Positions 1 to 64,000 of a stretch of 64,000 nucleotides of DNA are shown in pieces. A program made the translations under genes and the position numbers. Below the pieces are notes generated by a model. The model had not been told where the DNA came from. It saw nothing but the letters and a program-made list of their open reading frames with translations, and did no database searches. Source of the DNA: a virus. Within the stretch, counting starts at the first letter, position 1. The number at the start of each line of letters is the position of its first letter. The DNA is taken from positions 64,001 to 128,000 of the IMG/VR virus record IMGVR_UViG_3300045988_109366. One strand, written 5' to 3'.

Positions 1-246
1 CCGGATCCCCTCGACCTCCGGTGTCAGACCGGGTGTCTCTATCAGCATCAGCAGCGATCCTCCCCTTGGCGTTATCTTCCACTTCCCATTCTTCTGAAGC
101 TCAATATAACCAGATGCTTTATAACTATCTATTTTCTCCTTTGGAATGGTGTTAGCCATCTCTTCTTTTTGCCGGATCATCAAAAGATATCCAACATCAG
201 ACATCGTTAATCCTGATGTCATCATCTGTTCAAAATTTATATACAT
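1..246 (-). CDS. hypothetical protein (N-terminal part; ORF runs off left edge)
   Basis: Manual minus-strand translation from ATG at 246..244 gives MYINFEQMMTSGLTMSDVGYLLMIRQKEEMANTIPKEK..., open to position 1. Absent from the ORF track because it is truncated. Confidence 0.45.
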   Translation of the reverse strand, partial: MYINFEQMMTSGLTMSDVGYLLMIRQKEEMANTIPKEKIDSYKASGYIELQKNGKWKITPRGGSLLMLIETPGLTPEVEGIR

Positions 247-257
247 ATGTAAATAAG

Positions 258-596
258 TTAAAATATTGACCTAATCTTTCTGGCTACCCTCTCGACTATA
301 TCGGGATGATCATTTCCGTTATATATATCTATTAGCGTATCTATTATATGTAACCTTATGTTTTTCTTTGATGAATGAAACCAAAAATCTCCATTTTTTC
401 TGTTTACAGGTTTGAATATCTTCAGTTCTGGTATAAGATAACACGCCACACATGATCTTTCAGCAAGTGATAATTCAACCGCTGTCCTTTCTATTGCTAT
501 GCATATAAACGCATAATTATCATTCTTTATTAGATTGTAAGCTCTTCTCAACACCCTAAGGGCGTCTGCTTTCGATAATCTCTTTCCCTTTTTCAT
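258..596 (-). CDS. hypothetical protein
   Basis: ORF track; co-directional and packed with neighbouring minus-strand genes; no motif recognised. Confidence 0.5.
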   Translation of the reverse strand: MKKGKRLSKADALRVLRRAYNLIKNDNYAFICIAIERTAVELSLAERSCVACYLIPELKIFKPVNRKNGDFWFHSSKKNIRLHIIDTLIDIYNGNDHPDIVERVARKIRSIF

Positions 597-1197
597 ATTG
601 TTTTACTGTATAAGATTCATTAGCCATACCAACCCTACCAACTGATATAGATTGATTTATAGATTGGTTAAGATGCCCTACAACCGACATCTTAGCCCTA
701 ACCGTATTGGCGCATCTTAGAAGGATTCGATAATCCTCTAACGCCCTCTCGTATCTTACGTCCACCCTAGCCCTTTTATCGGCGTCAGTCATGCTCTTGC
801 ATGTCCCGTCCTCCCTCAAACTTATAGCTATCTTATCCCGTATGATCCTGATATCATCCTCGGCTATCACCAGCTCGGCGTCAAGAACGCCCTTGTAAGA
901 GCTAAGAAGATCCTCTACCGCCACTACCTCCCGCTTCAAGTTCTCCAATTCCAATACCATTGAGTTATCGTTCATTCTTTTATACTCCTGTACTTTATTG
1001 GATACCTCATCACAGATGCTCATGATCTCCTTCTCCCTGTCCCGGTTTATGATATACCTGATACTGTATTCGGCCATTTCCTTTAATGAGGATATGATCT
1101 CTCGTATGCCCATCTTGTTTTCGGTGGAGAAATTGGCTTTTAATAACATCTCCATCCCTTTTATGATGACAAGCAAAAAATTTTTTCTCAATCTCAT
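556..1197 (-). CDS. hypothetical protein (charged, helical-looking)
   Basis: ORF track; starts 3 nt after the stop of the upstream helicase gene; no motif recognised. Confidence 0.5.
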   Translation of the reverse strand: MRLRKNFLLVIIKGMEMLLKANFSTENKMGIREIISSLKEMAEYSIRYIINRDREKEIMSICDEVSNKVQEYKRMNDNSMVLELENLKREVVAVEDLLSSYKGVLDAELVIAEDDIRIIRDKIAISLREDGTCKSMTDADKRARVDVRYERALEDYRILLRCANTVRAKMSVVGHLNQSINQSISVGRVGMANESYTVKQYEKGKEIIESRRP

Positions 1198-1199
1198 GC

Positions 1200-2342
1200 T
1201 TAATAAGGTGTTTCGTCATGTACTACATTGAAATCATCACTGGGCGGTATATATTGTTGCTCCAACGGGATACTGGGAGGCGGGGGCGGTAGCGTCACCA
1301 CAGTCGTGTCCGGCTTGCCGCTACCCACTGGGGCGTCCGAGCCTCCCGGTCTTTCTTGGCGCACCACCCCTCCATCAGGATAATATCGCTCATATCCTTT
1401 CATGATATCTACATGTATAGCGTCAATCTCCTCCAATGATCTTTGACGGACCTTTACGATATGATGGAACAATAACCCATCCACACGGAAGGATCGTCTT
1501 GACTCGCTCTTGAAACGTTCCAGATTAGGATACCATCCTTGCGGAAATTGCATGTATGAGGAGTACCCGTATCTTTTCGGTATATTTAACGCTACCATAG
1601 CCGTACATAACTGTCCCAATGTATCTGATTGATAAAAATCAGATTGCTTTGGCATATGATCCTTTGGATCCCGCCGTCCTTCGATATCACGATTGAGTTG
1701 GGATATTATAAGAAAGAAAATATTAGGAAAAGTTCTTTTAGCGATATTACACATGGTTATCAACGAGTCGATATTTCTTTTGGCGTCTCCTGAACCTTGT
1801 ACTAGAGCCGTATGATCTATAGACACGAATACCATTTTCTTATCCTTGTTTATTGGCATATACTCATTCCATATAAAGTTTTGAAGCTCATCTACGGTTG
1901 ATGGTTTAGGGATGTATGTTATTCTGCTAGAGTTCTCTTCCTTGAGGCATCTCTGCATTTCTTTTACCTCATCTTCTGACATCTCGTTAAGGAGTATATC
2001 TTGTATGTCTTTCCCCATTTTTTTTGATAGTGAACGTAACATCAAATCTTCTGGGTTCATCTCAAACTCACATCTTAACCATACATAATCATCTGCCTGT
2101 GGATTGATATTGACATTCATCACATTGCTCATGATTTTTTGCGCCAGATAAGATTTGCCAACTCCGGGTCTAGCGCCTATAGCCACCGCATGTTGTGGGT
2201 AGAACCCGCCCAGTAACGCCTTGTCAAGATAAGCGTATCCAGTACGAGCCGGGAGAAGCTCTCCCGACTGATACTTTCTTATCCTCTCATAGGCATCCAT
2301 GATAATCTCCTTGGATGACCTCCATATCCTATCCTCACTCAT
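1200..2342 (-). CDS. DnaB-family replicative helicase (RecA-like C-terminal domain) with Pro/Gly-rich tail
   Basis: Walker A GARPGVGKSYLA, Walker B-like VFVSIDHTALV, DnaB-type IISQLNRDIEGR. The C-terminal tail RPGGSDAPVGSGKPDTTVVTLPPPPPS is encoded by a GC-rich segment. Confidence 0.8.
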   Translation of the reverse strand: MSEDRIWRSSKEIIMDAYERIRKYQSGELLPARTGYAYLDKALLGGFYPQHAVAIGARPGVGKSYLAQKIMSNVMNVNINPQADDYVWLRCEFEMNPEDLMLRSLSKKMGKDIQDILLNEMSEDEVKEMQRCLKEENSSRITYIPKPSTVDELQNFIWNEYMPINKDKKMVFVSIDHTALVQGSGDAKRNIDSLITMCNIAKRTFPNIFFLIISQLNRDIEGRRDPKDHMPKQSDFYQSDTLGQLCTAMVALNIPKRYGYSSYMQFPQGWYPNLERFKSESRRSFRVDGLLFHHIVKVRQRSLEEIDAIHVDIMKGYERYYPDGGVVRQERPGGSDAPVGSGKPDTTVVTLPPPPPSIPLEQQYIPPSDDFNVVHDETPY

Positions 2343-2635
2343 CCTCGTGCGTTTCTATCGCCAGCCGTATCGGATTTAGATCCTCTGTTAGCTGATCTTG
2401 ATTTATATCTTAATCCCTTAGCCGTATGGCATAGATCCTTCCCCTTCCGATAAGCCTTACCCTTCAGCTTATCGGTCTTGTAATTCTTACGACCCAACTC
2501 CCGTCTCTTGGCTTTCTGCTCAGGTCTGGCGTTGATCTTCTTGTCCGTCTCAGCCTTCTTTCTTCTGGCCTCCGGATGTGTCCTATAATATTCAGTCGAT
2601 TTCCCCATCCTCTTCGTCCTCCTCATCATAATCAT
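2339..2635 (-). CDS. small highly basic protein
   Basis: ORF track; Lys/Arg-rich; 4-nt overlap with helicase gene start. Confidence 0.45.
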   Translation of the reverse strand: MIMMRRTKRMGKSTEYYRTHPEARRKKAETDKKINARPEQKAKRRELGRKNYKTDKLKGKAYRKGKDLCHTAKGLRYKSRSANRGSKSDTAGDRNARG

Positions 2636-2900
2636 AATTCTCTACGATAATATCCTCTCCATCCAGATACGAGGCTTTATCCCCGAGTCTATCTCTCATG
2701 CTCTTATAAGGATCGTCTCCATCCTTTATCTCCCACACACATAAGTGCGGACCTATTATATCAATCAGCATATTAGCCTTATCCTCGCTTATGCCTTTTT
2801 CTATCATCTTATCTCTGCATTTGTAAAAACCACATGTCTTGTTAAATACTGATCCTCCTACATAATATCCAGTAGGCTTATGAATAAAAATTACTTTCAT
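2592..2900 (-). CDS. hypothetical protein with acidic C-terminus
   Basis: ORF track; packed in operon. Confidence 0.5.
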   Translation of the reverse strand: MKVIFIHKPTGYYVGGSVFNKTCGFYKCRDKMIEKGISEDKANMLIDIIGPHLCVWEIKDGDDPYKSMRDRLGDKASYLDGEDIIVENYDYDEEDEEDGEID

Positions 2901-2930
2901 CTTTTATACAATTAATATTATCTATCAAAT

Positions 2931-3488
2931 TTATTTATCTTCCTTTATACAGTCTCCATAACTCATATCCATATCACACACCACCGTATCGGTCGTGTCG
3001 TTTACCACATGGAACAGGAACTCCGGACATCCGTGGCAGGCGTTGCTCCCGATCGCCACCGCTCCGTGCCTAGGGCAAGCCTTCTTTACCATGGTTCTAT
3101 CATATATCCGTATATGATTATCGCCATACTTTTCAATATATCTCATGGTATTAAGCAGTGATGGCAAAGACATCTTATATGGGGATACATGTTCTATTGG
3201 TATATCCAATTCACCAGATAGGCTTTTGTAAATATCCTGCACATCCCGTTTTGTTCTATACGCAAATATATTAATCTCAGTCATTGCCATATCCATACTC
3301 CTAAGAAGATCCGGCTTAGCCAGCCTCCCCATCGGCTTCCCAAAAGGATCGGATCTCATCCAAGCCCCACACTTCTCGCACCCAACTTGCTTCCCCTCTA
3401 CCGTATTTATCATAGTGGATGGGTTCTTGCAATACGGGCATACGGATCCGTTTAACATAGCTTTCTGGGCTAAAGACAGTTCTTTCAT
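2931..3488 (-). CDS. zinc-ribbon protein (DUF3268-like N-terminus)
   Basis: CPYCKNP..17..CEKCGAW followed by GKPMGRLAKPDLLR resembles the zinc-finger DUF3268 pattern as I recall it; second Cys/His cluster CPRHG..CHGCPEF. Confidence 0.45.
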   Translation of the reverse strand: MKELSLAQKAMLNGSVCPYCKNPSTMINTVEGKQVGCEKCGAWMRSDPFGKPMGRLAKPDLLRSMDMAMTEINIFAYRTKRDVQDIYKSLSGELDIPIEHVSPYKMSLPSLLNTMRYIEKYGDNHIRIYDRTMVKKACPRHGAVAIGSNACHGCPEFLFHVVNDTTDTVVCDMDMSYGDCIKEDK

Positions 3489-3772
3489 ACCTTTTCTTCT
3501 ATCTCAACATTAAATAGATTGCAGAATCTATCAAAATTTCTGTTCTCTATTCTCATATCCTCCTCATACCTGTCAACCGATTTGATGAAATCATTATAAC
3601 AGTCCTCGCACATCCATTGATTGATTACCGCTACATAATAGCCCACGGACGTAGGTCTGTTACACATATCGCAAATACCTAAGCACCCATATCTGGTGAG
3701 CTTATCCATCATCTCCTGTCTTGTTATTTCAAGCACCTTGAATTTCTTGTAATTGTTAACTACCTTTGCCAT
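3485..3772 (-). CDS. hypothetical Cys-rich protein
   Basis: ORF track; CLGICDMCNR..CEDC cluster; overlapping start/stop with neighbours. Confidence 0.5.
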   Translation of the reverse strand: MAKVVNNYKKFKVLEITRQEMMDKLTRYGCLGICDMCNRPTSVGYYVAVINQWMCEDCYNDFIKSVDRYEEDMRIENRNFDRFCNLFNVEIEEKV

Positions 3773-4712
3773 TGTAAATTTGTTTAATAATAAAATAATC
3801 CGCTATATCCATTCCCTCATTTATATTGGGTTTTGATTCTAGAAAATTACTTATCTCTATATTCATCCCCCTCATATCCTTGTCTACCTTCTTTCTCCAT
3901 TCGTTGAAAGCGTCGCCTTTATCAGGGTACAGGACTATCCGCCTCCTACCCAATGTCTCTATCATCTCCCTCTTCAACATATGGATACCGCCACAGGCCA
4001 TAAACAACCTACTAGGGTACACAATATTGCAGATAACAGCCGTCTTCTCTGACTCTACTATATACACCGGAGCGTCATTGGGATAGAAGTTGATAAGAAA
4101 CTCCCCGAACAGGCATTGCCTAAGCAGGTAATCCTGACCGTCCAGTATATGCACCCAACATACATGATCCATGGGAACCTTTACCCTCTTCCCGTCAGGC
4201 CCGTAGTCCATTATCTTCCCGGTCCGCACTACCCAATTCTTATCCAGTTGCCAGAACACACAGCACTTACCCCAGTCCCCTAATCTCATCATCCCCACCT
4301 TATACAAGCTAAATGCCCTATTGGTATGATACGACCCGAAGATATTGGATAGATAATCCTGAAGATCGGATGTCTCGAAAGGATTAAGCGTCTCAAACAT
4401 CTTGCTTACCGGAATGCAGTTGGCTATATCCGGATCCATAGGAGGTCTGTACCTCCTTAATACTTTGTTTGAATCGGTAAAAAGATCATTGTTCCCAAGT
4501 TCGCTCCCTGTTGGATATTTAAAGTAACCACATTTATTTTTATGATCACACATCCCAAACTGCTCTCCAACGATCTGACCGGTGGTTACGTCCACGTACG
4601 GCGTAAAACACTTATCCTTGCCGCATTGCGGGCACGTCAGCTTCCTTCTTGGCTTGCTATGATCCAGCTCATACCGATGAACGCTCTTATTGAACTCCCT
4701 AAATTCCATCAT
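3756..4712 (-). CDS. DNA primase (zinc finger + Toprim-like domain)
   Basis: N-terminal CPQCGKDKC...CDHKNKCGY zinc ribbon; Toprim-like YIVESEKTAVI (conserved Glu) and VLYPDKGD; adjacent to helicase module. Confidence 0.6.
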   Translation of the reverse strand: MMEFREFNKSVHRYELDHSKPRRKLTCPQCGKDKCFTPYVDVTTGQIVGEQFGMCDHKNKCGYFKYPTGSELGNNDLFTDSNKVLRRYRPPMDPDIANCIPVSKMFETLNPFETSDLQDYLSNIFGSYHTNRAFSLYKVGMMRLGDWGKCCVFWQLDKNWVVRTGKIMDYGPDGKRVKVPMDHVCWVHILDGQDYLLRQCLFGEFLINFYPNDAPVYIVESEKTAVICNIVYPSRLFMACGGIHMLKREMIETLGRRRIVLYPDKGDAFNEWRKKVDKDMRGMNIEISNFLESKPNINEGMDIADYFIIKQIYNGKGS

Positions 4713-6154
4713 CCTCTCCTCTCACTCATCACTCTATATATATAATCTCTCAGCGACTCTTTTCTTATCAAACCATTCAACTCAAAATCACCCTCTATAT
4801 CTAAAGACCCGATCCTTGACGTAACCGTATAATTGGTTTTCTCAAACTTATACTTACCTTGAAGATATACAACCGTAGCCATATTAAGTATAGGATTATC
4901 GGTTTGTCTCTTCAACTTATATTGACTTGTCTTAGCGGTAGGATCACCCGGAGCGAAGTTGTATATCTCCTCTATCTCCAATATCTTTCCGTAGTTCTCC
5001 AGTATCATTCTTCTATATAGCTCAAGTTGGAAAGCATACTCGTCATAGAAATTGCCTTTCCTGTTTGATTTGAAGTCCAATATAGCGAATATCCTCCTGC
5101 ATCTCTTTATCTTCTTTTTCTCCGTCTTAGGCTGACCTTTCTCGGCTCCCACCTTATAAAGCTCTCCTGTCTCGACCTCTATCTCCACCATCTCCGGCTC
5201 GCTATCCATCTCCACCACGGCGTCCACCGAAGAAGCTACCTTCAATCTGCTTGACCTCAACATCTTCTCGATCAATACAGGTTTTACATGTCTTTCCTTG
5301 CAGAATATGGCAAATGATATTAGATCCTCTATCAGCTCATCAATGTTATCCACTAATATCCGCTCCATCCTATACTTGTCTATTCTCAGCTTAGCCTCCT
5401 TGACAGCCTTTCTTATCCACGTCGGGATCAGCTTTATCTTAACCCCGGTCAGATACAATCCAAATAGATAATGCATGATAGTACCTAAATCAGCCCTGTA
5501 GTTAGCGTACTCATCAGGATCCTTGCCCTTGAGCCTCATCTCATTCTTCCACTTCTCCAAGGCTCCGGACGTATCACAATACCCATTGGCGATATTGTTA
5601 GTGGCTCCATCGTATATGATAGGATACCCATCAACATCCATCTCATAATACACGCGTTTGCCGGCGACAGTCATTCTATATAACACAGGTGTCGGGATAT
5701 CCTTTATCCATTCAGCGGCATAATACTGTTGCTCTGTCTCCAGATCATACTCAACTTCCATCTCCTCCTTAGGCTCGTTTTTAGGCTCTTCAGCAGGCTT
5801 TTCCTCCTCATCCATATCTTTCTTTGGGATCGTTGACAAAACGTCTAATATGCCAAAGAAAGCGGTAAATTTAGGATCTGTATGATATGATCTTAATACT
5901 GGTAATGATGATCGCCAATAATATGACGACGCATTCTCGTCCTTTATCTTGCCTAAAATCTTGCCTAAAGCCGAACATCCTATCTCTCCATCATCCGCAA
6001 TAGCCACATTGTGTCTCTCGGATAAACGGACTCTCATGTCATCAAACGGCTCTTGATCGCTTATGACTTCTATGATCGTCCCATAACTATATACTGTGTC
6101 ACTTATAGCCTTATATCCTAGGTCTAAAAGTAATCTTTGTTTTCTTCTATCCAT
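4709..6154 (-). CDS. PD-(D/E)XK family nuclease (RecB/Cas4/exonuclease-like C-terminal domain)
   Basis: C-terminal half has SSVDAVVEMD ... FAILDFKSNRK (DxK) ... YAFQLELYRRM (QxxxY), the order typical of RecB-family nucleases. Confidence 0.55.
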   Translation of the reverse strand: MDRRKQRLLLDLGYKAISDTVYSYGTIIEVISDQEPFDDMRVRLSERHNVAIADDGEIGCSALGKILGKIKDENASSYYWRSSLPVLRSYHTDPKFTAFFGILDVLSTIPKKDMDEEEKPAEEPKNEPKEEMEVEYDLETEQQYYAAEWIKDIPTPVLYRMTVAGKRVYYEMDVDGYPIIYDGATNNIANGYCDTSGALEKWKNEMRLKGKDPDEYANYRADLGTIMHYLFGLYLTGVKIKLIPTWIRKAVKEAKLRIDKYRMERILVDNIDELIEDLISFAIFCKERHVKPVLIEKMLRSSRLKVASSVDAVVEMDSEPEMVEIEVETGELYKVGAEKGQPKTEKKKIKRCRRIFAILDFKSNRKGNFYDEYAFQLELYRRMILENYGKILEIEEIYNFAPGDPTAKTSQYKLKRQTDNPILNMATVVYLQGKYKFEKTNYTVTSRIGSLDIEGDFELNGLIRKESLRDYIYRVMSERRG

Positions 6155-6624
6155 GATAATAATCTGGTTTTTAATTTACCATCCTCCTCGACCCTAGGTG
6201 CGAGATCCCTCATCCTTCTGGCTGCCAACAGCCATACGTTGCCAAACTCGTCCAAGAGCCGGCTGAAATCCATCGTATCTAATAGATAATCGAATCTTGT
6301 ATGCTCATCAGCCGTCAAGTAGATAATGTTATCATTATCCTCGGCGACCGATTTATATTTCCGTTTAGGGTATAAGTGGCATATGTTGCTTACCCCCGGG
6401 CATGGTATGTATGCGCCAGTAGCAGATCTCCTTGTCATACTCAATCTAGCCACATGGGCGCCAAAGAAAACGGCTAGGCTCTTCCCCTTTGGCTTGGCCT
6501 TCACCCGTATCGCCGTCCTTCCCTTTGGCGGTAGTTCCCTAGCCCGGCACGCAGGGCACAACCCCTTGCTCCTTATGGCTACCATCCTGCCGCACCTCTC
6601 ACATGGTAACATCCTACCCTTCAT
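6124..6624 (-). CDS. zinc-binding, HNH-like nuclease candidate
   Basis: CERCG..10..CPAC at N-terminus; CHLYPKRKY ... NIIYLTADEHTRFD resembles an H-N-H arrangement. Confidence 0.4.
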   Translation of the reverse strand: MKGRMLPCERCGRMVAIRSKGLCPACRARELPPKGRTAIRVKAKPKGKSLAVFFGAHVARLSMTRRSATGAYIPCPGVSNICHLYPKRKYKSVAEDNDNIIYLTADEHTRFDYLLDTMDFSRLLDEFGNVWLLAARRMRDLAPRVEEDGKLKTRLLSWIEENKDYF

Positions 6625-6626
6625 AA

Positions 6627-7151
6627 AACAGGTTCAAAGAAACCCGCAACTGCCATAAGTTGCTGAAACGGTTGAGAGGACGTGAGAAAAGATTCGCTAC
6701 CATCGTGAATCACAGTATTAGCAAATGGCTTGTTGCGAAGGCCAAGAAAGAAAACAAGGGTATCGCTATCGAGGATCTTAAAAATATCCGATTCGGCATG
6801 AACTTCAAAAGACGAAACAAAACATTTCGAAGAAGAAGTAACTCGTGGAGTTTTTATCAGCTTCGTTCCTTTCTTGAATATAAATGCAAGATGAATGGAG
6901 TTAAGATCATTGCCGTCCCTCCGGCTTATACCTCGCAAACATGCCATGAATGCAAACATATAGGTATTCGCAATGGGAAGCGATTCCATTGTAAATATTG
7001 TGGCAATATTGCAGATGCGGACATTAACGCTGCTAGAAATATTGCTACATGGGGGTATGTAAACACCCATGAAAGATGGGAATTGTTGTCGTGTTCTATA
7101 CATGATGGTATTTCTACGTCTAAAGCCCATAAATCTTTAGTTTACGGGTAG
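6627..7151 (+). pseudogene. tnpB: 3' relic of a tnpB gene (RuvC-II, Zn finger and RuvC-III only)
   Basis: The frame is open only back to the stop at 6624-6626. IAIEDLKNI (RuvC-II), TSQTCHECKH..CKYCG Zn finger, DADINAARNI (RuvC-III). The N-terminal WED/REC domains and RuvC-I Asp are absent. Confidence 0.75.
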
Positions 7152-7152
7152 T

Positions 7153-7521
7153 TTACGCTTTTTTCTTTTTATAACTTTTATTAAACTCCATGAGGCTCAT
7201 GGCTCTATATCTCTTAAGCCTATCTATTTTGCCCTTCGTCCAATCCTGATCCTTGAAATTGATGATCGTGTCGAATATCTGAGCTAGTTCCCGGATATTA
7301 AAACTCCTGTTTTGTATCTTCTTATAGAACCCCGATCTGCTATATCCTAATTTAGAAGCTAGATAAGTTTTGTTAGACAATGTGAGGATACGATAAATCG
7401 TACCCTCCATCTTGCTTATCTCCATCAACTTCTCGGCGACGGATGATGTGGTCTCATAGCTAGCTTTATTGCTTACTATTCTCATGTTTCTCCGGATTCC
7501 TGATCTTACCATCAAACTCAT
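7153..7521 (-). CDS. putative HTH DNA-binding protein
   Basis: SNKTYLASKLGYSRSGFYKKIQN looks like a helix-turn-helix; ORF track. Confidence 0.45.
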   Translation of the reverse strand: MSLMVRSGIRRNMRIVSNKASYETTSSVAEKLMEISKMEGTIYRILTLSNKTYLASKLGYSRSGFYKKIQNRSFNIRELAQIFDTIINFKDQDWTKGKIDRLKRYRAMSLMEFNKSYKKKKA

Positions 7522-7930
7522 AGAAGTCCATCAGTTTCTTCTCTTCCTTGATACAAGTGACAACGAAATCTGATATGGTTCCTTTCATGCCTTCCTCGAA
7601 ATTCTTTTTGGCATGATCAAGGTCATTGGCCCGAACGATGTAGTTAAACGCCTTGCGTTTCTCATTCCCCGATTTCTCGTCTATCGTAATATAATCAGCC
7701 GTGACCTTATAGAACCGGTCTCCATCCATGGCGAATAATTCCGCTATCCGGAATCGTTTGATATCAACACTAAACTCACCGGAGATGAATGGTCTCATTT
7801 CCTCTATGATTCTAGCCTCACATTCGGTATAAGAAAGGGCATCTACTAAATACTCTTCCTTTACCTTCTTCTTCATGCCATTCTCGGCATCGGTCTCATA
7901 AGAAACCGTACATTTAAACCAATTGTGCAT
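7466..7930 (-). CDS. DUF4494-like protein
   Basis: N-terminus WFKCTVSYETDAENGMKKKVKEEYLVDALSYTECEARIIEEMRPFISGEF matches my recollection of the Bacteroidota DUF4494 family. Confidence 0.55.
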   Translation of the reverse strand: MHNWFKCTVSYETDAENGMKKKVKEEYLVDALSYTECEARIIEEMRPFISGEFSVDIKRFRIAELFAMDGDRFYKVTADYITIDEKSGNEKRKAFNYIVRANDLDHAKKNFEEGMKGTISDFVVTCIKEEKKLMDFYEFDGKIRNPEKHENSKQ

Positions 7931-7934
7931 CTTA

Positions 7935-8618
7935 TTAATCTATGTTGTTGTTAAACAATGGGTAATCCTTTATCCCTTCACGAATATATCTTTCCGTATC
8001 ATCATCCACGTCATAAGCTTTCTTAAAAAACGTCATAGCCGTATTCGTATCATGATCCACCAACGGAAGATATTCCTTTACAAAAAGGAATCTAAGATGA
8101 TTCATATGATCAATCTTATTTCTTACATCGATTACCTTCGACCAGATCTCGGCATGGATTTCACTCATTCTTTTTATATCCTTCTTGTATTTATCTACCT
8201 GATCTTTATACTCCTCCTCAATCTTATTATTCTTGTCCTTTATAGATTTGTAGGACTCCTCATCTTTCGTATCAAACATTGGAATATGTTTGATATTGAT
8301 TATATCCAACTTATTATATATCTTCTCATTGGATATAGTGAAATCGTATGTAGTCTTGTATAAATCAAACTTACTTAAGAACTTAGCTATTTTAATAGCA
8401 TCATCCTGATTAAAAACAGCTATGCTCAATCCTTCTAAAAGGTAGAAGAAATTAGATGGAGAAATAGGTTTATAGTCGTATGTCTTCATAACTGGAGGTT
8501 CGTCCACAAACCTAACACCCTCCTTAGCGCATCTTGTTATGATCAATCTATCTATCTGCTCGTCAGTAAGATCATATATCTCCTGATCGGTCATCTCATT
8601 AATTGTCTTCATCGTCAT
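7935..8618 (-). CDS. hypothetical protein
   Basis: ORF track; packed in operon. Confidence 0.55.
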   Translation of the reverse strand: MTMKTINEMTDQEIYDLTDEQIDRLIITRCAKEGVRFVDEPPVMKTYDYKPISPSNFFYLLEGLSIAVFNQDDAIKIAKFLSKFDLYKTTYDFTISNEKIYNKLDIINIKHIPMFDTKDEESYKSIKDKNNKIEEEYKDQVDKYKKDIKRMSEIHAEIWSKVIDVRNKIDHMNHLRFLFVKEYLPLVDHDTNTAMTFFKKAYDVDDDTERYIREGIKDYPLFNNNID

Positions 8619-8877
8619 CCTTCTCCATCATTATAGCCTTTACCGCCTTTTGTTTATAAACCTCACTCATAAGGCAGGTAAAATCCATATCATCCATACC
8701 AGCCATAACATTGGCTTCTACTTCCAAATTCATCTCAATGTCCATTACCGAGACTTCATAGTTACTATCATCTTCTTTATAGAAAATGACTTTGCCACCA
8801 TACTCGAAACCATCATCTTCGGTCTTAACCATATCGATGATCTTCTCCAATTTCTTTACAAACTCACTCTTTTTCAT
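8599..8877 (-). CDS. hypothetical acidic protein
   Basis: ORF track. Confidence 0.5.
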   Translation of the reverse strand: MKKSEFVKKLEKIIDMVKTEDDGFEYGGKVIFYKEDDSNYEVSVMDIEMNLEVEANVMAGMDDMDFTCLMSEVYKQKAVKAIMMEKDDDEDN

Positions 8878-9069
8878 ATATGCAATTTTTATGTGTCTAC
8901 AAAAGTAGACATTTTGTTTTTGAATTAAATTAAATAAACATTATTAATAGTTAATACCATCCTTTCTTCTATCATTCATATTTATTCTTTTAAGTAATTA
9001 TATACAACCTTACACTACAAACATACTGAATTATTTTTATATATAAATAATAATCCATATATTCGTGCC

Positions 9070-10293
9070 ATGAGGCTAGTTGAACAACATATAATCAAGC
9101 AAAGCTCAATATATTACAATGAGATTCAAGATCTGTTGCATAAGTGCAAAAACTTATACAACAAAGGATTGTATGTTGTTAGACAACATTACTTTCAATA
9201 TAAGAATGATAATACCGTTAAGTATAAATACCTCAACTACTACCCTCTTGAAAAGAAGTTAAGAACAGAAGATGACGTTGACTATCGTGCTTTACCGTCA
9301 CCGGTAGCCCAACAGGTATTGATAATGGTCGACCAGAATTTCAAGTCCTTCTTCAATCTTCTTAATAAGAAAGGTAGAGGTGAATATTCTGAGAAAGTAA
9401 GAATACCTAAGTATCTTGATAAAGATGGGATGTTTATGGCTGTTTTCCCAACAACAGCCTTTTCTCAAAAATGGATAAAGCAAGGTATTATTAAGTTGCC
9501 AAAGCAATTCTCTTTCACCACGAGAACTAACAAGCAAAATATCCAACAACTCAGGTTCGTCCCTAAGAATGGATATATTATACTTGAAATCGTATATAAC
9601 AAGAAAGAGAAAGATCTTATATATGATAACGGTAATTACCTTGGTATTGATCTTGGACTTAACAATTTAGCATCTTGTGTATCAAATACCGGTTCCTGCT
9701 TTATCATCAACGGTAAGCCTCTAAAATCTATCAACCAGTATTATAATAAAAGATTAGCATATTTAAAATCTAAATTAAAAGACAATAAACAAGTCTCAAA
9801 GCAAATAAGGTCGTTAACCAACAAAAGGAATAACAAGATCAAGGATTATCTGCATAAAGCCAGTAGGGTATTGATTAATCATGTAGTCTCCAATGGCATT
9901 AATACGATCATAATCGGTCATAATAGATGTTGGAAACAAGAGATCAATATCGGAAAGCGGAATAATCAGAACTTTGTTTCTATTCCTTTTAATATGTTTA
10001 TCTCAATGATATCATATAAGGCTACACTTGAGGGAATCAATGTTAAGATCGTTGAGGAATCCTATACCTCAAAATGTAGTTTCTTGGATAACGAGCAGAT
10101 TCGTAAGCATGAGGAATATGTCGGAAGACGTATCAAACGAGGATTATTCAAGACATCTTCCGGCAATATTATTAACGCCGATATCAACGCTGCATTTAAC
10201 ATCATTAGAAAATCGGCAAAAGAAGCCTTCGATGTAAGTATCTTGCCAGAAGGTAGAGGGTTTTGGTGGAACCCGATACGGATTTCCGTATAG
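9070..10293 (+). CDS. tnpB: TnpB (IS200/IS605-family OrfB, RNA-guided nuclease family)
   Basis: 407 aa; RuvC-I GIDLGLNNLA; IIGHNRCWKQEINIG (RuvC-II region); EESYTSKCS ... NADINAAFNIIRK (RuvC-III). Confidence 0.85.
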   Translation: MRLVEQHIIKQSSIYYNEIQDLLHKCKNLYNKGLYVVRQHYFQYKNDNTVKYKYLNYYPLEKKLRTEDDVDYRALPSPVAQQVLIMVDQNFKSFFNLLNKKGRGEYSEKVRIPKYLDKDGMFMAVFPTTAFSQKWIKQGIIKLPKQFSFTTRTNKQNIQQLRFVPKNGYIILEIVYNKKEKDLIYDNGNYLGIDLGLNNLASCVSNTGSCFIINGKPLKSINQYYNKRLAYLKSKLKDNKQVSKQIRSLTNKRNNKIKDYLHKASRVLINHVVSNGINTIIIGHNRCWKQEINIGKRNNQNFVSIPFNMFISMISYKATLEGINVKIVEESYTSKCSFLDNEQIRKHEEYVGRRIKRGLFKTSSGNIINADINAAFNIIRKSAKEAFDVSILPEGRGFWWNPIRISV

Positions 10294-10338
10294 ATATATA
10301 TCATTTTACGATTTTAGTGTAAAATGGTATATAATCAC
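10150..10338 (+). ncRNA. putative omega (right-end) RNA scaffold of the tnpB element
   Basis: It overlaps the tnpB 3' end and right end, as in characterised TnpB systems. Hairpins GGGTT..AACCC (10258-10274) and TACGG..CCGTA (10277-10290) are conserved in the tnpB-less copy, with one compensatory pair change. Confidence 0.4.
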
Positions 10339-10753
10339 CTACCCCAACATCTGCTCCATCTTCTTTAATCCAATTATCCGTATCGCAATGCCAACAATAT
10401 CCTGTTTTGGAATCCTCTTTATGAGAATGAGACCCACAAGTAGCGCACCAATAATTATCATCCGTATCGTATGCGTAGCTTTTATCCTCATGCATCTTAG
10501 CTACTCTGACCATTCTATCTTCTAGCAGTTCTTTTAGATAAGGGCATTCATAAGGTCTATCCTCCTCCCGTAATATCCAAAGCTCGATATCCGTCATCTC
10601 CCCCATCCTGTCCGTGCACATCCGCTCGGCGGCATGACGTACGCTATCTTCCGGCATCCCCGGGACTATCTCCCGGATCACTGCCTCCATCCTCTCTTGG
10701 TATTCGGTGTCTACCTTAGCCACCAAGCCTTCTAATTTATCTATTAAGCTCAT
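10301..10753 (-). CDS. hypothetical zinc-ribbon protein; last 13 codons lie inside the IS right end
   Basis: CATCGSHSH..CWHCD motif. The C-terminal GDYIPFYTKIVK is encoded by 10301-10339, within the element terminus. Confidence 0.55.
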   Translation of the reverse strand: MSLIDKLEGLVAKVDTEYQERMEAVIREIVPGMPEDSVRHAAERMCTDRMGEMTDIELWILREEDRPYECPYLKELLEDRMVRVAKMHEDKSYAYDTDDNYWCATCGSHSHKEDSKTGYCWHCDTDNWIKEDGADVGVGDYIPFYTKIVK

Positions 10754-10774
10754 AATTTTTATTGTATATAATTA

Positions 10775-10960
10775 CTATTTGATATTTATAATCTTTTGAT
10801 CTCTCATCTCATTCTTATCCTTGAACATCATTATCCTATTAACAATACCTTCCGATTCCATGTACGTCGAGAATCCATGTATCCTTAGATATTGAATAGC
10901 TGATAATGATTTCTCCAATATCTCCCTATACTCCATATCTGTTTTAACTGCTTTCTCCAT
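10775..10960 (-). CDS. hypothetical protein
   Basis: ORF track. Confidence 0.4.
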   Translation of the reverse strand: MEKAVKTDMEYREILEKSLSAIQYLRIHGFSTYMESEGIVNRIMMFKDKNEMRDQKIINIK

Positions 10961-11132
10961 GATCTTTTCCCTCCATTTCTTCTAATATGATTTTAGCCAA
11001 TCCAACGGGCATGAGCGGACGTCTTGCCTTCCCCGACCGCCTACCCATATACGCCGGCTCCACCGGTAACGCCGCCCATGGCATCTTGGATGTCTCTCCC
11101 GTAAATCTGATAGTGATCGCCACAGCTCTCAA
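10944..11132 (-). CDS. doubtful ORF overlapping a GC-rich palindromic element
   Basis: It fits the gene array, but most of it is the GC-rich element 10997-11089. Confidence 0.25.
   Translation of the reverse strand: MRAVAITIRFTGETSKMPWAALPVEPAYMGRRSGKARRPLMPVGLAKIILEEMEGKDHGESS
10997..11089. repeat. GC-rich palindromic element (family member)
   Basis: CCAATCCAACGGGCATGAGCGG ... CGCCTACCC ... CCGCCCATGGCATCTTGG; 9-bp closing stem (CCGCCCATG at 11072-11080 pairs with CATGAGCGG at 11010-11018, one G.T pair) on either strand. Confidence 0.5.
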
Positions 11133-11150
11133 ATGTTACTTGATAGCTGT

Positions 11151-12236
11151 TTAATCCCATCCTAATTGTCTCGCAATACCTTCCATCTCACTATACGCGA
11201 TCCTGTGACATCCAACAACCAATATATCATTCTTATAGCTATTGGTCTTCCATTTGTGACCGGTTGTATCCAATACCATATCGTGTTGGAATTTACTGCC
11301 ATTATGGAAGAGCTTTATCAATTTCCAAAGTCTCTCAGCTTCAGCTCGTCCTATCTTGATATTCTTGCTAGTCTCAATTATGCCACTCTTAATGCGAAGC
11401 CATACGTTAGGCTGGTCATCCTCCAAATAATAATGTGGATATAATTCCAGAATCTTGCCAGACTTCCACATCTCGATCTGTTCTTCAAATTTTTTCTTGC
11501 GATCTTCTTTTTCTTTTCTTCTTTTTTCAAAAATTAAAGCCTCTTTTTTCGCCTGACTGTCTTTCCATCTCTGACATCTGGCCGCATACTCAGCCCACGT
11601 TCCTTCACCACAAATCTCATCTACTATCACATTGGTCGTTCCTAAAGTTTCTAACGCTTGATGATTTAGCAATACCTCAAACACACGCTTTAACTCATGG
11701 ACGTATTCACTTTTAATCTTATCCGATTCATAAGATAACTCATGTTTAGTTCCGATCCAGGTGTTTGCACTCTTTTTAAGAAGGCTCTTGGGAGTACCCA
11801 TATTAAAGAACTCAATATAATCCATTAGACTTCTAAATACTCCCCAAACATCCCTATAAGACAGGCTTGTTCTAACCTTCTTGTATTTCTCGATAGCCTC
11901 TTTGATAAGCTCCAATCGACTGGTGATAAAAGCCATGCTGCCATCATCAGACATATTATATCCAACAGAAAATACCTTTGAGCCAGTTGGTATTGCACTA
12001 CGAACACAATGTTGATGTTTACAGGTGGAAGAAGAATAATACTTATCGTTAAGCAAATACGCCTTTTCACCACACTTATTTCTTACGATTCTTCCAACCT
12101 CAAAATGATAGCCATAAGAATAAATACTTTCACCTTCAAAGAAGAAATTGCTACCTCTAGCTGATTCTTTCTTTTCGTTCGCCCATAAATGAGCTACCAT
12201 ATAGTTATTCATATCAATGTTTTTTTTGTTATGCAA
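11151..12236 (-). CDS. hypothetical protein
   Basis: ORF track, 361 aa; no motif I can name. Confidence 0.6.
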   Translation of the reverse strand: MHNKKNIDMNNYMVAHLWANEKKESARGSNFFFEGESIYSYGYHFEVGRIVRNKCGEKAYLLNDKYYSSSTCKHQHCVRSAIPTGSKVFSVGYNMSDDGSMAFITSRLELIKEAIEKYKKVRTSLSYRDVWGVFRSLMDYIEFFNMGTPKSLLKKSANTWIGTKHELSYESDKIKSEYVHELKRVFEVLLNHQALETLGTTNVIVDEICGEGTWAEYAARCQRWKDSQAKKEALIFEKRRKEKEDRKKKFEEQIEMWKSGKILELYPHYYLEDDQPNVWLRIKSGIIETSKNIKIGRAEAERLWKLIKLFHNGSKFQHDMVLDTTGHKWKTNSYKNDILVVGCHRIAYSEMEGIARQLGWD

Positions 12237-12533
12237 TTACAGATTAATAATACGATATACGTTCATTACATCCGACATCTTGAATTTATCAACATCCGTA
12301 TTCTCAACATCATATGTATATGAGTCAAACAAATTACTTACCGCGCTCAACCAATCATCATCTGTCGGTTCTTCTACCTCATCCATACAATCATACACAT
12401 CCCAGTAATTCATGAGGATACCTTTGTACGCTATTTTCGGACCAGCGTATTCTCCTCTTGACATAAAGCAGATGTTTTTGCCGGCTTCGTTGCCGGCAAC
12501 TATCTTTTTGTAATCTTCTATAATCTTATTCAT
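12237..12533 (-). CDS. hypothetical protein
   Basis: ORF track; abuts upstream gene. Confidence 0.5.
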   Translation of the reverse strand: MNKIIEDYKKIVAGNEAGKNICFMSRGEYAGPKIAYKGILMNYWDVYDCMDEVEEPTDDDWLSAVSNLFDSYTYDVENTDVDKFKMSDVMNVYRIINL

Positions 12534-12565
12534 TTTTCTGGTAATGATTATGTGTAGACTAAAAA

Positions 12566-13462
12566 TTACTTTAACTCAAATTTAATTCCTTCCGGAAGTT
12601 GGGATCGATCCACGTTATTCACGAAATCATCAAACTTTTCTTTAGTGATTTTTTCTATATGATCACACCAGTTAAAGACTAACGTGTTCGTATGATTATA
12701 ATATATTACATTATTAACAGATAATCCATGATCAAACACACAGAGTATTATCTTCTTCTCAACTTCTGCCTTTCTAATTTGTTTGTCATATAGTTCACAA
12801 ATCTTGGCACGCTCTTTCATCATCTTTGCGTTATGAGTCTCTTCCCGGCGTTTTTCTATATTTTCTGTGGAATAATACCCAGCTTCAATGCGCTCTTCAA
12901 TAAAAGATCGTTCCTTGTCTGTTAGTATTAGGGTAAACCTTTCTTCTTCCAGCTCATATGGATTAACCCATTTCTTTCCACACAGGTTTTCAAGTTCAGC
13001 AAGAAGTTCGTCTGATTCATGTTTCCATCTATCCACAACCCCCATATCGAATAGCAGATACTTAAAATACATCTTATCGTCCGCTGCTTCAGATAATTTG
13101 GAATATTCCTTGTCTGATATACGTAAATATTCAATAGCCACAGACTTATTGCTATTCTTTATGTGATACGTGCCATTTTCCACCGGATATATAGGAGCAC
13201 CATAATGGTTACAACAATGCAACGGTATGAATTTAGCTAATTCCGGACAATGTTTTATAATCTCATCGTGACAGCAACCTCCCATATACTCCTCATATCG
13301 TCCATATTTGTTTTTTTGTCTGATATCGGCCGTTATGCTCCATTCGCACATATTGTTATGACAATCATCATCTAAAGATACAGTGACTATTATTCTATAT
13401 TCCTCTCCATCTTCTTTAAAATAATTTGTTTGCTTATAAATTAGTTTGTTTGCAGTTTCCAT
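12566..13462 (-). CDS. hypothetical protein
   Basis: ORF track, 298 aa. Confidence 0.6.
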   Translation of the reverse strand: METANKLIYKQTNYFKEDGEEYRIIVTVSLDDDCHNNMCEWSITADIRQKNKYGRYEEYMGGCCHDEIIKHCPELAKFIPLHCCNHYGAPIYPVENGTYHIKNSNKSVAIEYLRISDKEYSKLSEAADDKMYFKYLLFDMGVVDRWKHESDELLAELENLCGKKWVNPYELEEERFTLILTDKERSFIEERIEAGYYSTENIEKRREETHNAKMMKERAKICELYDKQIRKAEVEKKIILCVFDHGLSVNNVIYYNHTNTLVFNWCDHIEKITKEKFDDFVNNVDRSQLPEGIKFELK

Positions 13463-13473
13463 ATCATTTTAGT

Positions 13474-13702
13474 TTAATCATTATACTTGTGGAAAATAAA
13501 ATCCGCACATTCTCCGGGGAGTGTTCCTGCGTCATTACAACGGTAGAATCCTTGTGTTTCCAAATCTACATCTACCGGATAACCTTCTGCTGCTTCCAAG
13601 AAGCGTTTGATTTCCTCACATTCTTCATCCGTTAATCCAGTGTAATCATCATTGATTAACGGGCAAGCCCAATAAATCGGGAGCCTGTATCTTATTATCT
13701 CT
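13474..13702 (-). pseudogene. small gene separated from its start codon by the 13703-14037 insertion
   Basis: Open frame ...IIRYRLPIYWACPLINDDYTGLTDEECEEIKRFLEAAEGYPVDVDLETQGFYRCNDAGTLPGECADFIFHKYND* contains no Met. The matching ATG (14053..14051) lies on the other side of the element. Confidence 0.65.
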
Positions 13703-14037
13703 GGCGATTATATACTATTTTACACCAGATATGTTATAAAACATACAGATGTTATTTAATTTCATATTCTTCTTTTCTAACTTTGTTTCACCCAATCGAA
13801 TCACATAGTCCCTTGTTTCGGACAAGACGATTGGGTAAAAGAGGTCTTTGATATAAGGTTTTACCCTAAAAAAATATTCGTTGGGTAAGTAAAATCAAAA
13901 ACGTTTTGTTTAGTAAAAGAATCCGGCGATCTCACTTTTGAGCAACCGGTAGAGGGTATTGGTGATACCCAGTACGGATTTTCGTACAAATGCATATCAT
14001 TTCTCATTTTTTTGGTGTAAAATGGTATATAATCACC
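13703..14037 (+). mobile_element. non-autonomous (tnpB-less) derivative of the 8993-10338 element, with TIRs and an 8-bp target duplication
   Basis: 25-bp TIRs at 13703-13727 and 14013-14037 (2 mismatches); flanking direct repeat TTATCTCT at 13695-13702 and 14038-14045; right ~130 nt homologous to 10190-10338. Confidence 0.75.
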
Positions 14038-14049
14038 TTATCTCTATAT

Positions 14050-14445
14050 TCATAACTTCATCAATTTACAATATGAATCTTCAAATATAGGGATCAAACC
14101 TTGTTCCCTAAAATACGCTGTTGCAACTTTAAAAGCGTACAAAGGGTTCACTTCTTGTATCTTATTCTTTTTTACTCCCTGGGTAATAATTGGATTACAA
14201 CAATAGAATTTTTCATTACCTAAACTTCCAAATACGCTATCTACATTATACTCATAGCAATTAGTACCTCCCAATATCAGCAAATCACATCCAGTCTCTC
14301 TGGTTCCAAGGATAAACGATTTATTCTTATTTGCTGGAAGCATGAATATTTCCTTATCCATATTAAACCAATCATTCTGATTATATTTTACATCCCGGAG
14401 AACGATCTCATCAATCTCATGGGCATATTCTTCTTGTGTTTTCAT
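14050..14445 (-). CDS. hypothetical protein
   Basis: ORF track. Confidence 0.55.
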   Translation of the reverse strand: MKTQEEYAHEIDEIVLRDVKYNQNDWFNMDKEIFMLPANKNKSFILGTRETGCDLLILGGTNCYEYNVDSVFGSLGNEKFYCCNPIITQGVKKNKIQEVNPLYAFKVATAYFREQGLIPIFEDSYCKLMKL

Positions 14446-15149
14446 GCTATTTCATTTAATGGTTCAACATATACATCACCATTCTCATAATAAAGTCGAT
14501 CTTCATACTGGTTATGATGAAGCTCCTCACGTATCGCATCTTCATCGTCAGCCCAATGTCCATATTCCTCATGCCATGACTTGAAGAAGTTATCATAACA
14601 TTGTCTCATCAGATCCTCTAAAGAAAAACCCTCCGGATAAGTACACCATACATTGTAATAATCAATTATAGGTTTCAGGAGATAATAATCATAACACATC
14701 CCTGTCAATGGGCAATTATCTCCATAGTCAAACATCACCCTACTATACTTGTGCCTGTATTTGTATTTCCCATCAATATATTTACCTGACGTGGAGAAAT
14801 ACTTGCCCTTGATAATATATGGCATAATATTGTTGTTGATATATCTGAACAGTAATTTGCCGCATAGATTCTCAGGGAATATATCACGATGATAATCTGT
14901 AGGATGTTCATAAATAGGATCTTTGTATTTAAACTCATAACTAAAATCATATCTCTCGTATCCAACCTCCCAACCATAAACCTTAGTATCTGTCAGATCT
15001 TCAAAGGCTTCCATTGACTTTTTATAGTCTATGTCATAAGCATCCATACATTGCTCCATTACATTCCAACGCTCACGCTCTATGATCCTTTCTTGTGAGT
15101 CTTTTGACAGCTCATCAAACTCATACAGTTTTAATACAATCTCTTTCAT
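14442..15149 (-). CDS. hypothetical protein
   Basis: ORF track; 4-nt overlap with next gene. Confidence 0.6.
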   Translation of the reverse strand: MKEIVLKLYEFDELSKDSQERIIERERWNVMEQCMDAYDIDYKKSMEAFEDLTDTKVYGWEVGYERYDFSYEFKYKDPIYEHPTDYHRDIFPENLCGKLLFRYINNNIMPYIIKGKYFSTSGKYIDGKYKYRHKYSRVMFDYGDNCPLTGMCYDYYLLKPIIDYYNVWCTYPEGFSLEDLMRQCYDNFFKSWHEEYGHWADDEDAIREELHHNQYEDRLYYENGDVYVEPLNEIA

Positions 15150-15276
15150 AATCCCTCCTCTTTTAATATAACTAGATCCCTAACGTCAATCGAATGACTT
15201 ACGTACCTCCTTATGTTCACGTTTAGAGATATGATTGTGGCTATTCTCACGAACCACCACAATCCAGATTCAGATA

Positions 15277-16014
15277 TTACTCATCCTTTATCTTTACGAA
15301 TGGGTTTTCTACATAAAACTCCACTACATCCTTAGATTTTATAGATGTCACTATACCGGTGGTATCCACAAATCCGTCTGTCTCATCCATTGTCAAATCT
15401 TCTATTTTATCTCCCGGTAGAAAACAAAGATTATAGTCTTGATCAATATACATAATCATCTTTAACCTAACCATGTCATCAATGATGCCTTTCATTCTCT
15501 CCACGACATCCAATTGATCATCACTAAGCATTAATCTACTTTTTGATGATTCCACTAACCTTATGTCTCCATTCCTGTCAACTACAGTTAAGTCATTGAA
15601 TTTATACACATCTTCACGTGTTCTGTAATATGTTTCCTTACAATAAATTTTCCCTTTATCATCTATTTCAATATCAAAATATTCCAACTTATCCTTGACA
15701 GCTCTTCCGTTTTTGTATTTCCACACATCACCTATTGGAATGAACCCATATAATGACTCAAAAACATCATATATTGATAGTCTTGTCTTAGGAATGCTCT
15801 CGCCCTTTTTAAAACATTCTTCGGACGAATAAAATAATTTCCCATCTAATGTCTTCTCAGTCCTACATCCTCCCCATGTTCCTACATATCTAACTACTCC
15901 ATATGTAAAACTGATCAAGATCTTATCAATCTCAAACCACTTTAATCTTCCTGACATATCGTCAAAAAGATATCCACTCTCTAGATAAACCGATAAACAT
16001 TCTCTAATTTCCAT
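15277..16014 (-). CDS. hypothetical protein
   Basis: ORF track. Confidence 0.6.
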   Translation of the reverse strand: MEIRECLSVYLESGYLFDDMSGRLKWFEIDKILISFTYGVVRYVGTWGGCRTEKTLDGKLFYSSEECFKKGESIPKTRLSIYDVFESLYGFIPIGDVWKYKNGRAVKDKLEYFDIEIDDKGKIYCKETYYRTREDVYKFNDLTVVDRNGDIRLVESSKSRLMLSDDQLDVVERMKGIIDDMVRLKMIMYIDQDYNLCFLPGDKIEDLTMDETDGFVDTTGIVTSIKSKDVVEFYVENPFVKIKDE

Positions 16015-16042
16015 AACAATTTATTTTTTTAATTAAACAACA

Positions 16043-16207
16043 TCATTTGCCTTGATCACTATCCGTATCAATATTATGAACAAGCTCATATAGATCATAA
16101 TCACTACACTCTGCTAAACATAAAGAGAAGACGTTCCTGTCGTTAATCAGGAAATAGCTATCTTCTAATATGAAGATAGATCTTCCTACCTCTAAAAACA
16201 GTCCCAT
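16043..16207 (-). CDS. small hypothetical protein (54 aa, below ORF-track cutoff)
   Basis: Manual translation MGLFLEVGRSIFILEDSYFLINDRNVFSLCLAECSDYDLYELVHNIDTDSDQGK*. It fills an otherwise empty gap, and its start overlaps the end of the upstream gene. Confidence 0.35.
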   Translation of the reverse strand: MGLFLEVGRSIFILEDSYFLINDRNVFSLCLAECSDYDLYELVHNIDTDSDQGK

Positions 16208-16380
16208 AACTCATTGCCTCTTTTATTGCCAAACACTTTCTGAAAAGTATGACGATCTGCCTTATTCTCGAATTTACGCATCCGTCTAATCCACTCATAT
16301 CCGTGCCTCACTAAATCCAAGCCGCCGGCTTCATCGAAGCTCCCGTTTTTATCAATCCATTTATTTACATCTATCAACAT
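16192..16380 (-). CDS. hypothetical protein
   Basis: ORF track. Confidence 0.45.
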   Translation of the reverse strand: MLIDVNKWIDKNGSFDEAGGLDLVRHGYEWIRRMRKFENKADRHTFQKVFGNKRGNELWDCF

Positions 16381-16386
16381 ACTCCC

Positions 16387-16776
16387 TTATAATATTACAT
16401 TAAACAACTCGTTTAACCTATCTATCTCACTTAGGTATTCATCTTCTTTATCAAATCTAATTTGCGTCCCTCCCTCCAATCCAAAGGGCAGGGTAAAGGA
16501 TATGACCCAGCCCGATCCGTCCACGGCCTGCTCCTTGGGAACCCAAGACATCACCGCTTTCTTGGATATCCACCATCTCCCTATCTGAACGAAATCAGGA
16601 TAGTTGTCCATTAAATACACCATCTGACTAACCATCTTATTAACATCATCAAAAGGCACTATATGATACTTGTTTCTTATCCTGACCTTCAAGAAGGGGT
16701 TATCCATATTATATGCCGCAAATGCTGATATCACGGAACTAGGATATCTAACTCCTTTTATTATCACCCATTTCAT
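16387..16776 (-). CDS. hypothetical protein
   Basis: ORF track. Confidence 0.55.
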   Translation of the reverse strand: MKWVIIKGVRYPSSVISAFAAYNMDNPFLKVRIRNKYHIVPFDDVNKMVSQMVYLMDNYPDFVQIGRWWISKKAVMSWVPKEQAVDGSGWVISFTLPFGLEGGTQIRFDKEDEYLSEIDRLNELFNVIL

Positions 16777-17071
16777 ATATCACCCCCCTCTTTATATAAC
16801 ATAAATTCATTGGATAAAATTTATCCGCGCTCTCTTTCCCGTCTCCTCGAAAGTTAGCCAGCCCGCATGTCAGGATGCTCACAAGGTTATCCACCACCTC
16901 CAACTCGCTCGATTTGAACCACGCCAACTGGCTGTAAGTTTCACCTATCCATATTATACTCATTCTCCCGTCCCGACTCTCCTTCACCAGCCCTATATGG
17001 TTTTTAGTGTCCTTAATCACATTTAATTCGTCAATATTTGTAAGCCGAACAAAATCCATCGGCCGTATCAC
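16748..17071 (-). CDS. hypothetical protein
   Basis: ORF track. Confidence 0.5.
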   Translation of the reverse strand: MIRPMDFVRLTNIDELNVIKDTKNHIGLVKESRDGRMSIIWIGETYSQLAWFKSSELEVVDNLVSILTCGLANFRGDGKESADKFYPMNLCYIKRGVIYEMGDNKRS

Positions 17072-17109
17072 TTTATTCTAGTCCATGTCTTTATCCTCCT
17101 ATATCCTTT

Positions 17110-17535
17110 TTATTCTCTCAATTTACGCTTAACCTCTTTAACATATTTAGTAGAATGTAGTCCCCTATGCAATCTTATAGCCCGATCTATATCCTTTTTA
17201 GGATTATGATGAGATTGATATATCTCGAACATTTCCCTAGCCTTGATAGGATTTGTTCTATCATCGTATCTATACCGCTTTTTCTCCCGTTTAAGACACA
17301 ATATCCTATTAACCTCATCAACATACACCTTTTTCATCTGCCACCTCCCTAACGCCCCTGAAGTGGCGTTATACGCCCGATCGTCATTCCTTGACTCCAC
17401 GAAAGACAGGGCGGCCGCCAGCTTATCCCATACCCGTGCCTCGACCACGGCCGGCTTCGGGGCGAGGGGCATGCCTCCGTTTCCTTTTGGCGGTGTTAAT
17501 ATTATCATCGCCATCACAAGTAAGTATCTTATCAC
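17110..17535 (-). CDS. lytic transglycosylase (SLT/lysozyme-like) with N-terminal hydrophobic anchor
   Basis: FVESRNDDRAYNATSGALGRWQM fits the SLT catalytic E-S ... GAxGxxQ motif; the N-terminus MIRYLLVMAMIIL is hydrophobic. Confidence 0.6.
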   Translation of the reverse strand: MIRYLLVMAMIILTPPKGNGGMPLAPKPAVVEARVWDKLAAALSFVESRNDDRAYNATSGALGRWQMKKVYVDEVNRILCLKREKKRYRYDDRTNPIKAREMFEIYQSHHNPKKDIDRAIRLHRGLHSTKYVKEVKRKLRE

Positions 17536-18089
17536 GTTCCCTTGTTTTTATAAAACTCCTCCCCGAATTTCACATTATCCACATAATCTTCCATGCACTC
17601 ATGAACAATTATATGAATATCACCCTCCGTGTATGTCACCTCGGACATCAACCTCTCATTGGTCATCCACCAAGAATAACTATCAATATGCCGTATCTCA
17701 AATCCATGATCATGCAACGCATACATAACATTATATCTTAAATCCCTGTCCATCATCATACACTCGTACACGATATAGCCATTGATACTTTCATGAGACC
17801 TACCGAACGTATAAACGTACCTACCCATCAACTTATACAACTCCCTTGCCACAGGATTCGGGATCGCCTCATCCATATCAAAATCCACATCTGGATCAAT
17901 AACCCACTCTACATCCCGCTCATCAATACAAGCTCTAGGCATTCCTATTGTCCGTCCATAAAGACGTGATCGGTGATCCTTGCTTAATACCGTCCCGATA
18001 TACTTTTCCCCTTTGGCATATCCTATATTATGGTTGCCGGTTATATTAAATACAATTTCAGCTCCTATCTTAATTTCATCCATATTCAA
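17532..18089 (-). CDS. hypothetical protein
   Basis: ORF track. Confidence 0.55.
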   Translation of the reverse strand: MNMDEIKIGAEIVFNITGNHNIGYAKGEKYIGTVLSKDHRSRLYGRTIGMPRACIDERDVEWVIDPDVDFDMDEAIPNPVARELYKLMGRYVYTFGRSHESINGYIVYECMMMDRDLRYNVMYALHDHGFEIRHIDSYSWWMTNERLMSEVTYTEGDIHIIVHECMEDYVDNVKFGEEFYKNKGT

Positions 18090-18260
18090 GATGTTTGTAT
18101 CATTTGTTATCTTTTTTATACAAAAAGAGGATATAATGGTATAATATTATGATATCAAGACACGAATGCGTTATCTATCATATTATCATACATATCCTCT
18201 ATACAACGTCATTTATGGCATTATATCGTATATGATGCCGCAGGTCATAAATACATCTAA

Positions 18261-18503
18261 TTAACCCCTTTTTAAGGGCTTATCGCCATTTAGGGAACTA
18301 GCTATGCCTAATATTTTCGAAATAAGGGCTTTTTTAGCCTTATACTCATCGTTTATCCCTATTATCGCATATCTGTATACCATCCCATCCTTCGACACCT
18401 CCACGCCCACGTATTTAGGCGCAACGGCATCCCTATGTAATACGATAAACGGGCTTTTGCCGTCTAGCTCATTTATCAACTGATTAAACTGTCGCCTTGT
18501 CAT
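18261..18503 (-). CDS. hypothetical protein
   Basis: ORF track. Confidence 0.5.
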   Translation of the reverse strand: MTRRQFNQLINELDGKSPFIVLHRDAVAPKYVGVEVSKDGMVYRYAIIGINDEYKAKKALISKILGIASSLNGDKPLKRG

Positions 18504-18984
18504 CTGATAGTGATATTATTTCCATGTTATAAATACGATCTCTTTTTACCCTTATCTTCTCGCACAGCTCATCGAAGCACCCATCTTCTTCTAACCTACC
18601 AACATAATATGATACATTCGATTTAGAGCTTCCATGAAGATATATATTTCCTCCTATATTCCTTGAGAAAAAATTAGGCAAGACCATCTTTTGTCTCTTA
18701 TCCTTGTTATCCATGTAAGATATAACAACAACCCATAATTCTGGTTCCCGTTCTTTTATCGATAACATAAGATCAAGACTCGATTGACTATTGATATTCC
18801 TCCTGCCAGTTTCATTATAACGTAGAATAATATAATCATCTGCGTTATCATTCTCAACCATCACGACTATAGGGCGATCGCCCTTCCCATTATCACATAA
18901 TACTCTTGCCTCTTCCCAGTCGCGGAGATATACCTTATCGTAATCTCCGTTTTTGTATATCTCAAAATCAAACTCTATCACCAT
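18484..18984 (-). CDS. hypothetical protein
   Basis: ORF track. Confidence 0.55.
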   Translation of the reverse strand: MVIEFDFEIYKNGDYDKVYLRDWEEARVLCDNGKGDRPIVVMVENDNADDYIILRYNETGRRNINSQSSLDLMLSIKEREPELWVVVISYMDNKDKRQKMVLPNFFSRNIGGNIYLHGSSKSNVSYYVGRLEEDGCFDELCEKIRVKRDRIYNMEIISLSDDKATV

Positions 18985-18985
18985 A

Positions 18986-19210
18986 TCATTTCCTCCTATT
19001 GATATATTGTTGTGTACGGCCTTCTTTTATTTTTTCGAAATAAAACTTATTCCCATATAACCGGGTGAAGCAGATGTTATACCCGAAATGCTCCGCACGT
19101 CTGATTTGCGCATAACCTCTACTGATATCCTTATCATCAATCAGCGTAACAAAACAATGTGATCCTACTTCTGTATTCAAAACCAGATTTTCCCAATCTT
19201 TTACCTCCAT
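18986..19210 (-). CDS. hypothetical protein (start moved to internal Met)
   Basis: The ORF track gives 18986..19297, but Met30 (ATG 19210..19208) lies directly after the upstream stop (19212-19214), which removes an 86-nt overlap. Confidence 0.45.
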   Translation of the reverse strand: MEVKDWENLVLNTEVGSHCFVTLIDDKDISRGYAQIRRAEHFGYNICFTRLYGNKFYFEKIKEGRTQQYINRRK

Positions 19211-19211
19211 A

Positions 19212-19610
19212 TCAAATCTCCTTAAATAATTTTTTGTTATGATTATCGCTATTATACCATTTATCAATATTATCGTACTGCTTTGGATAAACCCCATAAG
19301 ACCTACACCACCTAGGTAACGGCCCGTTCAGCACGTCTAACGCCGTCGCAAGATCGAACGTAGCTCCCTCCTTGACACAACACCCCGATCCACTTCCACA
19401 GCTCGGTATATAGGCTCTGCTATATGCTACGCTCATTCCATATTCCCCATGACTCAGATACCCGATGTTAGGCGAATCAGGGAAGGCGTAATACAACATT
19501 ATATAATCACCCTTACTCCAACCTCTATTATAAGTATCATCCTGCCACGCAAAAACCCTGCAACCGGCTTCTTTCAGTTCCGCTGCCGCTCTTCTTAAAA
19601 CATTGTCCAT
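19212..19610 (-). CDS. hypothetical protein
   Basis: ORF track. Confidence 0.55.
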   Translation of the reverse strand: MDNVLRRAAAELKEAGCRVFAWQDDTYNRGWSKGDYIMLYYAFPDSPNIGYLSHGEYGMSVAYSRAYIPSCGSGSGCCVKEGATFDLATALDVLNGPLPRWCRSYGVYPKQYDNIDKWYNSDNHNKKLFKEI

Positions 19611-19722
19611 ATTATCTATATTTAATTAAGTTGTGTCAAGGCGCCGGGAACCGACCCCGGATCATATCCGTACACGTACGATCATGATATATCCTTCCGC
19701 CCCGCCAAGGTTTGGTTCAACA

Positions 19723-20076
19723 TTAACAAACTTTCATATCCTCACACATCTTAAAAAAGACCTCTCTTATGATCTTCTTGTATAAGATGTATATCTCATC
19801 ATCATCCTCATCAAACTCCACTCCCCATGAACGTAATAAATATCTAATATCACAATCCGCTATATGAATCCTGAATATAGACGGAACGCTCATTATGTAA
19901 TCCTCAAAAGCCTTCTTAATCCCATCCCTTTTGATATGTTCTTTATACTCATTCTTGAATACACTAAGCATAAAAGACATATATTCCCTATCGTATTTAA
20001 ACTGCTTACCATAATTATCTGTATCTATATGATCCAGTATATATATCTCTATAGCGTCTCTATCGTATTTTGACAT
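19723..20076 (-). CDS. hypothetical protein
   Basis: ORF track. Confidence 0.55.
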   Translation of the reverse strand: MSKYDRDAIEIYILDHIDTDNYGKQFKYDREYMSFMLSVFKNEYKEHIKRDGIKKAFEDYIMSVPSIFRIHIADCDIRYLLRSWGVEFDEDDDEIYILYKKIIREVFFKMCEDMKVC

Positions 20077-20336
20077 ACTTTTTCCTCCTCCTTTTGATAT
20101 TTTATAACCTTTTTCTCCCCATACGCTTTCGCTAACTGGATAAGTTGACCGGTAAACACCTTGGTACGGTGTTTTACGATCTTATCCACCAGCTCCGGGC
20201 ATCTGGTTCTCCACCTATAATTAACCTCACCTTTAGCTTTCTTCTTATAATACCTGTAGAATGTTACGGCTACTACCACTTCTCCATTCTGCTCAAAAGC
20301 AACCAAATCGTAATTGTTGTAAGTTATTTCGTTCAT
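20049..20336 (-). CDS. hypothetical protein
   Basis: ORF track. Confidence 0.5.
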   Translation of the reverse strand: MNEITYNNYDLVAFEQNGEVVVAVTFYRYYKKKAKGEVNYRWRTRCPELVDKIVKHRTKVFTGQLIQLAKAYGEKKVIKYQKEEEKVCQNTIETL

Positions 20337-20636
20337 CGTGTAATATATTTTATAAATTCAATCACTCTCTTTGGCAGTGAATCTATATCCTTCACTCTTT
20401 TACCAAAATTGTACATATGACTTCTATGCGGATAATAATCTCCCGCATACATCCCCACTCCTAATGGATGGAATGGATCCTCACTACATGAGAAAACAGG
20501 ATAATACACCACCCCATAACCATCCTTTATTTTTATTTACATATACTATGGTATATCTATCAGCCACTTCGTCGCCAAAATCATATACCCTTACTTTTAC
20601 TTTCACGCAATCCGCGTTTGTTATAATATTATCCAT
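20333..20636 (-). pseudogene. small gene in two frames (frameshifted or requiring +1 slippage)
   Basis: Frame A is ATG 20636 .. stop 20486-20484 (MDNIITNADCVKVKVRVYDFGDEVADRYTIVYVNKNK...). Frame B has no start (..DGYGVVYYPVFSCSEDPFHPLGVGMYAGDYYPHRSHMYNFGKRVKDIDSLPKRVIEFIKYITR*) and ends in an ATGA overlap with the next gene. Confidence 0.4.
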
Positions 20637-20665
20637 ATATACCTCCTTTGTTGTTCACTATCTGA

Positions 20666-20908
20666 CTAATCTATTTCCCTTCCATATAAGGTGTATGTAC
20701 CATACCATCCCCTATCCATATTTACCACCTCAATATGATGTATGTGATAACAACCATTAGCTATTCTGCCGCAATCGGCTATCACCATAGCTATATCCCT
20801 ATACCCAGAATCTATGAAAACACGAACCAACCTACCCCCGCTAAATATAGACACCTTGATATCGTCTTTCTCTTTTATAATCCTTCTCATATCATATCCT
20901 CTTATCAA
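20666..20908 (-). CDS. hypothetical protein (paralog of 20910..21140)
   Basis: ORF track; shares DSG(Y/F)R ... H(I/V) .. RGW.G(T/S)YT.YG(R/K).ID with its neighbour. Confidence 0.55.
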   Translation of the reverse strand: MIRGYDMRRIIKEKDDIKVSIFSGGRLVRVFIDSGYRDIAMVIADCGRIANGCYHIHHIEVVNMDRGWYGTYTLYGREID

Positions 20909-20909
20909 A

Positions 20910-21140
20910 CTAATCTATCCTTTTACCATAATTAGTATATGACCCACACCATCCACGAGCCTCATTCGACACCCTAATATGATCAATGGGCTTATCCCCG
21001 ACCATTTTATTGGCGTACGATATTACATCCGACATACTTCTGAATCCGGAATCCTTAATGGATTTTATAAGCGTCCTATCATACCCGAATACCAATATCT
21101 TCACAATATCTCTTTCTTTCACAGTCCTTCTCGCCCTCAT
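20910..21140 (-). CDS. hypothetical protein (paralog of 20666..20908)
   Basis: ORF track; see paralog. Confidence 0.55.
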   Translation of the reverse strand: MRARRTVKERDIVKILVFGYDRTLIKSIKDSGFRSMSDVISYANKMVGDKPIDHIRVSNEARGWCGSYTNYGKRID

Positions 21141-21604
21141 AACATCCTAGCCATAAAATAAACAAACATAAAATCTATTCTCTCTTTGTTATCATCCATT
21201 CTATGCCCGGTAATTTCAAAAACAACCCTACGCTTTTCTACAGTCTGTATATTATCTAACTGAATAGCTATGTAAGGATATTTCATAACTTTCTCTCTAT
21301 TGATGTTATTCAAAATAGCGTTGACATCTTGCCCGCGAAAATACATATTTACCCCTATGTAGCTGGCAACCAAAAGACATTCGTCTATTATCCCATCTGT
21401 ATCGAATAACAATAACATATCATCCTTCTCGATAGTATATCCCATATCAAGAATCTTGATACGTTTGCTCCCGTCCTTCTTATTAGCTATAAGAATCTCT
21501 ATCATATCCTTATCGGTCGTAAGGATATAATACGCCTCATCCTTTGTAATATTATCACGCAGATAAAGCAGCGCTTCATCTTGTAATTTCATAATTTCGT
21601 CCAT
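21137..21604 (-). CDS. hypothetical protein
   Basis: ORF track. Confidence 0.55.
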   Translation of the reverse strand: MDEIMKLQDEALLYLRDNITKDEAYYILTTDKDMIEILIANKKDGSKRIKILDMGYTIEKDDMLLLFDTDGIIDECLLVASYIGVNMYFRGQDVNAILNNINREKVMKYPYIAIQLDNIQTVEKRRVVFEITGHRMDDNKERIDFMFVYFMARML

Positions 21605-21629
21605 ACTATTAGTATTTTATATTACCACT

Positions 21630-21697
21630 CCAAAAAAAGAACGGCGGTAGACACCCGTGGCCTACCACGCCGTGACACCGCCGCCCGTTCCCATTGG
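21630..21697 (-). terminator. GC-rich palindromic element acting as a probable intrinsic terminator
   Basis: Directly downstream of the stop at 21700. The minus strand reads GAACGGGCGGCGG..CCGCCGTTC followed by TTTTTTTGG. Confidence 0.6.
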
Positions 21698-21699
21698 TA

Positions 21700-22029
21700 T
21701 TATTCTACCACCTCTAATTTCCCGTAATAAGGATAAAAACAACCGTCTCGATAAACCGAATATCTGAGCGTTTTATCCTTTGCTTCATAGATGGAAACAC
21801 AACCGCTGTTATAAGCGTTGGATAGTTCTTTCGCTACAAATCCGCCTATTCGTTTATAGGTTTTAGGCGTATCACTCAACGGCCTGCCTACATATATTTT
21901 TACTCTCTTGCACTTCTTGTCGCCTACGTATATATCCTTTCCACTAAGCTCCGTTAAATACATGAATCTCATATCAACCGATTTTAAATCCAACATTCCT
22001 CTATCTCTATCTCCATATGATCCGACCAA
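21700..22029 (-). CDS. hypothetical protein
   Basis: ORF track. Confidence 0.55.
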   Translation of the reverse strand: MVGSYGDRDRGMLDLKSVDMRFMYLTELSGKDIYVGDKKCKRVKIYVGRPLSDTPKTYKRIGGFVAKELSNAYNSGCVSIYEAKDKTLRYSVYRDGCFYPYYGKLEVVE

Positions 22030-22226
22030 TCACATCTATCAACGTCCTCGCCATCCTCAAAGTAATAGTAGGCCCATACCTGTACGCCTCCTACCTCTAT
22101 ATATCCATCACTTTTCCATTCTATCAACCCGTCTTGCCTTACCACGTTGGTAGGCTCAGACCCTAGCGACAGCAGATTATTTACTATACTACCGCCAAAT
22201 ACGTTCCTTGATTCTTCTTTCGTCAT
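21984..22226 (-). CDS. hypothetical protein
   Basis: ORF track. Confidence 0.45.
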   Translation of the reverse strand: MTKEESRNVFGGSIVNNLLSLGSEPTNVVRQDGLIEWKSDGYIEVGGVQVWAYYYFEDGEDVDRCDWSDHMEIEIEECWI

Positions 22227-22258
22227 ATCAATATCAGATTTTTAATATTACACTAACG

Positions 22259-22329
22259 CCAAAGGGGGAACAGGGACGGACGACCAGCGGGGCCTACCCC
22301 ACGCCATCGCCGCCCCCCGTTTCCCTTGG
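22259..22329. repeat. GC-rich palindromic element (family member, homologous to 21630-21697)
   Basis: CCAAAGGGGGAACAGGGACGG ... GGCCTACC ... CCGCCCCCCGTTTCCCTTGG. Confidence 0.6.
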
Positions 22330-22464
22330 TTCCCTCCGCATCACCCCCCATACTAATAAACAATATCCACCACCAATAACACCATACCCACCATCACTCA
22401 CAACTGCCTTGCCTTGACGAGAAACTCCTACCACTTGCAAACTTTTACATCTGATCGGAAGATA

Positions 22465-22655
22465 CCCCTTGCTCGAAAGGCGTTTCCCTTGCTTGGTGTT
22501 TTTCCTCGCTTGGTGTTTTTCCCCTTGTTTGGAAAGGTTTTCCCTTGCTTGGAGGTGTTTCCCTTGTTTGGTGGTGTTTTTCTTGTTTGGTGTTTTTCCT
22601 TGCTTGGAAAGGTTTTTCTTGTTTGGAGGTGTTTTTTTCCTTGTTTGGAAATGTC
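22465..22655. repeat. about 10 tandem copies of a 16-21-bp unit CCTTG(C/T)TTGG(N0-5)GTTTTT (iteron-like)
   Basis: Read directly. The unit lengths (16,17,18,19,20,21) are not multiples of 3, and ORFs occur in several frames on both strands, so the array is non-coding. Confidence 0.8.
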
Positions 22656-22726
22656 CCATCAAGCAACCCCCACCCCCCTCGAAATCCTAAGACCTTCCGA
22701 TACTTTGTTCCACGTGGAACGCCGAT

Positions 22727-22966
22727 TCAGTCTAGGATATCGAGGTCTTTGTTCTTGATTGCCTTATACACTTGCTTTATACAATAGATTGATAATAAAG
22801 CCAATAAAATAACTATGATTAAAGGGAGGGCGTCGCCCGTAGCTATAACATACCGCCCTAACTCAAACGCCATATACCCACAAAACAAGATAAGTACGAA
22901 ATATATAAATATACCCATAAAAAATATACAATAAGTAAACACGATTTTAAAACAACACTCAAACAA
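22727..22966 (-). CDS. small hydrophobic (membrane) protein
   Basis: 79 aa with two long hydrophobic stretches (IFFMGIFIYFVLILFCGYMAF, LPLIIVILLALLSIY). Confidence 0.45.
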   Translation of the reverse strand: MFECCFKIVFTYCIFFMGIFIYFVLILFCGYMAFELGRYVIATGDALPLIIVILLALLSIYCIKQVYKAIKNKDLDILD

Positions 22967-23280
22967 TACAACAAATTGAGTATCAACAACATAATATATA
23001 TCAACCCCTAGAGCTACCTCTAAGAGAAGACAAGCCTAGATATAGATAAAAAATATACAATAAGTACCGCCTATTATATACCTTTTAGGATCGATTCAAG
23101 CGCAAATCCATACATAAGGACGCAATTCACACGTCCGTATGGATATAGATATATACAAAATGATACATAATAAAGTATTTTACTTACACATTTATAATTA
23201 AGGCTTAAAATTTACCGCCTCAACACTTTTATGTGTAAGCAAAACATATGATTATGCTGTCATTTTGTAAAATTAGACAC

Positions 23281-23323
23281 AAAAAAAGCCCTTCCGTCTT
23301 ATATCACTACAGTACAGAAGGGC
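23281..23323 (-). terminator. stem-loop plus T-run on minus strand
   Basis: GCCCTTC..GAAGGGC stem (23288-23294 / 23317-23323) followed on the minus strand by T7 (23281-23287); downstream of ORF 23356..23562. Confidence 0.45.
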
Positions 23324-23355
23324 ACAAACTTTAAAATCAAATAAAAACAAACGAT

Positions 23356-23562
23356 CTATTGTCGTAATTTGTTTGCCATATAACTAACACGTTTCCGCCT
23401 ACATTTATCAGAATCTCTACTACAATCTAATTTATTAGACTTGTATAGATCTTTGGTAAGTTCAACGTAAAATTCCATTTGAGACTTTCTTACAGCCTCT
23501 AAAGCCTTTTCTTTTTGAATGGATAATTTCTTATTCAAATTATCAAACTTTTTTTTGTACAT
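23356..23562 (-). CDS. hypothetical basic protein
   Basis: ORF track. Confidence 0.45.
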   Translation of the reverse strand: MYKKKFDNLNKKLSIQKEKALEAVRKSQMEFYVELTKDLYKSNKLDCSRDSDKCRRKRVSYMANKLRQ

Positions 23563-23584
23563 AATCTATCCTTTTTTAATGGCA

Positions 23585-23672
23585 CCAATAAGAAACGGGA
23601 GACCGGGGACGACACGGCCGGCGTTATCGATATAACCAGCCGAACGCCCGCACGCCCCCCTATTTTCTTTGG
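23585..23672. repeat. GC-rich palindromic element (family member)
   Basis: CCAATAAGAAACGGGAGACCGG ... CGCCCCCCTATTTTCTTTGG. Confidence 0.55.
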
Positions 23673-24228
23673 TTTCGTCCCCTTGCCGACAACGAAGCCA
23701 ACCAAATACGCACATACGTTGTCCGTGATACGTATCGACAAGGCGCACTTTGTACGTCAATTTAACCGCACAAAATACCCTTGTAAGGGTTGTTATTTAC
23801 TATCCGTACACATGTTAGGTATTTAAGCAACCCTAACATACGTCGTATTGATACATTAGCACGGAAATAACACCGTAATGCACTCCATGTGTGCTGCTCT
23901 CGCTACACATGGACATACGCCCTATACATGCGTATATACACCAATATACCCCATGTTTTTACATGGCCTATCCGGTTGACCGGACGTATTAACCAGTCTT
24001 GATACATAGCCAAAAATAACGGCACGCCCCTGAACTAGGAGAACGCCTGATCACACTATTAGTCGGCAACCTATTTATACGAACTCTCGATACCCTACCG
24101 ATTCGCATATCTATGTATCAATATGTTAAATATCTTATCTGTTTAGTCTAAATCAGTGGCACGGCGTGAACGTACAGATATCGCCACCATAATGCCCCTA
24201 TATATAAAGATATAAGGACATCTTAATA

Positions 24229-24765
24229 TTATCTTACATTTTTATCGTGAGTAAGATAATAGGTGATACATTTGGCTATCAATGAAAACGAAAAATTCGT
24301 TATTTTAGTAGCCATTCGAGTAGATTTATATCTTTCATTATTGTAAATAACGAAATAACCGCTTTTATCCTCAGAGTATTTAATAGGGGCACAATAGCCA
24401 AAAGCTTTATGTGTTGTGCCCAAAAGAATTTTCTGAGCTTGTTTTTCAGCTAACATTATTTTATTGTTGGCTGATTCATTTTCATCATTGTAAATCTTTT
24501 CTATTTCTATATATTGGCAAAATACGCCATCTATATTTGCAAGAATTTCTTTACAAATAGTAATAACCAATTCTTTATCTTTAGCCAAAGCGACTAAAGA
24601 CGGGATAACATCTTTTGAAACTTCAATATTGTTTTCTTTGATAATATCCATAACATCTTTTTTGCTATTAAACAATCTGCACCAAGATTTTATCGCACCC
24701 GTCAAAGTTTCAGACTCCGACTTTTTCACTGCATTTTGTACTCGATTCAAATCTTTTGCTTTCAT
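24229..24765 (-). CDS. hypothetical protein
   Basis: ORF track; AT-rich; isolated between long non-coding regions. Confidence 0.55.
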   Translation of the reverse strand: MKAKDLNRVQNAVKKSESETLTGAIKSWCRLFNSKKDVMDIIKENNIEVSKDVIPSLVALAKDKELVITICKEILANIDGVFCQYIEIEKIYNDENESANNKIMLAEKQAQKILLGTTHKAFGYCAPIKYSEDKSGYFVIYNNERYKSTRMATKITNFSFSLIAKCITYYLTHDKNVR

Positions 24766-24841
24766 ATTAAATCGCCCTTGCCCTAGGGACTTGTATAGGC
24801 ATCTAGCACGCCTCGTTTGTTAATATTGTTATCTCACATTG

Positions 24842-24849
24842 CAAATATA
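24842..24849 (-). promoter_or_regulatory. Bacteroidota-type -7 box (TATATTTG on minus strand)
   Basis: Matches TAnnTTTG. It is embedded in the 16-mer ACATTGCAAATATAAT, which is also found at 34672-34687. About 77 nt upstream of ATG 24765. Confidence 0.4.
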
Positions 24850-25318
24850 ATACATGTTTTATTTCCAAACAAATATTTTACAATAAAAATTCAACGATTA
24901 TATATAATAAAACTAATCAAATGTAAATGTATATTAAAATATTGATTTATATCATTGATAATCAACAATTTAAATCAAAAATAAGCATTCTTTTTTGGTT
25001 GGCTGGTCGTTTGCCGTTCCTTTTTCCCGCCCTTCGTGGATTGGGGGGGCGGTCCAAAAAACGGCAGACCCCACGGCCCGATTTCGGGGAGGTGGTCCGT
25101 CCCTCATATCCCGCATATCCCTCATATCCCGCAATCCCTCATACCTCTACATGTGATGCGCATCCCAACATATCCCTATCAAATCCATTCATCGTCCCCT
25201 CACGACCTTCTCATTAATTTTATTATATTTGCGATATAATAAAAACATAACATATTATGAATAAAGAAGTTGAATATATGGGGGGGGGTATTTTAACCCT
25301 CAGATAAGGGGGGGGGGT

Positions 25319-25810
25319 ATGTTTAGGCGCAGGACTTCTTCCGGTAAGATCCACTACCGTGTTAATATAAACAAGAATATGTGTCTTGGCGTTGTAGATA
25401 TATATATTGATAGGAAGCCATATCAACCTGGTTTTAACGGATCTTATCTTGATATATATCGCGATAAGAAGATAAAAACTATAAGCATAAGTGGCCAGAT
25501 ATCATATCTAAATCCGAAAAATGAGTACAATGTTATTTTGGGCATAAGTGGAGGTATTATAGAGGGAACCCTTACGTATCAATATAATTCGGGTATGCAT
25601 TGCGAGTTGGCTAATAAGGTGATATACGGGAATAGGATAACTAATTTTGTTCCTGTAACGGAGATAGAAGATCCTGGGAAGATCATTAATTTCACTTACA
25701 GATCTGAATTACAGACTCAGGTTTTAGATGAAAGTCATGTAACTTGGGATGGTGATTATATAAACGATAATTGTATAGTAACTGATCTTTGTTCGGGATG
25801 TGAATCTTAA
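25319..25810 (+). CDS. hypothetical protein (plus-strand gene inside the minus-strand arm)
   Basis: ORF track; the ATG is immediately preceded by a G10 tract. Confidence 0.5.
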   Translation: MFRRRTSSGKIHYRVNINKNMCLGVVDIYIDRKPYQPGFNGSYLDIYRDKKIKTISISGQISYLNPKNEYNVILGISGGIIEGTLTYQYNSGMHCELANKVIYGNRITNFVPVTEIEDPGKIINFTYRSELQTQVLDESHVTWDGDYINDNCIVTDLCSGCES

Positions 25811-25866
25811 GCCCATGGGAAAAGTTCTCGTGATAACTATCGAGTAACGGTAAGGATAGTGTAATT

Positions 25867-25935
25867 CCAAGGGAAGGAGGGAGACCTCGTCCTACCGGGC
25901 CTCCCCCGTCCTACCGGGCCTCCCGTTCTTTTTGG
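25867..25935 (+). terminator. GC-rich palindromic element; probable terminator of the 25319..25810 gene
   Basis: CCAAGGGAAGGAGGGAG ... internal 19-nt tandem duplication carrying CGTCCTACCGGGCCTCCC x2 ... CCTCCCGTTCTTTTTGG. Confidence 0.5.
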
Positions 25936-25999
25936 CTTCTCCCTGTCTTATCTTTGACCGGATATCAAAAATTCATATCTTTGGAACAAAACTACAATC

Positions 26000-26170
26000 A
26001 TGTTTGATGAAGATATCGAGAAGATAAATGTAAGGGATAGTACGGTTATCCGCGACAACGAGATACATAAGATGTATGACGAGATACTTAATGAGCTAGG
26101 TGATTTGGCCACTGTCGTATCTATGAACTACGTGTATGGCAGGATAAAGGACAGTACTGGATTAAAGTAG
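26000..26170 (+). CDS. small hypothetical protein (56 aa, below track cutoff)
   Basis: Manual translation MFDEDIEKINVRDSTVIRDNEIHKMYDEILNELGDLATVVSMNYVYGRIKDSTGLK*. Confidence 0.35.
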   Translation: MFDEDIEKINVRDSTVIRDNEIHKMYDEILNELGDLATVVSMNYVYGRIKDSTGLK

Positions 26171-26200
26171 GATAATAAACCATACTAAAGTCGAGGATAT

Positions 26201-26512
26201 ATGATTAAAGACGTAATGGAGAGGGATATGATAAATGAGATATCCACGTTGTTTGTAATGATATTCACGTCAGGGTTGATGTTTGTCATGCCGATGTTAG
26301 ATATAGAGTGTGATGATATTACTATCATAATAAGATCAGGAATAATACTATCTTTTATGCTAACCATAATCCCGATCTTGCTTTCTTACGATATAAGGGA
26401 TGAGATCATTGAGTTGATTGGTGATATAGACAGCCAGATCGTGGTAGGCACTTCGGTATATAAAACGAACCTGCCCACCGAAGCATTCCTCCCCATCATA
26501 ATGCTTATGTGA
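26201..26512 (+). CDS. possible small membrane protein
   Basis: ORF track; two hydrophobic segments. It overlaps the 3' end of the convergent ORF 26360..26908 by ~150 nt, so one of the two annotations is probably too long. Confidence 0.3.
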   Translation: MIKDVMERDMINEISTLFVMIFTSGLMFVMPMLDIECDDITIIIRSGIILSFMLTIIPILLSYDIRDEIIELIGDIDSQIVVGTSVYKTNLPTEAFLPIIMLM

Positions 26513-26908
26513 CTTACAGACCTTTACATCCCCTTTAGCCAGCTCGTTGAAGAAAGCGGCATTGTAAAGCATTCGATATTTATATAGTTCGTTAAATGTA
26601 TGATATCCGTCGGATACGTTACCCATATCATCTTCATGTAAATATGTTTTCTCAAAAATGTCCTGCTTGCAAGGATAAAACTCCCCGTTTACTCCCTTGA
26701 TGATGTAATCACCTACATTGGCTTTCATAACACCTTCAAGGGTTTCTATACTACAATCAACAGAAGGAGGTATCCTATTATCATCGCCACCTTCCCTAAT
26801 AACTTCTATTTTAACGCTATCACCAGCGAAATCCTTGATCTCATCATTATTAAAGCCTTTCCATTTTACGGCTTCTATCGCAATTGGTTTCTTTACATAT
26901 CTATTCAT
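26360..26908 (-). CDS. hypothetical protein
   Basis: ORF track; DGYHTFNELYKYRMLYNAAF motif seen in other phage proteins (family name not recalled with certainty). Confidence 0.55.
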   Translation of the reverse strand: MNRYVKKPIAIEAVKWKGFNNDEIKDFAGDSVKIEVIREGGDDNRIPPSVDCSIETLEGVMKANVGDYIIKGVNGEFYPCKQDIFEKTYLHEDDMGNVSDGYHTFNELYKYRMLYNAAFFNELAKGDVKVCKSHKHYDGEECFGGQVRFIYRSAYHDLAVYITNQLNDLIPYIVRKQDRDYG

Positions 26909-26930
26909 AATTTTACGATTTAATATATTA

Positions 26931-27206
26931 TTATCTTTTGATATACCTTTCTATAAGATCTATTGATAGTTTAGCTCCCAGCTCCTCCTCCAATAGGTTA
27001 AGGTAGTTCCGGTGCAGGCATCCGCCCCGCCCCACCTCCCTAAAGCCGGCCCCGTCCCGGATCCTGACCAGCCCTTTCCTTGGATCCATGTCGATCATAT
27101 CCCGAAGCTCGTTCATGTTCTTAAACCTGTCTTCTATTACCTTAAATACATCGATCTTAGGTCTCTTATCCTTATCCTTGGACTTTATTTTAATTCTTCC
27201 ACTCAT
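26931..27206 (-). CDS. hypothetical protein
   Basis: ORF track. Confidence 0.5.
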   Translation of the reverse strand: MSGRIKIKSKDKDKRPKIDVFKVIEDRFKNMNELRDMIDMDPRKGLVRIRDGAGFREVGRGGCLHRNYLNLLEEELGAKLSIDLIERYIKR

Positions 27207-27211
27207 ATCAA

Positions 27212-27322
27212 TTATCCAGTGACTTTACATGTAATATGATTCATATTATTACCGCGATAAGCGCACATAGATACGTAGGGAGAATACACTCTTCCACATA
27301 TCGGACATCTCCATCCCCACAT
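27212..27322 (-). CDS. possible 36-aa zinc-ribbon miniprotein
   Basis: Manual translation MWGWRCPICGRVYSPYVSMCAYRGNNMNHITCKVTG*; fills the gap between dut and the next gene. Confidence 0.3.
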   Translation of the reverse strand: MWGWRCPICGRVYSPYVSMCAYRGNNMNHITCKVTG

Positions 27323-27394
27323 AACAGGATTTGTTTGTTTGTCAATTTCTTTCAAGCCTTCATTAGTAGTGGATGATGTATTTTGTTTTCCATA

Positions 27395-27937
27395 TCATTC
27401 GTTATTTATCTTATCTGTACTTCCAAATCCATTATCCCCTCTATCAGACTTTCCAAGATCTTCTAATGACTTCACTTCTTCCCATACGATACGTTCCCTT
27501 CTACGAATAAGAAGTTGTGCTACTTTACCACCGACATTACAATAATAAGGACTATGTCTATCCATTTTTCTGTGAACTATTATAATCTCCCCGCTATATC
27601 CTTCATCAATAGTAGCAGGGGCGTTTTGCATAATTAGCTCGCTATTAGTAAAACCACTACGTGGACGGATTTCCATCTCATAATCTTCAGGTATTGCTAC
27701 ATGTACACCAGTATGATATATGATTCTTCCATTATCAAGTTCTATATCCTTAACGAACAAATCCATACAAGCATCCTGTTTATGAGCGTATTCAGGTAGC
27801 TTAGCCCCCTCTTCTAGCCATATCTTGACCTTACACGTATCTATACCATCAAGTAACTCAACTGCCTCTTTATAGCTCATAGGTTGTTCTGAGGCTAATG
27901 AAATGGCTCTTGCCAATAAATCTTTAATCTTACTCAT
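27395..27937 (-). CDS. dut: dUTP diphosphatase (trimeric dUTPase family)
   Basis: Motifs in order: DACMDL, IRPRSGF, IDEGYSGEIII, KVAQLLI, SDRGDNGFGST. Confidence 0.85.
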   Translation of the reverse strand: MSKIKDLLARAISLASEQPMSYKEAVELLDGIDTCKVKIWLEEGAKLPEYAHKQDACMDLFVKDIELDNGRIIYHTGVHVAIPEDYEMEIRPRSGFTNSELIMQNAPATIDEGYSGEIIIVHRKMDRHSPYYCNVGGKVAQLLIRRRERIVWEEVKSLEDLGKSDRGDNGFGSTDKINNE

Positions 27938-28683
27938 TTTATCTTGTCTTTAAATTCTTTCCCCTTCGGACATTGTAATTTACATTCCTCACCACAAGCG
28001 GAACATTTGGGTCTCATTCCGGACACCCCTCTTCCCCCGTACGGCCAGTAGGCGTAATCGCAGACGCTCCAGAACGCCTCCATCGCCTTTATCTTGGCAT
28101 CGACGGTTATCTTCTCCTTAACCTTTTTCATGCTTTTCCTGAACTCGTCTTTCATATCCTTCCCCTCTATCTGTCTAGCCTTACGTCTCTCATTCCACCA
28201 ATTATAGTAGAATTTGTCAGCCATCTTATAGGCTTCCGGATCAAATTTATCACGGTGCAGGATAGGTGCGTCCTTGACCTTTCTCAAATTCCTGCCACAA
28301 ACATAAGCAAGCCCGGCGTACGGAGGTATGTCCTTAGGATCAACCAACCCATCCGGTACGCAGTAGTAGAAGTAGTTGGGCCGGCCGTACCTGACCCAGT
28401 CCCCGGTCTCGTATAGGGCTTGCTTCCGGACCTCGAACCAGCCTTGCATTACTTGGTGCTTTTCCTGTTTCTCGAAATCCTTGTTATAGTCAGCAAGCGA
28501 GATCTTAACCTCAACCTCATAGGCGTACATGGATCTGGTTATAGCCAGATAATCAGACTCCCAGTTATAGACATATAAGTTGTTTATAATCCATCTAGGG
28601 GATACCAAGAACTGTCTGTTAAGGATATCCAATATCCCTCTCTCAGTATATTCAGCACCTTTATTTGATCGCCGTGTTCCCAT
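27934..28683 (-). CDS. hypothetical protein, possible PD-(D/E)XK-like core plus C-terminal Cys cluster
   Basis: WESDYLAIT ... YAYEVEVKIS resembles D/E..ExK; C-terminal CSACGEECKLQCPKG. Confidence 0.4.
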   Translation of the reverse strand: MGTRRSNKGAEYTERGILDILNRQFLVSPRWIINNLYVYNWESDYLAITRSMYAYEVEVKISLADYNKDFEKQEKHQVMQGWFEVRKQALYETGDWVRYGRPNYFYYCVPDGLVDPKDIPPYAGLAYVCGRNLRKVKDAPILHRDKFDPEAYKMADKFYYNWWNERRKARQIEGKDMKDEFRKSMKKVKEKITVDAKIKAMEAFWSVCDYAYWPYGGRGVSGMRPKCSACGEECKLQCPKGKEFKDKIK

Positions 28684-28951
28684 CTCCTGTCAGAGGATTA
28701 TTCCTATATCCTACCGCCATTATAGCATTACCTATCAACATCCTCAACTTATCCATATCTTTATCATGGAACGAGAAACTGGTTAAGGTATATGACTTAG
28801 TAGCCTTCTCACAAGACCTTATCATCAACATAGCCACATATTCCCCCATCATCTTTCCGTTCATAATATCAAGATCGATTATACCGTGATCTATTAGATC
28901 AACCACATCCCATCCTGCTGGTAGATACTTTTTTATCTGATTAATATCCAT
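28661..28951 (-). CDS. hypothetical protein
   Basis: ORF track. Confidence 0.5.
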   Translation of the reverse strand: MDINQIKKYLPAGWDVVDLIDHGIIDLDIMNGKMMGEYVAMLMIRSCEKATKSYTLTSFSFHDKDMDKLRMLIGNAIMAVGYRNNPLTGDGNTAIK

Positions 28952-29118
28952 CCCAAATAGTTATTATAAATAGGAGGGTCGTGCTACCCTCCTATAGATT
29001 ACACACGAAAAATAGAACTGAAAGCGATCTTAAGCACGTAAGATTTTATTGATTCCCGTAGGCTGTCTACCGGTTATCGTTAATTACCGTACGGGAATAT
29101 GTTTAAGAAAACACCATG

Positions 29119-29194
29119 TGGGGAGTGGGGGAATCGAACCCTTATCCACGCTACGATTAGGAATCGTAAATTCTATCCGTTAAATTAACTCCCC
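29119..29194 (-). tRNA. tRNA-Arg (anticodon CCT), non-canonical T-stem/variable region
   Basis: Manual cloverleaf: acceptor GGGGAGT/ACTCCCC, D-stem ATTT/GAAT, anticodon stem TACGA/TCGTA with loop TTCCTAA, T-loop TTCGATT. The T-stem has only 3 clean pairs and the variable region is 8 nt. Confidence 0.6.
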
Positions 29195-29243
29195 TTTATT
29201 CAAAGATCTATAAATTGTATATAATTACCAAACAATATTTTAG

Positions 29244-29309
29244 CGAATCCGGCTGGAATCGAACCAGCATCTCCAATATTATGGTAATCATCCAATGATC
29301 CTCGGATCC
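29244..29309 (-). other. tRNA-like relic (perfect T-arm and acceptor stem, no canonical anticodon arm)
   Basis: Minus strand GGATCCG..GATC ATTGGAT GATT..CCATAATATTGG..GCTGG TTCGATT CCAGC CGGATTC G; only 66 nt. Confidence 0.35.
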
Positions 29310-29390
29310 ATATGTCCCGATCCTCCCGGACAAGGACATCAAACAAAATCTAAACTCTAAATCTAATGACAAATTATATTAATCCAACTG

Positions 29391-29464
29391 TGGACCCGGC
29401 CGGGCTTGAACCGACAACCTTCTGGTTATGAGCCAATTGCTCTTACCGATTGAGCTACGGGTCC
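29391..29464 (-). tRNA. tRNA-Met (anticodon CAT; could also be an Ile-lysidine type)
   Basis: Manual cloverleaf: GGACCCG/CGGGTCC acceptor, GCTC/GAGC D-stem, loop CTCATAA, T-arm GTCGG TTCAAGC CCGGC. G1-C72 is paired, so it is not an initiator. Confidence 0.85.
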
Positions 29465-29531
29465 TAAATACACCACATCGTCTTTCACAAGAGGATGTGG
29501 GACGGAATTTCTCGAAGTTTATATAGTAATA

Positions 29532-30131
29532 TCATGAAACTATTGTCCAACATTCTAGCATATAGCACCAATCATCGAACGGGAACGTCTCTACACCAGA
29601 CCTACCCCATCCCGTCCCCCAACTGTTCTGTAGGACGAAGCCGGCCTTGTCCCATCCGGTGAGGATAACGGCATGACCTCCCAAGTTCTGTCCTTGGCCT
29701 TGCCAGAACCGATTACCATAATTATAGCAATACAGACCTATAACCAGAGGCCCATTCAGCATCAACGCTACCTTAGCTGATACCGGATCTATGATCCTAG
29801 CGTAACTGTTTATTTTCTCCCCATCTACGCCTACGTTCTTGATAGACTTGATAGCGTCACGAAGAACCATCCCGTCCTGGCCCTTATCCTCTCTCAGATC
29901 ATATATATCGTAAGGAGATATTTTAGCTGGTCTTTTGATATCCTTTATAGCTTTTCTCCAGTTAAGGATCTCAGCTAAGCTTACGGCTGCGCAAATAGGA
30001 GAAGATCCTTGATCCACTACGCTATCGACATTATTGATCTTATACTCATCAGGAACAGCCTCATGTTGCATATTCATGATAGCGTCCCTATCATCCGCTG
30101 GTGATGGTATGTAACCTAGTCCGTAACTCAT
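29532..30131 (-). CDS. papain-like (C1 family) cysteine peptidase
   Basis: DQGSSPICAAVS (Gln + catalytic Cys), GGHAVILTGWD (His), LQNSWGTGWG (Asn-Ser-Trp). Confidence 0.7.
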   Translation of the reverse strand: MSYGLGYIPSPADDRDAIMNMQHEAVPDEYKINNVDSVVDQGSSPICAAVSLAEILNWRKAIKDIKRPAKISPYDIYDLREDKGQDGMVLRDAIKSIKNVGVDGEKINSYARIIDPVSAKVALMLNGPLVIGLYCYNYGNRFWQGQGQNLGGHAVILTGWDKAGFVLQNSWGTGWGRSGVETFPFDDWCYMLECWTIVS

Positions 30132-30442
30132 TTTTTATCTTTTTTATGATAATCAATTATCTTGATATTAAACGTATCGGATCTTTGCCTAACCTGTATT
30201 GACCCTCTAGCTTTTCCCTTGGCGTCGTACAGGGCGGTGAAACCAAAGTTATCGACCCGGCCGTCATCCAGCGTAAACCTCCACTCCTTCCATTGGCCCA
30301 TCACGGTTCCGGAAGATACTATGGAATCCACCACATAAGATATATCAGTAGTATCGTACTCCGTATAATAGGTTCTAGATGTACTACATCCGACATCCGC
30401 TAAGGTAAATAACATTAACAAGAAAAACAAGATCTTATTCAT
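30128..30442 (-). CDS. lipoprotein (start moved to internal Met)
   Basis: MNKILFFLLMLFTLADVGCSTS is a signal peptide plus lipobox. ATG 30442..30440 overlaps the stop of the upstream ORF (AATGAATAA). Confidence 0.6.
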   Translation of the reverse strand: MNKILFFLLMLFTLADVGCSTSRTYYTEYDTTDISYVVDSIVSSGTVMGQWKEWRFTLDDGRVDNFGFTALYDAKGKARGSIQVRQRSDTFNIKIIDYHKKDKK

Positions 30443-31091
30443 TTTTCTTAGTCTTTTTACGTTTCTTAGATTTCTTCTTCTCCTCAGTTTTATTCTCGAC
30501 ATTTACGTCATTGCCGGCATCGGTACCAGTAACCTCAGGGGCGTTATTTTCAGGTATATCGATATGACCTGAATTAGGGTCCATCTTATCCTCCTCAACA
30601 ATAACCTCATCAGCCACATCACCATCTAAAGCCTCAGGATCAATATGATTTTCCAGATACTGGATACGATCTGACATAGCCTTATTTTGCTCCTCTATTT
30701 CCTTGTACCTTCTTCTAGCCTCATCGAGTAATTTAGATGATAGTTTATGTTTCTTCTCTATATCCATATAAGCCCGTTTAAGAGTCTCTTTCTCTTTTAC
30801 CGACTCATTATATAGCTCTCTTGATTTACTAAGCTCATTCCCCATCTTAACTATATGAGAATCCTTTGATTCTATATCCATATCAAGAGAATCCACAAGC
30901 GTATTAAGATATCTTTCTTTTTCCTCCAATTCCGTTATCTTACTACGAGCATCCTCATAATTTCTTTTTAATCTACTTGAATAGCTAATAGCTTCATCAA
31001 GATCCTGTTTTAGAGTATTTATATAACTACTCTTTACTATCTTCAATCCGAACATCCTCAACACTGTTATAAGTTTTACGAATATCGGCAT
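30435..31091 (-). CDS. coiled-coil protein with acidic then Lys-rich tail
   Basis: Heptad-like, charged sequence (LKRNYEDARSKITELEEKERYLNTL...). The true start may be the internal Met13. Confidence 0.5.
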   Translation of the reverse strand: MPIFVKLITVLRMFGLKIVKSSYINTLKQDLDEAISYSSRLKRNYEDARSKITELEEKERYLNTLVDSLDMDIESKDSHIVKMGNELSKSRELYNESVKEKETLKRAYMDIEKKHKLSSKLLDEARRRYKEIEEQNKAMSDRIQYLENHIDPEALDGDVADEVIVEEDKMDPNSGHIDIPENNAPEVTGTDAGNDVNVENKTEEKKKSKKRKKTKKNE

Positions 31092-31575
31092 TTATCTTAC
31101 CGACTATAATTAACTCAGCTATATGTTTATCTTTCTCGACTATAGCCATATCCTTACGGACATTAGTGACCCTGATCATGATATTCCCGTTATTAGACGA
31201 GACGAACGGTGATCCCACCAAAGTAAGTCCCGTATCGCCGGTAAACGACGGCAGCATCATCAACACCCCTATGGTATTATCCGGGAACGATGCCCACACC
31301 CCTGTGTCTATATCAAGGACATCACCCTGCCCTAATGGGAAGGCATTACCCTGCTTGATAGGAATATCCTTACCCAACGAGTTCCATGCTTTCGAGAATC
31401 TTACGGAGTTAAGGAAGATCTTTCCCTCTTTCTCCACCATCCCTACCATAGGTTCGCAATTCAATCTAACCTCGTTTTGTTTATCATCCGGCTTCTCCTC
31501 AAGCTCATCAAGATCTCTGGCTGATGTAAATGACTTACTCTCCAGAAGTTTTTTGATATCTTCAATCGTAGCCAT
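31027..31575 (-). CDS. hypothetical protein, possibly dUTPase/dCTP-deaminase-fold
   Basis: GSPFVSSNNGNIMIRVTNVRKDMAIVEKDKHIAELIIV resembles dUTPase motifs 3-4 (G.ID..Y.G.I.V...N ... G.RIAQL). Confidence 0.4.
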   Translation of the reverse strand: MATIEDIKKLLESKSFTSARDLDELEEKPDDKQNEVRLNCEPMVGMVEKEGKIFLNSVRFSKAWNSLGKDIPIKQGNAFPLGQGDVLDIDTGVWASFPDNTIGVLMMLPSFTGDTGLTLVGSPFVSSNNGNIMIRVTNVRKDMAIVEKDKHIAELIIVGKINADIRKTYNSVEDVRIEDSKE

Positions 31576-31576
31576 A

Positions 31577-31837
31577 CTATAATTTTATTATTAAATAAAC
31601 GATCTTCAATCCTAACTTCAAATCAGATGTCTTTTCGAACATCTCCCTAAGAGGTAAGATAGTAGCGTCAAGATCTGACGCTACCCATTCTCCATCCTTA
31701 TAATACATATTCTTTTCCTCGGAATACGCTACACAAGGTCGATGCCCTAAGTTCTTCATAACCGTATCTACCTTATTTTGGGTAGGCATCGAGACACGGT
31801 TCACTTTAGTAGATATATTAAAATTACTTTCTATCAT
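31577..31837 (-). CDS. hypothetical protein
   Basis: ORF track. Confidence 0.5.
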   Translation of the reverse strand: MIESNFNISTKVNRVSMPTQNKVDTVMKNLGHRPCVAYSEEKNMYYKDGEWVASDLDATILPLREMFEKTSDLKLGLKIVYLIIKL

Positions 31838-32019
31838 AAATCAAATTCTACATATTTATAATCAACATTATTTATCTCAAATATCTTATCCATAAATATT
31901 CTATGTTTCTCTTTAGTATCAAGAAGATTCTCACCATAAAAGAAAAATCTATTTTCATTATCCAATTTTAGATATTTATGAATACTCTTCTTGATAAAAT
32001 AAACCCGCTTTTTAAACAA
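31834..32019 (-). CDS. hypothetical protein
   Basis: ORF track. Confidence 0.4.
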   Translation of the reverse strand: MFKKRVYFIKKSIHKYLKLDNENRFFFYGENLLDTKEKHRIFMDKIFEINNVDYKYVEFDL

Positions 32020-32345
32020 TCATAATCCCAATGATGAGCTTCTTTGTATTTTAAATCAAATCCTCTTGATCTTAATGACCTACTTAAACCTTTATATACA
32101 CAAGATTTTGTTTTATAATTTTTACTATGCTTACTTGCATATCCAAGCCTCTTATACTTTTCTCTTCCTCTTTCCCTTTCTTTATCTACAAAATCGGGAT
32201 TTTTGATATTATCATTATATTTATCATGAACATCTTTTTTAGCGCACTCCTTACACTTATTAAAATGTCCATCTTTCATTTTAGGATGCTTATAAAACTC
32301 ATCTATGGATTTTATTTTACCACATTTGAAACAAACCTTATCCAT
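31968..32345 (-). CDS. zinc-ribbon protein, homing-endonuclease-like N-terminus
   Basis: CFKCGKIKSIDEFYKHPKMKDGHFNKCKECAKK is the CxxCG..K...F.....DG....CK.C pattern common at the N-terminus of phage HNH/AP2-type proteins. Confidence 0.4.
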   Translation of the reverse strand: MDKVCFKCGKIKSIDEFYKHPKMKDGHFNKCKECAKKDVHDKYNDNIKNPDFVDKERERGREKYKRLGYASKHSKNYKTKSCVYKGLSRSLRSRGFDLKYKEAHHWDYDCLKSGFILSRRVFINI

Positions 32346-32350
32346 ATAAA

Positions 32351-33178
32351 TCAGAAAGGAAGATCATTGTCATCTCCAAAAGGAGGATATTGAGGAGGTT
32401 GTTGTTGACCTCCAAAAAAAGGTGCTTGGGCTGTCTGAGGCGGAGCCTGCTGGTATGATGGAGGAGGCGTCTGCGGCTGGGCTTGCGGCTGATATGACGG
32501 TGGGGGCGTTTGCGTTGTAGCCTCACCAACGTTGTTTTGGCTTGCCGACTGAGCGGGTTTCACCCCATCTGTCTTAATGCTTTGAATGTATTTATTAAGT
32601 ACCTGATAGGCGAAAGCATCTTGGGCAGTATAATCAAACTTCTTATTCCCCATTATATCAGTACTCTCAACTCTGTCAGGCCATCCATTCTGCCCATTCT
32701 TATAATATTGCTGTATAAGCTCATCCCTTCCATCAGGAGTCTCCCTTGCGTATGAGATAAAGAAATTACAGGGAGCATATTGATCCCCTTTCTTAGCATG
32801 AGCAGGATTGATCACTACCTTACGTTTCAGGTCGATATTAGGCAAGTACCTTACCAGTGACTTCACGTAATTATTAATACCTCCTTTTTGAGTCACCAAA
32901 GGAACGTTTATAAAGTAATTACCATCCTCATCACTTATCTTTATGGATAAGTATTTGGCGTTTATTCCATTGAACTCCACGTCTCTTACGCTAATATCAG
33001 ACAAATAACCTTCGATACCGTTCCAGAACACCCTCCAATAAGAAACGGCCCCGGTCTTCTCGTTTATATGCTCCTCGAAACCTTCCTTTGGTTCTCTTGA
33101 TGACTGATATAATAATCCGCTACCACTTACTTTAAAGTAATGGTTATTACCACCTGATGAATTTTCTCTAACTCCCAT
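32351..33178 (-). CDS. ssb: single-stranded DNA-binding protein candidate
   Basis: Long Pro/Gln-rich linker ending in FGDDNDLPF, the acidic SSB C-terminal tip (E. coli ...DFDDDIPF); sits beside the clamp, RecA and helicase genes. Confidence 0.6.
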   Translation of the reverse strand: MGVRENSSGGNNHYFKVSGSGLLYQSSREPKEGFEEHINEKTGAVSYWRVFWNGIEGYLSDISVRDVEFNGINAKYLSIKISDEDGNYFINVPLVTQKGGINNYVKSLVRYLPNIDLKRKVVINPAHAKKGDQYAPCNFFISYARETPDGRDELIQQYYKNGQNGWPDRVESTDIMGNKKFDYTAQDAFAYQVLNKYIQSIKTDGVKPAQSASQNNVGEATTQTPPPSYQPQAQPQTPPPSYQQAPPQTAQAPFFGGQQQPPQYPPFGDDNDLPF

Positions 33179-33196
33179 TTTATATATATTTAAAAA

Positions 33197-34297
33197 TTAA
33201 ACAATAATTGATGATGATAAGAAATACTCGTTCTTATTATCCTCCCCATAAATCTTGTTGAAATGAGATTTATGGTCATGCTCGATAACGATCCTATTCC
33301 ATGGTATGCTTTTAACTATACCAAGATACCTACCACATAGCACATCGCATATAATATCATTACCGTTATGCGATAAAGCCGTAAGCCTTTCCTTACAAGA
33401 TCTTCCAGACATAGGGTTCTCTGACATAATACCGCATCCTTTTTCAGTGAATATCAACTTACAATGATCAAACTCATTTACCTTAATATTATTTTGGAGG
33501 GCCTGGACGAGTAGATCCTTATCAAAGACATAGGTACTTGTTTTGACAAAATGCTCGTCCACGAACCTCCAATTTGGATAATTACCCTCAAAATGGGTCT
33601 CATACATATCCATATCAGGCGTAGAGAAATAAGTCTTAGTATCATCCACTTTTATAGACAACATATCCGATGACTTATTGATATGCTTATCAAGCAATAT
33701 CGCGGATTCGTTCGATACCGGGATAAACATCTTCTCTACCTTATCCTGATTAGGGACAAAATACCTGTAAATAGTATTTCTATCCGTACTTACTATATTA
33801 ATATTAATATCATCAATATCAATAACCACATTCTCGATGCATGGATAAAAGTCATCTACCTCCGTATAATCGCTGGCTTTGTTAAGAACCGAAACATAAT
33901 CGCTCATCTTAACCTTAATTCCTCCATCAAGTATCTTATGTACCTGCGGGAATGTATTGATATCAAAAGCCGGACAACTATACTCACCAGAAGCGTAGTG
34001 GATCGTGATCTGATCTTTTCTATCCGAAAGCAGTATCGTAATCTCACAATTCTTCTGTTTTTTCATGAACTTAATAAAAGAGCTTGCCTCTACCAAGAAA
34101 GAGAAGTTAGAGTCAGCCTCGACCTCCAATCGCTCTATAACACATACCTTGGCATTTACGGAAGTGATATAAGCCAGATTATTGACAACATCTATCTTAA
34201 GATCCTTATAAAGGGAGTTGGAACCGGCGTTCTTAACCACCGTCTCCAGTTTACCCAACTTCTCATTTAATGACTTCGACAAGCACTTCAATACCAT
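33197..34297 (-). CDS. DNA polymerase sliding clamp (beta-clamp-like)
   Basis: 366 aa. The N-terminal pattern (L..L..V..V......LY..L.I.V..N.L.ITS.N...... F.V.A..F..F.K ... FD...FPQ) parallels DnaN. Confidence 0.55.
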   Translation of the reverse strand: MVLKCLSKSLNEKLGKLETVVKNAGSNSLYKDLKIDVVNNLAYITSVNAKVCVIERLEVEADSNFSFLVEASSFIKFMKKQKNCEITILLSDRKDQITIHYASGEYSCPAFDINTFPQVHKILDGGIKVKMSDYVSVLNKASDYTEVDDFYPCIENVVIDIDDININIVSTDRNTIYRYFVPNQDKVEKMFIPVSNESAILLDKHINKSSDMLSIKVDDTKTYFSTPDMDMYETHFEGNYPNWRFVDEHFVKTSTYVFDKDLLVQALQNNIKVNEFDHCKLIFTEKGCGIMSENPMSGRSCKERLTALSHNGNDIICDVLCGRYLGIVKSIPWNRIVIEHDHKSHFNKIYGEDNKNEYFLSSSIIV

Positions 34298-34340
34298 ATA
34301 ACATATTTTATTTGTTTATCATCCATAATTCATGTACAAG

Positions 34341-34386
34341 CTTTATAAAAATCATACTCCGAAACCGGAAATGATTCCGGAGTATG
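34341..34386 (-). terminator. perfect 10-bp stem-loop plus T5 on minus strand, 45 nt upstream of the clamp ATG
   Basis: TCATACTCCG (34351-34360) pairs with CGGAGTATGA (34377-34386); the minus strand continues TTTTTAT. Confidence 0.55.
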
Positions 34387-34677
34387 AATCCCGATTATGG
34401 GATAAATCAGGATAAAAATCCTGTTAGTACCCATCGCCAATGTTACCAAAGGTTTCATACAAGCAGCACTGTTTTGCCGAATACGCTACTCCTGTTTAAC
34501 CACTTGCCTTAGAGCCTTGGGCTTGGATAAACACCCTAGGGTAACTATACATTCTAAGGTAACGTAGTGCTCTAAGCACTTAGGCTAATAACCTGACCGT
34601 TTCCGGTATATGTAAAATATTTTTCAACATCTTACATATTATCCGAGGTTATAATAAACAACTTTTACATGACATTG

Positions 34678-34685
34678 CAAATATA
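34678..34685 (-). promoter_or_regulatory. Bacteroidota-type -7 box (TATATTTG on minus strand)
   Basis: TAnnTTTG match inside the conserved 16-mer ACATTGCAAATATAAT. Confidence 0.4.
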
Positions 34686-34728
34686 ATCATAATTATATTA
34701 ATACAAATATAATAAATACTTAATAGTA

Positions 34729-35313
34729 TTAAAATAATTTAAACTTACGTCTAATATACTCGGCTATAAGCGTAGCGTCACACATTCCGTCTTGTATCTT
34801 AGTAGGTTGTATTCCTTTTCCTGACCATGGTTTCACGAAAGAGACCAAAGGGAAAAGGCGTATGGCGCATCGGATGGAGGTAGCTTTCGTATCTAACTTC
34901 GCCGCCGTATACACCCGATCGGCTGTCGTATGAAGCTCCTTCTGCCAGGTCTTTGGCTGTACCTCCTCGAACATGAACCTAACATCCGGGTGAGATCCGT
35001 ATCGCTCCATCATCTCCACCATCATAGCGAATAGGGCGTTCGGTTCCCGGCGTCTCCCGCCAAAGGTGAAGTTGCTGGCGGCCGAGCTGTTGTGGATGCT
35101 GTGGACGTCCTCGACGGCGATCGCCAGCGTCCCGCCTCCCTCTTCTTGGATCTTGTCAGCGGCATCTAGGAGGAAGCTTGATATAGCCCTAAGGTCTATA
35201 TCCCCCTTAGCCGATATCCTTGGAGTCATAATTACCTTAATATCCCCGTTCTCCGGGATCATGGACAATCCTCCGGTGTCTATACCCGGATCTATGCCTA
35301 TTGATATATTCAT
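34729..35313 (-). CDS. RuvC-like Holliday junction resolvase
   Basis: ISIGIDPGIDTGGLS (first catalytic Asp) and LAIAVEDVHS (Glu) in RuvC order; 194 aa. Confidence 0.6.
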   Translation of the reverse strand: MNISIGIDPGIDTGGLSMIPENGDIKVIMTPRISAKGDIDLRAISSFLLDAADKIQEEGGGTLAIAVEDVHSIHNSSAASNFTFGGRRREPNALFAMMVEMMERYGSHPDVRFMFEEVQPKTWQKELHTTADRVYTAAKLDTKATSIRCAIRLFPLVSFVKPWSGKGIQPTKIQDGMCDATLIAEYIRRKFKLF

Positions 35314-35576
35314 AACTTCAACGTATATAATGAATGGAAATCCTCCGGTCTAAACACCTGTAATGAGTTATCCGGATACATACCTATATAATAACCGTAA
35401 AAAGCCCGTAGAATGCCATTTTCTAGCCTTATATCCAAAGCCTTTACCTTGTGACCGTCAACCATCACATCAAGCTCCTTGGTTCTTTGGGATATCTTAT
35501 CAAACCATTCAGGTATAGGATCAATCCCGTACCTGAATGCGTTTACTGTTGATTTTATCGATATATATGTTCCCAT
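35310..35576 (-). CDS. hypothetical protein
   Basis: ORF track. Confidence 0.5.
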   Translation of the reverse strand: MGTYISIKSTVNAFRYGIDPIPEWFDKISQRTKELDVMVDGHKVKALDIRLENGILRAFYGYYIGMYPDNSLQVFRPEDFHSLYTLKL

Positions 35577-35578
35577 GA

Positions 35579-35938
35579 TCAGATAAGATTACAATCGTCA
35601 CGTTTAACAACCTTAAAATCACCATTGCGAAGGAATATCGCCACATCAGATCTCGTATACGTAAGAGGTGTATACGATACCAAATGATAAGATGCCTGCC
35701 CGACGGCGGGGCGAACCGGTCTCAATACGGCTATGGCTATATCTCCGCCAAGTTCCGTGCCACCGGTGACACCCTGTAGGCACATAAAGATATATCCCTC
35801 AAACTCATGTTTCTTACCAATAAACTCACTCATAGGGATACCTACGAACAAATAGTTCTTTACATCCTCTTTCTTAACATCAGCGGCGTTCTCTACGCTG
35901 GATGGTATTACGTCTACAAATTTTACTCCTATTGCCAT
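35579..35938 (-). CDS. hypothetical protein
   Basis: ORF track. Confidence 0.5.
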   Translation of the reverse strand: MAIGVKFVDVIPSSVENAADVKKEDVKNYLFVGIPMSEFIGKKHEFEGYIFMCLQGVTGGTELGGDIAIAVLRPVRPAVGQASYHLVSYTPLTYTRSDVAIFLRNGDFKVVKRDDCNLI

Positions 35939-35940
35939 GA

Positions 35941-36927
35941 TTACAAATTCAATTTAGTTCTTAATTCTTGACACAATTCTTGATTATCTCTCATGATACT
36001 TAACGTATTATCGACTCCGTTCCCTACACGAACATCCCCGTACCAGTACCATGATCCTTTACGGGTAAAGATACCGGTTTCCTCGCATAACTTCAAAAGT
36101 TCAAGTTCCTTATCAAACCCCACGCCATAATACAAGGCTGTCTCTGCTATTTGGAACGGAACGGCTGTCTTGTTCTTCAGCACCTTTATCCTAACCTCAT
36201 GACCTACTGAAGATCCGTCCTCTCCTAATATAACCTTCTTTCTCGCCATCTCCATACGGATAGAGGCATAGAACTTAAGGGCGTTACCTCCGGTCGTCAC
36301 CTTAGGATCGCCGTATATAACACCGATCTTCTCCCGGTACTGATTGATGAATACCAGAACGCAATCGCTTTTGTTAACGATACCGGTAAGGACTCTCATG
36401 GCTTTAGACATCAAACGAGCCTGCAATCCCATGTTGCTGTCTTCCATATCGCCCTCTATCTCCTTCTTCGGTACCAGATTGGCTACAGAATCTACGACAA
36501 TAAATCCGACCTTCCCGGATTCGACTAACTTGGCTGTGATGTCAATAGCCAGCTCCCCGTAGCTTGGTTGGGAGATCAAAAACCGGTTTATATCCAACCC
36601 CATTTTCCTAGCGTACTCAATATCGAAAGCGTTCTCCACGTCTATTATAGCTACTAGCTTATCTGGATGTTTTTTCTGGAACTCGATCATACTTAACGTA
36701 CACATCATAGTCTTGCCACAAGATTCCATCCCGACCAGCTCATGAATCCGGCCTACCGCCCATCCGCCGCCTAGGGCCTTATCCACCACCAGCGATCCAG
36801 TGCTTTCCCTTGGTATGGATATTATAGGCTTATCATCGCCGAAGTTCATTATCGAGCCTTCTCCAAGCTCTTTATTTAAAGATGATACTAATTCATCTAC
36901 GTCTGAAAAAAGTTCTTTCTTAGCCAT
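35941..36927 (-). CDS. recA: RecA recombinase
   Basis: GRIHELVGMESCGKTMMCT (Walker A), FIVVDSVANLVPKKEIEGDMEDSNMGLQARLMSKAMRVLTG (RecA signature), 328 aa. Confidence 0.85.
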   Translation of the reverse strand: MAKKELFSDVDELVSSLNKELGEGSIMNFGDDKPIISIPRESTGSLVVDKALGGGWAVGRIHELVGMESCGKTMMCTLSMIEFQKKHPDKLVAIIDVENAFDIEYARKMGLDINRFLISQPSYGELAIDITAKLVESGKVGFIVVDSVANLVPKKEIEGDMEDSNMGLQARLMSKAMRVLTGIVNKSDCVLVFINQYREKIGVIYGDPKVTTGGNALKFYASIRMEMARKKVILGEDGSSVGHEVRIKVLKNKTAVPFQIAETALYYGVGFDKELELLKLCEETGIFTRKGSWYWYGDVRVGNGVDNTLSIMRDNQELCQELRTKLNL

Positions 36928-38336
36928 TATAATCCAAATCCCTCGAAGTTAAATAAATCTTGTTGCTTCTTTATCATATCCTTACCGATGTCAGATATCT
37001 TTTCCGGATTCAAAACACCCTCATTCTCATCCACCTTCTCTATAAAGTCAGATATCTTATCGCTTAGCAGTACCATATCTTCCTTAGGCACTGATTTTAG
37101 ATAAAGCCCGTCTATAGACCTACATCTTGAAAGAGCGGTATATATCTGCCCTATCTCGAAGGCTCTGCTGATGTCTACGAATATATTATCTAAAGTCATT
37201 CCCTGAGATTTATGAACGGTTATAGCGTATCCTAACCTCAATGGATATTGTATTATATAGCCGCAAGAAATGCCTTCAAGGGAATCGTCTACCTGCTTAT
37301 ACTTCATCTTCTCCCACTTCTCTTTGGTTATCTCCACCTCAGTATCGTTATCTAGATGAACATATATCGTCTCATCAACAGTATCTATGCTGGTTATGAT
37401 CCCCATCGAGCCATTGACATACCCGTTGCCGTTTCTGGTTATTATGACCTTAGCTCCTACCTTTACTATAAGCTCATCCTCACAGGGAGCTACAGGCTTT
37501 TCCCCGAATACAGTAGCATCGAACTTAAATACCTTATTATTGATCTTATCAAGATTAGTCTTATTTATCTCATAAGCTTCTTTGTTAGTTGAGCATATAA
37601 TTATAGTATTATCCATATTATCCGGATACTTGACCCTACTATCCAATATCTGTCTTGACTCATCGGTAATAACCCCACATCTTATATCCTCAAGTACGGA
37701 AAGAAGCTGAGGATCTTTTTGACGGAATACGTTCTCGAAGGTAATGACCGAGAATCCTGACGCTCTTAATGCCTTTGATGAGAAAAAGAACCGGCTCTCA
37801 TAATATTTGTCGATAAAATCATCCTCCGTCACCACAGGCGGTAGTTGTGATAGATCTCCAAACATAATCAACCTAACGCCACCAAAAGGTTCCTTGCTAC
37901 GCCTGCATTGTCTAAGTATGTCAGCCACCTCATCAAGCAAATCAGGTCTTACCATACTGATCTCGTCGATAACGATAGTATCAAGGTTTCTGATCTTCTT
38001 CTTCATAAACGGACTTACATCCACCTTATTAGACAACATACCTCTCTCGATAGAAGGGATATAAGGATCGTTCTTTATAGAGAAAAACGAATGAATGGTC
38101 TGTCCTCCGGCGTTCAACGCCGCTACTCCAGTTGGGGCTACGATAACGCACTTACCCAAGAACTTTACGATACGTCTCATGAACGTACTTTTACCACTAC
38201 CAGCTCTACCGGTAATAAATAGATTCTCCCTAGTGGTGAAAATCTTCTTCAAGGCACGACCCTGCTCTACGTTTTTATCCACCGTCATAATATGACGAAG
38301 GAGGTCGTTTTCATTTCTAAAATCCTCTTGTACCAT
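36927..38336 (-). CDS. Pif1/RecD-like superfamily 1 helicase
   Basis: ITGRAGSGKST, APTGVAALN..GQTIHSFF, IVIDEISMV, MFGDLSQLPPV, ITVHKSQGMT. Confidence 0.85.
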   Translation of the reverse strand: MVQEDFRNENDLLRHIMTVDKNVEQGRALKKIFTTRENLFITGRAGSGKSTFMRRIVKFLGKCVIVAPTGVAALNAGGQTIHSFFSIKNDPYIPSIERGMLSNKVDVSPFMKKKIRNLDTIVIDEISMVRPDLLDEVADILRQCRRSKEPFGGVRLIMFGDLSQLPPVVTEDDFIDKYYESRFFFSSKALRASGFSVITFENVFRQKDPQLLSVLEDIRCGVITDESRQILDSRVKYPDNMDNTIIICSTNKEAYEINKTNLDKINNKVFKFDATVFGEKPVAPCEDELIVKVGAKVIITRNGNGYVNGSMGIITSIDTVDETIYVHLDNDTEVEITKEKWEKMKYKQVDDSLEGISCGYIIQYPLRLGYAITVHKSQGMTLDNIFVDISRAFEIGQIYTALSRCRSIDGLYLKSVPKEDMVLLSDKISDFIEKVDENEGVLNPEKISDIGKDMIKKQQDLFNFEGFGL

Positions 38337-38439
38337 ATCTTTTTATGTTTATGGTACAAAGATACGAATAGTTATAATTAACCATTAAAAATAAATGTAA
38401 ACAATATATAAATATTAAATTTTATATCTGATACTCAAA

Positions 38440-39582
38440 TCATCCGGCTTTACTCATCTCTGACCCTTTTACCCCTAAAAAGACGTCTTTTATAAAATCT
38501 TCGGAGATGATTATATGCATTATCTTTCCTCTGTATGATAGTCTTAGGTGTCCGATAGTTATATTTTTCCTGTCTTTGGTATTAACTATTCCGTTGTTTT
38601 TCTTTACCTCATCATATAAATCGGATATAGTCTTACAGCACATACTAAGAACTTCTTTTATCATCCGATATACCGTTCTTTGGGATATTAGCATCATACC
38701 TTCTTTTGATAACTTTATATTCAATCTATCCATAAGATATGACACATTGAATTTGACAGTTCTTTTTTTAGTTACCTTATATATCTTATTTATATTTCTG
38801 TTTCTAGCTGAGAATATTATTTTTGATAACATCTTGACTCTATTTAATTTACGACTTTTGTTAGCCATCCATCTTCTGGTATTCGAATCAAGATTTTTAT
38901 CAAGGCAGGTATATACAGATTCTCCTTTCTTTACAAACATATCCTTTATCCTTGGGGTCTTACTAGCCCTATGCTTGTATTTTATGATATCCGATAAAGC
39001 TATCATAATCTCTCCTTCAGCCCAAGCCTTTAAGCTTATAAGCTGGTAGTTCATATCCTCATGAGAATCCCTTAACACATGACGGTAGCAGAAATAAGCG
39101 CATCCATCTGATAGGATATCAATAAAATCATTGGTATTGATCTCTATCTGATCTCTATTCCCGCCATGCATCCTATTTCTTAGAAACACATGTTTGAATA
39201 CGTTTATGATAATAAGATATATCATTGCCATCTTACATTCATCACTGATCTGAATACCTGATCCATGATACTCCTCATGTTTCAATGAATATTTTATAGC
39301 TGTCACTTTTTTGCCTTCCTTATTGGTAACAGGTTTAAAATCGACTGGACATATAAGTGACCCGGCTGGAAGTTTTACGCATCCTAGCTCATCTTTTTTG
39401 GCCTGAATATTACGTGGAGTATATCTTTCGGTAATAATCTTATCGAAATTTGATTTCATCATATGTAAAATTCCTATCTTTGTTCCCATATGTTTTTTTT
39501 TTTTATTTGCTGCGAATATACAAGTTTCATCAATACGAAACAAATTATTCGGATGGATGGGTAGCCTGTGAAGGTCGCCCAT
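38440..39582 (-). CDS. hypothetical protein with possible C-terminal HTH; first gene of the minus-strand arm
   Basis: ORF track; LISQRTVYRMIKEVL resembles an HTH recognition helix. Confidence 0.55.
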   Translation of the reverse strand: MGDLHRLPIHPNNLFRIDETCIFAANKKKKHMGTKIGILHMMKSNFDKIITERYTPRNIQAKKDELGCVKLPAGSLICPVDFKPVTNKEGKKVTAIKYSLKHEEYHGSGIQISDECKMAMIYLIIINVFKHVFLRNRMHGGNRDQIEINTNDFIDILSDGCAYFCYRHVLRDSHEDMNYQLISLKAWAEGEIMIALSDIIKYKHRASKTPRIKDMFVKKGESVYTCLDKNLDSNTRRWMANKSRKLNRVKMLSKIIFSARNRNINKIYKVTKKRTVKFNVSYLMDRLNIKLSKEGMMLISQRTVYRMIKEVLSMCCKTISDLYDEVKKNNGIVNTKDRKNITIGHLRLSYRGKIMHIIISEDFIKDVFLGVKGSEMSKAG

Positions 39583-39930
39583 TTGTTGTTTATACGAAAT
39601 TATCGTAATAAATTAGAGGGGGTAAATCACTGTGTTTGTGGAAGATCATTTTTGACACGACACTTGTTACGCGCGCGTTAATAGGTATATTTATTAAATA
39701 TAATTAACTCTATAAACATATACTACTTTCTAATATCCCTATCCGTACACAGAACCTCTCCTGACGTCGAGTTCCTGTGTACTCCACTTAAAGTCTCTAT
39801 TTAATAAAACATTGCTTTTTACCGCCAAGGTATGGTGCCGTCAGGCAGGATACCGCAGGCTAAACATGGTAGAAGCCGTATCCTATACCGGAAGCCGGTA
39901 CCCCGGTAGGGGGATCGGGTGGAGCATAAG

Positions 39931-40030
39931 CCAAAGAAGAAAAAGCGAGGTCTTGTACGATCGCTCGCGCTCCGGCCGTCCGTATCTTCTACGGCAGGCT
40001 CCATGCCCCAGGGCCTCCCATTTCCCTTGG
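39931..40030. repeat. GC-rich palindromic element carrying copy 1 of a 58-nt core
   Basis: CCAAAGAAGAAAAAG ... 58-nt core 39948-40005 ... GGCCTCCCATTTCCCTTGG. Confidence 0.6.
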
Positions 40031-40061
40031 CTTTATATCCCACAGCTTAGGAGGAAGGAAT

Positions 40062-40230
40062 CCAAAGGGAAAAAGGTAAGGTCTTGTACGGTCGCTCACG
40101 CTCCGGCCGTCCGTATCTTCTACGGCAGGCTCCATGTCAATAGCGAATCTCTGGCGGCATTGTCCGGTATGACGGCGGTAGCCTTACCCTGGGTGTCCCC
40201 GAGCGTCCCCCACCAACCTTTTCCCTTTGG
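40062..40230. repeat. GC-rich palindromic element carrying copy 2 of the 58-nt core
   Basis: CCAAAGGGAAAAGG-type arm at 40062-40076 pairs over 14 bp with CCTTTTCCCTTTGG (40217-40230); core 40079-40136 differs from copy 1 at 2 positions. Confidence 0.65.
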
Positions 40231-40263
40231 ATGCCTTGGGCTATGTCATGGGACGATAAGAAG

Positions 40264-40423
40264 CCAAAAAAAGGAGTGGTCGCATCCCGTGAGGCAGGAT
40301 AAGACTGTCCCCCTCCGTCCACGTGCGTAGCGTACGTTAACTTCACTGCCCTCGCTATTGCAGACAGCCGTAGACATACATGGCTTCGTTCGTCCTACCC
40401 CCCAACTAGCTTTTATCCTTTGG
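40264..40423. repeat. GC-rich palindromic element (family member)
   Basis: CCAAAAAAAGGAGTGG ... CGTCCTACCCCCC ... CTTTTATCCTTTGG. Confidence 0.5.
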
Positions 40424-40501
40424 ATTCTCGTAAATACATGCTAGTCAGCATATATTATGTCGATTATGGCAAAATTTCTTGACAACGATATTTTTTTTAA
40501 G

Positions 40502-40509
40502 TAGTTTTG
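40502..40509 (+). promoter_or_regulatory. Bacteroidota-type -7 box TAGTTTTG
   Basis: TAnnTTTG match 18 nt upstream of the first plus-strand gene (ATG 40527). Confidence 0.4.
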
Positions 40510-40526
40510 CTGAAAACTAATTCCAT

Positions 40527-40940
40527 ATGTCTGAACAGAGGAAAGCTTTCGTATTCGCATTACCTTATGATACTAGACTGGATATGATCCAGCAGTTCTT
40601 AAGGATATACAACGGCTATCTGGATTCCAAGGGTAGGAGCTTGATTACAGAAAGAACGATAAACTTACTTTCTTTCTACATCAACTACGGATACTCTGAT
40701 GATACCAGGGCTAAGTACATGGATTGTCATGGACAGAAGGAGTCTTACATCGCTGTCCTTAACAACGAGCTTAAACGTGGTGGTTTTCTGGTGGACAAGA
40801 AGAACGGGAATTTCCGTACCCGTGAGCTGTCTATTGAGATGAGAAGCCTACGTAACTATTTTATTCTTGATGGGGAGGGTGATGATACCCGTGTAATGGG
40901 ATTCGTATTCAAGAGAAACAAATTGGATATTGATGGGTAG
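40527..40940 (+). CDS. hypothetical protein
   Basis: ORF track; first gene of the plus-strand arm. Confidence 0.55.
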   Translation: MSEQRKAFVFALPYDTRLDMIQQFLRIYNGYLDSKGRSLITERTINLLSFYINYGYSDDTRAKYMDCHGQKESYIAVLNNELKRGGFLVDKKNGNFRTRELSIEMRSLRNYFILDGEGDDTRVMGFVFKRNKLDIDG

Positions 40941-41373
40941 GAATCTTATTTCATTCGATAGGGATATCGTGGATGAGGTGGTAAGAAGATCTGATGGGAA
41001 GTTCACCAAACAACAGGTAGAGTGGTGCATGAAAGCATCCGTATCTTACGTCCACCACCTAGCTAGGTATACTGACAATATATCTATCAGAATCCCGTTT
41101 ATCGGATACGTTATATGCAATCTCCGAGAGATGCGTGTAAGGCGTGATAAGATACGTCGGATATTTGTCAAGGAAGGTAATCGTTATCCGGATGAAAGGA
41201 TGCCTATTGAGCTTGATTGTCTGGATAAGAAGATTAAGGCGATAGAGGATATGGAGGGGTTAAAGAACGGAGATCCTCTTATACGTGATAACCATGAGGC
41301 CATGTATCAATGTCGGTATGGAATGACATGGGAACAATTACAGGATTTTCAACAAAAACAGTTTAAAAAATAA
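40930..41373 (+). CDS. hypothetical protein
   Basis: ORF track. Confidence 0.55.
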   Translation: MMGRNLISFDRDIVDEVVRRSDGKFTKQQVEWCMKASVSYVHHLARYTDNISIRIPFIGYVICNLREMRVRRDKIRRIFVKEGNRYPDERMPIELDCLDKKIKAIEDMEGLKNGDPLIRDNHEAMYQCRYGMTWEQLQDFQQKQFKK

Positions 41374-41378
41374 TTATC

Positions 41379-42077
41379 GTGCAAACAATTGGTAAAGCCC
41401 AAGTAATAGCCCAAGCTTGGGAAGACAGTTTATTGGGCAGGATTCCTAAGGATAAGAAAGATTATCCCGAATGGTATAAGAATCGTCTTGAATTATGTAA
41501 GAAATGTTCTAAGAACTCTTCTAATATAGCTTTCTTTAAGTTACCGGCTAAGGTAATATTGCAAAGATTGATGGGTAGGCAGGCTTGCTCGTTGTGTGGT
41601 TGTTTTATCAAGGAGAAGGCTTGGATGAAGACCGAGGTATGCCCGTTGAAGTTCGTGGAAGGAGAGAAAGCTAAATGGAATGCTATGGAGGTGATAACAG
41701 CCGATCATAACGATTTTAACATCGAGTGCCCTAACGATTCCTTTGATATAGGACTGACGGATGATGAGAGCGAGTTTTATCTAAATATTTTTGATCAGAA
41801 AATAGGTGATAAGATAGAAATCGTGTTATTTATCACCCATAAAGATGGTTTCCATGTCAATGAGCATCATCTTGGATGTGGATGTATGGGAGACGTGTCA
41901 TATAACAAACATCCTGACAATGAGAATAGAACTATATTTAGGATGACGTTGGATACCTCAAAATACACGGAAGGTCATTTTGAGAAACATCTATCTCTTA
42001 TGGGTTATACTAAGGATGATCCTGAACGTAATTTCAAACATTTCCCGCTACGTATTATAGGGGAAGCTTATAAGTAA
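41379..42077 (+). CDS. hypothetical Cys-rich protein
   Basis: ORF track; CKKCSKN..CSLCGC cluster. Confidence 0.55.
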   Translation: MQTIGKAQVIAQAWEDSLLGRIPKDKKDYPEWYKNRLELCKKCSKNSSNIAFFKLPAKVILQRLMGRQACSLCGCFIKEKAWMKTEVCPLKFVEGEKAKWNAMEVITADHNDFNIECPNDSFDIGLTDDESEFYLNIFDQKIGDKIEIVLFITHKDGFHVNEHHLGCGCMGDVSYNKHPDNENRTIFRMTLDTSKYTEGHFEKHLSLMGYTKDDPERNFKHFPLRIIGEAYK

Positions 42078-42082
42078 ATACT

Positions 42083-42331
42083 ATGCGAAGTCCCGTAAGA
42101 AGTAAGATAGATGATCGTATCCATGCTCTTATTGTTATGGAAGTCGGTTGCCGTGAGTTGCCCGAATATTCGCTGGGTGATATACTTTACTCCGCTTTAA
42201 GGAGAGTTGCTAGGGCTAATGGTGGTAACGTACGCTTCTTGCGGGATGTTAGTACCAGGGATTTATTAAGAATAATAGATCAGAGTATCAGTGATGAGAT
42301 CGAGTTAAATAACAATGATTATAATGCGTAA
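42083..42331 (+). CDS. hypothetical protein
   Basis: ORF track. Confidence 0.5.
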   Translation: MRSPVRSKIDDRIHALIVMEVGCRELPEYSLGDILYSALRRVARANGGNVRFLRDVSTRDLLRIIDQSISDEIELNNNDYNA

Positions 42332-42875
42332 TATGGAAGATAAAGATATAAAAACAGAGATCAGGGATTATCTTAAAGAAGAGGCGGATACCCATATAAG
42401 GCATTGGATAGCCATAAAACGTGAGAGCAAGCGTCTGTATAGCGATATTGAGGATAGGACTAAGAAGATAGCCCTTAAATCATCTTCGTTGATAAAGGAG
42501 GAGGATTTTGTCGTTCTTCATGAGATGACCCATAAGATACAGATGTTGAATATAGAGGCTGTAAAAGTCAATTCTAGGTTGATGTTCATAATCCAGTTGG
42601 CTACTAGCTTCGGTATGGATCTGGATTTAGACACGACATATGCGTCCACCGCCAAGAGTATTATAGAAGACAGAACGTCTGGATTCGTGTTTTATGATGA
42701 CAAGGAACGTCTTAGATATGCTGACAAGGAGCTTGAGGATATGTTCCATGATATGAGTGTGACGGAAGTAAGTAAGATAGGTGTTGTTCAATCTTATGAG
42801 CTTCTTATGAAGCAGTATAACGAATTTAAGGAAATAAAGGCCAATGCCACAGGGAAGACGAAAGCCGACGAGTAA
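42315..42875 (+). CDS. hypothetical protein
   Basis: ORF track. Confidence 0.55.
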   Translation: MIIMRNMEDKDIKTEIRDYLKEEADTHIRHWIAIKRESKRLYSDIEDRTKKIALKSSSLIKEEDFVVLHEMTHKIQMLNIEAVKVNSRLMFIIQLATSFGMDLDLDTTYASTAKSIIEDRTSGFVFYDDKERLRYADKELEDMFHDMSVTEVSKIGVVQSYELLMKQYNEFKEIKANATGKTKADE

Positions 42876-43164
42876 GGATGTTGATCGGGTTAATGACAAT
42901 CTTGAGGTCATATCCAAGGCCGTGGATGATGCCAAGGCTTATATTGATAAGCATCCTTGGGACAAGGAGAAGCCGGAGGATATGGCAAGGGCATTTGACT
43001 TCATATCAAAATTAATCGATAAGATAAATACATGGAATGATTCTTATATGGAGAAAAGTGGGATCATGGATGTATATAGGTCTGTAAGCAATGTCCAGAA
43101 AAAGGAACGTAAGGGTCAGGTTTCTGGTGGAATCGAGTCTGTTTTAAAGGATATTATGAAATGA
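42844..43164 (+). CDS. hypothetical protein directly upstream of terL (small-terminase position, unproven)
   Basis: ORF track; 4-nt overlap with the terL start; position only. Confidence 0.45.
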   Translation: MPQGRRKPTSKDVDRVNDNLEVISKAVDDAKAYIDKHPWDKEKPEDMARAFDFISKLIDKINTWNDSYMEKSGIMDVYRSVSNVQKKERKGQVSGGIESVLKDIMK

Positions 43165-45950
43165 GTCTAAGTACGAGTCCAGAATTTTATGTAAACATGA
43201 AAAATCCTCCTGTATGGAACGATCTGTTCGGTTGGGAGGATCAGGATGACGATGTTAAGCAGTTCTTTAAGGAAGAGGCTTATAAGGTCAAGTACGGGGT
43301 GACTATCAATGGTACGTTCATCCCTCCATGGCTTTATTGGCATGTTAATTTCTTTCCCGTATTCCAGGATCTTCCAAACGGGGAACGTGTGCCAGCGATC
43401 AGTCGTTTGCGTGACAACGAATGGTTTTTCGCCGAGATGTACCAACGTGCCCGTCAGGAGAAGAAAGGGTTGGGGATGTTTGGTACTCGTCGTTTTGGCA
43501 AGGCTCTTCTGGACTCGGAGCTTATATACACTCCTTATGGTTCCAAGAAAATAGGATTCGCCGATATAGGAGATATCATATACGGTGATGACGGGAATCT
43601 TACTACCATAGTGGGCGTATATCCTCAGGGATTCGTTGATACGTACAAAGTGACCTTTGAGGACGGTCGCAGCGTGGTGTGTTGCGGGCAGCACCAGTGG
43701 AAAGTCAAGTATCATGGTGATTATAAGGTTATGAGCACTATTGGTATCATCCATTCTGACTTCTCCAAAATGACTATAGATATTGGGGAGGCGGTAGATT
43801 TCCCCGAGCGGCGGTGGCTGATATCGCCCCAGCTCATGGGGTCTCTGACCGCCTCTTTCCTTTGTGGCGCTACCGACAGGATCTTTGAGCTAAGCAATAA
43901 GGAGATGGATGATATTATTTATTCATCCAAAAAACAGAAAGAGTTGTTTATAAGCTCATTCATGAAGATAGCTTGCGGTATAAATACCGGTGACGATCGT
44001 TTTAAGGTCGTTTACAAAAGTGAGTATATTATATCATTCGTAAGAAGAATATTCTGGTCTATGGGATATTATTGCGTCATGGATGGTGATGATATGTATA
44101 TATCCAAGACCCATAATAGGCTTAGGATATCCGATATAGATTATTACGGGAAATATAAAGCTACTTGTATTGAGGTCGATAATAAGTCCCATCAGTTTCT
44201 TACCACCAATTTTGTCGTATCCCATAATACGACTATCATGTCATCCCTTCTTCAGATGAACGCTACCATGACGATCGGGCTTAGTCATTCCGTGGTAGGT
44301 TTCAGCGATAGCGATTTATCTAATATAGGTGAGTATTGTGAGTATGGGCTTGATCATGTGCATCCTTTTTTCAGGATTAACAGGACCAAGACCGATTGGA
44401 GTTCTGGTGTCACCTTAGGCAAGCGTATGTCCAACGGGGTTCGTGATGTTCATGCCATAATATCCATAGCCAATATCAACATGGGTAGGAAGACATCCAC
44501 GCAGAAGACTGCCGGTCTGACCCCAGCCACGGCTATTTTCGACGAGGTAGGTAAGGGACCTATCAAGAAACCGTACACGGCCGCCATGCCGTCCTACGAC
44601 ACTCCTTATGGCTGGCGTCTCAGTCCTATCTTGGCCGGTACCGGTGGTGAGGTGGAACTATCCAAGGACGCTCAGGAGATGTTCTCTGATCCTGATACAT
44701 ACAATCTCCTGGTCATGGACTGGGATATTTTAAATCGGAGAGCCATGAAAGGGAAAACATGGAAAGAAAGGAAATGGGCGATGTTTGTCCCCGGTCAGAT
44801 GGCTAACTCCGGTGTTAAGAGAACTATAGGATTGGGCGATTATCTTGGTAAGCCTGATGACAAGAAGCTTAATAAGATCAAGATCGACGCTACTGATTTC
44901 GAGGCTAGTACCAATAAACTTAATGAGGAACGGAAGAAACTATCTACAAAAGATAGGGTTGCGTACACTTCTCATACCATGTTCTATCCATTTACGATTG
45001 ACGACTGTTTTTTAAGCTCATCCCAGAACCTATTCCCGGTCGAGTACGCTATCAAGCATAAGAATGATCTCCTTGAGTCGGGGCAATATAGCGGTATGCT
45101 GTGTGATGTCTTTCTTGAGTCAGGTAATAAACTGGGGACTACTAAATCGAATAAGCAACTGGCTGGATTCCCGTTTAGCGGCGGTGTTATTGACGCTCCT
45201 GTCCAGATATTCGAGATGCCTCAATCCAATAGGTTTGATGATTTTATTTATGTGGCGGGCCAAGATCCGTATAAGCAGGCCAAGTCTGATACTCCTTCAT
45301 TGGGATCCTTTTATATATTCAAAAGGCGTGTTGGTATCCGAGATCCTTATGCCTATAGAATAGTTGCCTCTTACGTATCCCGCCCATCATCTATAGACCA
45401 ATTCTGCCGTACGTGCGAGGTACTTCAGAAAGGATATGGTGCTATATGTCTTATGGAGAACGCTGACCAGATGTATGAGCAGTATCTTAACCGTAAAAGC
45501 GGTATGCCAGCGTCTTTCTTTCTGTTTGCTGGTGAGGCAATAGCCAATAAGTATGTGAAGGCCGGCTCCCGGCAGAACAGCAAGCTGGGGCTATACCCTA
45601 CCCCTGGCAACCAGAACCTGCTCTTCTCCTGCGTGGTGGATTATTGCTGGCAGGATTTCGTTATCGGTTATGATGATCAGATTGGTCTTGATATAACTGT
45701 CAAGGGTATTGAATTGATTGATGATATAGCCCTATTGGATGAGATAATACAGTACAAGCCCGGATTGAACGTCGATAGGATAATAGCCTTCGGGCATGCG
45801 TTGGTTCTCGCTAGGTATTTTGATGATAACAATTACATGCCTAAATCGAAGATCGAGGAGATGAATAACGCCCGTAAGGAAGACGCTTATAAACACCATG
45901 AGGTATATGCCTCTGCCTTTGGATCGGTATCTATAGGTGCGTTTCGGTAG
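43161..45950 (+). CDS. terL: terminase large subunit, interrupted by an intein
   Basis: Removing aa 115-356 restores the P-loop GTRRFGK|TTIMSS (GxxxxGKT). Walker B is TAIFDEVGK. Large ATPase+nuclease-size extein (687 aa), located upstream of the portal candidate. Confidence 0.8.
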   Translation: MSLSTSPEFYVNMKNPPVWNDLFGWEDQDDDVKQFFKEEAYKVKYGVTINGTFIPPWLYWHVNFFPVFQDLPNGERVPAISRLRDNEWFFAEMYQRARQEKKGLGMFGTRRFGKALLDSELIYTPYGSKKIGFADIGDIIYGDDGNLTTIVGVYPQGFVDTYKVTFEDGRSVVCCGQHQWKVKYHGDYKVMSTIGIIHSDFSKMTIDIGEAVDFPERRWLISPQLMGSLTASFLCGATDRIFELSNKEMDDIIYSSKKQKELFISSFMKIACGINTGDDRFKVVYKSEYIISFVRRIFWSMGYYCVMDGDDMYISKTHNRLRISDIDYYGKYKATCIEVDNKSHQFLTTNFVVSHNTTIMSSLLQMNATMTIGLSHSVVGFSDSDLSNIGEYCEYGLDHVHPFFRINRTKTDWSSGVTLGKRMSNGVRDVHAIISIANINMGRKTSTQKTAGLTPATAIFDEVGKGPIKKPYTAAMPSYDTPYGWRLSPILAGTGGEVELSKDAQEMFSDPDTYNLLVMDWDILNRRAMKGKTWKERKWAMFVPGQMANSGVKRTIGLGDYLGKPDDKKLNKIKIDATDFEASTNKLNEERKKLSTKDRVAYTSHTMFYPFTIDDCFLSSSQNLFPVEYAIKHKNDLLESGQYSGMLCDVFLESGNKLGTTKSNKQLAGFPFSGGVIDAPVQIFEMPQSNRFDDFIYVAGQDPYKQAKSDTPSLGSFYIFKRRVGIRDPYAYRIVASYVSRPSSIDQFCRTCEVLQKGYGAICLMENADQMYEQYLNRKSGMPASFFLFAGEAIANKYVKAGSRQNSKLGLYPTPGNQNLLFSCVVDYCWQDFVIGYDDQIGLDITVKGIELIDDIALLDEIIQYKPGLNVDRIIAFGHALVLARYFDDNNYMPKSKIEEMNNARKEDAYKHHEVYASAFGSVSIGAFR
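43503..44228 (+). mobile_element. intein (242 aa) inserted in the TerL Walker A motif
   Basis: Block A-like ALLDSELIYT (Ala at position 1), block B-like CGQHQW, block F-like KATCIEVDN..HQF, terminal VVSHN followed by Thr +1. Confidence 0.7.
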
Positions 45951-47331
45951 TTTATGGTATATTTATAATACTGGCAGATAGTTTAATACTTTCATGCCTT
46001 ACATTTTTTCATCTTTGAATATTTAAATTAAAATATAGTGCATTATGTTAATATCTTATAAATATAGAATTTATCCGACAGAAGAACAGAAGGTTTTGTT
46101 TGCCAAGACTTTCGGATGCTGCCGTTTTGTCTATAACTGGGCACTCAACCTAAAGATTGAAGCATATAAGCAGGGAAAGAAGTCCGTATCATACAAGGAA
46201 GTGCAGGATCGGATGGTAAACGAGCTGAAAAAGGAGAATAAATGGCTGGCCGAGGTTAATTCGCAATCTCTTCTTAATTCTATCCGCAATCTTGATGCCG
46301 CCTATAAAAACTTCTTTCGTGATACTCATGCAATGGGGTTCCCACGTTTCAAGAGTCGAAAGAATAAGCAAAGTTTTCAATGTCCGCAACATTGTAGCGT
46401 GGACTTTATCAATGAGACCATTTCCATACCCAAGGCAAAAGATATTCCTGCCGTGCTGCATCGCAAGTTCAAAGGTACGGTGAAAACCGTCACCGTCAGC
46501 ATGACACCTTCGGGCAAATACTTTGCTTCCGTATTGGTTGATACGGCTATCCATGAACTTCCGGCAATGACCATACAAGGTGATACGACTTTGGGTATAG
46601 ACTTGGGTATCAAATCTCTTGCCGTATGTTCTGATGGACGCACGTTTGACAATCCCAAAAACTTGAAGAGAAATCTTGATCGCTTGAAGTTTTTGCAAAA
46701 GCGGTTGAGCCGCAAACAGAAAGGATCATCCAACCGTAACAGGGAGCGTATTAAGGTTGCCAAATTACAGGAACACATAGCCAACAGACGTAGGGACAAT
46801 CTTCATAAAATCACTTATGCGCTGACACACGATAGCCAAGTGCGTACCATCTGCATGGAGGATTTGAACGTGAAAGGAATGCAGCGTAACCATCACCTTG
46901 CACAGGCGGTCGGTGATGCTTCTTTCGGTATGTTCCTGACGATGCTTGAATACAAGTGCAGGTGGTATGGTGTGAACCTCATAAAGATAGACCGATTTGC
47001 TCCGAGTTCGAAGACCTGCGGCAAATGTGGATATATCTATAAAGGATTGAAATTGAACGAGCGAAAATGGACTTGCCCGGAATGTGGCACACATCACGAC
47101 CGGGATTTCAATGCCGCTTGCAATATCAAGGAATTTGGCTTGAAAGCCCTACCCACGGAGCGTGGGAAAGTCAAGCCTGTGGACTGTCCTCTTGTGGATG
47201 ATAGACCTCGTGTCCTAAAAAGCAATGGCAGGAAGAAGCAGGAAAAGGAAGTAGATGATATTTCTATACACTCATGTTTTAGGCGCGAGAAGCTCACTAA
47301 CTTATCTTTGCTAAAAAATAATTAGATTGAC
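45951..47331 (+). mobile_element. tnpB-only IS200/IS605-like element filling the terL-portal intergenic space (ends not mapped)
   Basis: tnpB plus 94 nt upstream and 6 nt downstream occupy the whole gap between the terL stop (45950) and the portal ATG (47332). Confidence 0.5.
46045..47325 (+). CDS. tnpB: TnpB (IS200/IS605-family RNA-guided nuclease), catalytic residues intact
   Basis: MLISYKYRIYPTEEQ N-terminus, RuvC-I GIDLGIKSLAV, RuvC-II ICMEDLNVKGM, Zn finger CGKCG..CPECG, RuvC-III DRDFNAACNI. Confidence 0.9.
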   Translation: MLISYKYRIYPTEEQKVLFAKTFGCCRFVYNWALNLKIEAYKQGKKSVSYKEVQDRMVNELKKENKWLAEVNSQSLLNSIRNLDAAYKNFFRDTHAMGFPRFKSRKNKQSFQCPQHCSVDFINETISIPKAKDIPAVLHRKFKGTVKTVTVSMTPSGKYFASVLVDTAIHELPAMTIQGDTTLGIDLGIKSLAVCSDGRTFDNPKNLKRNLDRLKFLQKRLSRKQKGSSNRNRERIKVAKLQEHIANRRRDNLHKITYALTHDSQVRTICMEDLNVKGMQRNHHLAQAVGDASFGMFLTMLEYKCRWYGVNLIKIDRFAPSSKTCGKCGYIYKGLKLNERKWTCPECGTHHDRDFNAACNIKEFGLKALPTERGKVKPVDCPLVDDRPRVLKSNGRKKQEKEVDDISIHSCFRREKLTNLSLLKNN

Positions 47332-50094
47332 ATGGAGATTTTCAATAGAGATCATTCGTTTCCAGCAAAAGGAGCGTTATTAGGATTACCTCCTCAAGCT
47401 ATTTCCACGAAGAAAAAGAACAGGAAGTGGAAAGAGGATTGTATGGACGCTCTTGAGACGATAGGATTGAAACAGTATGATCGCAACCAGATGTACCGTG
47501 ACTATTATCTAATGGCGGATGGTAAGTTATCTTTTATGGAGATGGCGGATGTCATCCCTCAGCTAAGGAACGTACAGAAGTTAAGGAGTGATATAAGGAT
47601 ACCCTCTTTCTTGAAGCATTATGATATCATAGGTGGTATTGTAAACGCTTTTGAGGGATGGCTGACAAACCTACAGGATAAGTATACGGTTAACGAGGTA
47701 GGGGATATGGCTATAAGTGAGTATGAGGATACGATGTCAAACTTACTTCATCGTCATATACAAGAACAGTGGGATATTATCGTTAATCAGCGTCTTGTGG
47801 AGGCAGGACTTGATCCTACATACAATGAGTTCAACTCCGAGGAGGAACGTCAGGCTTACGCAGATCAAATACAACAGGCCAAGGCGTCTATGACCCCTGA
47901 TGATATCCAGAGGTTCATGAGTACAAGATGGAAGACGCAGGCGGCAGTATGGGGGGATCATACGATCGAGGCTGACCGTAGCCGGTTTTATATGGATGAG
48001 CTTGACAGGGAGAATTTCCGGGATCGTCTTCTTAGTGGAAAGATGTTCCGTAATCATTTCGTTGGCTTCGACTACTATCGTCCGGAGGTATGGAGTCCGA
48101 TGGAGGTATTCCATCCTGACGTGAAATACCCGCAATACGGATCTTATGTGGGCCGTATTCATTATTACGAGGGTGTTGAGCTGATATCAAGATACGGCCA
48201 TAAGATGACGGCCAAGGACAAGCGTCGTATTATGGGCGGTGATGATGATTATGAGGGATGGGTATCTAATGACGGTACTAGGTATGATCAGAAGAAAAAG
48301 AAGCCGTCTATTACCGGTATGTACGAGAATGAGGTTATTCCATGGAAAGGATACCATGATTATGAGTCTATAGTCGCCGCTGAGGACTATTATGGTGTTC
48401 CGATGGGCGAGTACCACACCTTCGGGCCGGACGGGGAGGAACACACCCAGCCCCGCTTCTTGCCCCGCTTCCATCCATTTGGCTATTTTAACTCTGACAT
48501 GTCCAATGGCAAGAGATATGAGATAGACTCTCGCCTTTTTAGGGTAATGGAAGGATATTGGGTATCCATGAAACCGGTATTCTTAATAACTTACATGACG
48601 GATACCGGTATGGTAGATCAGGAGCTTGTTACCGACGAGCTTCTCCCGGAGTTCTTGGAGAAGAACGGTATCAAGAAAGTGAAGAGGGTTATGGCTGAAG
48701 CCGTCAGTGATCCTGAGGTGAACACCTATATCTTGGAGTATGTTCCTGAGGTTAGGTTTGGCGTTAAGATCACCGGAGGTAATTTAATGGATAAACCTAT
48801 ATATATTGGTGGGGATCCAATACCTCATCAGATACATGGTGACAGCAGTCTGTATGATTATGTCATTCCGGTTTCGGGATTTATAGGGGCTAGTCTCGCT
48901 GATCGCATACAGCCGTTCCAGATGATGTATAACCTTGCCATGAACCAGCTATACAATAACGCCGAGAAGGAGATCGGTAAGTTCTTCTTAGGCGACTTAG
49001 GATTCCTGCCTACGGAATATAAGGATATGATGGACAAGAAGGGAGCTTTGGCTACTTTTATGCAGATTGTTAAGTCCGTCTCATTTATGGGTGTAGGTGG
49101 TAATGACACAAACAATCCTTACCAGAATCCGCAGATGAGCAGCATATATAATCAGTTCGGTGTATATGATCTTACTAATACGGATCAGATAAGATCCCGT
49201 ATGGAAATGGCGTCTTACGCCTATATGATGGCTTATAGGATGATAGGTATATCCGAGCAAGCGATGGGTCAGTCAACTAGATACGAGAGTTCTACGGGCG
49301 TAAAACAGGGAGTTAACGCTACTATGCTACAGACCCAGACTTACTTTAATGATTTCGATGACTTCAAGAAACGGACATTGGATATTCATCTAGCCGTGGC
49401 TCAAGTATGCCAGAAGGAAGGATACGATTGGACCGTGATGTACAGGAACAGCGATCTATCCTTGGCTTACGTCAGTCTTACGGATAATAGCTTGTCGTTA
49501 CGTCATCTTAATGTTATGGCTGTCTCTAATTCCAAGAAACGTCTGGAATTGGAGAATTTGAAGCAATATATATTACAGACAAATACGTTAGGTAATGACT
49601 TGCTTGATATCACTAGAATGATGAATGCCAACTCAACGGCTGAGATGAATCAGATAGGAAGGGATGCCAGATCTTACGCAGATCGTGTAAGACAGGAGGA
49701 GTACCAGAATCAACAACGACTTGTACAGCAAAAAGCCGAGGCCGATCAACAGGCCCGTAATGACGAGCATGAGAAGGAGAAGGAGCTGGCTTATATCAAG
49801 GGTAACTTCGATTTACGGGGTAAGAGCATAATGGCCGCCGGTCAAGCGGCTAGGACACAAGATAACGCAGAGGGTATGGATTATGTGGAAGCTATAGCGG
49901 ATCGAGCCTTGAAGGAAAGGGATCTGGATATCCGTGAGGAGGATATGAGAACCAGACAGGCTAATGCCGAGGCTGAGCGAAGATCTCGTGAGGAGATAGA
50001 GAAAAGGAAGTTGGAATTAAAGGAAAAGGAGATAGACGCTAGAAACAAACGTTCTGATACAGATAGGTTTACGTCAATAATAAACAAGAATTGA
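47332..50094 (+). CDS. portal protein candidate
   Basis: 920-aa ORF next after terL (ignoring the IS), with a long charged coiled-coil C-terminus. The call rests on position and size only. Confidence 0.5.
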   Translation: MEIFNRDHSFPAKGALLGLPPQAISTKKKNRKWKEDCMDALETIGLKQYDRNQMYRDYYLMADGKLSFMEMADVIPQLRNVQKLRSDIRIPSFLKHYDIIGGIVNAFEGWLTNLQDKYTVNEVGDMAISEYEDTMSNLLHRHIQEQWDIIVNQRLVEAGLDPTYNEFNSEEERQAYADQIQQAKASMTPDDIQRFMSTRWKTQAAVWGDHTIEADRSRFYMDELDRENFRDRLLSGKMFRNHFVGFDYYRPEVWSPMEVFHPDVKYPQYGSYVGRIHYYEGVELISRYGHKMTAKDKRRIMGGDDDYEGWVSNDGTRYDQKKKKPSITGMYENEVIPWKGYHDYESIVAAEDYYGVPMGEYHTFGPDGEEHTQPRFLPRFHPFGYFNSDMSNGKRYEIDSRLFRVMEGYWVSMKPVFLITYMTDTGMVDQELVTDELLPEFLEKNGIKKVKRVMAEAVSDPEVNTYILEYVPEVRFGVKITGGNLMDKPIYIGGDPIPHQIHGDSSLYDYVIPVSGFIGASLADRIQPFQMMYNLAMNQLYNNAEKEIGKFFLGDLGFLPTEYKDMMDKKGALATFMQIVKSVSFMGVGGNDTNNPYQNPQMSSIYNQFGVYDLTNTDQIRSRMEMASYAYMMAYRMIGISEQAMGQSTRYESSTGVKQGVNATMLQTQTYFNDFDDFKKRTLDIHLAVAQVCQKEGYDWTVMYRNSDLSLAYVSLTDNSLSLRHLNVMAVSNSKKRLELENLKQYILQTNTLGNDLLDITRMMNANSTAEMNQIGRDARSYADRVRQEEYQNQQRLVQQKAEADQQARNDEHEKEKELAYIKGNFDLRGKSIMAAGQAARTQDNAEGMDYVEAIADRALKERDLDIREEDMRTRQANAEAERRSREEIEKRKLELKEKEIDARNKRSDTDRFTSIINKN

Positions 50095-50139
50095 TTACAA
50101 GTTTTGTAAATATTTTTACAAAACTTGTAATCATTTTGG
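50093..50139 (+). terminator. perfect 18-bp inverted repeat hairpin plus T-rich tail
   Basis: GATTACAAGTTTTGTAAA tatt TTTACAAAACTTGTAATC (50093-50132) then ATTTTGG; overlaps the portal stop codon. Confidence 0.6.
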
Positions 50140-50197
50140 CGTAAAATTCTGTCATATACTATAATGGGTTTGATTTAATTGGTAATTGGATTAATAA

Positions 50198-50205
50198 TAC
50201 TTTTG
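50198..50205 (+). promoter_or_regulatory. Bacteroidota-type -7 box TACTTTTG
   Basis: TAnnTTTG match 24 nt upstream of ATG 50229. Confidence 0.4.
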
Positions 50206-50228
50206 TAAAAAGCAAAAAAGGAAATTGT

Positions 50229-51386
50229 ATGAATGACATGGGTGATTTCGCTAAGGGTTTTAAGACCATGAGTGTCGAGGAACTTTTTTACCGTGGTGAC
50301 GGTGATGGCGATAAGAATAATATTGAGGGTAAATATGATAAGGATGGTAATCCTATAGGTGATACCAAGGAAGAGCCTGCCGACGGCGGATCGGCTGACG
50401 GTGGTGGGGATAAGGGCGGCGATGCTACCACCCCAGACCCTGATTCCCTTGGCGAAGGCGGTACTGATGATAATAACGTGGTATCAGGATTTAACGGAAA
50501 ATCTTTCTTGGAGAAGATGGCTGCCAGAGGTATCATAGACAGTATCGAGAACCTAGATATTATGGTAGATGATAAACCAGTTGATCTTTCTACTATCACG
50601 AAAGAGGATGATCTACTCGATATAGTGGAGGGATTGATCAAGGACAAGGCCGATGAGTTGTTGAAAGACAAGGTTGATACCGGCTCGATGTCTGATTTCA
50701 TGAAGAAGATGATAGAGGTGGATAAGGCCGGTGGTAACGTTGGCCAACTATTAAGCCAATATCAGAGTATTCAGGCTCCGTTGGATAACCTTGATATGAG
50801 TAATAAAAATGATCAGCTTGCGGTTATCCAGCATTATTATAAGATGCTGGGTATGCCGGAAGACGAGATAAAGGATAATATGGAAATGATGATTGGCAAG
50901 GGCGATGAGTTTATCGAGTCCAAGGCCAATAAGTTCCATGATATCCTTAAAAAGGAGATGGATAACCTTATCGAGGAGGAGAAGAAAAAATCCGAGAAAA
51001 GGAAACAGGAGTTGATTGAGCAGATGAAGATCTATAAGAAAGGTCTAAAGACATCTATAAGCTCAGGATTCCAGTTGACTGACACGATGATAGGTAAGGC
51101 TGTCGATTTCGTTACCAAGCCGATAGACAATCAAGGTCATACGGCTATAGATAAAGCTTATTCCGAGGCTATCAAGAATCCGGATATGGCCGCTGATTTG
51201 GCCTTGTTCTTGATGAATAAGGACGAGTTCCTTAAACAGAAAACCAACAAGGCTAAGATGGAGGTCAATAAGAAGACCATCACTCTTCTTTCTGGCAATA
51301 AGGGAGGAAAGCAGAATAAGACTAATATCGATAACGATACTATAGAAGCTAACTTCCTTGATCTTAGTGGATCAAAGAGTGTATAA
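50229..51386 (+). CDS. scaffolding-like protein (acidic, Gly/Asp-rich N-terminus, helical body)
   Basis: Composition and position between the portal and capsid candidates. Confidence 0.45.
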   Translation: MNDMGDFAKGFKTMSVEELFYRGDGDGDKNNIEGKYDKDGNPIGDTKEEPADGGSADGGGDKGGDATTPDPDSLGEGGTDDNNVVSGFNGKSFLEKMAARGIIDSIENLDIMVDDKPVDLSTITKEDDLLDIVEGLIKDKADELLKDKVDTGSMSDFMKKMIEVDKAGGNVGQLLSQYQSIQAPLDNLDMSNKNDQLAVIQHYYKMLGMPEDEIKDNMEMMIGKGDEFIESKANKFHDILKKEMDNLIEEEKKKSEKRKQELIEQMKIYKKGLKTSISSGFQLTDTMIGKAVDFVTKPIDNQGHTAIDKAYSEAIKNPDMAADLALFLMNKDEFLKQKTNKAKMEVNKKTITLLSGNKGGKQNKTNIDNDTIEANFLDLSGSKSV

Positions 51387-51398
51387 CGTTTAAATATA

Positions 51399-53108
51399 TT
51401 GAAAATGAATCCGTTTCTTACAAAAAGTTTCCCGGCTACCGTGAATGGCGATAACGTTATTGCCTTTACCGATGCCAAGAACTATAAGACTTCGCTTGTA
51501 GAGCATAACTTAGGCTCATTGGCGAGCTGGTATTATGAGGATCCTGACAAGAATCATCTGGGTCTGTTGAATCTGTTCTCTAATATCGCTAATTACCCTG
51601 TACCGATGTATATGGGTATGATTAATAACGGCGCTACGATCTCCGTTAACGGTATTGGAGCTTCTTTCCGTTATGATCTTCCTGTTACAAAGACATTCGC
51701 TGTCGTTACGGCAGAGGATACTTCAGGTCATCACCTGAAACCGGGTATTGATGGTAGCTTGTTTGATATCGTTTTGAATACATCTGAGTTTACGGCTTAT
51801 GATGTTATTACCTACGATGCTGCTAACGGTTGTAATATCCTTATCTCAGGTGAGATCCCGTCTAAGACAGAAGGTGACTTGACACGTTATTGGTGTCGTG
51901 TTATCGGCGGTAAGGCTAAATACTTCCCCAAAGAGAAACTACGCCCTGGTATCCGTTACTGGAAGATCGGTCATGCTTTAGGTGAGTACAGCACTCAGTT
52001 CTCCAAGGTATCTGGAGCCGATAAGGCCGGTTCCATGACCTGTGAGTTCCGTTTAGGTAACCACCGTGGTGTTGAGGGCGAGACAACTATGTACGCTGGT
52101 ATGAAGTCCATGCAGGCCGCCCAGAATAGCACTTCAGAGTTCGTGGAGACTGCCCTTCGTCGTATGAATGCCATGAGAAGCGAGTATGAGGGTAATATTC
52201 CTGATTTGGCTATTATCGGTAGGACGGTTAATGGTAGACTTGATTTACGTACGGCTAAGGTAGCGTCCACGCTGGAGGTATTCTGTATGGCTGAGTTGGT
52301 TAAGCTGGAAGCTAGACAGTTGATGTGGCAAGAAGGTGGTATTATTATGGATCAAAATGGTCCTATCCATTTGAATGAGGGTATCTACCGTCAGCTTCGC
52401 CGTGGTTACACTATCTACTATAGCCGTCCGATGGGTATTACTAAGGATACGCTTATGGCTGCCGCAGCTTATATTTTCCGTGGACGTCAGGATCTTCCTA
52501 TTACGGAACGTAAGATTAAGTTCAAGGTAGGAGCTATGGCTATGATCAATTTAGAGAAGTTGATCAGGGAATCGTTCTTCACTACCTTGCAGAACTTAAG
52601 CTGGGGTATGGGAAGCGATAGGATGTTGCCTTCTAATCCTATTTCAGGTACTAACGACGCCATGATCTTAGGTCCGGTTCAGGTTAAGGGAGCTTTCATC
52701 CCGGGCATCGGTAATGTTGAGTTCGAGCACGATCCTTCTTTGGATTACGCTGACATGACAGATCGTAGCGAGTTAGTGAATGGCATGTATCCTAGATCAT
52801 CTTATTCTTGTATTATCGAGAATATCACTGACGCTGGATCAACTAACGCATATTCCGCTATTCCTAATACGGCTAACGCTAAGTTAGGTAATATGAATAA
52901 CAACGTATTCTATATCAAACCAGAAGGCGTAAGCATGTGGTGGGGTTATGAGTACGGTCGTTGGGCGCACAAAGCTAACGGTAATGAGATCGTATCATCC
53001 TTGCCGGGCATGAAAGAGCAATTCTGGTGTCATTCTGCTTCCGCAGCATGGGTTATGGATAATAGTAAGTTCTTGATTATCGAGCTTCAACCGAACTACT
53101 TCGGCTAA
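51399..53108 (+). CDS. major capsid protein candidate
   Basis: 569 aa; follows the scaffold-like ORF and is followed by the strongest stem-loop/T-run terminator in the window. Position-based call. Confidence 0.5.
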   Translation: MKMNPFLTKSFPATVNGDNVIAFTDAKNYKTSLVEHNLGSLASWYYEDPDKNHLGLLNLFSNIANYPVPMYMGMINNGATISVNGIGASFRYDLPVTKTFAVVTAEDTSGHHLKPGIDGSLFDIVLNTSEFTAYDVITYDAANGCNILISGEIPSKTEGDLTRYWCRVIGGKAKYFPKEKLRPGIRYWKIGHALGEYSTQFSKVSGADKAGSMTCEFRLGNHRGVEGETTMYAGMKSMQAAQNSTSEFVETALRRMNAMRSEYEGNIPDLAIIGRTVNGRLDLRTAKVASTLEVFCMAELVKLEARQLMWQEGGIIMDQNGPIHLNEGIYRQLRRGYTIYYSRPMGITKDTLMAAAAYIFRGRQDLPITERKIKFKVGAMAMINLEKLIRESFFTTLQNLSWGMGSDRMLPSNPISGTNDAMILGPVQVKGAFIPGIGNVEFEHDPSLDYADMTDRSELVNGMYPRSSYSCIIENITDAGSTNAYSAIPNTANAKLGNMNNNVFYIKPEGVSMWWGYEYGRWAHKANGNEIVSSLPGMKEQFWCHSASAAWVMDNSKFLIIELQPNYFG

Positions 53109-53135
53109 GTTTTTTATATATGTAATTTGGTTTTT

Positions 53136-53167
53136 AGAGGGGAGGATATTCCTCTCCTCTTTTTTTT
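53136..53167 (+). terminator. intrinsic terminator
   Basis: AGAGGGGAGG atatt CCTCTCCTCT followed by TTTTTTT. Confidence 0.75.
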
Positions 53168-53186
53168 AAAGTAACGCAAAAAGGAA

Positions 53187-54251
53187 ATGAAAGAAATTTT
53201 AAAATCAAGGAAGGTATTGGCCGAGGTAAACGGTTTCAATATCATGTCAGATACCTTATATGAGGTTGTAGGCAAACACGATGGAAGTGCTCCTCAGGCC
53301 TTTCAAGACGCTAATATAGCTAAAGCTCCGTTCCCGGAGAACGCCACTCACGTATGTTGCCCTTGGGATGATTTCTCCAAGGCCTATAACACCGGTTTTT
53401 ATCCAAGATCAAGATGCTATAATGGTCTTGACAAGAATGAGATCGACAGGCTCGTCAAACAGCGGGTAGATAATATCATGAAGCCTTTCGAGGAAATGTC
53501 GCAGATGGATCTATCTCAAACCAATTTAGAATTTTGGGATGACGCTAAAGATAAGATCTTCATGGGTAAGGTTTATAATACGGCTAATACCGTAGATCTA
53601 TTTTATTTATATCTGGCTGTATTTTCCGGCATGTTGACTCCTCAGGAAATGGATGGTGACCCTATTTTCATGAACTCCATGTTCTGTTTCGTAGAGAAAG
53701 ACAATATGAAGGATTTCGTTCAGCAGCGTGAGATCAATAAGATGAACATCAGCTATAAGTTTATCAGCGCCCTTAAGAAAGGCGGCGACGATCGTCAGGC
53801 TGTCATCGATCTTCTTCTTTACATCGGTATCGTAACTCGCCCGGATTTCACGGAGGATGAGTATTATACAGGATCTCTATCAAACTGGATGAATGAGAAG
53901 AAGACCAATGTTGATTATCTGCTTGATATCTGGGATCGGTCATTGGAAGGTGATTTCAAGGAAGTTCTTGAGTTTTACCGTATCGTAAACGTCCTTCAAC
54001 GAAATGGTCGTATCAATATGACTCCATCCGGATTACAATATAATGGCCAGATCATAGGGCCTGACGTTCGGACATCCGCTGAGTTCTTGGCTACCAAGAA
54101 AGACTTTATTAACATAAAGGCTAATGTATTGGATGAGTATGAGGAGATCATATCTATGTCTAATATCGATGATAAGTCCAAGACCAAGAAGGTTAAGGAT
54201 ATTAAGAAGAAGGATGACGTAGAGGAAGGTGATAAGGTTAAGGAGGAATAA
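53187..54251 (+). CDS. hypothetical structural-module protein
   Basis: ORF track. Confidence 0.55.
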   Translation: MKEILKSRKVLAEVNGFNIMSDTLYEVVGKHDGSAPQAFQDANIAKAPFPENATHVCCPWDDFSKAYNTGFYPRSRCYNGLDKNEIDRLVKQRVDNIMKPFEEMSQMDLSQTNLEFWDDAKDKIFMGKVYNTANTVDLFYLYLAVFSGMLTPQEMDGDPIFMNSMFCFVEKDNMKDFVQQREINKMNISYKFISALKKGGDDRQAVIDLLLYIGIVTRPDFTEDEYYTGSLSNWMNEKKTNVDYLLDIWDRSLEGDFKEVLEFYRIVNVLQRNGRINMTPSGLQYNGQIIGPDVRTSAEFLATKKDFINIKANVLDEYEEIISMSNIDDKSKTKKVKDIKKKDDVEEGDKVKEE

Positions 54252-54253
54252 CG

Positions 54254-54928
54254 ATGACAATCCAAGAAGCATATCTAAGGTCTTTGCAGAAGAACGAGCA
54301 GAATCTGGCCAATGGCGGGATTAAGCTTGATCCGGGAAGGTTCGTGCTGTTGTTCAACGAGGCCCAAGACCGGTTGGTTAAGTACTATCTAAATAGGAAG
54401 GATGACGAGACTATACGCTCCATCCAAAACCTTCTTGTTTATTGGATGTCGTTGGATAATGCGGGTAGGATAGATGACCCTGAGTCTACGTCCTTTAACT
54501 TACCTGACGACTATCTATGGTTCTCTAACATAAAAGGAGTTTTCTCATACAAAGGGTGTGAGGCCACTGATTTCGTTATGTGGGAGGCTAAGAACGAGAA
54601 TATCCATGAGCTTCTTGGAGACGAGAATAACCGTCCTTCTTATGACTACCGTGAGACATTCTACTCCATAGGGAACGGGAAGGTTGTGGTCTACGAGTCA
54701 GGCTTCCGTACCGAGGAGGTTAAGATGACGTACTACCGCCGTCCTGTCAGGGTGGACCTGTCTGGGTATATCAACGCCGCCGGTATCCAATCCACGGACA
54801 TCGACCCGGAGCTGCCCGATCCTTTGGTGGAGGAGATTCTGGATATGGTCGCTAAACAATTCAACCTTAATGAGAATGAATTGTATAGATATAGAATGGA
54901 TAAGGATAATGTGGCTTCCTTTAAATAA
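54254..54928 (+). CDS. hypothetical structural-module protein
   Basis: ORF track. Confidence 0.55.
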   Translation: MTIQEAYLRSLQKNEQNLANGGIKLDPGRFVLLFNEAQDRLVKYYLNRKDDETIRSIQNLLVYWMSLDNAGRIDDPESTSFNLPDDYLWFSNIKGVFSYKGCEATDFVMWEAKNENIHELLGDENNRPSYDYRETFYSIGNGKVVVYESGFRTEEVKMTYYRRPVRVDLSGYINAAGIQSTDIDPELPDPLVEEILDMVAKQFNLNENELYRYRMDKDNVASFK

Positions 54929-54948
54929 ACAACGTTAGTTTTGATTAT

Positions 54949-54983
54949 CCGGCCTGTCAGTTAAAAGACGGGCCGGTTTTTTT
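54949..54983 (+). terminator. intrinsic terminator between convergent genes
   Basis: CCGGCCTGTC agttaaaa GACGGGCCGG followed by TTTTTTT. Confidence 0.7.
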
Positions 54984-55728
54984 AACATCCTGTCACCGGA
55001 TTTATATTACCCCATCTTTTTTTCCATTTATCTCCAAGATACCTGATTAGGGCATTAAAGTCAGATATGAATCCACTTTCTATCATATCGGATATATACC
55101 CTTGGAGCATAACTATTTCTTGCGTCTGGTCAATAGAAGCGTAATTTCTTATTCCTTCTTCATGTTTACCAAATACCACATAATTCATTCCTTTTGCTAT
55201 TCTTGATATATATGCTGAAAATTCACTATTTGTTATATTGTCACATAACAAAGATCTAACATCCTTGCACATTTTTATATATGTATCTCCAGCTATATTC
55301 CTGTTTTTAACCAATCCGTCTGTAAGCCATATTACAACAGTAGCGTATATCTCCGGATCTAGTTCCATTGCTATAGTTACGAAAATATATGGATCTATGA
55401 ACCATTTTTGATCCCCTCTACCTCCTTTTCTATAGGCTAGTCCTATTTTTCTAAATTCTTTCAACGTTAGATTATCATAATCTATTCTCTTCTTTAAGCT
55501 ATCATTACCGTATCCTAATTGAGTCATCAATGCTCTTATCTTCTCCTTGAACCCTTGATTACGCAATACATCATTTATTTCTTTTGCGGATAAGTTCATT
55601 GATTCTCTTTTTTTCTTTATAGAATCCATAGCTTCTGTTATACACACATATCCATCTTTACTCATTATGGATACAGGGCTTCCTAAAAGAGTTCTACTCT
55701 CTGATTTTAAAATTAGATTTGATTTCAT
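54982..55728 (-). CDS. KilA-N-like domain protein, antisense to the structural operon
   Basis: GYVCITEAMD ... GGRGDQKWFIDPYIFVTIAMELDPEIYATVVIWL resembles the KilA-N core (G.TWVHP.LA..FA.WLSP.F...V..W). Confidence 0.5.
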   Translation of the reverse strand: MKSNLILKSESRTLLGSPVSIMSKDGYVCITEAMDSIKKKRESMNLSAKEINDVLRNQGFKEKIRALMTQLGYGNDSLKKRIDYDNLTLKEFRKIGLAYRKGGRGDQKWFIDPYIFVTIAMELDPEIYATVVIWLTDGLVKNRNIAGDTYIKMCKDVRSLLCDNITNSEFSAYISRIAKGMNYVVFGKHEEGIRNYASIDQTQEIVMLQGYISDMIESGFISDFNALIRYLGDKWKKRWGNINPVTGC

Positions 55729-55791
55729 AATTTTGTTTTTAAAAGTTTATGTAATATCGTGAATCGGTCTGTGATAGATAGATTCACGATG

Positions 55792-55799
55792 CAAATATA
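55792..55799 (-). promoter_or_regulatory. Bacteroidota-type -7 box (TATATTTG on minus strand)
   Basis: Within GATGCAAATATAAAT, which shares TGCAAATATAA with the boxes at 24842 and 34678. An 8-bp inverted repeat CGTGAATC/GATTCACG (55758-55765 / 55781-55788) lies between it and the ATG. Confidence 0.4.
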
Positions 55800-56096
55800 A
55801 ATAAATGGGATTTACTTTCAAAATATAATATAATTAATTGATAATCATGATTATAATAATGGGATTTATTATTTTTGTATATATTATTTGGTATTATTTC
55901 TCTGGAATCGGAGAAATCTCCGACTCCAGCAACTATTTATATATCAAATAGTTATATAAAAAACATCATAAATTGTTTCTATCGATTATCGTTAATTGTG
56001 GTAGTATATCAGTATATCCTATTTACAAAAAGTGTAATCCGTATTAATATTCATATACTCATGGTTGTACTTTATTGTCGTGATCGTCTTTATTAT

Positions 56097-56104
56097 TATG
56101 TTTG
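56097..56104 (+). promoter_or_regulatory. Bacteroidota-type -7 box TATGTTTG
   Basis: TAnnTTTG match 39 nt upstream of ATG 56143. Confidence 0.35.
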
Positions 56105-56142
56105 CGTTAGGTAAATGATTTTTAAACTAAAATATTAATTAT

Positions 56143-58116
56143 ATGTTGCACAGACCGCAAGACCGGGTACTTTTCGTATCCCCACACGCTAAGATGGTGG
56201 ATGTTGATTCCATCTTCTTGAAGGAAGGACAGATCGGTATTTACGATACTAAAGATACTTCCGAGAACGGTTGTAAGGCCGTGACTGATTTTACCGGTAA
56301 GCCTCGTAACGACAAGCGTTATGAGATCCGTATCGGTCGTAATGAACAAGCGGCTTCCCGCTCTATCTATGACAAGGATTTTTCCACGCCGTTATTCTCC
56401 TTGAACGAGATCACGGAGATCTACGCTTCTTGGCCGAAGAAAGATCATGCTTATGTCGATGATGTTATCTTAGGATACAACGGTGTGTCTGATGATACGG
56501 CATTCTCAGTTTCCAAAGGAGACCGTATCGCTATTCGCTTGGTTCTCGCTGGTCGTGCCTTCGAGCTTCTTGGCTATGAGGAGGGTCGTGTAGAGATCAA
56601 TGACGCTATCCTTTTGGATGATTGTGATAATACGCCAAATCAATGCGAGGAGTGTGATCCTTGCGAGGAGGTTGATTTGTTGCCCGCCGTATTGAAGTGT
56701 ATTGAGCGGATGAAGAATCAACCTATTGCTGGTGGTGGTAAGTTATCTGATTATATCGATATCACTCCGGTTACAAGATGCACCAACGAGGCTACGGAGC
56801 CTGAGACGGAGGACGTGAACTTCTATTGTATGGAGGTATGTGATACTGGTGATGATCTGGCCTTGGCTGAGGTTCGCGCCCAATATCCGGGGTTGAAGAT
56901 CGTTCGTGAGAGCATCAACGGCAGCATGTCACGTTATAAGGTGATGAAGAAAGGGGCTAAGCCTGATGATTATACTCAACGTCTTATCTCTATCATGAAA
57001 GGATGCGAGGAATGCCCGCCTAGCTATACTGAGGTTAAGGGTGGATACCTGTATTCCGTTTCGCTGGAGGATGATGGGGTGGATATGTCTTCTACTATCG
57101 AGTCTCTTCCTAACGTGGTTTCAGATACGGTTAATAAGATGAGCCAGATCAAGGGCACTGGTCTTTATATCGCCGCTACTTCAAAGAAATTGACCGATAA
57201 TGAGATCAAGACATTCGTAGACGCTAATCCTACTACGGTTATTTATTATGTCGCTAAGACTTCTGATATGTGTGAGAATCCTACGGTTCGTACCGCTTCT
57301 TGGTCAGCCTGCGGATCTTGCAAGGTATCTAAGGAGAAGTATTATATCACGATCCCGGACAACGAGTGTGGCGAAAGCGCTTTGGAGGAAATCAAGCAGG
57401 CGTTCCCGGAACTGGAGATCACTGACTACGGTACTCCTGCGGCTTGCCAGCATAGCTTCCAGACAGAGGTATATACCAACATGTTGTGTGATGAGTGCGA
57501 CAAGGTATTTGAAGGATTCTTCACCAGCGAGGCCCCGGCATCATACCGCAACAGGATGTGGAAGAAATTGGAATCAGCACAAGAGCTTGGTAGTAATTGT
57601 AAATGCGGTATCCGTTTCCGTGGCAAGGAAATGTTGTTATCTCCATCAGAGTGCTTGATGGATCAAATGACTTATATCGAGGATAGCGTGGAGATTGTAG
57701 GCGCTAGTGGCGGTTACCCCGATTCTTTGGATGAGGGTTCTCCTATATGGTGGGATCAGCTTCACTTCGAGAGATTGTCCAGCAAAGCACCACGTACTCA
57801 TGTCGGCGGTAATATGATGGATGATGAGTTGAAAGGATATGCTCACTTCAACGGTTTCCCGAAACATCAGGATTTCATGGGGCGGACGTTCATGAACGAA
57901 TATAGTCGTGTAGAGCAAACAGCTCAGTACGTTGACTTCCAGATTACGATTAATCCTCATAGATACTCTCAAGGATTCGGTAAGGTTCTCGCTGATGATC
58001 CTATCAACTTGATCTTACGTGTACGTTATGGCGCTCATGAGGGTGTTCAGGAGATGATCAATATGATCGGTGCTGCCGCTGGTCTTGGACCGGCCATCGT
58101 AACCGAGCCGAAATAA
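56143..58116 (+). CDS. large structural protein (function unknown)
   Basis: 657 aa with its own promoter-like box and terminator; Cys-rich central part. Confidence 0.55.
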   Translation: MLHRPQDRVLFVSPHAKMVDVDSIFLKEGQIGIYDTKDTSENGCKAVTDFTGKPRNDKRYEIRIGRNEQAASRSIYDKDFSTPLFSLNEITEIYASWPKKDHAYVDDVILGYNGVSDDTAFSVSKGDRIAIRLVLAGRAFELLGYEEGRVEINDAILLDDCDNTPNQCEECDPCEEVDLLPAVLKCIERMKNQPIAGGGKLSDYIDITPVTRCTNEATEPETEDVNFYCMEVCDTGDDLALAEVRAQYPGLKIVRESINGSMSRYKVMKKGAKPDDYTQRLISIMKGCEECPPSYTEVKGGYLYSVSLEDDGVDMSSTIESLPNVVSDTVNKMSQIKGTGLYIAATSKKLTDNEIKTFVDANPTTVIYYVAKTSDMCENPTVRTASWSACGSCKVSKEKYYITIPDNECGESALEEIKQAFPELEITDYGTPAACQHSFQTEVYTNMLCDECDKVFEGFFTSEAPASYRNRMWKKLESAQELGSNCKCGIRFRGKEMLLSPSECLMDQMTYIEDSVEIVGASGGYPDSLDEGSPIWWDQLHFERLSSKAPRTHVGGNMMDDELKGYAHFNGFPKHQDFMGRTFMNEYSRVEQTAQYVDFQITINPHRYSQGFGKVLADDPINLILRVRYGAHEGVQEMINMIGAAAGLGPAIVTEPK

Positions 58117-58145
58117 AGAACCTTTTTTGCGTTCATATATTTCCT

Positions 58146-58178
58146 AAAGGGGAGAGATTCAATTCTTTCCCCTTTTTT
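58146..58178 (+). terminator. intrinsic terminator
   Basis: AAGGGGAGAGA ttcaat TCTTTCCCCTT followed by TTTT. Confidence 0.65.
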
Positions 58179-58180
58179 AT

Positions 58181-58188
58181 TACCTTTG
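58181..58188 (+). promoter_or_regulatory. Bacteroidota-type -7 box TACCTTTG
   Basis: TAnnTTTG match 27 nt upstream of ATG 58215. Confidence 0.4.
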
Positions 58189-58214
58189 AAGCATAAGAAT
58201 TAAAATGTTGTAAT

Positions 58215-60548
58215 ATGTCAGCTATTAATGAGTATCTAAAGAGACTTGCTTCCATATTTGGTAGCATGGGTTTCTCTGTTCCGCCAGATGACTTCTCCGG
58301 TGTTGTTATAGACGGAAAGACGTATCCGGTCATGATGAGGAATGACGGGTGTTACGTATACTTCGATGATAAAGGAGTAAAGAGACTTGTAAGCGAGGTT
58401 CCTAAAAAGGACTATCAGTTCATTAACATCAAGGACGCCCGTGTGTCGATCGTCAACCAATGTTATCGTACTCCGGGAGGTCAGGTAGAGGCTCGTATCC
58501 ATACCTATATGAATAATAAGGGTGAGATATTGGCCGAGAAGATATTTATCATCAACTCCTCGGATGTTGATACGCCTATTGGTACGGAATTGGATAAGAT
58601 TCCTGCCGAGTGGGTAGCTATAGATTGTAGCATAGCGGAGATGACCGATCGGGAGTTGATATTCGTAAGTAAATGTTACGCCACGGAAGGGGGCAAGGTC
58701 CAGATCGAGGGCGTTGAGTCAGTAGACCCCCGCCTGAACCCGGAGGTATCCCATTATGAGGTGGTGAATACGACTGACGATAGCAATCCTATCGGTACGG
58801 AGTATGATAAGATACCCGATACATGGAGTCGTATAGTATGTGATTTCCCGGACATGACCCAAAGGGAGATAATACCGGTGCTTAAATGCTTTGATACCGG
58901 AACCGGAAGGGTGCAGATAGAGGGATATAAGATATTTGATTACGAGATGGGTACCAGAAAGGAATGGTATCGCGTCAAGCAAAGTACCGATCCTGAGAAT
59001 CCGGTAGGTAAGTTTATCACCAGCATAAGCGATGACTGGGTTGAGGTCGTTTGTGACTTCACGGATATGGAGGACCGGGATATTGAGGTAACTGTAGAAT
59101 GTTATAAGACACCGGCCGGTAAGGTGAAGCTGGAGGTTCTCACGTCATGGGACGGGAATATAGGAGTTAGGGATAAGAGCTATAAAGTCCTGGAGACTAC
59201 CGATCCGTCACAACCTGAGGGCGCCAGCTTCAGTTCCTTGCCAGATACGTGGGTAAGGACTGTCTGTGATTTCGACGATATGGAGGAGCGTGACATCAGG
59301 TCTTATGTCGAGTGTTATGACGGAGGCAATGGCAATGTCAAGCTTCGTAGGTTGGTTTCTTATGACTCCAAGATAAAGGCAAGATACGTCCGCTTCGAGG
59401 TGCTTGAATCGGATGACGCCGGCTTCGTTCCGGGGGCCGAACTGACTACCCTCCCGGACGGATTCTCTTTGGTGTCTTGTGATTTCACGGATATGGAAGA
59501 TAGGATGCCTATTGATATCGAGGAGTGTTACAAGACATCAGCCGGAAGCGTGCGTATGAGACATGTGGTGTCTTATGACGGTGATCTTGGGAAAAGAAAC
59601 CAGTTCTGGGAGATTGTGGACTCGTCTGATAATAGGTATGGGCTAGGAAATAGGATAAATAATATCCCTGCGGATTTTATCCGTGAAAGGTGTGCTCTAG
59701 AAAGGTTGGATGATCGTATTACCAGAAATGCGGTAGAATGTTACTCGACACCGGGAGGATCGGTAAGGATTAAATCCACTTACGTTATCAACCCTTTAAA
59801 TCATGTTAGGTCGTATAATCATCATGTATTGAGTTCTACAGACAATGATATCCATGTTGGTACTCAATATACCTCTTTGCCATCTAATTTCACTCGTATC
59901 GAATGCGAGGAGCCGGATTATATGGATCGACTTATCGATACCACTGAGACTTGTTATGATACCGGAAAGGGTACGGTGAAGATCAGGAGACAGGAGTCGT
60001 TGAACGGAAATCTGGATGTAAAGACTTTCGACTATAAGATCGTTGAGTCTACCGACCCCGATCATCCTATCAATACTACCCCTACGCAGACGGTTATTAA
60101 CGGCTGGACGGTTATCAGTTGTGATCTTAATATCATGGACGTGGATGATTGTTATGAGATTGGTGGTCATAAGATACATTTGAAGGGATTCAGGACAGTC
60201 AATCCGGCATTGCAGGATATTAAGTCTATATTGTATGTCGTGTACTCTGATCATCCTGATTATAATGTAGGTGATGAGCTTACGTCTATACCGGATGGGG
60301 CTAAGGTGACGATCTGCGATTACGCGGATAAGAGCCAAAGACATATGGTTCCGGTGCGAGAGTGCTATGAGGTGGCCGATGGCCGGTTCTATGTGGAGGG
60401 GAGCCGGTTGATTGATAACAATATGGTCGTAGAGCGGATGTCGTTGATGGTGATGGAGTCATCCTCTCCTACCTACCCGGTGGGGACTACGCTGACCGCC
60501 ATTCCTGTTGGCGCTACTATCGTGGCTTGTTTATGTCAAACCTGTTAA
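58215..60548 (+). CDS. structural protein built from ~10 tandem ~73-aa Cys-containing repeats
   Basis: Ten recurrences of (E)C(Y/F).T..G.V ... (S/T)(T/S)D...P.G.....(I/L)P..(W/F).....CDF.DM..R. Confidence 0.65.
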   Translation: MSAINEYLKRLASIFGSMGFSVPPDDFSGVVIDGKTYPVMMRNDGCYVYFDDKGVKRLVSEVPKKDYQFINIKDARVSIVNQCYRTPGGQVEARIHTYMNNKGEILAEKIFIINSSDVDTPIGTELDKIPAEWVAIDCSIAEMTDRELIFVSKCYATEGGKVQIEGVESVDPRLNPEVSHYEVVNTTDDSNPIGTEYDKIPDTWSRIVCDFPDMTQREIIPVLKCFDTGTGRVQIEGYKIFDYEMGTRKEWYRVKQSTDPENPVGKFITSISDDWVEVVCDFTDMEDRDIEVTVECYKTPAGKVKLEVLTSWDGNIGVRDKSYKVLETTDPSQPEGASFSSLPDTWVRTVCDFDDMEERDIRSYVECYDGGNGNVKLRRLVSYDSKIKARYVRFEVLESDDAGFVPGAELTTLPDGFSLVSCDFTDMEDRMPIDIEECYKTSAGSVRMRHVVSYDGDLGKRNQFWEIVDSSDNRYGLGNRINNIPADFIRERCALERLDDRITRNAVECYSTPGGSVRIKSTYVINPLNHVRSYNHHVLSSTDNDIHVGTQYTSLPSNFTRIECEEPDYMDRLIDTTETCYDTGKGTVKIRRQESLNGNLDVKTFDYKIVESTDPDHPINTTPTQTVINGWTVISCDLNIMDVDDCYEIGGHKIHLKGFRTVNPALQDIKSILYVVYSDHPDYNVGDELTSIPDGAKVTICDYADKSQRHMVPVRECYEVADGRFYVEGSRLIDNNMVVERMSLMVMESSSPTYPVGTTLTAIPVGATIVACLCQTC

Positions 60549-60559
60549 TCTGAACGGCT

Positions 60560-62953
60560 ATGGTTAAAGTATGTAATGATTATTTTATGATTGACGCCTT
60601 AGCCGGAGGTCAGGTCATAAGAAAAAGAAAGTATCGTCGTGAGAATACGATGATAGGATATAAGTGGTATGATTATAATGGGGTTGAGGTTATCGACCCC
60701 ATTGAGATATCACGTCTTGATAGTCTGGCTACCAAACATCAGCGTGTGGATCAGGCTTACGATGACCATGCTGTTTTCATGTCATCAACCAACTACGTCA
60801 ATAGCGTATCCGGTATCCCTATGGACAAACATATGGTTGTGGTCGAATGGAGGCCGGAAAGCGAACAGGGGTTTGTTACGATGGCTCATGAGCAAGGTCT
60901 GGAAGGTGATAGCTATTATATCGTTGTCATCAATACAGGTGATAAGCAGGCTACTATCTACACCCCCGTAGATCCCGAGGATCCAAAGGATGGTACCTCT
61001 AGGGCGGATGATGGCGATAATATCTCCGTGGGAGGATCTTATGTCTCTATATCCCCCAAGCAGGTAGAGCGGATAAGGGTTACTTTTCGTGATGGTAAAT
61101 GGTATTATGAGTTGGTTACCAAGACATATCCCAGCAATACCGGTGGTATTAAGATCGGTGATGTTGATTATGTTACTTTCAGGTATTTATGGGATGAGAG
61201 TTCGGGAAGGGATTTGGATACGATGACGGAGGCTCTCAACTCGAATGTCCCGACTATCGATAATCTTGGTGTTGGTTATAATGGCCCCGGTAACGGTGAT
61301 GAGTCCGTAAGGAGCGTGCTTAAATGGGGTGGTGATAACACCGGGCCTGGTAAGGAGTGTGTTTGGATGTCGGTAAAGGATCTAAGGGCACAGCATTATT
61401 CCACATTGCCGGATGAGACGCAATTCATGGCTTATGCTACATGGTTCACTTCTATAGGTACAGGTAAGTGTTCTTTTGAGCTTGTGGGTTACAAGGGCGG
61501 TACTATGAGCCAAGATGGATATAATTTTATAAATACCGGTGGATCTGTGGTGCATCAAAATACGTATGATTTTGTTTGTCATACCAGCAAAGGCTCATCT
61601 ACGTATAAGACATCCTACGAGAAGGTGGCTCGTGTTACCTATAATAAGCTCACTAACGAGGTTTATATGTCCATCGGTGACGCTATAGATCAGGAGGATA
61701 ATTATGATAAGCTGGAGCGGGAGATCAATAATATAAAGGAAAGACTTAGCGATGTCGAGAGCGAGTTGGCTGTCGTAAGACGTATAGCTGAGGGCAAGAA
61801 CACGGCGTATATCTTTGATACGGTCGATGCCATGAATGAGTGGCTGGCGGTTCCGGAGAACACGGCTAAGCTCCGTGTGGGAGACAGCTTCTGGATCAGG
61901 GAGCAGGAGGTACCTGATTATTGGTGGGATGGAACTCAGGCTTTAGAGCAGGAAGGCCCGAAGGTTGATTTATCTCCTTATTATACGAAAGACGAGATTA
62001 ATAATATTGTCAATGATATCAATCAGAAGATAGAGGATAAGAGTACGTCTATTATCTTCGATACTTATATCCAGATGAAGTCTTTCGTGGATGATCCAAC
62101 TAACGCCGATAAGCTTAAGGAAGGTACTATCTTGTTGATACGAGAAAAAAATGTACCTGATTATTATTACGATGGAGCTGGGATAGTTAAGATGGAAGCC
62201 GACGTAGAGCAATGCCTTTATGTTACTTTGACTAATAAGCCTACGGAAAGCACTATAAGTTATACCCAAGATCGGGAGGTGACTAATTTCGCTCCTGGAG
62301 CTATAGCTAGATGGGTTGACGCTGACGGCAATGACGTGTTTTATAAGCTTGTTGAGATAGTAGGTGGTAAGGCTAAGTGGATTACCCTTATCGATACTAA
62401 ATACGGTAATGTGACGATACAGAGTACTTATGACAAGAACTATGAGATCGTGAATATCGTATCTGGATCACGTTTACAAGCTATAAATAGCGATAAGGAT
62501 GAGATCAAGTTCGTTAATAGCGCTACCGGTAATGTTACTGTCGTGTTTAACGCCACGGTATCAGGAGGAGCCAAGAAACTTACGAGCCTGTTGGCCGTGA
62601 ACGAGGTGGTCCTTACACCGGGGGCGGCGGCGTCCTTTACCCGTACCGGCGAGAACTTCACCCTTTCCGATCTTTTTGGCGTTACGATCTTCCCCGATCT
62701 GGCGGATGCCAATCGTGAGGGTGAGTGGGTCATGAGCGTAGGCGTAACCGGTAAACCGATCCTTATGGAGGTAAAGGAGATGAGAAAATGGGATGAGAGT
62801 ATTGTCAGTGAACTTACTATTGATGAGCTTAACGAGAAGTTCCCTAACGTGGATATCGGATTCGCTGTCGTATGCAAGACCATCAACAAAGTATATGAGA
62901 TGGTTAATGGATATAAGGAATGGGTGTCTTATGATATAACCTCAATTAGTTGA
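60560..62953 (+). CDS. tail fibre-like protein
   Basis: 797 aa; coiled-coil segment KLEREINNIKERLSDVESELAVVRR; duplicated module ..IFDT......W/F.....N..KL..G......E..VPDY(WW/YY)DG. Confidence 0.5.
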   Translation: MVKVCNDYFMIDALAGGQVIRKRKYRRENTMIGYKWYDYNGVEVIDPIEISRLDSLATKHQRVDQAYDDHAVFMSSTNYVNSVSGIPMDKHMVVVEWRPESEQGFVTMAHEQGLEGDSYYIVVINTGDKQATIYTPVDPEDPKDGTSRADDGDNISVGGSYVSISPKQVERIRVTFRDGKWYYELVTKTYPSNTGGIKIGDVDYVTFRYLWDESSGRDLDTMTEALNSNVPTIDNLGVGYNGPGNGDESVRSVLKWGGDNTGPGKECVWMSVKDLRAQHYSTLPDETQFMAYATWFTSIGTGKCSFELVGYKGGTMSQDGYNFINTGGSVVHQNTYDFVCHTSKGSSTYKTSYEKVARVTYNKLTNEVYMSIGDAIDQEDNYDKLEREINNIKERLSDVESELAVVRRIAEGKNTAYIFDTVDAMNEWLAVPENTAKLRVGDSFWIREQEVPDYWWDGTQALEQEGPKVDLSPYYTKDEINNIVNDINQKIEDKSTSIIFDTYIQMKSFVDDPTNADKLKEGTILLIREKNVPDYYYDGAGIVKMEADVEQCLYVTLTNKPTESTISYTQDREVTNFAPGAIARWVDADGNDVFYKLVEIVGGKAKWITLIDTKYGNVTIQSTYDKNYEIVNIVSGSRLQAINSDKDEIKFVNSATGNVTVVFNATVSGGAKKLTSLLAVNEVVLTPGAAASFTRTGENFTLSDLFGVTIFPDLADANREGEWVMSVGVTGKPILMEVKEMRKWDESIVSELTIDELNEKFPNVDIGFAVVCKTINKVYEMVNGYKEWVSYDITSIS

Positions 62954-62954
62954 T

Positions 62955-64000
62955 ATGGGATTTTTAGTAGGATATGACACGGTGGCGTCCTATGTCACGT
63001 TTATAGTGAATGAGGATAGATTCCCTTGTTTTGATGGTAAGGGTGCTGATTATATACCCGATCCGATAATATCACTGAATGCTTTTAATCGCAATCTTAG
63101 GTTCTCGACATCTAACCCGGGATTTGTGGACGTTGATTGGGGGGACGGGACAAAGGATCAATATCCTTTAGTTAAGATATCTGATGGTAGTTATAGGATT
63201 GTATTCAGGTCTCTTGACATTGAGTATAAGAAGAATCCGGATGATACCGTATGGTGGTTTAAGAAAGAGGATGGCTCACAATACATACCGGTTCCTCCAC
63301 ATAAGTATAGCGATATCAGGCGTAGAGAGGTTACGATGAGATTCTCTAACGTAATTGATGGGGAATTTAATATGGATGGTATTGTCCTTCATGAGTTCCC
63401 TATAGCTAATCTTCCTGATATAACTTATTTGGCTATGGTTAGATCCGTTTTAAAAAATGGCGATATCCCATATGAAAGGATAAGCAAGAGCGTTAATCTT
63501 CATAATATACAGATGGGATCTTTTTCTCATTCTGGTGTATGGAGTAATTGGCCAGAAGGTTTTTTAAACATGAAAGATCTGAGGTATTTCGGATGCAATA
63601 ACATTTTTAACTTTGGGGATGATCCTGATTCTAATTGGAGAAGGTTCTCTGAATGGAAGAATCTTACTGGTTTTAACTTCAACTGGTGTAACATCCCTTC
63701 TTATGATCCGGCTTTTAATTCTATTCCAGCAAAAGGTATAAGCATTATAAGCGATCGGAATAATATACCTGTATTTGATGAGGTGGATAAGGTAGGGGAT
63801 GATAAGGAAAGCGTTGCTTTTATGGCTCACGGTAGTTCATGGGAGCAGGATTTAGTAGGAGGGAAGTTAAATAAGATCCATAATATGTATTGTTCTTCAA
63901 GTACGGCGCCGGTAGACGATCTTCCGGATTACTTGTATGAGATAAGGGAATTTAGGATATGGACTTTGCGTGATGAAGGTAGATTTATAAATACGCAGGA
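62955..64000 (+). CDS. hypothetical protein, LRR-like (N-terminal part; ORF runs off right edge)
   Basis: Manual translation from ATG 62955 (MGFLVGYDTVASYVTFIVNEDRF...) has no stop to 64000; not in the ORF track; weak leucine-rich-repeat-like periodicity. Confidence 0.5.
   Translation, partial: MGFLVGYDTVASYVTFIVNEDRFPCFDGKGADYIPDPIISLNAFNRNLRFSTSNPGFVDVDWGDGTKDQYPLVKISDGSYRIVFRSLDIEYKKNPDDTVWWFKKEDGSQYIPVPPHKYSDIRRREVTMRFSNVIDGEFNMDGIVLHEFPIANLPDITYLAMVRSVLKNGDIPYERISKSVNLHNIQMGSFSHSGVWSNWPEGFLNMKDLRYFGCNNIFNFGDDPDSNWRRFSEWKNLTGFNFNWCNIPSYDPAFNSIPAKGISIISDRNNIPVFDEVDKVGDDKESVAFMAHGSSWEQDLVGGKLNKIHNMYCSSSTAPVDDLPDYLYEIREFRIWTLRDEGRFINTQ

What the first reader, a model, noticed from the sequence alone, without database searches (positions are those of the whole stretch)
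13695..14045. 335-bp tnpB-less element with 25-bp terminal inverted repeats and an 8-bp target duplication that splits a small gene
13703-13727 (GGCGATTATATACTATTTTACACCA) is the inverted complement of 14013-14037 (TGGTGTAAAATGGTATATAATCACC), with 2 mismatches in 25. The 8-mer TTATCTCT directly flanks both ends (13695-13702 and 14038-14045). The right ~130 nt is homologous to the tnpB 3' end and right end of the element at 8993-10338: the 24-nt terminus GTGTAAAATGGTATATAATCACCT is identical, and the blocks GTAGAGGGT and TACGGATTT are shared. The left ~45 nt resembles that element's left end, but tnpB itself is absent. Deleting the element plus one TTATCTCT copy joins an ATG at 14053..14051 (ATGA overlap with the stop of ORF 14050..14445) in frame to the start-less ORF 13474..13702. 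The result is a 78-aa protein, MNIEIIRYRLPIYWACPLINDDYTGL.... This indicates a recent insertion that disrupted a gene. Canonical IS200/IS605 and IS607 tnpB elements have no TIRs and make no target duplication. A TIR+TSD tnpB lineage therefore implies either mobilisation in trans by a DDE-type transposase (none is in this window) or an undescribed transposition mode.
Basis: partly seen in the sequence, partly recalled or inferred. Interest (0 to 1): 0.8.

Follow-up and report, generated by a model that had tools for sequence, protein, structure and literature searches.

The report
Guide-RNA-carrying miniature transposon in crAss-like phage
The 335-bp insert is a real miniature transposon whose inverted ends and 8-bp duplication match an IS1595-family transposase found in sister phages and gut Bacteroidales, and it keeps the guide-RNA part of a TnpB nuclease gene, so it may also spread by RNA-guided homing.

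Summary
The inverted ends, the 8-bp duplication TTATCTCT and the split 78-aa gene are all present. About 30 related phage loci carry the predicted empty site.

The window comes from an epsilon crAss-like phage (78-85% identical to csAssE-Sib).

A 309-aa IS1595-family transposase (Pfam E=2e-45, NCBIfam 204 bits) lies in 2.4-5.5 kb cargo transposons with the same ends (GGTAATTATATAC...) and 8-bp duplications. These transposons occur at many sites in sister phages and in Bacteroidales chromosomes. None is in this 64-kb window.

The neighbouring TnpB gene belongs to an IS607-type lineage and now sits as the only gene between such ends. The 335-bp element has lost tnpB. It keeps about 115-135 nt of the TnpB guide-RNA (omega RNA) scaffold, with stems preserved by compensatory changes.

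One result was not expected. The 25 independent insertion sites of guide-RNA-bearing elements have T[T/A]A just before the duplication and T as its first base in 20 of 25 cases. Transposase-bearing copies show this in 2 of 11. This fits selection for a TnpB target-adjacent motif, which would mean homing into empty alleles of co-infecting phages. That step is inferred, not shown.

Verdict: a known kind of element (a MITE of a DDE insertion sequence) in a new variant.

The parts
13692..13694 (+). TTA just 5' of the left copy of the duplication; candidate TnpB target-adjacent motif (TAM) of the empty allele
   Evidence: T[T/A]A followed by T is found at 20 of 25 independent sites of guide-RNA-bearing elements and at 2 of 11 sites of transposase-bearing copies. 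A role as TAM is inferred.
13695..13702 (.). left copy of the 8-bp target-site duplication TTATCTCT
   Evidence: Empty alleles carry a single copy.
13703..13727 (+). left terminal inverted repeat GGCGATTATATACTATTTTACACCA
   Evidence: It belongs to the same terminus family as the IS1595-type transposon ends, GGTAATTATATACCAGTTTACACC.
13728..13902 (+). conserved central region of unknown role, with a strong hairpin (CCCAATCG 13791-13798 pairs with CGATTGGG 13828-13835) and a TAACTTTG motif at 13778-13785
   Evidence: Highly conserved among 28 distinct mini sequences. No tnpB coding remnant. No Rfam match. Reading TAACTTTG as a Bacteroides-type -7 promoter box rests on my own knowledge and is untested.
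13903..14037 (+). omega-RNA-like scaffold: remnant of the tnpB 3' end plus the right end, with the coding frame lost
   Evidence: Five helices and 28 pairs; 96.8% of cells are paired against about 40% when partners are slid; compensatory changes separate mini from full elements. Only the last 13 codons of tnpB are recognisable.
14013..14037 (+). right terminal inverted repeat TGGTGTAAAATGGTATATAATCACC; its inner half forms the 3' arm of the last RNA stem
14038..14045 (.). right copy of the duplication TTATCTCT; together with about 8-12 nt beyond it, this is the position from which an omega-RNA guide would be taken
   Evidence: Empty alleles read CTTA-TTATCTCTATATTCATAAC. A role as guide is inferred by analogy with TnpB and Fanzor systems (PMC10711439).
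13474..13702 (-). 3' part (about 70 codons) of the split small gene
   Evidence: The intact homologue is CDS WOZ57388.1 of csAssE-Sib.
14038..14053 (-). 5' fragment of the split gene (ATG at 14053..14051)
8993..10339 (+). 1347-bp sister element with the same ends and tnpB as its only gene (9070-10293, 407 aa); no 8-bp duplication at this site (left flank ..TTCTTTTA, right flank TACCCCAA..)
   Evidence: Pfam OrfB_IS605 and Cas12f1-like_TNB. NCBIfam guided_TnpB. Inverted ends (I2). Same insertion at 99.85% identity in L044.

Best explanation
The 335-bp element is a non-autonomous miniature inverted-repeat element (MITE) of an IS1595-family DDE transposon that lives in epsilon crAss-like phages and their Bacteroidales hosts.

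A transposase supplied in trans, from a cargo-carrying master element in the same or a co-resident genome, binds the roughly 25-bp GG-initiated inverted ends. It inserts the element with the 8-bp staggered cut typical of this family. Here it landed in codon 6-8 of a small conserved phage gene.

The element descends from a version in which an IS607-lineage tnpB gene and its omega RNA sat between these ends. tnpB has been lost. The omega-RNA scaffold, whose 3' end is the right inverted repeat itself, has been kept.

Shown: the insertion and its empty site; many independent sites with 8-bp duplications; a transposase-bearing partner with the same ends; the conserved RNA fold.

Inferred: that this transposase is the one that moves it, and that the retained RNA is made and used by the TnpB of the neighbouring 1347-bp element.
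For: Ends, duplication and empty site.

Three size classes share the termini: about 1347 bp with tnpB, about 323-338 bp, and 51 bp.

25-26 independent sites have a perfect or near-perfect 8-bp duplication, many with matching empty alleles.

Deletion derivatives arise in place. L419 is an internally deleted copy of the full element at the same site as L347. L056 joins full-element positions 2-169 to 1248-1347.

The master element:
- L110 5161-6087 matches Pfam PF12762 at E=2.3e-45 and NCBIfam NF033547 at 204 bits against a cutoff of 75.
- 242 stretches of viral contigs encode relatives.
- Its ends are GGTAATTATATACCAGTTTACACC and GTGTAAAGTAGTATATAATTACC. Eight perfect 8-bp duplications were found at different phage sites.
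- A 71%-identical transposase, named by a source as from Parabacteroides faecis, has the same ends and 8-bp duplications in chromosomal contexts.

Co-occurrence: contig 084605 holds the transposase (L207), a mini (L070) and a full TnpB element (L374).

Family norm of 8-bp duplications: PMC8101967.

IS607 ancestry of the TnpB: a 55%-identical relative sits directly behind a 190-aa Resolvase-domain gene on seven contigs.

RNA fold.
Against: No transposase lies in the 64-kb window, and the rest of this phage genome was not available.

The transposase-bearing copies have GGTAATT or GGTGATT termini, whereas the mini has GGCGATT on the left. Cross-recognition is assumed, not shown.

Several full-length copies, including the window's own at 8993-10339, lack a duplication. 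Some of these are recombinants between copies. Others have small deletions next to the right end. Their origin is only partly explained.

Assignment to the ISNwi1 subgroup (ends ggnnatTAT) rests on my memory of ISfinder and could not be checked in the held literature.
Confidence: 0.85

Rival explanations
1. Two-layer mobility. The DDE transposase creates new insertions. The copies that persist and spread are those where a TnpB target-adjacent motif (T[T/A]A) happens to lie just 5' of the duplicated 8-mer. The element's own omega RNA takes its guide from the duplication plus the right flank. With TnpB, supplied in trans for the mini, it can then cut the empty allele in a co-infecting phage, and recombinational repair copies the element in. 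The mini would be an orphan guide-RNA gene that uses another element's nuclease. This extends the main explanation rather than competing with it.
For: Target motif: TWA|T occurs at 20/25 independent sites of guide-RNA-bearing elements and at 2/11 transposase-bearing copies (Fisher p=8e-4). The first base of the duplication is T in 25/25 against 5/11 (p=2e-4). The background frequency of TWAT in the window is 1.9%.

The motif is one-sided relative to the element's orientation. A symmetric DDE synaptic complex would not be expected to produce that.

In five of the seven copies without a duplication that I compared by eye (listing), the left flank ends in TTTA. The motif would again abut the guide match in the empty allele.

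The RNA fold is kept in minis although the coding frame is lost.

A TnpB element lies 3.4 kb from the mini in the window. Mini and full elements share at least 13 contigs in the truncated lists.

Empty alleles with TTA plus a 21-nt perfect match to the window's right flank exist in sister phages.

The concept of TnpB homing, and of reRNAs that run beyond the duplication in elements with inverted ends, is published (PMC13565253; PMC10711439).
Against: No expression, processing or cleavage data exist.

The TAM of this TnpB is unknown. The control group is small (11 sites) and may be moved by a transposase variant with a different target preference.

Most compensatory changes trace to a single split between the full and mini lineages. 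The fold could therefore be inherited rather than currently selected. Some mini variants break single pairs.

Phage genomes tolerate insertions at few places, which may bias sequence context.
Confidence: 0.45
2. The element is an IS200/IS605- or IS607-type non-autonomous element (a PATE-like element). A Y1 or serine TnpA would move it through single-strand hairpins or a 2-bp crossover, and the inverted ends would be a by-product of similar end hairpins.
For: The TnpB is of IS607 lineage. The right end of the full element has a subterminal hairpin (CATTTTAC-N9-GTAAAATG). Some full copies have no duplication and sit directly 3' of TTTA, as IS605-type elements do.
Against: Empty alleles at many sites prove real 8-bp duplications. 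Neither family makes these (PMC13565253; PMC6188088 abstract).

The IS607-type relatives have entirely different ends (ATGGCATC... and ...AAGTAACTAT) with no inverted repeat.

No Y1 or serine recombinase gene was seen next to any of the copies examined here. None is annotated in the 151-kb csAssE-Sib genome.

Several copies without a duplication are explained as recombinants, or as the same site with a deletion next to the right end.
Confidence: 0.05
3. TnpB itself, or an unknown phage function, carries out a new kind of transposition that yields inverted ends and 8-bp duplications.
For: No transposase is present in the window.
Against: A conventional partner transposase with the same ends and the same duplication length exists in the same phage lineage and in host genomes. 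MITE-like pairs with these ends and 8-bp duplications also occur in Rikenellaceae and other Bacteroidota loci where tblastn found no homologue of this TnpB.
Confidence: 0.03

Closest known systems
IS1595-family insertion sequences and their cargo-carrying forms, with derived MITEs (related to eukaryotic Merlin)
   Same: A DDE_Tnp_IS1595 transposase is the partner. The inverted ends start with GG. Duplications are 8 bp. Transposase-bearing forms carry variable passenger genes. The mini has no transposase.
   Different: The elements reside in and move among lytic-type crAss-like phage genomes. One non-autonomous lineage carries a TnpB nuclease gene as its only gene. The miniature form keeps a structured guide-RNA scaffold whose 3' end is the inverted repeat itself. 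Subgroup assignment (ISNwi1-like, from memory) is untested.
TnpB genes associated with DDE transposons in prokaryotes (six 'DDE' branches in Altae-Tran et al. 2023, PMC10691335; summarised as ISL2, IS630 and IS1031 in PMC13565253)
   Same: TnpB lies between symmetric inverted ends. Its 3' end is within 250 bp of the transposon end. Solo TnpBs are flanked by the same ends as transposase-bearing elements.
   Different: The main text of PMC10691335 contains no mention of IS1595. A full-text search of the held library for papers naming both IS1595 and TnpB returned nine papers; judged from their titles and abstracts, none is about such an association. Here transposase and tnpB were never seen in the same element. 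The TnpB clade is of IS607 type.
Fanzor1 and Fanzor2* elements of eukaryotes and their large viruses (PMC10711439)
   Same: A TnpB-family nuclease sits in a non-autonomous element with inverted ends and duplications inside a viral genome. [quoted passage not shown] The guide would be taken from beyond the end.
   Different: This is a prokaryotic virus with a bona fide TnpB (407 aa, IS607-type relatives). Whether the 8-bp duplication is part of the guide or of the scaffold is unknown.
IS200/IS605 PATEs and IS607 elements
   Same: Ancestry of the nuclease and of the omega-RNA arrangement (RNA overlapping the tnpB 3' end and running to the right end). Non-autonomous derivatives are common.
   Different: Those families have no inverted terminal repeats, make no duplications, and are moved by Y1 or serine recombinases. 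All three points fail here.

Membership tests
IS1595-family non-autonomous element (MITE) | Terminal inverted repeats beginning with GG | tested here: met
   GGCGATTATATAC... and ...GTATATAATCACC match at 23/25. The same terminus family bounds the transposase-bearing elements. The GG terminus is stated for the related Merlin elements in PMC8101967.
IS1595-family non-autonomous element (MITE) | 8-bp target-site duplication | tested here: met
   TTATCTCT here, with single-copy empty alleles. 25-26 further independent sites. PMC8101967 states that members are usually flanked by 8-bp TSDs.
IS1595-family non-autonomous element (MITE) | An autonomous partner encoding a DDE_Tnp_IS1595 transposase between the same ends | tested here: met
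   L110 5161-6087 matches PF12762 at E=2.3e-45 and NF033547 at 204 bits. It is absent from the window.
IS1595-family non-autonomous element (MITE) | No transposase gene inside the element | tested here: met
   Only ORFs of 36-48 aa lie inside 13703-14037. There is no tblastn match to the transposase or to TnpB beyond its last 13 codons.
IS1595-family non-autonomous element (MITE) | Actual mobilisation by that transposase | not testable with these tools
   Needs a transposition or end-binding assay.
IS200/IS605 (PATE / IS1341-type) | No inverted terminal repeats, no duplication, Y1 TnpA partner | tested here: not met
   Inverted ends and 8-bp duplications are present. No Y1 gene was seen next to the copies examined, and none is annotated in csAssE-Sib. 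Family definition from PMC13565253.
IS607 | Serine-recombinase TnpA next to tnpB; asymmetric ends; no duplication | tested here: not met
   Relatives of the TnpB at 55% identity are of this type. Their ends are unrelated to those here. The present elements have no Resolvase-domain gene and do make duplications.
OMEGA (TnpB plus omega RNA) system | TnpB protein with RuvC-type and zinc-ribbon domains | tested here: met
   For the 1347-bp neighbour only: PF01385, PF07282 and NF040570. Catalytic residues were not checked. No match by sequence to solved structures. The 335-bp element has none.
OMEGA (TnpB plus omega RNA) system | Structured RNA overlapping the tnpB 3' end and running to the right end | tested here: met
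   Five helices, 96.8% of cells paired, compensatory and G-U changes on the tnpB sense strand, shared by full and mini elements. No Rfam family matches.
OMEGA (TnpB plus omega RNA) system | Target-adjacent motif next to the guide match in the empty allele | tested here: inconclusive
   TWA|T at 20/25 sites against 2/11 in transposase-bearing copies. The real TAM of this TnpB is unknown.
OMEGA (TnpB plus omega RNA) system | RNA expression and RNA-guided cleavage | not testable with these tools
   Needs small-RNA sequencing and a cleavage or TAM-depletion assay.

The most novel reading that the evidence does not exclude
In crAss-like phages, TnpB-less miniature transposons act as orphan guide-RNA genes. 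A DDE (IS1595-family) transposase scatters them. Each new copy then reads its guide from its own duplication and flank. It borrows TnpB from a sister element to cut the empty allele in co-infecting phages and is copied in by repair. Under this reading only insertions that land next to a T[T/A]A motif persist. The population of insertion sites would then carry the nuclease's TAM as a footprint.
Probability: 0.4. Interest if true: 0.75.

Novelty: new variant of a known kind. Interest (0 to 1): 0.55.

Why it matters
The finding explains an apparent paradox. A tnpB lineage with inverted ends and duplications needs no new chemistry, because an IS607-type TnpB with its guide RNA has moved into an IS1595-family DDE transposon.

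It also documents active transposon traffic between Bacteroidales chromosomes and some of the most abundant human-gut phages. That traffic includes gene disruption and recombination between copies.

If the target-motif footprint reflects TnpB homing, these phages offer a natural system in which transposition (the DDE enzyme) and RNA-guided drive (TnpB plus omega RNA, including nuclease-less guide-only elements) are carried by separate, countable elements. The proposed role of TnpB in transposon retention and spread would then be testable from population data. The system would also supply a compact TnpB and omega-RNA pair with a predicted short TAM.

Tried and rejected
1. IS200/IS605 or IS607 mechanism. 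I first read the copies without a duplication that sit 3' of TTTA (window 8993-10339 against L124, L005 against L099) as a second, duplication-free insertion mode. A larger sample showed that many are recombinants between copies (L344, L363, L391, L319). Others are the same site as a duplicated copy with a few bases missing next to the right end (L423, L335, L288, L068). I no longer see a need for a second mechanism, although the cause of these deletions is open.

2. Genome scan for the 20-nt terminus. It found MITE-like pairs in Rikenellaceae and other Bacteroidota, and one unrelated TnpB with the same right terminus (L162). No transposase lay within those 8-kb loci. The 22 hits in Bengtsoniella are a chance match inside an IS4-type transposase gene. 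A 2.5-kb pair in a Melainabacteria MAG encloses a DGR (bAvd plus reverse transcriptase) and is probably a chance pairing.

3. TnpB neighbours at 57-69% identity gave no transposase.

4. Literature. No held paper describes these elements. The csAssE-Sib paper only notes two 'transposases' of the TnpB family. I could not retrieve the ISfinder or Siguier papers to check the ISNwi1 end consensus.

5. Rfam on the element gave no match. A sigma-70 promoter scan gave nothing above shuffles. A sequence search of solved structures with the TnpB gave no hit.

6. Whether the window's own phage encodes the transposase could not be settled. The closest contig (088318) is not identical, because it has the empty site.

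Full report
**1.

Positions 13703-13727 and 14013-14037 are inverted complements with 2 mismatches in 25. At lower stringency the repeat extends to 43 nt at 77% (I1). TTATCTCT abuts both ends, at 13695-13702 and 14038-14045. The 23-nt terminus occurs three times in the window: both ends of this element and the right end of the tnpB element. None of 100 shuffles gave even one match.

The tnpB element at 8993-10339 shares the last 29 nt at 97% identity, a 64-nt block upstream at 78%, and the left 34 nt at 71%. It has inverted ends of its own (I2). Its ORF (9070-10293, 407 aa) matches OrfB_IS605, Cas12f1-like_TNB and NCBIfam guided_TnpB.

**2. Source of the window, and the empty site**

The region is 78-85% identical to phage csAssE-Sib (OR575929.1, 151 kb) and to human faecal phage contigs. 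csAssE-Sib is described as an epsilon crAss-like phage (PMC11054128).

Removing the element and one copy of the 8-mer restores a 78-aa ORF. This ORF aligns with the annotated 84-aa CDS of csAssE-Sib.

About 30 related loci carry the uninterrupted site, as TTATCTCT, TTACCTCT or TTATTTCT. One of them is L044, whose contig shares the window's tnpB insertion at 99.85% identity. Six loci are occupied.

The window's copy is a mosaic. Its last 60 nt or so before the right repeat come from another mini subfamily. The insertion is therefore real, polymorphic among close relatives, and shared by several genomes.

**3. A family of mobile elements**

The termini bound three size classes:
- about 1347 bp, with tnpB;
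- 323-338 bp, the class of the finding;
- a 51-bp perfect palindrome.

Across 276 loci I found 25-26 independent target sites with a perfect or near-perfect 8-bp duplication: 12 for full elements and 14 for minis. For many of these, other phages, and the window itself, carry the matching empty allele with one copy of the 8-mer.

Miniature forms arise by internal deletion. L419 is a deleted copy of the full element at the very site occupied by the full element in L347. L056 joins full-element positions 2-169 to 1248-1347.

The 51-bp palindrome is what a deletion between two near-identical direct repeats would leave. One repeat is the left inverted repeat. The other is the 5' arm of the right-end hairpin. 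This is an inference from the sequences.

**4. Who moves it**

csAssE-Sib has no annotated transposase other than two TnpBs. Relatives of the TnpB at 55% identity lie directly behind a 190-aa Resolvase-domain gene. They are IS607-type elements with unrelated, non-inverted ends. The nuclease is therefore of IS607 ancestry, but the ends are not.

The partner turned up in L110. A 309-aa ORF there matches PF12762 (DDE_Tnp_IS1595, E=2.3e-45) and NCBIfam NF033547 (204 bits against a cutoff of 75).

- 242 viral stretches encode relatives. These include 96-100% and 71% identity groups in contigs of about 150 kb.
- The gene lies in elements of 2.4-5.5 kb bounded by GGTAATTATATACCAGTTTACACC and GTGTAAAGTAGTATATAATTACC.
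- The right end is at a fixed distance after the gene. Variable passenger genes lie before it.
- The elements sit at many different phage sites, eight of them with perfect 8-bp duplications.
- A 71%-identical transposase, labelled by a source as IS1595 family from Parabacteroides faecis, sits in chromosomal contexts with the same ends and the duplications AAGCAAAT, ATTTCTTA and ATAATTTT.
- Short MITE-like pairs with these ends and 8-bp duplications also occur in Rikenella, Alistipes and Chryseobacterium.

IS1595-family members are 'usually flanked by 8-bp TSDs' (PMC8101967). tblastn finds no transposase in the window. One contig (084605) holds the transposase, a mini and a full TnpB element together, and several others hold two of the three.

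This is the standard evidence for a MITE and its autonomous partner. I put 0.85 on it.

**5. What the mini keeps**

Only the last 13 codons of tnpB are recognisable in the mini, and the reading frame is broken. Even so, the last 115 nt or so fold into the same five helices as the 3' end of the full element:
- 28 pairs, with 96.8% of cells paired against 33-45% when partners are slid;
- nine pairs with changes on both sides;
- many G-U pairs on the tnpB sense strand.

Most double changes separate the mini lineage from the full lineage. They therefore represent few events, and they show inheritance of a constrained RNA rather than proving present function.

The inner half of the right inverted repeat is the 3' arm of the last stem. 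The terminal 12 nt are unpaired and abut the flank, where a guide would begin.

The central 170 nt are conserved across 28 distinct minis and contain a strong hairpin. Their role is unknown, and Rfam has no match.

**6. An unexpected footprint**

I oriented the elements by the RNA. In guide-RNA-bearing elements, the base before the left copy of the duplication is A in 24/25 sites. The first duplicated base is T in 25/25. The motif T[T/A]A|T is present in 20/25. For transposase-bearing copies with clean duplications the figures are 8/11, 5/11 and 2/11 (Fisher p=0.076, 2e-4 and 8e-4). The background frequency of TWAT is 1.9%.

The bias is one-sided, which a symmetric DDE complex would not be expected to produce.

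In five of the seven copies without a duplication that I compared by eye (listing), the left flank ends in TTTA. The motif would again sit next to the guide match in the empty allele.

This is what one expects if TnpB with the element's own RNA must be able to cut the empty allele, read as TAM plus duplication plus right flank, for an insertion to spread among co-infecting phages. Non-restorative homing of this kind is discussed in PMC13565253. reRNAs that run beyond the duplication are reported for Fanzor elements with inverted ends (PMC10711439).

It remains an inference, which I rate at about 0.45. The control group is small, the TAM is unknown, and no expression data exist.

**7. Loose ends**

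Several copies lack a duplication. Some are recombinants between copies. For example, L344 joins the window-type left flank to the right flank of another mini site. Others are the same site as a duplicated copy with 2, 3, 8 or 11 nt missing immediately after the right end (L288, L335, L423, L068). The window's own tnpB element looks like this class. I have no explanation for deletions at that particular position.

**8. Comparison with what is known**

MITEs of DDE insertion sequences, IS1595-family elements with passenger genes, and TnpB genes inside DDE transposons with inverted ends are all described. For the last, PMC10691335 reports six DDE branches, all with inverted ends, and solo TnpBs with the same ends. 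The element is therefore a known kind.

Four things are not in the papers I could search:
- the pairing of TnpB with the IS1595 family;
- the residence and traffic of these elements in crAss-like phages;
- miniature forms that retain the guide-RNA scaffold;
- the TAM-like footprint.

**Verdict:** a new variant of a known kind, of moderate interest.

Noticed in passing
window 34423-34652 (-): A HEARO RNA (the IscB/IsrB-type omega RNA; Rfam RF02033, 94 bits against a gathering score of 83) lies in the 430-nt gap between a sliding-clamp-like gene (33197-34297) and a RuvC-like resolvase gene (34729-35313). No IscB- or IsrB-sized ORF is next to it. It may be a second orphan guide-RNA element in the same phage.
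   Followed up: partly
L006 1633-1683 and about 35 other viral loci (e.g. L110 6407-6457): A 51-bp perfect palindrome, GGTGATTATATACCATTTTAC-N9-GTAAAATGGTATATAATCACC, sits at one conserved phage site flanked by TAA on each side. It looks like the smallest deletion derivative: the left repeat fused to the right-end hairpin. It is not present in the window.
   Followed up: partly
L423, L335, L288, L068 (right flanks); window 10340: Small deletions of 2, 3, 8 and 11 nt recur immediately after the right end, which is the predicted guide position. They occur at sites that carry a full 8-bp duplication in other genomes. The window's tnpB element (left ..ATTTA TTCTTTTA, right TACCCCAA) looks like the 8-nt case. 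The cause is unknown.
   Followed up: partly
window 10301-10753 (-): This 150-aa ORF runs into the right end of the tnpB element, so its last 12 codons (GDYIPFYTKIVK) are encoded by the inverted repeat. In the relative L124 the gene ends ...DVGI followed by a stop. The insertion has therefore replaced the stop codon and extended the protein.
   Followed up: partly
window 10757-10764, about 21609-21616 and about 240-247: The window carries empty alleles of sites that hold minis in other phages: TTGTATAT (L298), TTAGTATT (L037) and TATACATA (L049/L046).
   Followed up: yes
L162 1520-2695 (-), Muribaculaceae MAG: A TnpB that tblastn with the window's TnpB did not detect, and that has an HTH_OrfB_IS605 N-terminus, ends in the same right terminus (GTGTAAAATTGTATATAATCACC). 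It has a degenerate inverted left end. This suggests that more than one TnpB lineage has been taken up by these ends.
   Followed up: no
P0039 (507 aa) and P0042: Close TnpB homologues (88-94% identity over part of their length) carry extra Pfam domains. P0039 has HNH, HNH_5 and RRXRR; P0042 has PF12810. The tnpB gene may itself have been invaded by a homing-endonuclease gene.
   Followed up: no
L216 3255-7930; L110 2883-4574: The transposase-bearing elements carry variable passenger genes. Judged by eye only, they include a GNAT-like 200-aa protein, several lipoprotein-like ORFs and a 335-aa P63C/antirepressor-like protein. These are cargo transposons moving accessory genes between Bacteroidales and phages.
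   Followed up: no
L204 (flanks of the transposase-bearing element): The left flank TATGATTA and the right flank TAATCATA are reverse complements. This is as expected after an inversion between two oppositely oriented copies, and is one of several signs of recombination between copies.
   Followed up: no
L003 about 2497-2828 (csAssE-Sib 135400-135733): The csAssE-Sib copy of the mini has a degenerate left end. The annotated start codon of the adjacent AAA ATPase gene, and a 73-aa 'hypothetical protein' CDS, lie inside the element.
   Followed up: no

Follow-up and report, generated by a model that had tools for sequence, protein, structure and literature searches.

Intergenic elements with CCAA/TTGG inverted ends in a gut phage genome: candidate RNA stem-loops and substrates of recombination

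Inventory, setting and distribution of the elements

The window analysed here is a 64,000-nt stretch of viral DNA (IMG/VR record IMGVR_UViG_3300045988_109366, positions 64,001 to 128,000). It has terminase, portal and capsid genes, and its capsid protein shares 58% identity with that of the gut phage csAssE-Sib and 29% with those of Cellulophaga phages. Eight intervals of 68–169 nt, all non-coding, open exactly with CCAA and close exactly with TTGG (Table 1), and their GC content is 0.54–0.72 compared with 0.32–0.46 in the window. An earlier note on this DNA had listed these eight copies as having inverted ends, which we confirmed: the CCAA and purine run at one end pairs with the pyrimidine run and TTGG at the other in 8/8 copies. 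The internal CCTACC it described is likewise always on the plus strand, with six occurrences in five of the eight elements against about 0.3 expected for that much sequence. The extended consensus ACGGGAGG / CCTCCCGTT did not prove general, as ACGGGAGG occurs only twice in the window and once inside an element. Common to all copies are only CCAA with a purine tract, a pyrimidine tract with TTGG, a G-rich sense strand and a hairpin architecture.

Table 1. Positions of the elements and of one related hairpin within the window
Element	Coordinates	Strand	Length (nt)	Remarks
Type E	10997..11089	-	93	Between ORF 11151-12236 and ORF 10775-10960; contains GGGUAGGCGG
Type A	21630..21697	-	68	Minus strand reads CCAAUGGGAACGGGCGGCGG...GGUAGGCC...ACCGCCGUUCUUUUUUUGG
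Type B	22259..22329	-	71	Paralogue of type A
Type D	23585..23672	-	88	Ends 22 nt before the start of ORF 23356-23562
Rearranged/partial copy	25010..25080	-		Hairpin ending GCCGUUUUUUGG; no 5' CCAA
25867 element	25867..25935	unassigned	69	Very purine-rich on the minus strand
X3	39931..40030	-	100	Last array unit; in all relatives examined
X2	40062..40230	-	169	3' half duplicates X3 (58 nt, 96.6% identity); only in some relatives
X1	40264..40423	-	160	First array unit; ends CUCCUUUUUUUGG, contains GGGGGUAGGACG

By sequence, the only demonstrable paralogues are 21630/22259 (types A and B) and X2/X3. The first pair is homologous, as had been proposed: one nhmmer profile of the relatives' copies matches both (E = 5e-9 for type A and 2e-8 for type B), and the two have the 5' half CCAAGGGRAACGGGNGGCGG..GGCGUGG in common. 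That profile, covering the types at 21630 and 22259 and a third type from one relative (L001), did not detect 23585, 25867, 10997 or X1/X2, and reached X3 only at E = 4.3. BLAST within the window returned the X2–X3 duplication as its sole link. A sequence-only profile did not unite all types, and the MAFFT alignment left ragged 3' ends. The pattern CCAARRRRR is found 58 times in the window against 15.8 expected, the extra matches lying mostly in coding sequence. Look-alikes inside ORFs (1262-1359, 16481-16538, 35060-35149 and 50365-50452) were judged to be coding sequence and not family members. We also rejected a CCWWGG restriction-type signal, which occurs about as often as expected (56 vs 51.5), and coding potential of the elements, whose orthologues vary in length by 1–5 nt and not in multiples of three.

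On the coding strand, each short element occupies the gap between two small ORFs, past the stop codon of the first and 17–36 nt ahead of the start codon of the second. Type A begins 2 nt past the stop codon of ORF 21700-22029, with a U-run on the coding (minus) strand, in agreement with its reported position directly after a stop, and stands 25 nt ahead of the start of ORF 21137-21604; type B stops 32 nt short of the start of ORF 21984-22226. The 25867 element, in which GGCCCGGUAGGACG is duplicated internally, lies after the plus-strand ORF 25319-25810. There are two candidates for its right neighbour, either a small minus-strand ORF (25948-26112), in which case the flanking genes converge, or a plus-strand unit made up of a Bacteroidota-type promoter match (25953-25983) and then ORF 26000-26170. 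Its best U-tract, GUUCUUUUUGG, is on the plus strand, and the element may act in both directions. The rearranged relative described at 25010-25075 is indeed a rearranged or partial copy, with the U-tract and A-tract paired inside-out. The array X1–X3 lies within a 944-nt non-coding region between divergent gene blocks, at a switch of GC skew and gene strand, and the GC-skew minimum is near 40 kb.

A search of related phages located the elements at orthologous sites in many related contigs, with a type A orthologue in 40 of 47 relatives. The description as a family of intergenic phage repeats with conserved inverted termini and variable cores thus extends to related genomes. A degenerate 5' pattern searched against IMG/VR found real elements only in this clade, and the more distant relative csAssE-Sib has none. 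Scanning 185,579 species genomes with CCAAGGGRAACGGGNGGCGG gave 19 matches, of which 18 were chance matches in high-GC genomes and one was a contaminating phage contig inside a Vibrio assembly, with no copies beyond that contig. Given no genuine cellular copies among these genomes, we rejected an origin as host REP sequences. No Rfam family matched the elements at gathering thresholds over the whole window, nor was there a meaningful match at E up to 10 over 21500-26200 and 39500-40600, and literature searches returned no description of these elements. The carriers are a clade of ~150-kb human-gut phages that probably infect Bacteroidota; promoter matches of the Bacteroidota type number four in the window against 1.06 expected.

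Folding and strand asymmetry

For only three of seven window copies was the fold significantly more stable than in dinucleotide-shuffled sequence (z = -3.1 to -3.9). On the minus strand, type A folds at -33.7 kcal/mol (z = -3.9; plus strand, -24.9), type B at -42.5 kcal/mol (z = -3.3) and type D at -39.3 kcal/mol (z = -3.1). The copies at 10997, 25867 and X3 were no better than shuffles (z = -0.07 to -0.67), type E being at shuffle level (z = -0.07). In all five short types the minus strand, which is the sense of the flanking genes, folds better by 6–13 kcal/mol, with mean MFEs over orthologues (sense/antisense, kcal/mol) of -32.2/-19.0, -42.9/-30.6, -34.0/-22.2, -26.3/-20.5 and, for type E, -32.6/-21.9. 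A structure-based scan of relatives returned 265 sense-strand matches vs 99 antisense matches. The short elements are predicted to fold as long, G.U-rich hairpins of about 25–30 bp, and the base of every element would be closed by CCAA-purines paired with pyrimidines-UUGG. The three array units are predicted to fold as branched structures, unlike the long single hairpins of the other elements.

We then counted base pairs in alifold structures, which were derived from the same alignments used for the counts; the paired cells comprised 13–28% G.U and 0.2–2.7% A.C (23–54 orthologues per type). In type B, 54 unique orthologues gave 77.7% Watson-Crick, 21.6% G.U and 0.6% A.C pairs; the G.U and A.C fractions were 27% and 1.2% in type D, and 26% and 1.2% in X3 (42 unique orthologues). 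Among 140 stem sites, 61 showed transitions that keep the pair and 35 showed transitions that break it (two-proportion test, p ~0.001), and polymorphic pairs were still pairable in 95–99% of cases vs 10–75% in slid registers. The type D 3' tail, CCGUUUCUUAUUGG, is unchanged in 32 of 33 orthologue variants, the remaining one being CUGUUUCUUAUUGG, and the 25867 element has two alternative 3' halves among relatives, each pairing with the same 5' half. Compensatory covariation is scarce (one or two double changes per short type). The column-shuffle covariation test was uninformative, with shuffles retaining pairing because the changes are one-sided wobbles, and a local-fold scan of the whole window was too noisy for use. 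Taken together, the strand asymmetry and the large excess of G.U over A.C point to RNA hairpins in leftward early transcripts, and we infer RNA, not single-stranded DNA, as the folded molecule.

If an origin lies near 40 kb, at the GC-skew minimum, the sense strand of the elements is probably the lagging-strand template too, so that the strand asymmetry is compatible with single-stranded DNA hairpins as well. Such hairpins would be attC-like recombination sites at cassette boundaries, or replication-linked structures with X1–X3 at the origin. Integron attC sites are imperfect palindromes of 57–141 bp that close each gene cassette on its 3' side; the elements resemble them in their conserved inverted ends, variable centres, strand-specific fold and single orientation, and also in their size (68–169 nt), the AAC...GTT beside the stem and a location at cassette boundaries, where gene plus element is the unit of gain and loss. 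The probable lagging-strand position of the functional strand and the placement of the array at the GC-skew and gene-strand switch fit a replication-linked role. The consensus ends differ, however, being RRRRAAC/GTTYYYY vs RYYYAAC/GTTRRRY in attC, and neither an integron integrase nor a tyrosine or other site-specific recombinase was present among the window ORFs scanned. Crossovers, moreover, are spread along the shared sequence and not confined to one site, and with 13–28% G.T pairs a DNA hairpin would lose much more stability than an RNA one. We therefore regard single-stranded DNA structures as very improbable, the least credible of the readings considered here.

Recombination between copies among relatives

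Comparison of relatives revealed mosaics, in which the same 5' flank is joined to different element bodies and the same body to different flanks. One relative (L205) has the type B upstream flank, a B/A hybrid element and the type A downstream flank, and is without the sequence corresponding to window positions 21699-22258, which amounts to two genes. At the type A site, another (L001) has a different element together with an additional gene; the flank downstream of type E also differs among relatives. The array comprises two, three or four units, with breakpoints inside the conserved termini. The hybrid elements, together with gene insertions and deletions bounded by elements, show that recombination occurs inside the elements, and the scattered positions of the hybrid junctions argue for homologous recombination, not site-specific cutting. 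The variation seen is homologous recombination between copies. Because paralogous copies share their termini and 5' halves, they probably serve as substrates for it; through such exchanges ORFan cassettes are added, deleted or swapped and the copy number of the array changes.

The same variation bears on whether the elements are themselves mobile. The earlier note favoured a REP/MITE-type family, and a MITE-, REP- or PATE-type element that inserts between genes by transposition, with terminator function a secondary use, would account for terminal inverted repeats with variable cores, for specificity to one lineage and for the variable copy number of the array. IS200/IS605-type biology is also represented in the window, by two TnpB genes and a stand-alone HEARO/omega RNA, and the orientation bias fits the probable lagging-strand template. 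Mobility was nevertheless not borne out. Element flanks have no target-site duplication, direct repeats or common tetranucleotide, and when the two flanks of an element, joined directly, were queried in 80 relatives, none of the five elements so tested gave a true empty site. The copies are diverged rather than near-identical, with only X2/X3 and A/B related in the window, and there are no cellular copies in the species genomes scanned. No TnpA/RAYT (Y1 transposase) was found among the 30 longer window ORFs screened, a subset of all its ORFs; the array breakpoints fall inside the repeats, and hybrid junctions lie at different points inside the elements. A mobile element thus seems to us distinctly improbable, if slightly less so than single-stranded DNA structures. 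Separately, a link to TnpB/IS605 ends was rejected, since the TnpB flanks are AT-rich, unlike the elements, and no transposase ends were similar.

REP/BIME sequences of Enterobacteria and Pseudomonas are 20–40 nt long and occur in hundreds of chromosomal copies with a conserved GTAG recognised by a RAYT transposase. Like the elements, they are repeated, imperfect, GC-rich extragenic palindromes at gene 3' ends, sometimes in tandem, and in RNA they serve to stabilise 3' ends or to terminate transcription. In the present case, no RAYT was seen among the ORFs screened and no cellular copy in the species genomes scanned, and GUAG is found only in the apical loop, where it varies among orthologues (GUCG, GUUG, GCAG, GAAG).

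The closest known analogue of the elements is instead the PeSL (promoter-early stem-loop) regulatory cassettes of T4-type phages (Arbiol et al. 2010, PMC2839356; Comeau et al. 2014, PMC4122927). Both are repeated, intergenic, positioned from stop to start and found mainly among the small ORFans of variable early regions; both are GC-rich stem-loops with G-T/G.U pairs that act or are thought to act as terminators or attenuators; and in both, recombination between copies inserts, deletes and replaces genes. The elements differ in showing no promoter part, as none has a Bacteroidota-type -33/-7 match and there is too little room before the ATG. Their stems are 25–30 bp, vs the short polyG/polyC stems of PeSLs, and they have invariant CCAA/UUGG ends; some, moreover, are long branched units in tandem. 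They also belong to a different lineage of phages, with hosts of another phylum.

Possible roles in leftward early transcripts

Considering these results together, we find it on balance probable that the elements are cis-acting RNA stem-loops on leftward (minus-strand) early/replication transcripts, serving as leaky terminators or attenuators and/or processing hairpins, and as recombination substrates. The position, strand asymmetry, conservation in relatives and recombinant hybrids on which this explanation draws were observed directly. The elements would punctuate polycistronic RNA, either as leaky intrinsic terminators or attenuators or as hairpins that protect or process 3' ends, or both. 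Because most elements have a U-rich 3' side, a terminator or attenuator reading is natural, and we infer an activity in termination or processing. In the sequences read, the first 8 nt past the stem contain at least five U in types A and D, in X1, X2 and X3 and on the plus strand of 25867, and 3–4 U in types B, E and C, the U-tracts of B and E being poor.

The suggestion in the earlier note that the repeats double as terminators is plausible for part of the family, but a simple terminator scan marked only 21630 and the 25065-25080 hairpin as terminator-like. The elements share with intrinsic (Rho-independent), partly bidirectional terminators a GC-rich hairpin, an A-rich 5' side, in most members a U-rich 3' side, and a position downstream of stops, and type A passes the standard scan. 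They differ from them in having stems two to three times the length of those in the late-gene terminators of the same phage, which are of a different, ordinary kind (short hairpin plus U8), in that several have no U-tract, and in their invariant terminal CCAA/UUGG. The GC(U)7RU bubble-edge motif of strong intrinsic terminators (Battaglia et al. 2026) was not evident by eye in the element tails, which have a U-run followed by GG and not U7-RU. Nor was a promoter recognised before the next gene: of the four window matches to TTTG-N17-21-TAnnTTTG, none is contained in an element or in the gap that separates an element from the minus-strand start downstream of it (the match at 25953-25983 on the plus strand is 18 nt beyond the end of the 25867 element, and the others are at 24842, 34678 and 55792), and a sigma-70-type promoter scan gave nothing consistent at the elements. 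With the next gene 17–36 nt away and no recognisable promoter, efficient termination would silence downstream genes, and so the elements, if terminators, must be weak or regulated ones.

This spacing would fit processing better than termination, and the hairpins may be sites of the RNase III type, that is, long imperfect intercistronic hairpins cut by a host double-strand-specific endonuclease. Cleavage would generate 3' hairpins that protect the RNA and would release the start codon that follows, a view that overlaps our preferred explanation and differs only in the enzyme acting on the hairpin. Stems that span at least two helical turns and carry bulges agree with it, as do types B and E, which are without good U-tracts, and the different kind of the phage's ordinary terminators. 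The early region of T7 contains a family of similar intercistronic RNase III hairpins, and the resemblance extends to their being irregular, long and located between early cistrons of a lytic phage; the T7 sites are not known to have a CCAA/UUGG clamp. Most members here carry U-rich tails, however, the array X1–X3 lies outside any cistron, and RNase III is not known to require invariant CCAA/UUGG ends. We consider RNase III-type processing unlikely, although it is the strongest of the alternatives.

Two features are not accounted for by the preferred stem-loop explanation, namely the invariance of CCAA/UUGG itself and the three branched units of 100–170 nt upstream of the leftward operon. Another alternative is that the elements, and X1–X3 above all, give rise to small non-coding RNAs that are stable and act, for example, as decoys or sponges or bind a phage protein that binds or processes RNA; the CCAA/UUGG stem would then define the mature RNA. 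Stable RNAs typically have a terminal stem that joins their two ends, the invariance of the end sequence hints at recognition of that sequence, and X1–X3 are branched, conserved, outside ORFs and variable in copy number. Genes for Ro60-like, PNK and CCA-adding enzymes are present in csAssE-Sib, yet this relative, with its RNA enzymes, lacks the elements. With no Rfam family match even at E up to 10, no promoter match preceding the units and poor covariation support for interior structure, such RNAs appear improbable. Somewhat less doubtful, though still ranking below RNase III-type processing, is the idea that the CCAA/UUGG-clamped hairpins, instead of being generic terminators, are recognition modules for phage-specific RNA machinery, either a termination or pausing signal of a phage RNA polymerase or a substrate of a phage endoribonuclease or RNA-binding protein, with X1–X3 released as a new class of stable small RNA.

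The clade that carries the elements is abundant in human-gut viromes, with more than 200 related IMG/VR contigs matched, and the elements bear on how large Bacteroidota phages arrange their early transcripts and shuffle their many ORFans. The elements provide a sequence-defined marker of probable transcript punctuation in these phages, and their invariant ends and variable tandem array give a tractable lead for RNA-end mapping. As compact, strongly structured parts, they are also candidate terminators or insulators for Bacteroides. Recombination inside shared hairpins offers a concrete mechanism for the gain and loss of cassettes, extending the PeSL idea from T4-type coliphages to an unrelated lineage of gut phages.

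Ends and architecture shared by the elements

All eight GC-rich intergenic intervals listed in the earlier note begin with CCAA and end with TTGG (table below), and the two ends of each pair together as inverted termini. Their GC content is 0.54-0.72 against a window average of 0.32-0.46 per 2 kb; intergenic DNA of this phage is otherwise AT-rich, and almost all of its GC-rich intergenic islands are elements. The CCTACC motif lay on the plus strand every time, as reported (six occurrences in five elements). The extended consensus proposed with it did not generalize: ACGGGAGG occurs twice in the window and just once inside an element.

A profile HMM of types A, B and C, derived from 27 copies in relatives, found both 21630-21697 and 22259-22329 (E = 5e-9 and 2e-8), upholding their homology, and no other element in the window, the 5' end of X3 reaching E = 4.3. 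X2 and X3 were the only elements joined by BLAST within the window. By these sequence comparisons, demonstrable paralogy is confined to A/B/C and X2/X3. Because the profile HMM and BLAST unite few elements, the family is defined by short invariant ends with neighbouring purine and pyrimidine tracts, a hairpin architecture with a G-rich sense strand, and a frequent GGUAGG motif. The four terminal bases are invariant although element interiors are otherwise unrelated. A and C also share ~20 nt upstream of CCAA (GAGGUGGUAGAAUAAUA versus GAGGUGGUUAAUGAUA). This flank has stops in two frames, as though each repeat supplied its own stop codons to whatever ORF lay upstream.

Positions of the elements and of other hairpin features (window coordinates unless another sequence is named)
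Feature	Position	Strand	Context
Type A	21630-21697	minus	begins 2 nt after stop codon, ends 25 nt before next ATG
Type B	22259-22329	minus	32 nt to next ATG
Type D	23585-23672	minus	22 nt to next ATG
Type E	10997-11089	minus	36 nt to next ATG
Element 25867	25867-25935		preceded by + strand ORF 25319-25810; best U-run on plus strand
X1	40423-40264		array unit; spacers 31-33 nt
X2	40230-40062		array unit; spacers 31-33 nt
X3	40030-39931		array unit; spacers 31-33 nt
C-type element	in relative MT836733.1		ends 17 nt before next ATG
Shared 5' flanks of A- and C-type elements	21698-21720; 2256-2280 of contig L001, which carries a C-type element		
Short terminator	~53138-53170		after capsid gene; 8-10-bp stem + U8
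Similar short terminator	~58147-58180		late structural gene end
AT-rich 22-nt perfect palindrome	50089-50136		after portal gene

Other CCAA...TTGG hairpin-like GC-rich stretches, at 1262-1359 (-), 16481-16538, 35060-35149 and 50365-50452, lie within long ORFs and are probably coding look-alikes; the first encodes the proline-rich C-terminal tail of a DnaB-like helicase (gene at 1200-2342), despite containing CGGGAGGC and GGGUAG. An intergenic GC-rich hairpin region at 19625-19722 (-), which lacks the CCAA...UUGG architecture, has the motif ACCUUGGCGG in common with 39830-39860 (-), just downstream of X3. Two non-coding stretches amid small early genes, 22919-23355 (~440 nt) and 23673-24228 (~555 nt), contain inverted repeats (23166-23256) and segments predicted to fold stably, such as 23877-24007 (-) at -46 kcal/mol, and may harbour further non-coding RNAs.

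Strand, fold and relation to transcription

Folds of the short elements are far more stable on the minus strand, which is sense for the adjoining genes, than on the plus (-33.7 versus -24.9, -42.5 versus -33.8 and -39.3 versus -25.8 kcal/mol in the window), with minus-strand z-scores of -3.1 to -3.9 for three elements and near zero for 10997, 25867 and X3. For the short types, averages over 26-54 unique orthologues each put the sense strand 6-13 kcal/mol ahead in stability; the advantage was smaller for X1-X3 (2-6.5 kcal/mol). In consensus helices predicted from the same alignments used for counting pairs, G.U made up 13-28% of paired cells and A.C only 0.2-2.7%. Pair-keeping transitions on the sense strand (C to U opposite G, A to G opposite U) were seen at 61 of 140 stem sites and pair-breaking ones at 35 (p ~0.001, our two-proportion test), and pairability of polymorphic pairs was 95-99%, versus 10-75% with the 3' partner slid by 1-3 columns. 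Double compensatory changes were few and, since the changes are wobbles on one side of a pair, column shuffles left pairing undiminished; the argument for structure thus depends on wobble asymmetry, not classical covariation. Orthologue lengths vary by 1-5 nt (A 65-69 nt, B 69-74 nt), which rules out a coding role. We conclude that the functional form is a minus-strand hairpin, most simply in RNA. Single-stranded DNA of the same strand is a possible alternative, since the minus strand is probably also the lagging-strand template.

The suggestion that the elements double as terminators is plausible for some of them. At least five U among the 8 nt after the GC-rich stem were read by eye in A, D, X1, X2, X3 and 25867 (+), and a simple terminator scan called A, together with only the hairpin at 25065-25080; B, C and E have just 3-4 U at this position. 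Inspection by eye did not reveal in element tails the GC(U)7RU motif that a recent report describes for strong terminators. Late genes of the phage use ordinary short terminators (8-10-bp stem followed by U6-8), so the GC-rich elements are a class apart from these. Promoter matches are absent from the stretch separating each window element from the start codon that follows it downstream; thus, if they terminate, the elements must be leaky or regulated terminators. Alternatively, they would act as 3'-end protecting or RNase III-type processing hairpins. To the right of 25867, the neighbour may be the - strand ORF 25948-26112, a small one that would make the pair convergent, or a + strand unit with a promoter match at 25953-25983 ahead of ORF 26000-26170.

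X1-X3 lie in one orientation in a 944-nt non-coding region separating divergent gene blocks, each unit closed by CCAARGG...YUUUGG with a U-rich tail at its end. The number of units is two, three or four in the relatives that were aligned (1-3 by a regex count over 71 relatives, which undercounts), and gain or loss always involves one element plus one spacer, with breakpoints concealed by the conserved termini. The interiors have branched predicted folds, weakly supported by covariation. The array may insulate the two blocks from read-through transcription, give rise to small RNAs or form an origin-linked structure.

The phage clade and the question of mobility

The window encodes a large terminase (43161-45950), portal protein (47332-50094) and major capsid protein (51399-53108) of a tailed phage, a UvsX-like recombinase, a Dda-like helicase and a sliding-clamp-like DNA polymerase processivity factor (33197-34297). 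Up to ~39.6 kb the genes are on the minus strand and from ~40.5 kb they are on the plus strand, with the cumulative GC skew turning at this switch. The early region includes genes for tRNA-Arg(CCU) (29118-29194 (-)) and tRNA-Met (29390-29464 (-)). The capsid protein shares 99.6% identity with one encoded on a human faecal contig that carries no annotation, 58% with its counterpart in gut phage csAssE-Sib (151 kb) and 29% with the capsid proteins of 145-kb Cellulophaga phages; two of the window's genes have close homologues in >200 IMG/VR contigs of 85-160 kb. The window has four matches, versus 1.06 expected, to TTTG-N17-21-TAnnTTTG, the Bacteroidota promoter form. Given these capsid and gut-phage relatives and promoter matches, the host is very probably a member of Bacteroidota.

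The evidence points away from the REP/MITE-type mobility proposed in the earlier note. The flanks read contained no target-site duplications or conserved flanking tetranucleotide, and junction queries for five elements revealed no empty sites in 80 relatives. The window ORFs that were scanned included no Y1 transposase or integrase, and the ends of the two TnpB genes do not resemble the elements. The shared 5' motif was sought in one genome each of 185,579 bacterial and archaeal species; it matched by chance 18 times in high-GC genomes and otherwise only in one contaminating phage contig. Genuine IMG/VR copies were confined to this phage clade, and csAssE-Sib had none.

The contig in question (NZ_JBHMEP010000020.1, 16 kb, Vibrio olivae CECT 8064) carries a gut-phage type A element with phage flanks and is almost certainly contamination of that assembly. 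Both TnpB (IS605 OrfB / Cas12f-like) genes, 9070-10293 (+) and 46045-47325 (+), lack TnpA; the second occupies the space between the terminase and portal genes, a gap of only 41 nt in csAssE-Sib. A Bacteroidota-type promoter match (34678-34707 (-)) lies upstream of a stand-alone HEARO/omega RNA (34423-34652 (-); Rfam RF02033, 94.3 bits); no IscB ORF adjoins this RNA, its neighbour being the sliding-clamp-like ORF, and the ~365-nt block is missing from the close relative MT836733.1.

Recombination between copies and the nearest known system

Recombinant forms are common among relatives. Contig L205 joins the B upstream flank to a hybrid element (B-like up to CGGGCGGCGG, A-like after it) and the A downstream flank, and lacks window 21699-22258, a stretch holding two genes. 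In some contigs a C-type body follows the 5' flank of A or B; in others the A 5' half is fused to another 3' half, with another gene downstream. The 398 unique instances tabulated show the B body behind at least six different upstream flanks and the A body behind three, and the A upstream flank accompanies either an A or a C body. Where the window has A, MT836733.1 has a C-type element and an extra gene, and elements A and B are the places where its homology with the window is interrupted. Crossover points differ within the shared sequence, which argues for homologous recombination rather than site-specific cutting.

Membership in REP/BIME, MITE or integron attC families fails in each case on tested defining features. 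The nearest analogue is the promoter-early stem-loop (PeSL) cassette of T4-type phages, a repeated intergenic motif among ORFans with a terminator-like stem-loop containing G-T pairs. Unlike PeSLs, the present elements lack a detectable promoter part, have much longer stems and invariant CCAA/UUGG ends, include a tandem array of long units, and belong to an unrelated phage with a host of a different phylum. Recombination between PeSLs shuffles genes; judged from their flanks and bodies, the present elements are likewise recombination joints, not transposons.

What the first reader, a model, noticed from the sequence alone, without database searches (positions are those of the whole stretch)
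43503..44228. Intein without an N-terminal nucleophile (class-3-like) in the TerL P-loop
TerL is 929 aa. Residues 115-356 begin ALLDSELIYT (block A, with Ala instead of Cys/Ser) and end VVSHN, followed by Thr. Excision yields a perfect Walker A, GTRRFGK-TTIMSS. The block B-like CGQHQW places Trp two residues after the His, and the block F-like KATCIEVD places Cys where standard inteins have Asp. Together with the Ser preceding the terminal His-Asn, this resembles the W-C-T signature of class 3 inteins, in which the block F Cys attacks the N-terminal junction. The central ~100 aa has no LAGLIDADG or HNH motif that I can recognise, so it may be a degenerate or novel endonuclease or linker.
Basis: partly seen in the sequence, partly recalled or inferred. 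Interest (0 to 1): 0.7.

Follow-up and report, generated by a model that had tools for sequence, protein, structure and literature searches.

The report
Class 3 intein in phage terminase
The DNA-packaging enzyme of this very common human-gut phage is interrupted, in the middle of its ATP-binding loop, by a self-excising protein element (an intein) of the known "class 3" type; this is a correct call and a new example of a known kind, not a new mechanism.

Summary
ORF 43161-45950 encodes a 929-aa large terminase (TerL). Residues 115-356 (nt 43503-44228) are a 242-aa insert, Ala1...Ser-His-Asn|Thr, placed between the Lys and Thr of Walker A (GTRRFGK|T). TerLs of Cellulophaga phages phi17:2/phi4:1 and Leptolyngbya phage Lbo-JY46 lack precisely this segment.

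The insert is an intein of the class 3 (Trp-Cys-Thr, WCT) family. It matches solved inteins by sequence, including the class 3 Msm DnaB intein. Its AlphaFold model (pLDDT 96) hits only inteins in Foldseek. In 194 related inteins, H(B:10)-W(B:12)-C(F:4)-T(G:5)-H-N plus Thr/Ser(+1) is nearly invariant. The only departure here is Ser for Thr at G:5, which keeps the hydroxyl and is fixed in 80/80 related phage contigs.

The central ~130 aa is a cut-down LAGLIDADG homing-endonuclease remnant. It is homologous to the second half-domain of PI-SceI, and both catalytic acids are replaced. It is still under purifying selection.

The phage is an Epsilon-group crAss-like gut phage. Its closest named relative, crAssE-Sib, carries the same unannotated intein. 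Splicing was not tested here.

The parts
43161..45950 (+). TerL precursor ORF (929 aa, 105.5 kDa calculated). Its ATG overlaps the stop of the upstream 106-aa ORF, whose counterpart in crAssE-Sib is annotated as a putative small terminase.
   Evidence: PHROG phrog_6681 terminase large subunit 6e-68
43161..43502 (+). N-extein (aa 1-114), ending in the Walker A residues GTRRFGK
43503..44228 (+). Intein, 242 aa (27.7 kDa calculated), Ala1 to Asn242
43503..43727 (+). N-terminal Hint subdomain (intein aa 1-75) with block A (Ala1, 43503-05) and block B (Cys60-Cys61, His64 at 43692-94, Trp66 at 43698-700)
   Evidence: Aligned to the gp41-1 and Msm DnaBi1 inteins. His and Trp are invariant in alignment A2 and in 80/80 loci.
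43728..44117 (+). Central domain (intein aa 76-205), a degenerate LAGLIDADG-derived remnant. It consists of a first motif helix (LMGSLTASF) without its own beta-sheet lobe, plus a second half-domain (IIYSSKKQKELFISSFMKIAC ... FWSMGYY). The catalytic acidic positions are replaced by Ser/Phe and by Ala.
   Evidence: The profile of this region hits PI-SceI residues 301-372 at E=4e-5, and also PI-PkoII and PI-PfuI. Pfam LAGLIDADG_3 and Hom_end hit 4 of 29 aligned relatives each. Alignment. Foldseek on this domain alone was not significant.
44118..44228 (+). C-terminal Hint subdomain (intein aa 206-242) with block F (Cys222 at 44166-68, Asp226, His230, Phe232) and block G (Ser240 at 44220-22, His241, Asn242 at 44226-28)
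   Evidence: The spacing C/+4 D/+8 H/+10 F equals that of Cys320/Asp324/His328/Phe330 in the Bethlehem DnaB intein (PMC2807308).
44229..45947 (+). C-extein (aa 357-929), starting with Thr+1 (44229-31), the Walker A Thr and predicted second nucleophile

Best explanation
Nt 43503-44228 encode a 242-aa class 3 intein inserted between Lys114 and Thr357 of the TerL Walker A motif (the 'classic' GK|T P-loop site). The 105.5-kDa precursor cannot have an intact P-loop, so TerL must be matured by protein splicing.

Inferred mechanism, by homology with class 3 inteins that have been characterised experimentally:
(1) Cys222 (block F:4) is activated by His64 (B:10), with Trp66 (B:12) packing beside it and the hydroxyl of Ser240 (G:5) standing in for the usual Thr. 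Cys222 attacks the Lys114-Ala115 peptide bond and carries the N-extein as a thioester branch.
(2) The N-extein is passed to the hydroxyl of Thr+1.
(3) Asn242 cyclises and releases the intein.
(4) An O-to-N acyl shift yields a 687-aa (77.8-kDa) TerL with GTRRFGKT restored.

The central ~130 aa is a remnant of a LAGLIDADG homing endonuclease. It has lost one lobe and both catalytic acids, so the element is probably no longer mobile and is inherited vertically with TerL.

Shown here: sequence, homology, predicted fold, precise absence from homologues, conservation and selection. Inferred: splicing, the order of its chemical steps, and endonuclease inactivity.
For: The coordinates and motifs are exact.

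Removing the insert turns two PHROG TerL matches into one continuous match (1e-73).

The TerLs of Cellulophaga phi17:2 and Leptolyngbya Lbo-JY46 align across the gap with no residue missing or added (RRLFK|ST, RRLAK|TQ).

Sequence matches to solved inteins include the class 3 Msm DnaBi1 (6bs8), with HQW and C-[IV]-EVDN aligned.

In the top 150 representative proteins, 194 related inteins are almost uniformly H-W-C-T-H-N followed by T/S. Position 1 is Ala in 33 of the 44 where it is reliably placed, and -2/-1 is GK in 31 of those 44.

The AF2 model has pLDDT 96.2. All top Foldseek PDB hits are inteins; 6bs8 and 6rix (class 3) give TM about 0.82 normalised to the target.

All 12 key residues checked are invariant and the intein is uninterrupted in 80/80 IMG/VR loci. 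pN/pS is 0.049 for the Hint parts against 0.028 for the extein, at pS about 0.3.

From the literature: the definition and mechanism of class 3 inteins, and their preference for the P-loops of helicase-like ATPases including TerL, are in PMC2807308. The GK|T site in mycobacteriophage TerL and demonstrated splicing of TerL inteins are in PMC5050341. The Cys-His-Thr triad, in which the G:5 hydroxyl partners His, is in PMC7664689.
Against: No experiment here shows splicing.

G:5 is Ser rather than the signature Thr. Thr339Ala in the prototype intein caused temperature-dependent splicing, and no data on Thr-to-Ser were found.

Grafting WCT onto a class 1 intein did not give splicing (PMC7664689), so the motif alone is not sufficient.

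Pfam models do not recognise the insert at the curated threshold.

Coordinates of the AF2 model were not available, so active-site distances could not be measured.
Confidence: 0.85

Rival explanations
1. The insert is a dead intein or a permanently retained insertion domain. It never excises, and TerL either works with the insert in place or another protein supplies the ATPase.
For: Splicing is untested. G:5 departs from the signature. A WDT-type class 3-like intein is known to be a pseudogene (PMC3196547, listed). The homing endonuclease is degenerate.
Against: The insert separates the Walker A Lys from the Thr. All splicing residues (A1, H64, W66, C222, D226, H230, F232, S240, H241, N242, T+1) are invariant in 80/80 contigs, even though synonymous divergence is about 0.3. 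pN/pS of the Hint parts is 0.049. The phage is very abundant (>8000 near-identical protein clusters), so its single TerL must work.
Confidence: 0.04
2. The intein splices by the class 2 (KlbA-like) route. [quoted passage not shown]
For: Like class 2 inteins, it begins with Ala.
Against: Class 2 inteins have Asp at F:4 and Cys+1 and lack the WCT covariation (PMC2807308). Here F:4 is Cys, B:12 is Trp and +1 is Thr. The closest sequence and fold relatives include the experimentally proven class 3 Msm DnaB-1 intein (PMC5222942). In tested class 3 inteins Ser+1 or Thr+1 could not start the reaction.
Confidence: 0.03
3. The central domain is still an active (minimal or dimerising) homing endonuclease, so the intein is currently mobile.
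For: The central domain is under purifying selection (pN/pS 0.11). The same half-sized architecture recurs in about 40 diverse class 3 inteins. Some of these, such as the intein in P0200, keep acidic residues in both motifs.
Against: In this phage both catalytic acidic positions are replaced (LMGSLTASF; FISSFMKIAC against PI-SceI FLAGLIDSDG). One beta-sheet lobe is missing. No intein-less allele was found in IMG/VR against 409 intein-bearing relatives. Intein divergence tracks extein divergence among TerL homologues, as expected for vertical descent. GC and GC3 are close to those of the extein.
Confidence: 0.07

Closest known systems
Class 3 (WCT) inteins: prototype mycobacteriophage Bethlehem DnaB intein; solved structures Msm DnaBi1 (6bs8) and MchDnaB1 (6rix)
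   Same: No N-terminal nucleophile. His B:10 and Trp B:12. Cys F:4 with the same Asp/His/Phe spacing in block F. His-Asn at the C-terminus. Thr+1. Insertion in a P-loop after GK. HINT fold (TM about 0.82 to 6bs8 and 6rix).
   Different: G:5 is Ser instead of Thr (2 of 194 relatives). The intein carries a half-sized LAGLIDADG remnant, whereas the solved class 3 inteins are mini-inteins and the Bethlehem DnaB intein is full-sized. The host is a crAss-like phage of Bacteroidota-type hosts, not an actinobacteriophage.
Mycobacteriophage TerL1-a P-loop inteins (Kelley et al. 2016, PMC5050341)
   Same: An intein between the invariant Walker A Lys and the nucleophilic Thr of a large terminase. In that study, five representative TerL inteins from other insertion sites (b, c, e, f, g) were shown to splice.
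   Different: The TerL family is unrelated at sequence level (phrog_6681, crAss-like). Sequences were not compared directly here. The endonuclease in this intein is degenerate, whereas BAKA and Bethlehem TerL inteins have active LAGLIDADG domains.
TerL intein of phage crAssE-Sib (OR575929, 'csAssE-Sib') and other Epsilon crAss-like TerLs (P0122-P0134)
   Same: Same insertion site, same 241-248 aa architecture, 35-46% identical inteins in 44-53% identical exteins. These are orthologous alleles.
   Different: All of them have the canonical Thr at G:5. The crAssE-Sib record annotates only 'terminase large subunit', and the paper describing it never uses the word intein.
PI-SceI / PI-PfuI / PI-PkoII LAGLIDADG intein endonucleases
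   Same: The central domain is homologous to their second LAGLIDADG half-domain (K-IP...R..LL.GL.D.DG...RSLG), at E=4e-5. The whole model aligns to PI-SceI with TM 0.71 normalised to the query.
   Different: The first lobe and the DNA-recognition region are missing, and both catalytic Asp equivalents are replaced. It is probably not a nuclease.

Membership tests
Intein (HINT-fold protein-splicing domain) | HINT fold with blocks A, B, F and G | tested here: met
   AF2 pLDDT 96.2. The top 50 Foldseek PDB hits are inteins or related Hint domains (BIL2, hedgehog autoprocessing domain), from E=5e-9. phmmer against intein chains gives 2e-9.
Intein (HINT-fold protein-splicing domain) | In-frame insertion whose removal restores a conserved host motif, and which is absent from homologues | tested here: met
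   GTRRFGK|T is restored. The insert is precisely absent in the TerLs of phi17:2, phi4:1 and Lbo-JY46. The extein alone gives a single continuous TerL PHROG match.
Intein (HINT-fold protein-splicing domain) | C-terminal His-Asn followed by a Ser/Thr/Cys +1 nucleophile | tested here: met
   His241-Asn242|Thr357, invariant in 80/80 loci
Intein (HINT-fold protein-splicing domain) | Actual excision and extein ligation | not testable with these tools
   Needs expression or mass spectrometry.
Class 3 intein | No Cys/Ser/Thr at intein position 1 | tested here: met
   Ala1 (gct 43503-05), in 80/80 loci
Class 3 intein | Trp at block B position 12, two residues after His B:10 | tested here: met
   His64-Gln-Trp66, invariant columns in alignment A2
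Class 3 intein | Cys at block F position 4 | tested here: met
   Cys222, aligned to the F:4 Cys of 6bs8. Present in 194/194 relatives.
Class 3 intein | Thr at block G position 5 (third member of the WCT triplet) | tested here: not met
   Ser240. Among relatives: Thr 191, Ser 2, Val 1 of 194. The substitution is conservative and keeps the hydroxyl proposed to partner His (PMC7664689), but the letter of the signature is not met.
Class 3 intein | Ser or Thr (rarely Cys) at +1 | tested here: met
   Thr+1. Among relatives: T 131, S 55, C 8.
Class 3 intein | Phylogenetic or sequence grouping with proven class 3 inteins | tested here: met
   The best PDB sequence matches include Msm DnaBi1 and MchDnaB1. 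The 150 best relatives carry the WCT signature. No tree was built.
Class 3 intein | Obligate F:4 Cys and a block F branched thioester intermediate | not testable with these tools
   Biochemical criterion (PMC2807308, PMC5222942).
LAGLIDADG homing endonuclease (intein-borne) | Sequence homology to LAGLIDADG domains | tested here: met
   The profile of aa 76-205 hits PI-SceI 301-372 at E=4e-5. Pfam LAGLIDADG_3 and Hom_end hit aligned relatives.
LAGLIDADG homing endonuclease (intein-borne) | Two LAGLIDADG helices, each ending in a catalytic Asp or Glu | tested here: not met
   The equivalent positions are Ser/Phe (motif 1) and Ala (motif 2).
LAGLIDADG homing endonuclease (intein-borne) | Two alpha-beta-beta-alpha-beta-beta-alpha lobes forming a DNA-binding saddle | tested here: inconclusive
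   The model shows only one lobe: helix 143-158, one strand 164-168 where a hairpin is expected, helix 174-186 and hairpin 190-201. A lone first helix (109-120) precedes it. Foldseek on the domain alone gave E>=0.17.

The most novel reading that the evidence does not exclude
The ~240-aa 'one-lobed LAGLIDADG' architecture may not be a decaying relic. It recurs in dozens of class 3 inteins from unrelated P-loop proteins and is under purifying selection here (pN/pS 0.11). It could therefore be a stable, functional module, for example a DNA- or partner-binding domain, or a regulator of splicing. Together with the fixed Trp-Cys-Ser triad variant and the Cys60-Cys61 pair beside the catalytic His, it might time or condition TerL maturation in a dominant gut phage, for instance by redox state, as shown for the class 3 Msm DnaBi1 intein.
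Probability: 0.1. Interest if true: 0.55.

Novelty: new member of a known kind. Interest (0 to 1): 0.3.

Why it matters
[quoted passage not shown] It is not annotated in the nearest public genome, and the paper describing that group does not mention it.

The practical consequences are modest but real:
- TerL is the standard phylogenetic marker for these phages, and a 242-aa intein that evolves faster than the extein should be removed before trees are built.
- Annotation pipelines based on Pfam miss it.
- The natural Trp-Cys-Ser variant and the half-sized endonuclease remnant are convenient test cases for what the G:5 hydroxyl does and for how inteins shrink.

It does not change the understanding of protein splicing.

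Tried and rejected
- Pfam on the whole TerL and on the insert gave nothing significant (only Hom_end_hint, E=0.023). This was rejected as evidence against an intein once PDB, PHROG and profile searches were positive.
- A degenerate DNA pattern for an intein-less RRFGK|TTIMS junction found nothing in IMG/VR. A looser pattern was judged too unspecific to run.
- Foldseek on the central domain alone was not significant. The LAGLIDADG assignment therefore rests on sequence profiles, not on fold.
- A six-frame scan of the window with the intein profile found no second intein.
- GC and GC3 of the intein against the extein showed no clear foreign signature.
- Active-site distances could not be measured because model coordinates are not exposed.
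- A search for 'csAssE' in the literature found only unrelated papers. The phage is published as crAssE-Sib.
Full report
**Observation**

The window has a 929-aa ORF at 43161-45950 on the + strand. Translation confirms that residues 115-356 correspond exactly to nt 43503-44228. This segment begins ALLDSELIYT, ends FVVSHN and is followed by TTIMSS.

**The host protein is a large terminase**

The full protein hits PHROG phrog_6681 (terminase large subunit) in two stretches. With the insert removed it hits in one continuous stretch (1e-73, residues 20-672 on profile positions 79-749).

A tblastn search of the spliced sequence against GenBank phages finds three groups of relatives:
- phage 'csAssE-Sib' (OR575929; human gut, 151 kb, 51% identity);
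- Cellulophaga phages phi17:2 and phi4:1 (35%);
- Leptolyngbya phage Lbo-JY46 (34%).

In the alignment, the Cellulophaga and Leptolyngbya TerLs run straight across the insertion point (…TRRLFK|STGL…, …ARRLAK|TQFI…), with not one residue extra or missing.

**Is it an intein?**

Pfam does not see it. The only Hint-related match is Hom_end_hint at E=0.023, far below the cut-off. Other searches do see it:
- The insert matches PHROG families of intein-bearing terminases, DnaC-like loaders and primases.
- phmmer against PDB sequences gives the gp41-1 intein (2e-9), the class 3 Mycobacterium smegmatis DnaB intein 6bs8 (4e-6) and MchDnaB-1 (6e-5). 'HQW' and 'C-[IV]-EVDN..H..L' are aligned residue for residue with 6bs8.
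- An exhaustive HMMER search of 1.84 billion representative proteins gives 7827 relatives at E<=1e-3.
- An AlphaFold2 model built on 29 aligned relatives has mean pLDDT 96.2 and pTM 0.92. Foldseek against the PDB returns inteins and related Hint domains for all top 50 hits. These include PI-SceI (5e-9, TM 0.71 normalised to the query) and the class 3 inteins 6bs8 and 6rix (about 1e-8, TM about 0.82 normalised to the target).

**Which class?**

I extracted 194 inteins from the 150 best representative proteins and read off the diagnostic positions.
- 191 of 194 have Thr at G:5.
- 194 of 194 have Cys at F:4.
- Nearly all have His B:10, Trp B:12 and His-Asn.
- +1 is Thr (131), Ser (55) or Cys (8).
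- Where the alignment reaches the N-terminus reliably (44 inteins), position 1 is Ala in 33 and the preceding residues are Gly-Lys in 31.

This is the Trp-Cys-Thr signature that defines class 3 inteins. Tori et al. (PMC2807308) reported that the signature covaries with loss of the N-terminal nucleophile and with Thr/Ser+1. They also reported that such inteins sit in helicase-like ATPases, 'terminase large subunits of bacteriophage' included, mostly in the P-loop. Block F of the window's intein also reproduces the spacing of the prototype: Cys222/Asp226/His230/Phe232 against Cys320/Asp324/His328/Phe330.

The single departure is Ser240 at G:5. Only 2 of the 194 relatives have Ser, and one of those is the representative of this phage's own protein cluster. 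In the MchDnaB1 structures the G:5 Thr hydroxyl is proposed to complete a Cys-His-Thr triad (PMC7664689). Ser keeps that hydroxyl, so I infer that function is retained, but no Thr-to-Ser data were found.

**Is it maintained?**

The protein is extremely common. More than 8000 clusters of near-identical 929-aa copies exist in metagenomes, on contigs of about 150 kb. IMG/VR holds 409 relatives.
- In all 80 fetched loci the intein is 242 aa and uninterrupted. A1, C60, C61, H64, W66, C222, D226, H230, F232, S240, H241 and N242 are invariant.
- Synonymous divergence among these loci is large (pS about 0.3). Even so, pN/pS is 0.028 for the exteins, 0.049 for the two Hint parts and 0.11 for the central domain.
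- No contig in IMG/VR carries the intein-less junction RRFGK|TTIMS.

The insert splits the Walker A Lys from the Thr, and the phage has a single TerL. These data are therefore hard to reconcile with a non-splicing relic.

**The central domain**

Intein sizes among the relatives fall into three groups: mini (138-154 aa), about 220-270 aa, and about 320-375 aa. The window's intein belongs to the middle group.

Alignment of 42 such inteins shows shared motifs between blocks B and F: …IPL..PV....DPY.LG…, IP..YLY.S...R..LL.GL.D..G, and ….RSLG. Four of 29 members reach Pfam LAGLIDADG_3, and four reach Hom_end. A profile of residues 76-205 matches PI-SceI residues 301-372, 'KNIPSFLSTDNIGTRETFLAGLIDSDGYV…LARSLG'. 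That is its second LAGLIDADG motif and lobe (E=4e-5). It also matches PI-PkoII and PI-PfuI.

The model has a first 'LAGLIDADG' helix (109-120) without its own sheet. It is followed by helix 143-158, strand 164-168, helix 174-186 and hairpin 190-201. That amounts to one lobe instead of two.

In this phage the catalytic acidic positions are Ser/Phe (LMGSLTASF) and Ala (FISSFMKIAC, against FLAGLIDSDG). Foldseek on a model of this domain alone was not significant: the best E was 0.17, with LAGLIDADG inteins only among weak hits. The assignment therefore rests on sequence profiles. I conclude that the domain is a degenerate, probably inactive, endonuclease remnant.

**History**

TerL homologues that are 30-53% identical in their exteins carry inteins at the same site. 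Intein identity tracks extein identity and stays somewhat lower (25-46%). This is consistent with long vertical co-descent. The same site also holds a 142-aa mini-intein (P0139) and a 338-aa large one (P0158). GC content of the intein is close to that of the exteins.

**Context**

- The neighbouring genes are portal (47332-50094) and a protein hitting the Crassvirus major capsid family (51399-53108).
- Yutin et al. (PMC7886860) defined an Epsilon group of crAss-like phages with genomes of about 150 kb that includes Cellulophaga phi17:2. They noted TerL inteins in the Delta group, and intein-rich genomes in the Zeta group.
- The paper on Epsilon phages and crAssE-Sib (PMC11054128) contains no occurrence of 'intein' and uses TerL for phylogeny.

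The intein therefore appears to be undescribed for this group, although it is a standard example of its class.

**Verdict**

This is a new member of a known kind (class 3 P-loop intein in a phage TerL), with two small peculiarities: Ser at G:5, and a one-lobed LAGLIDADG remnant under purifying selection. Splicing, the obligate role of Cys222 and the inactivity of the endonuclease remain inferences. The experiments that would settle them are listed under next steps. Calculated sizes are 105.5 kDa for the precursor, 77.8 kDa for ligated TerL and 27.7 kDa for the intein.

Noticed in passing
window 46045-47325 (+): A 426-aa TnpB / IS605 OrfB protein (Pfam HTH_OrfB_IS605, OrfB_IS605, Cas12f1-like_TNB) sits in the spacer between TerL and portal. 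In 78 of 80 near-identical IMG/VR loci, portal starts about 54 nt after TerL with no TnpB. L022 and L054 carry a different TnpB (47% identity) on the opposite strand in the same spacer. So this is a recent, strain-specific insertion, and the spacer may be a hot spot.
   Followed up: partly
window 47332-50094, 51399-53108; whole window: The window comes from an Epsilon-group crAss-like phage of about 150 kb. Portal follows TerL. ORF 51399-53108 hits the Crass_capsid family (5e-10). The nearest named genomes are crAssE-Sib (OR575929) and Cellulophaga phi17:2/phi4:1.
   Followed up: partly
window 43161-45947 compared with L004-L083: TerL proteins that are 97-99% identical differ at about 30% of synonymous sites (pS about 0.3, pN/pS 0.03). 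This indicates a deep, strongly constrained population rather than a recent clone.
   Followed up: no
window 43680-43685 (intein Cys60-Cys61, block B positions 6-7): A Cys-Cys pair lies three residues before the catalytic His. Position B:7 is Cys in 101 of 194 related class 3 inteins, where class 1 inteins usually have Thr. It could form a disulfide with the F:4 Cys, giving redox control like that reported for Msm DnaBi1. Distances could not be checked.
   Followed up: no
representative proteins P0139, P0143, P0130, P0129: Related TerLs carry a second class 3 intein in Walker B (…IIDE|ALEE… and …ILDE|ALEEN…, ending THN|CGK). Some other proteins hold two or three class 3 inteins, a few of them back to back. 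This window's TerL has none at its Walker B (AIFDEVGKG).
   Followed up: no
window 42844-43164 (+): A 106-aa ORF has a stop that overlaps the TerL start (ATGA). The gene in the same position in crAssE-Sib is annotated as a putative small terminase subunit. It has no Pfam hit.
   Followed up: no
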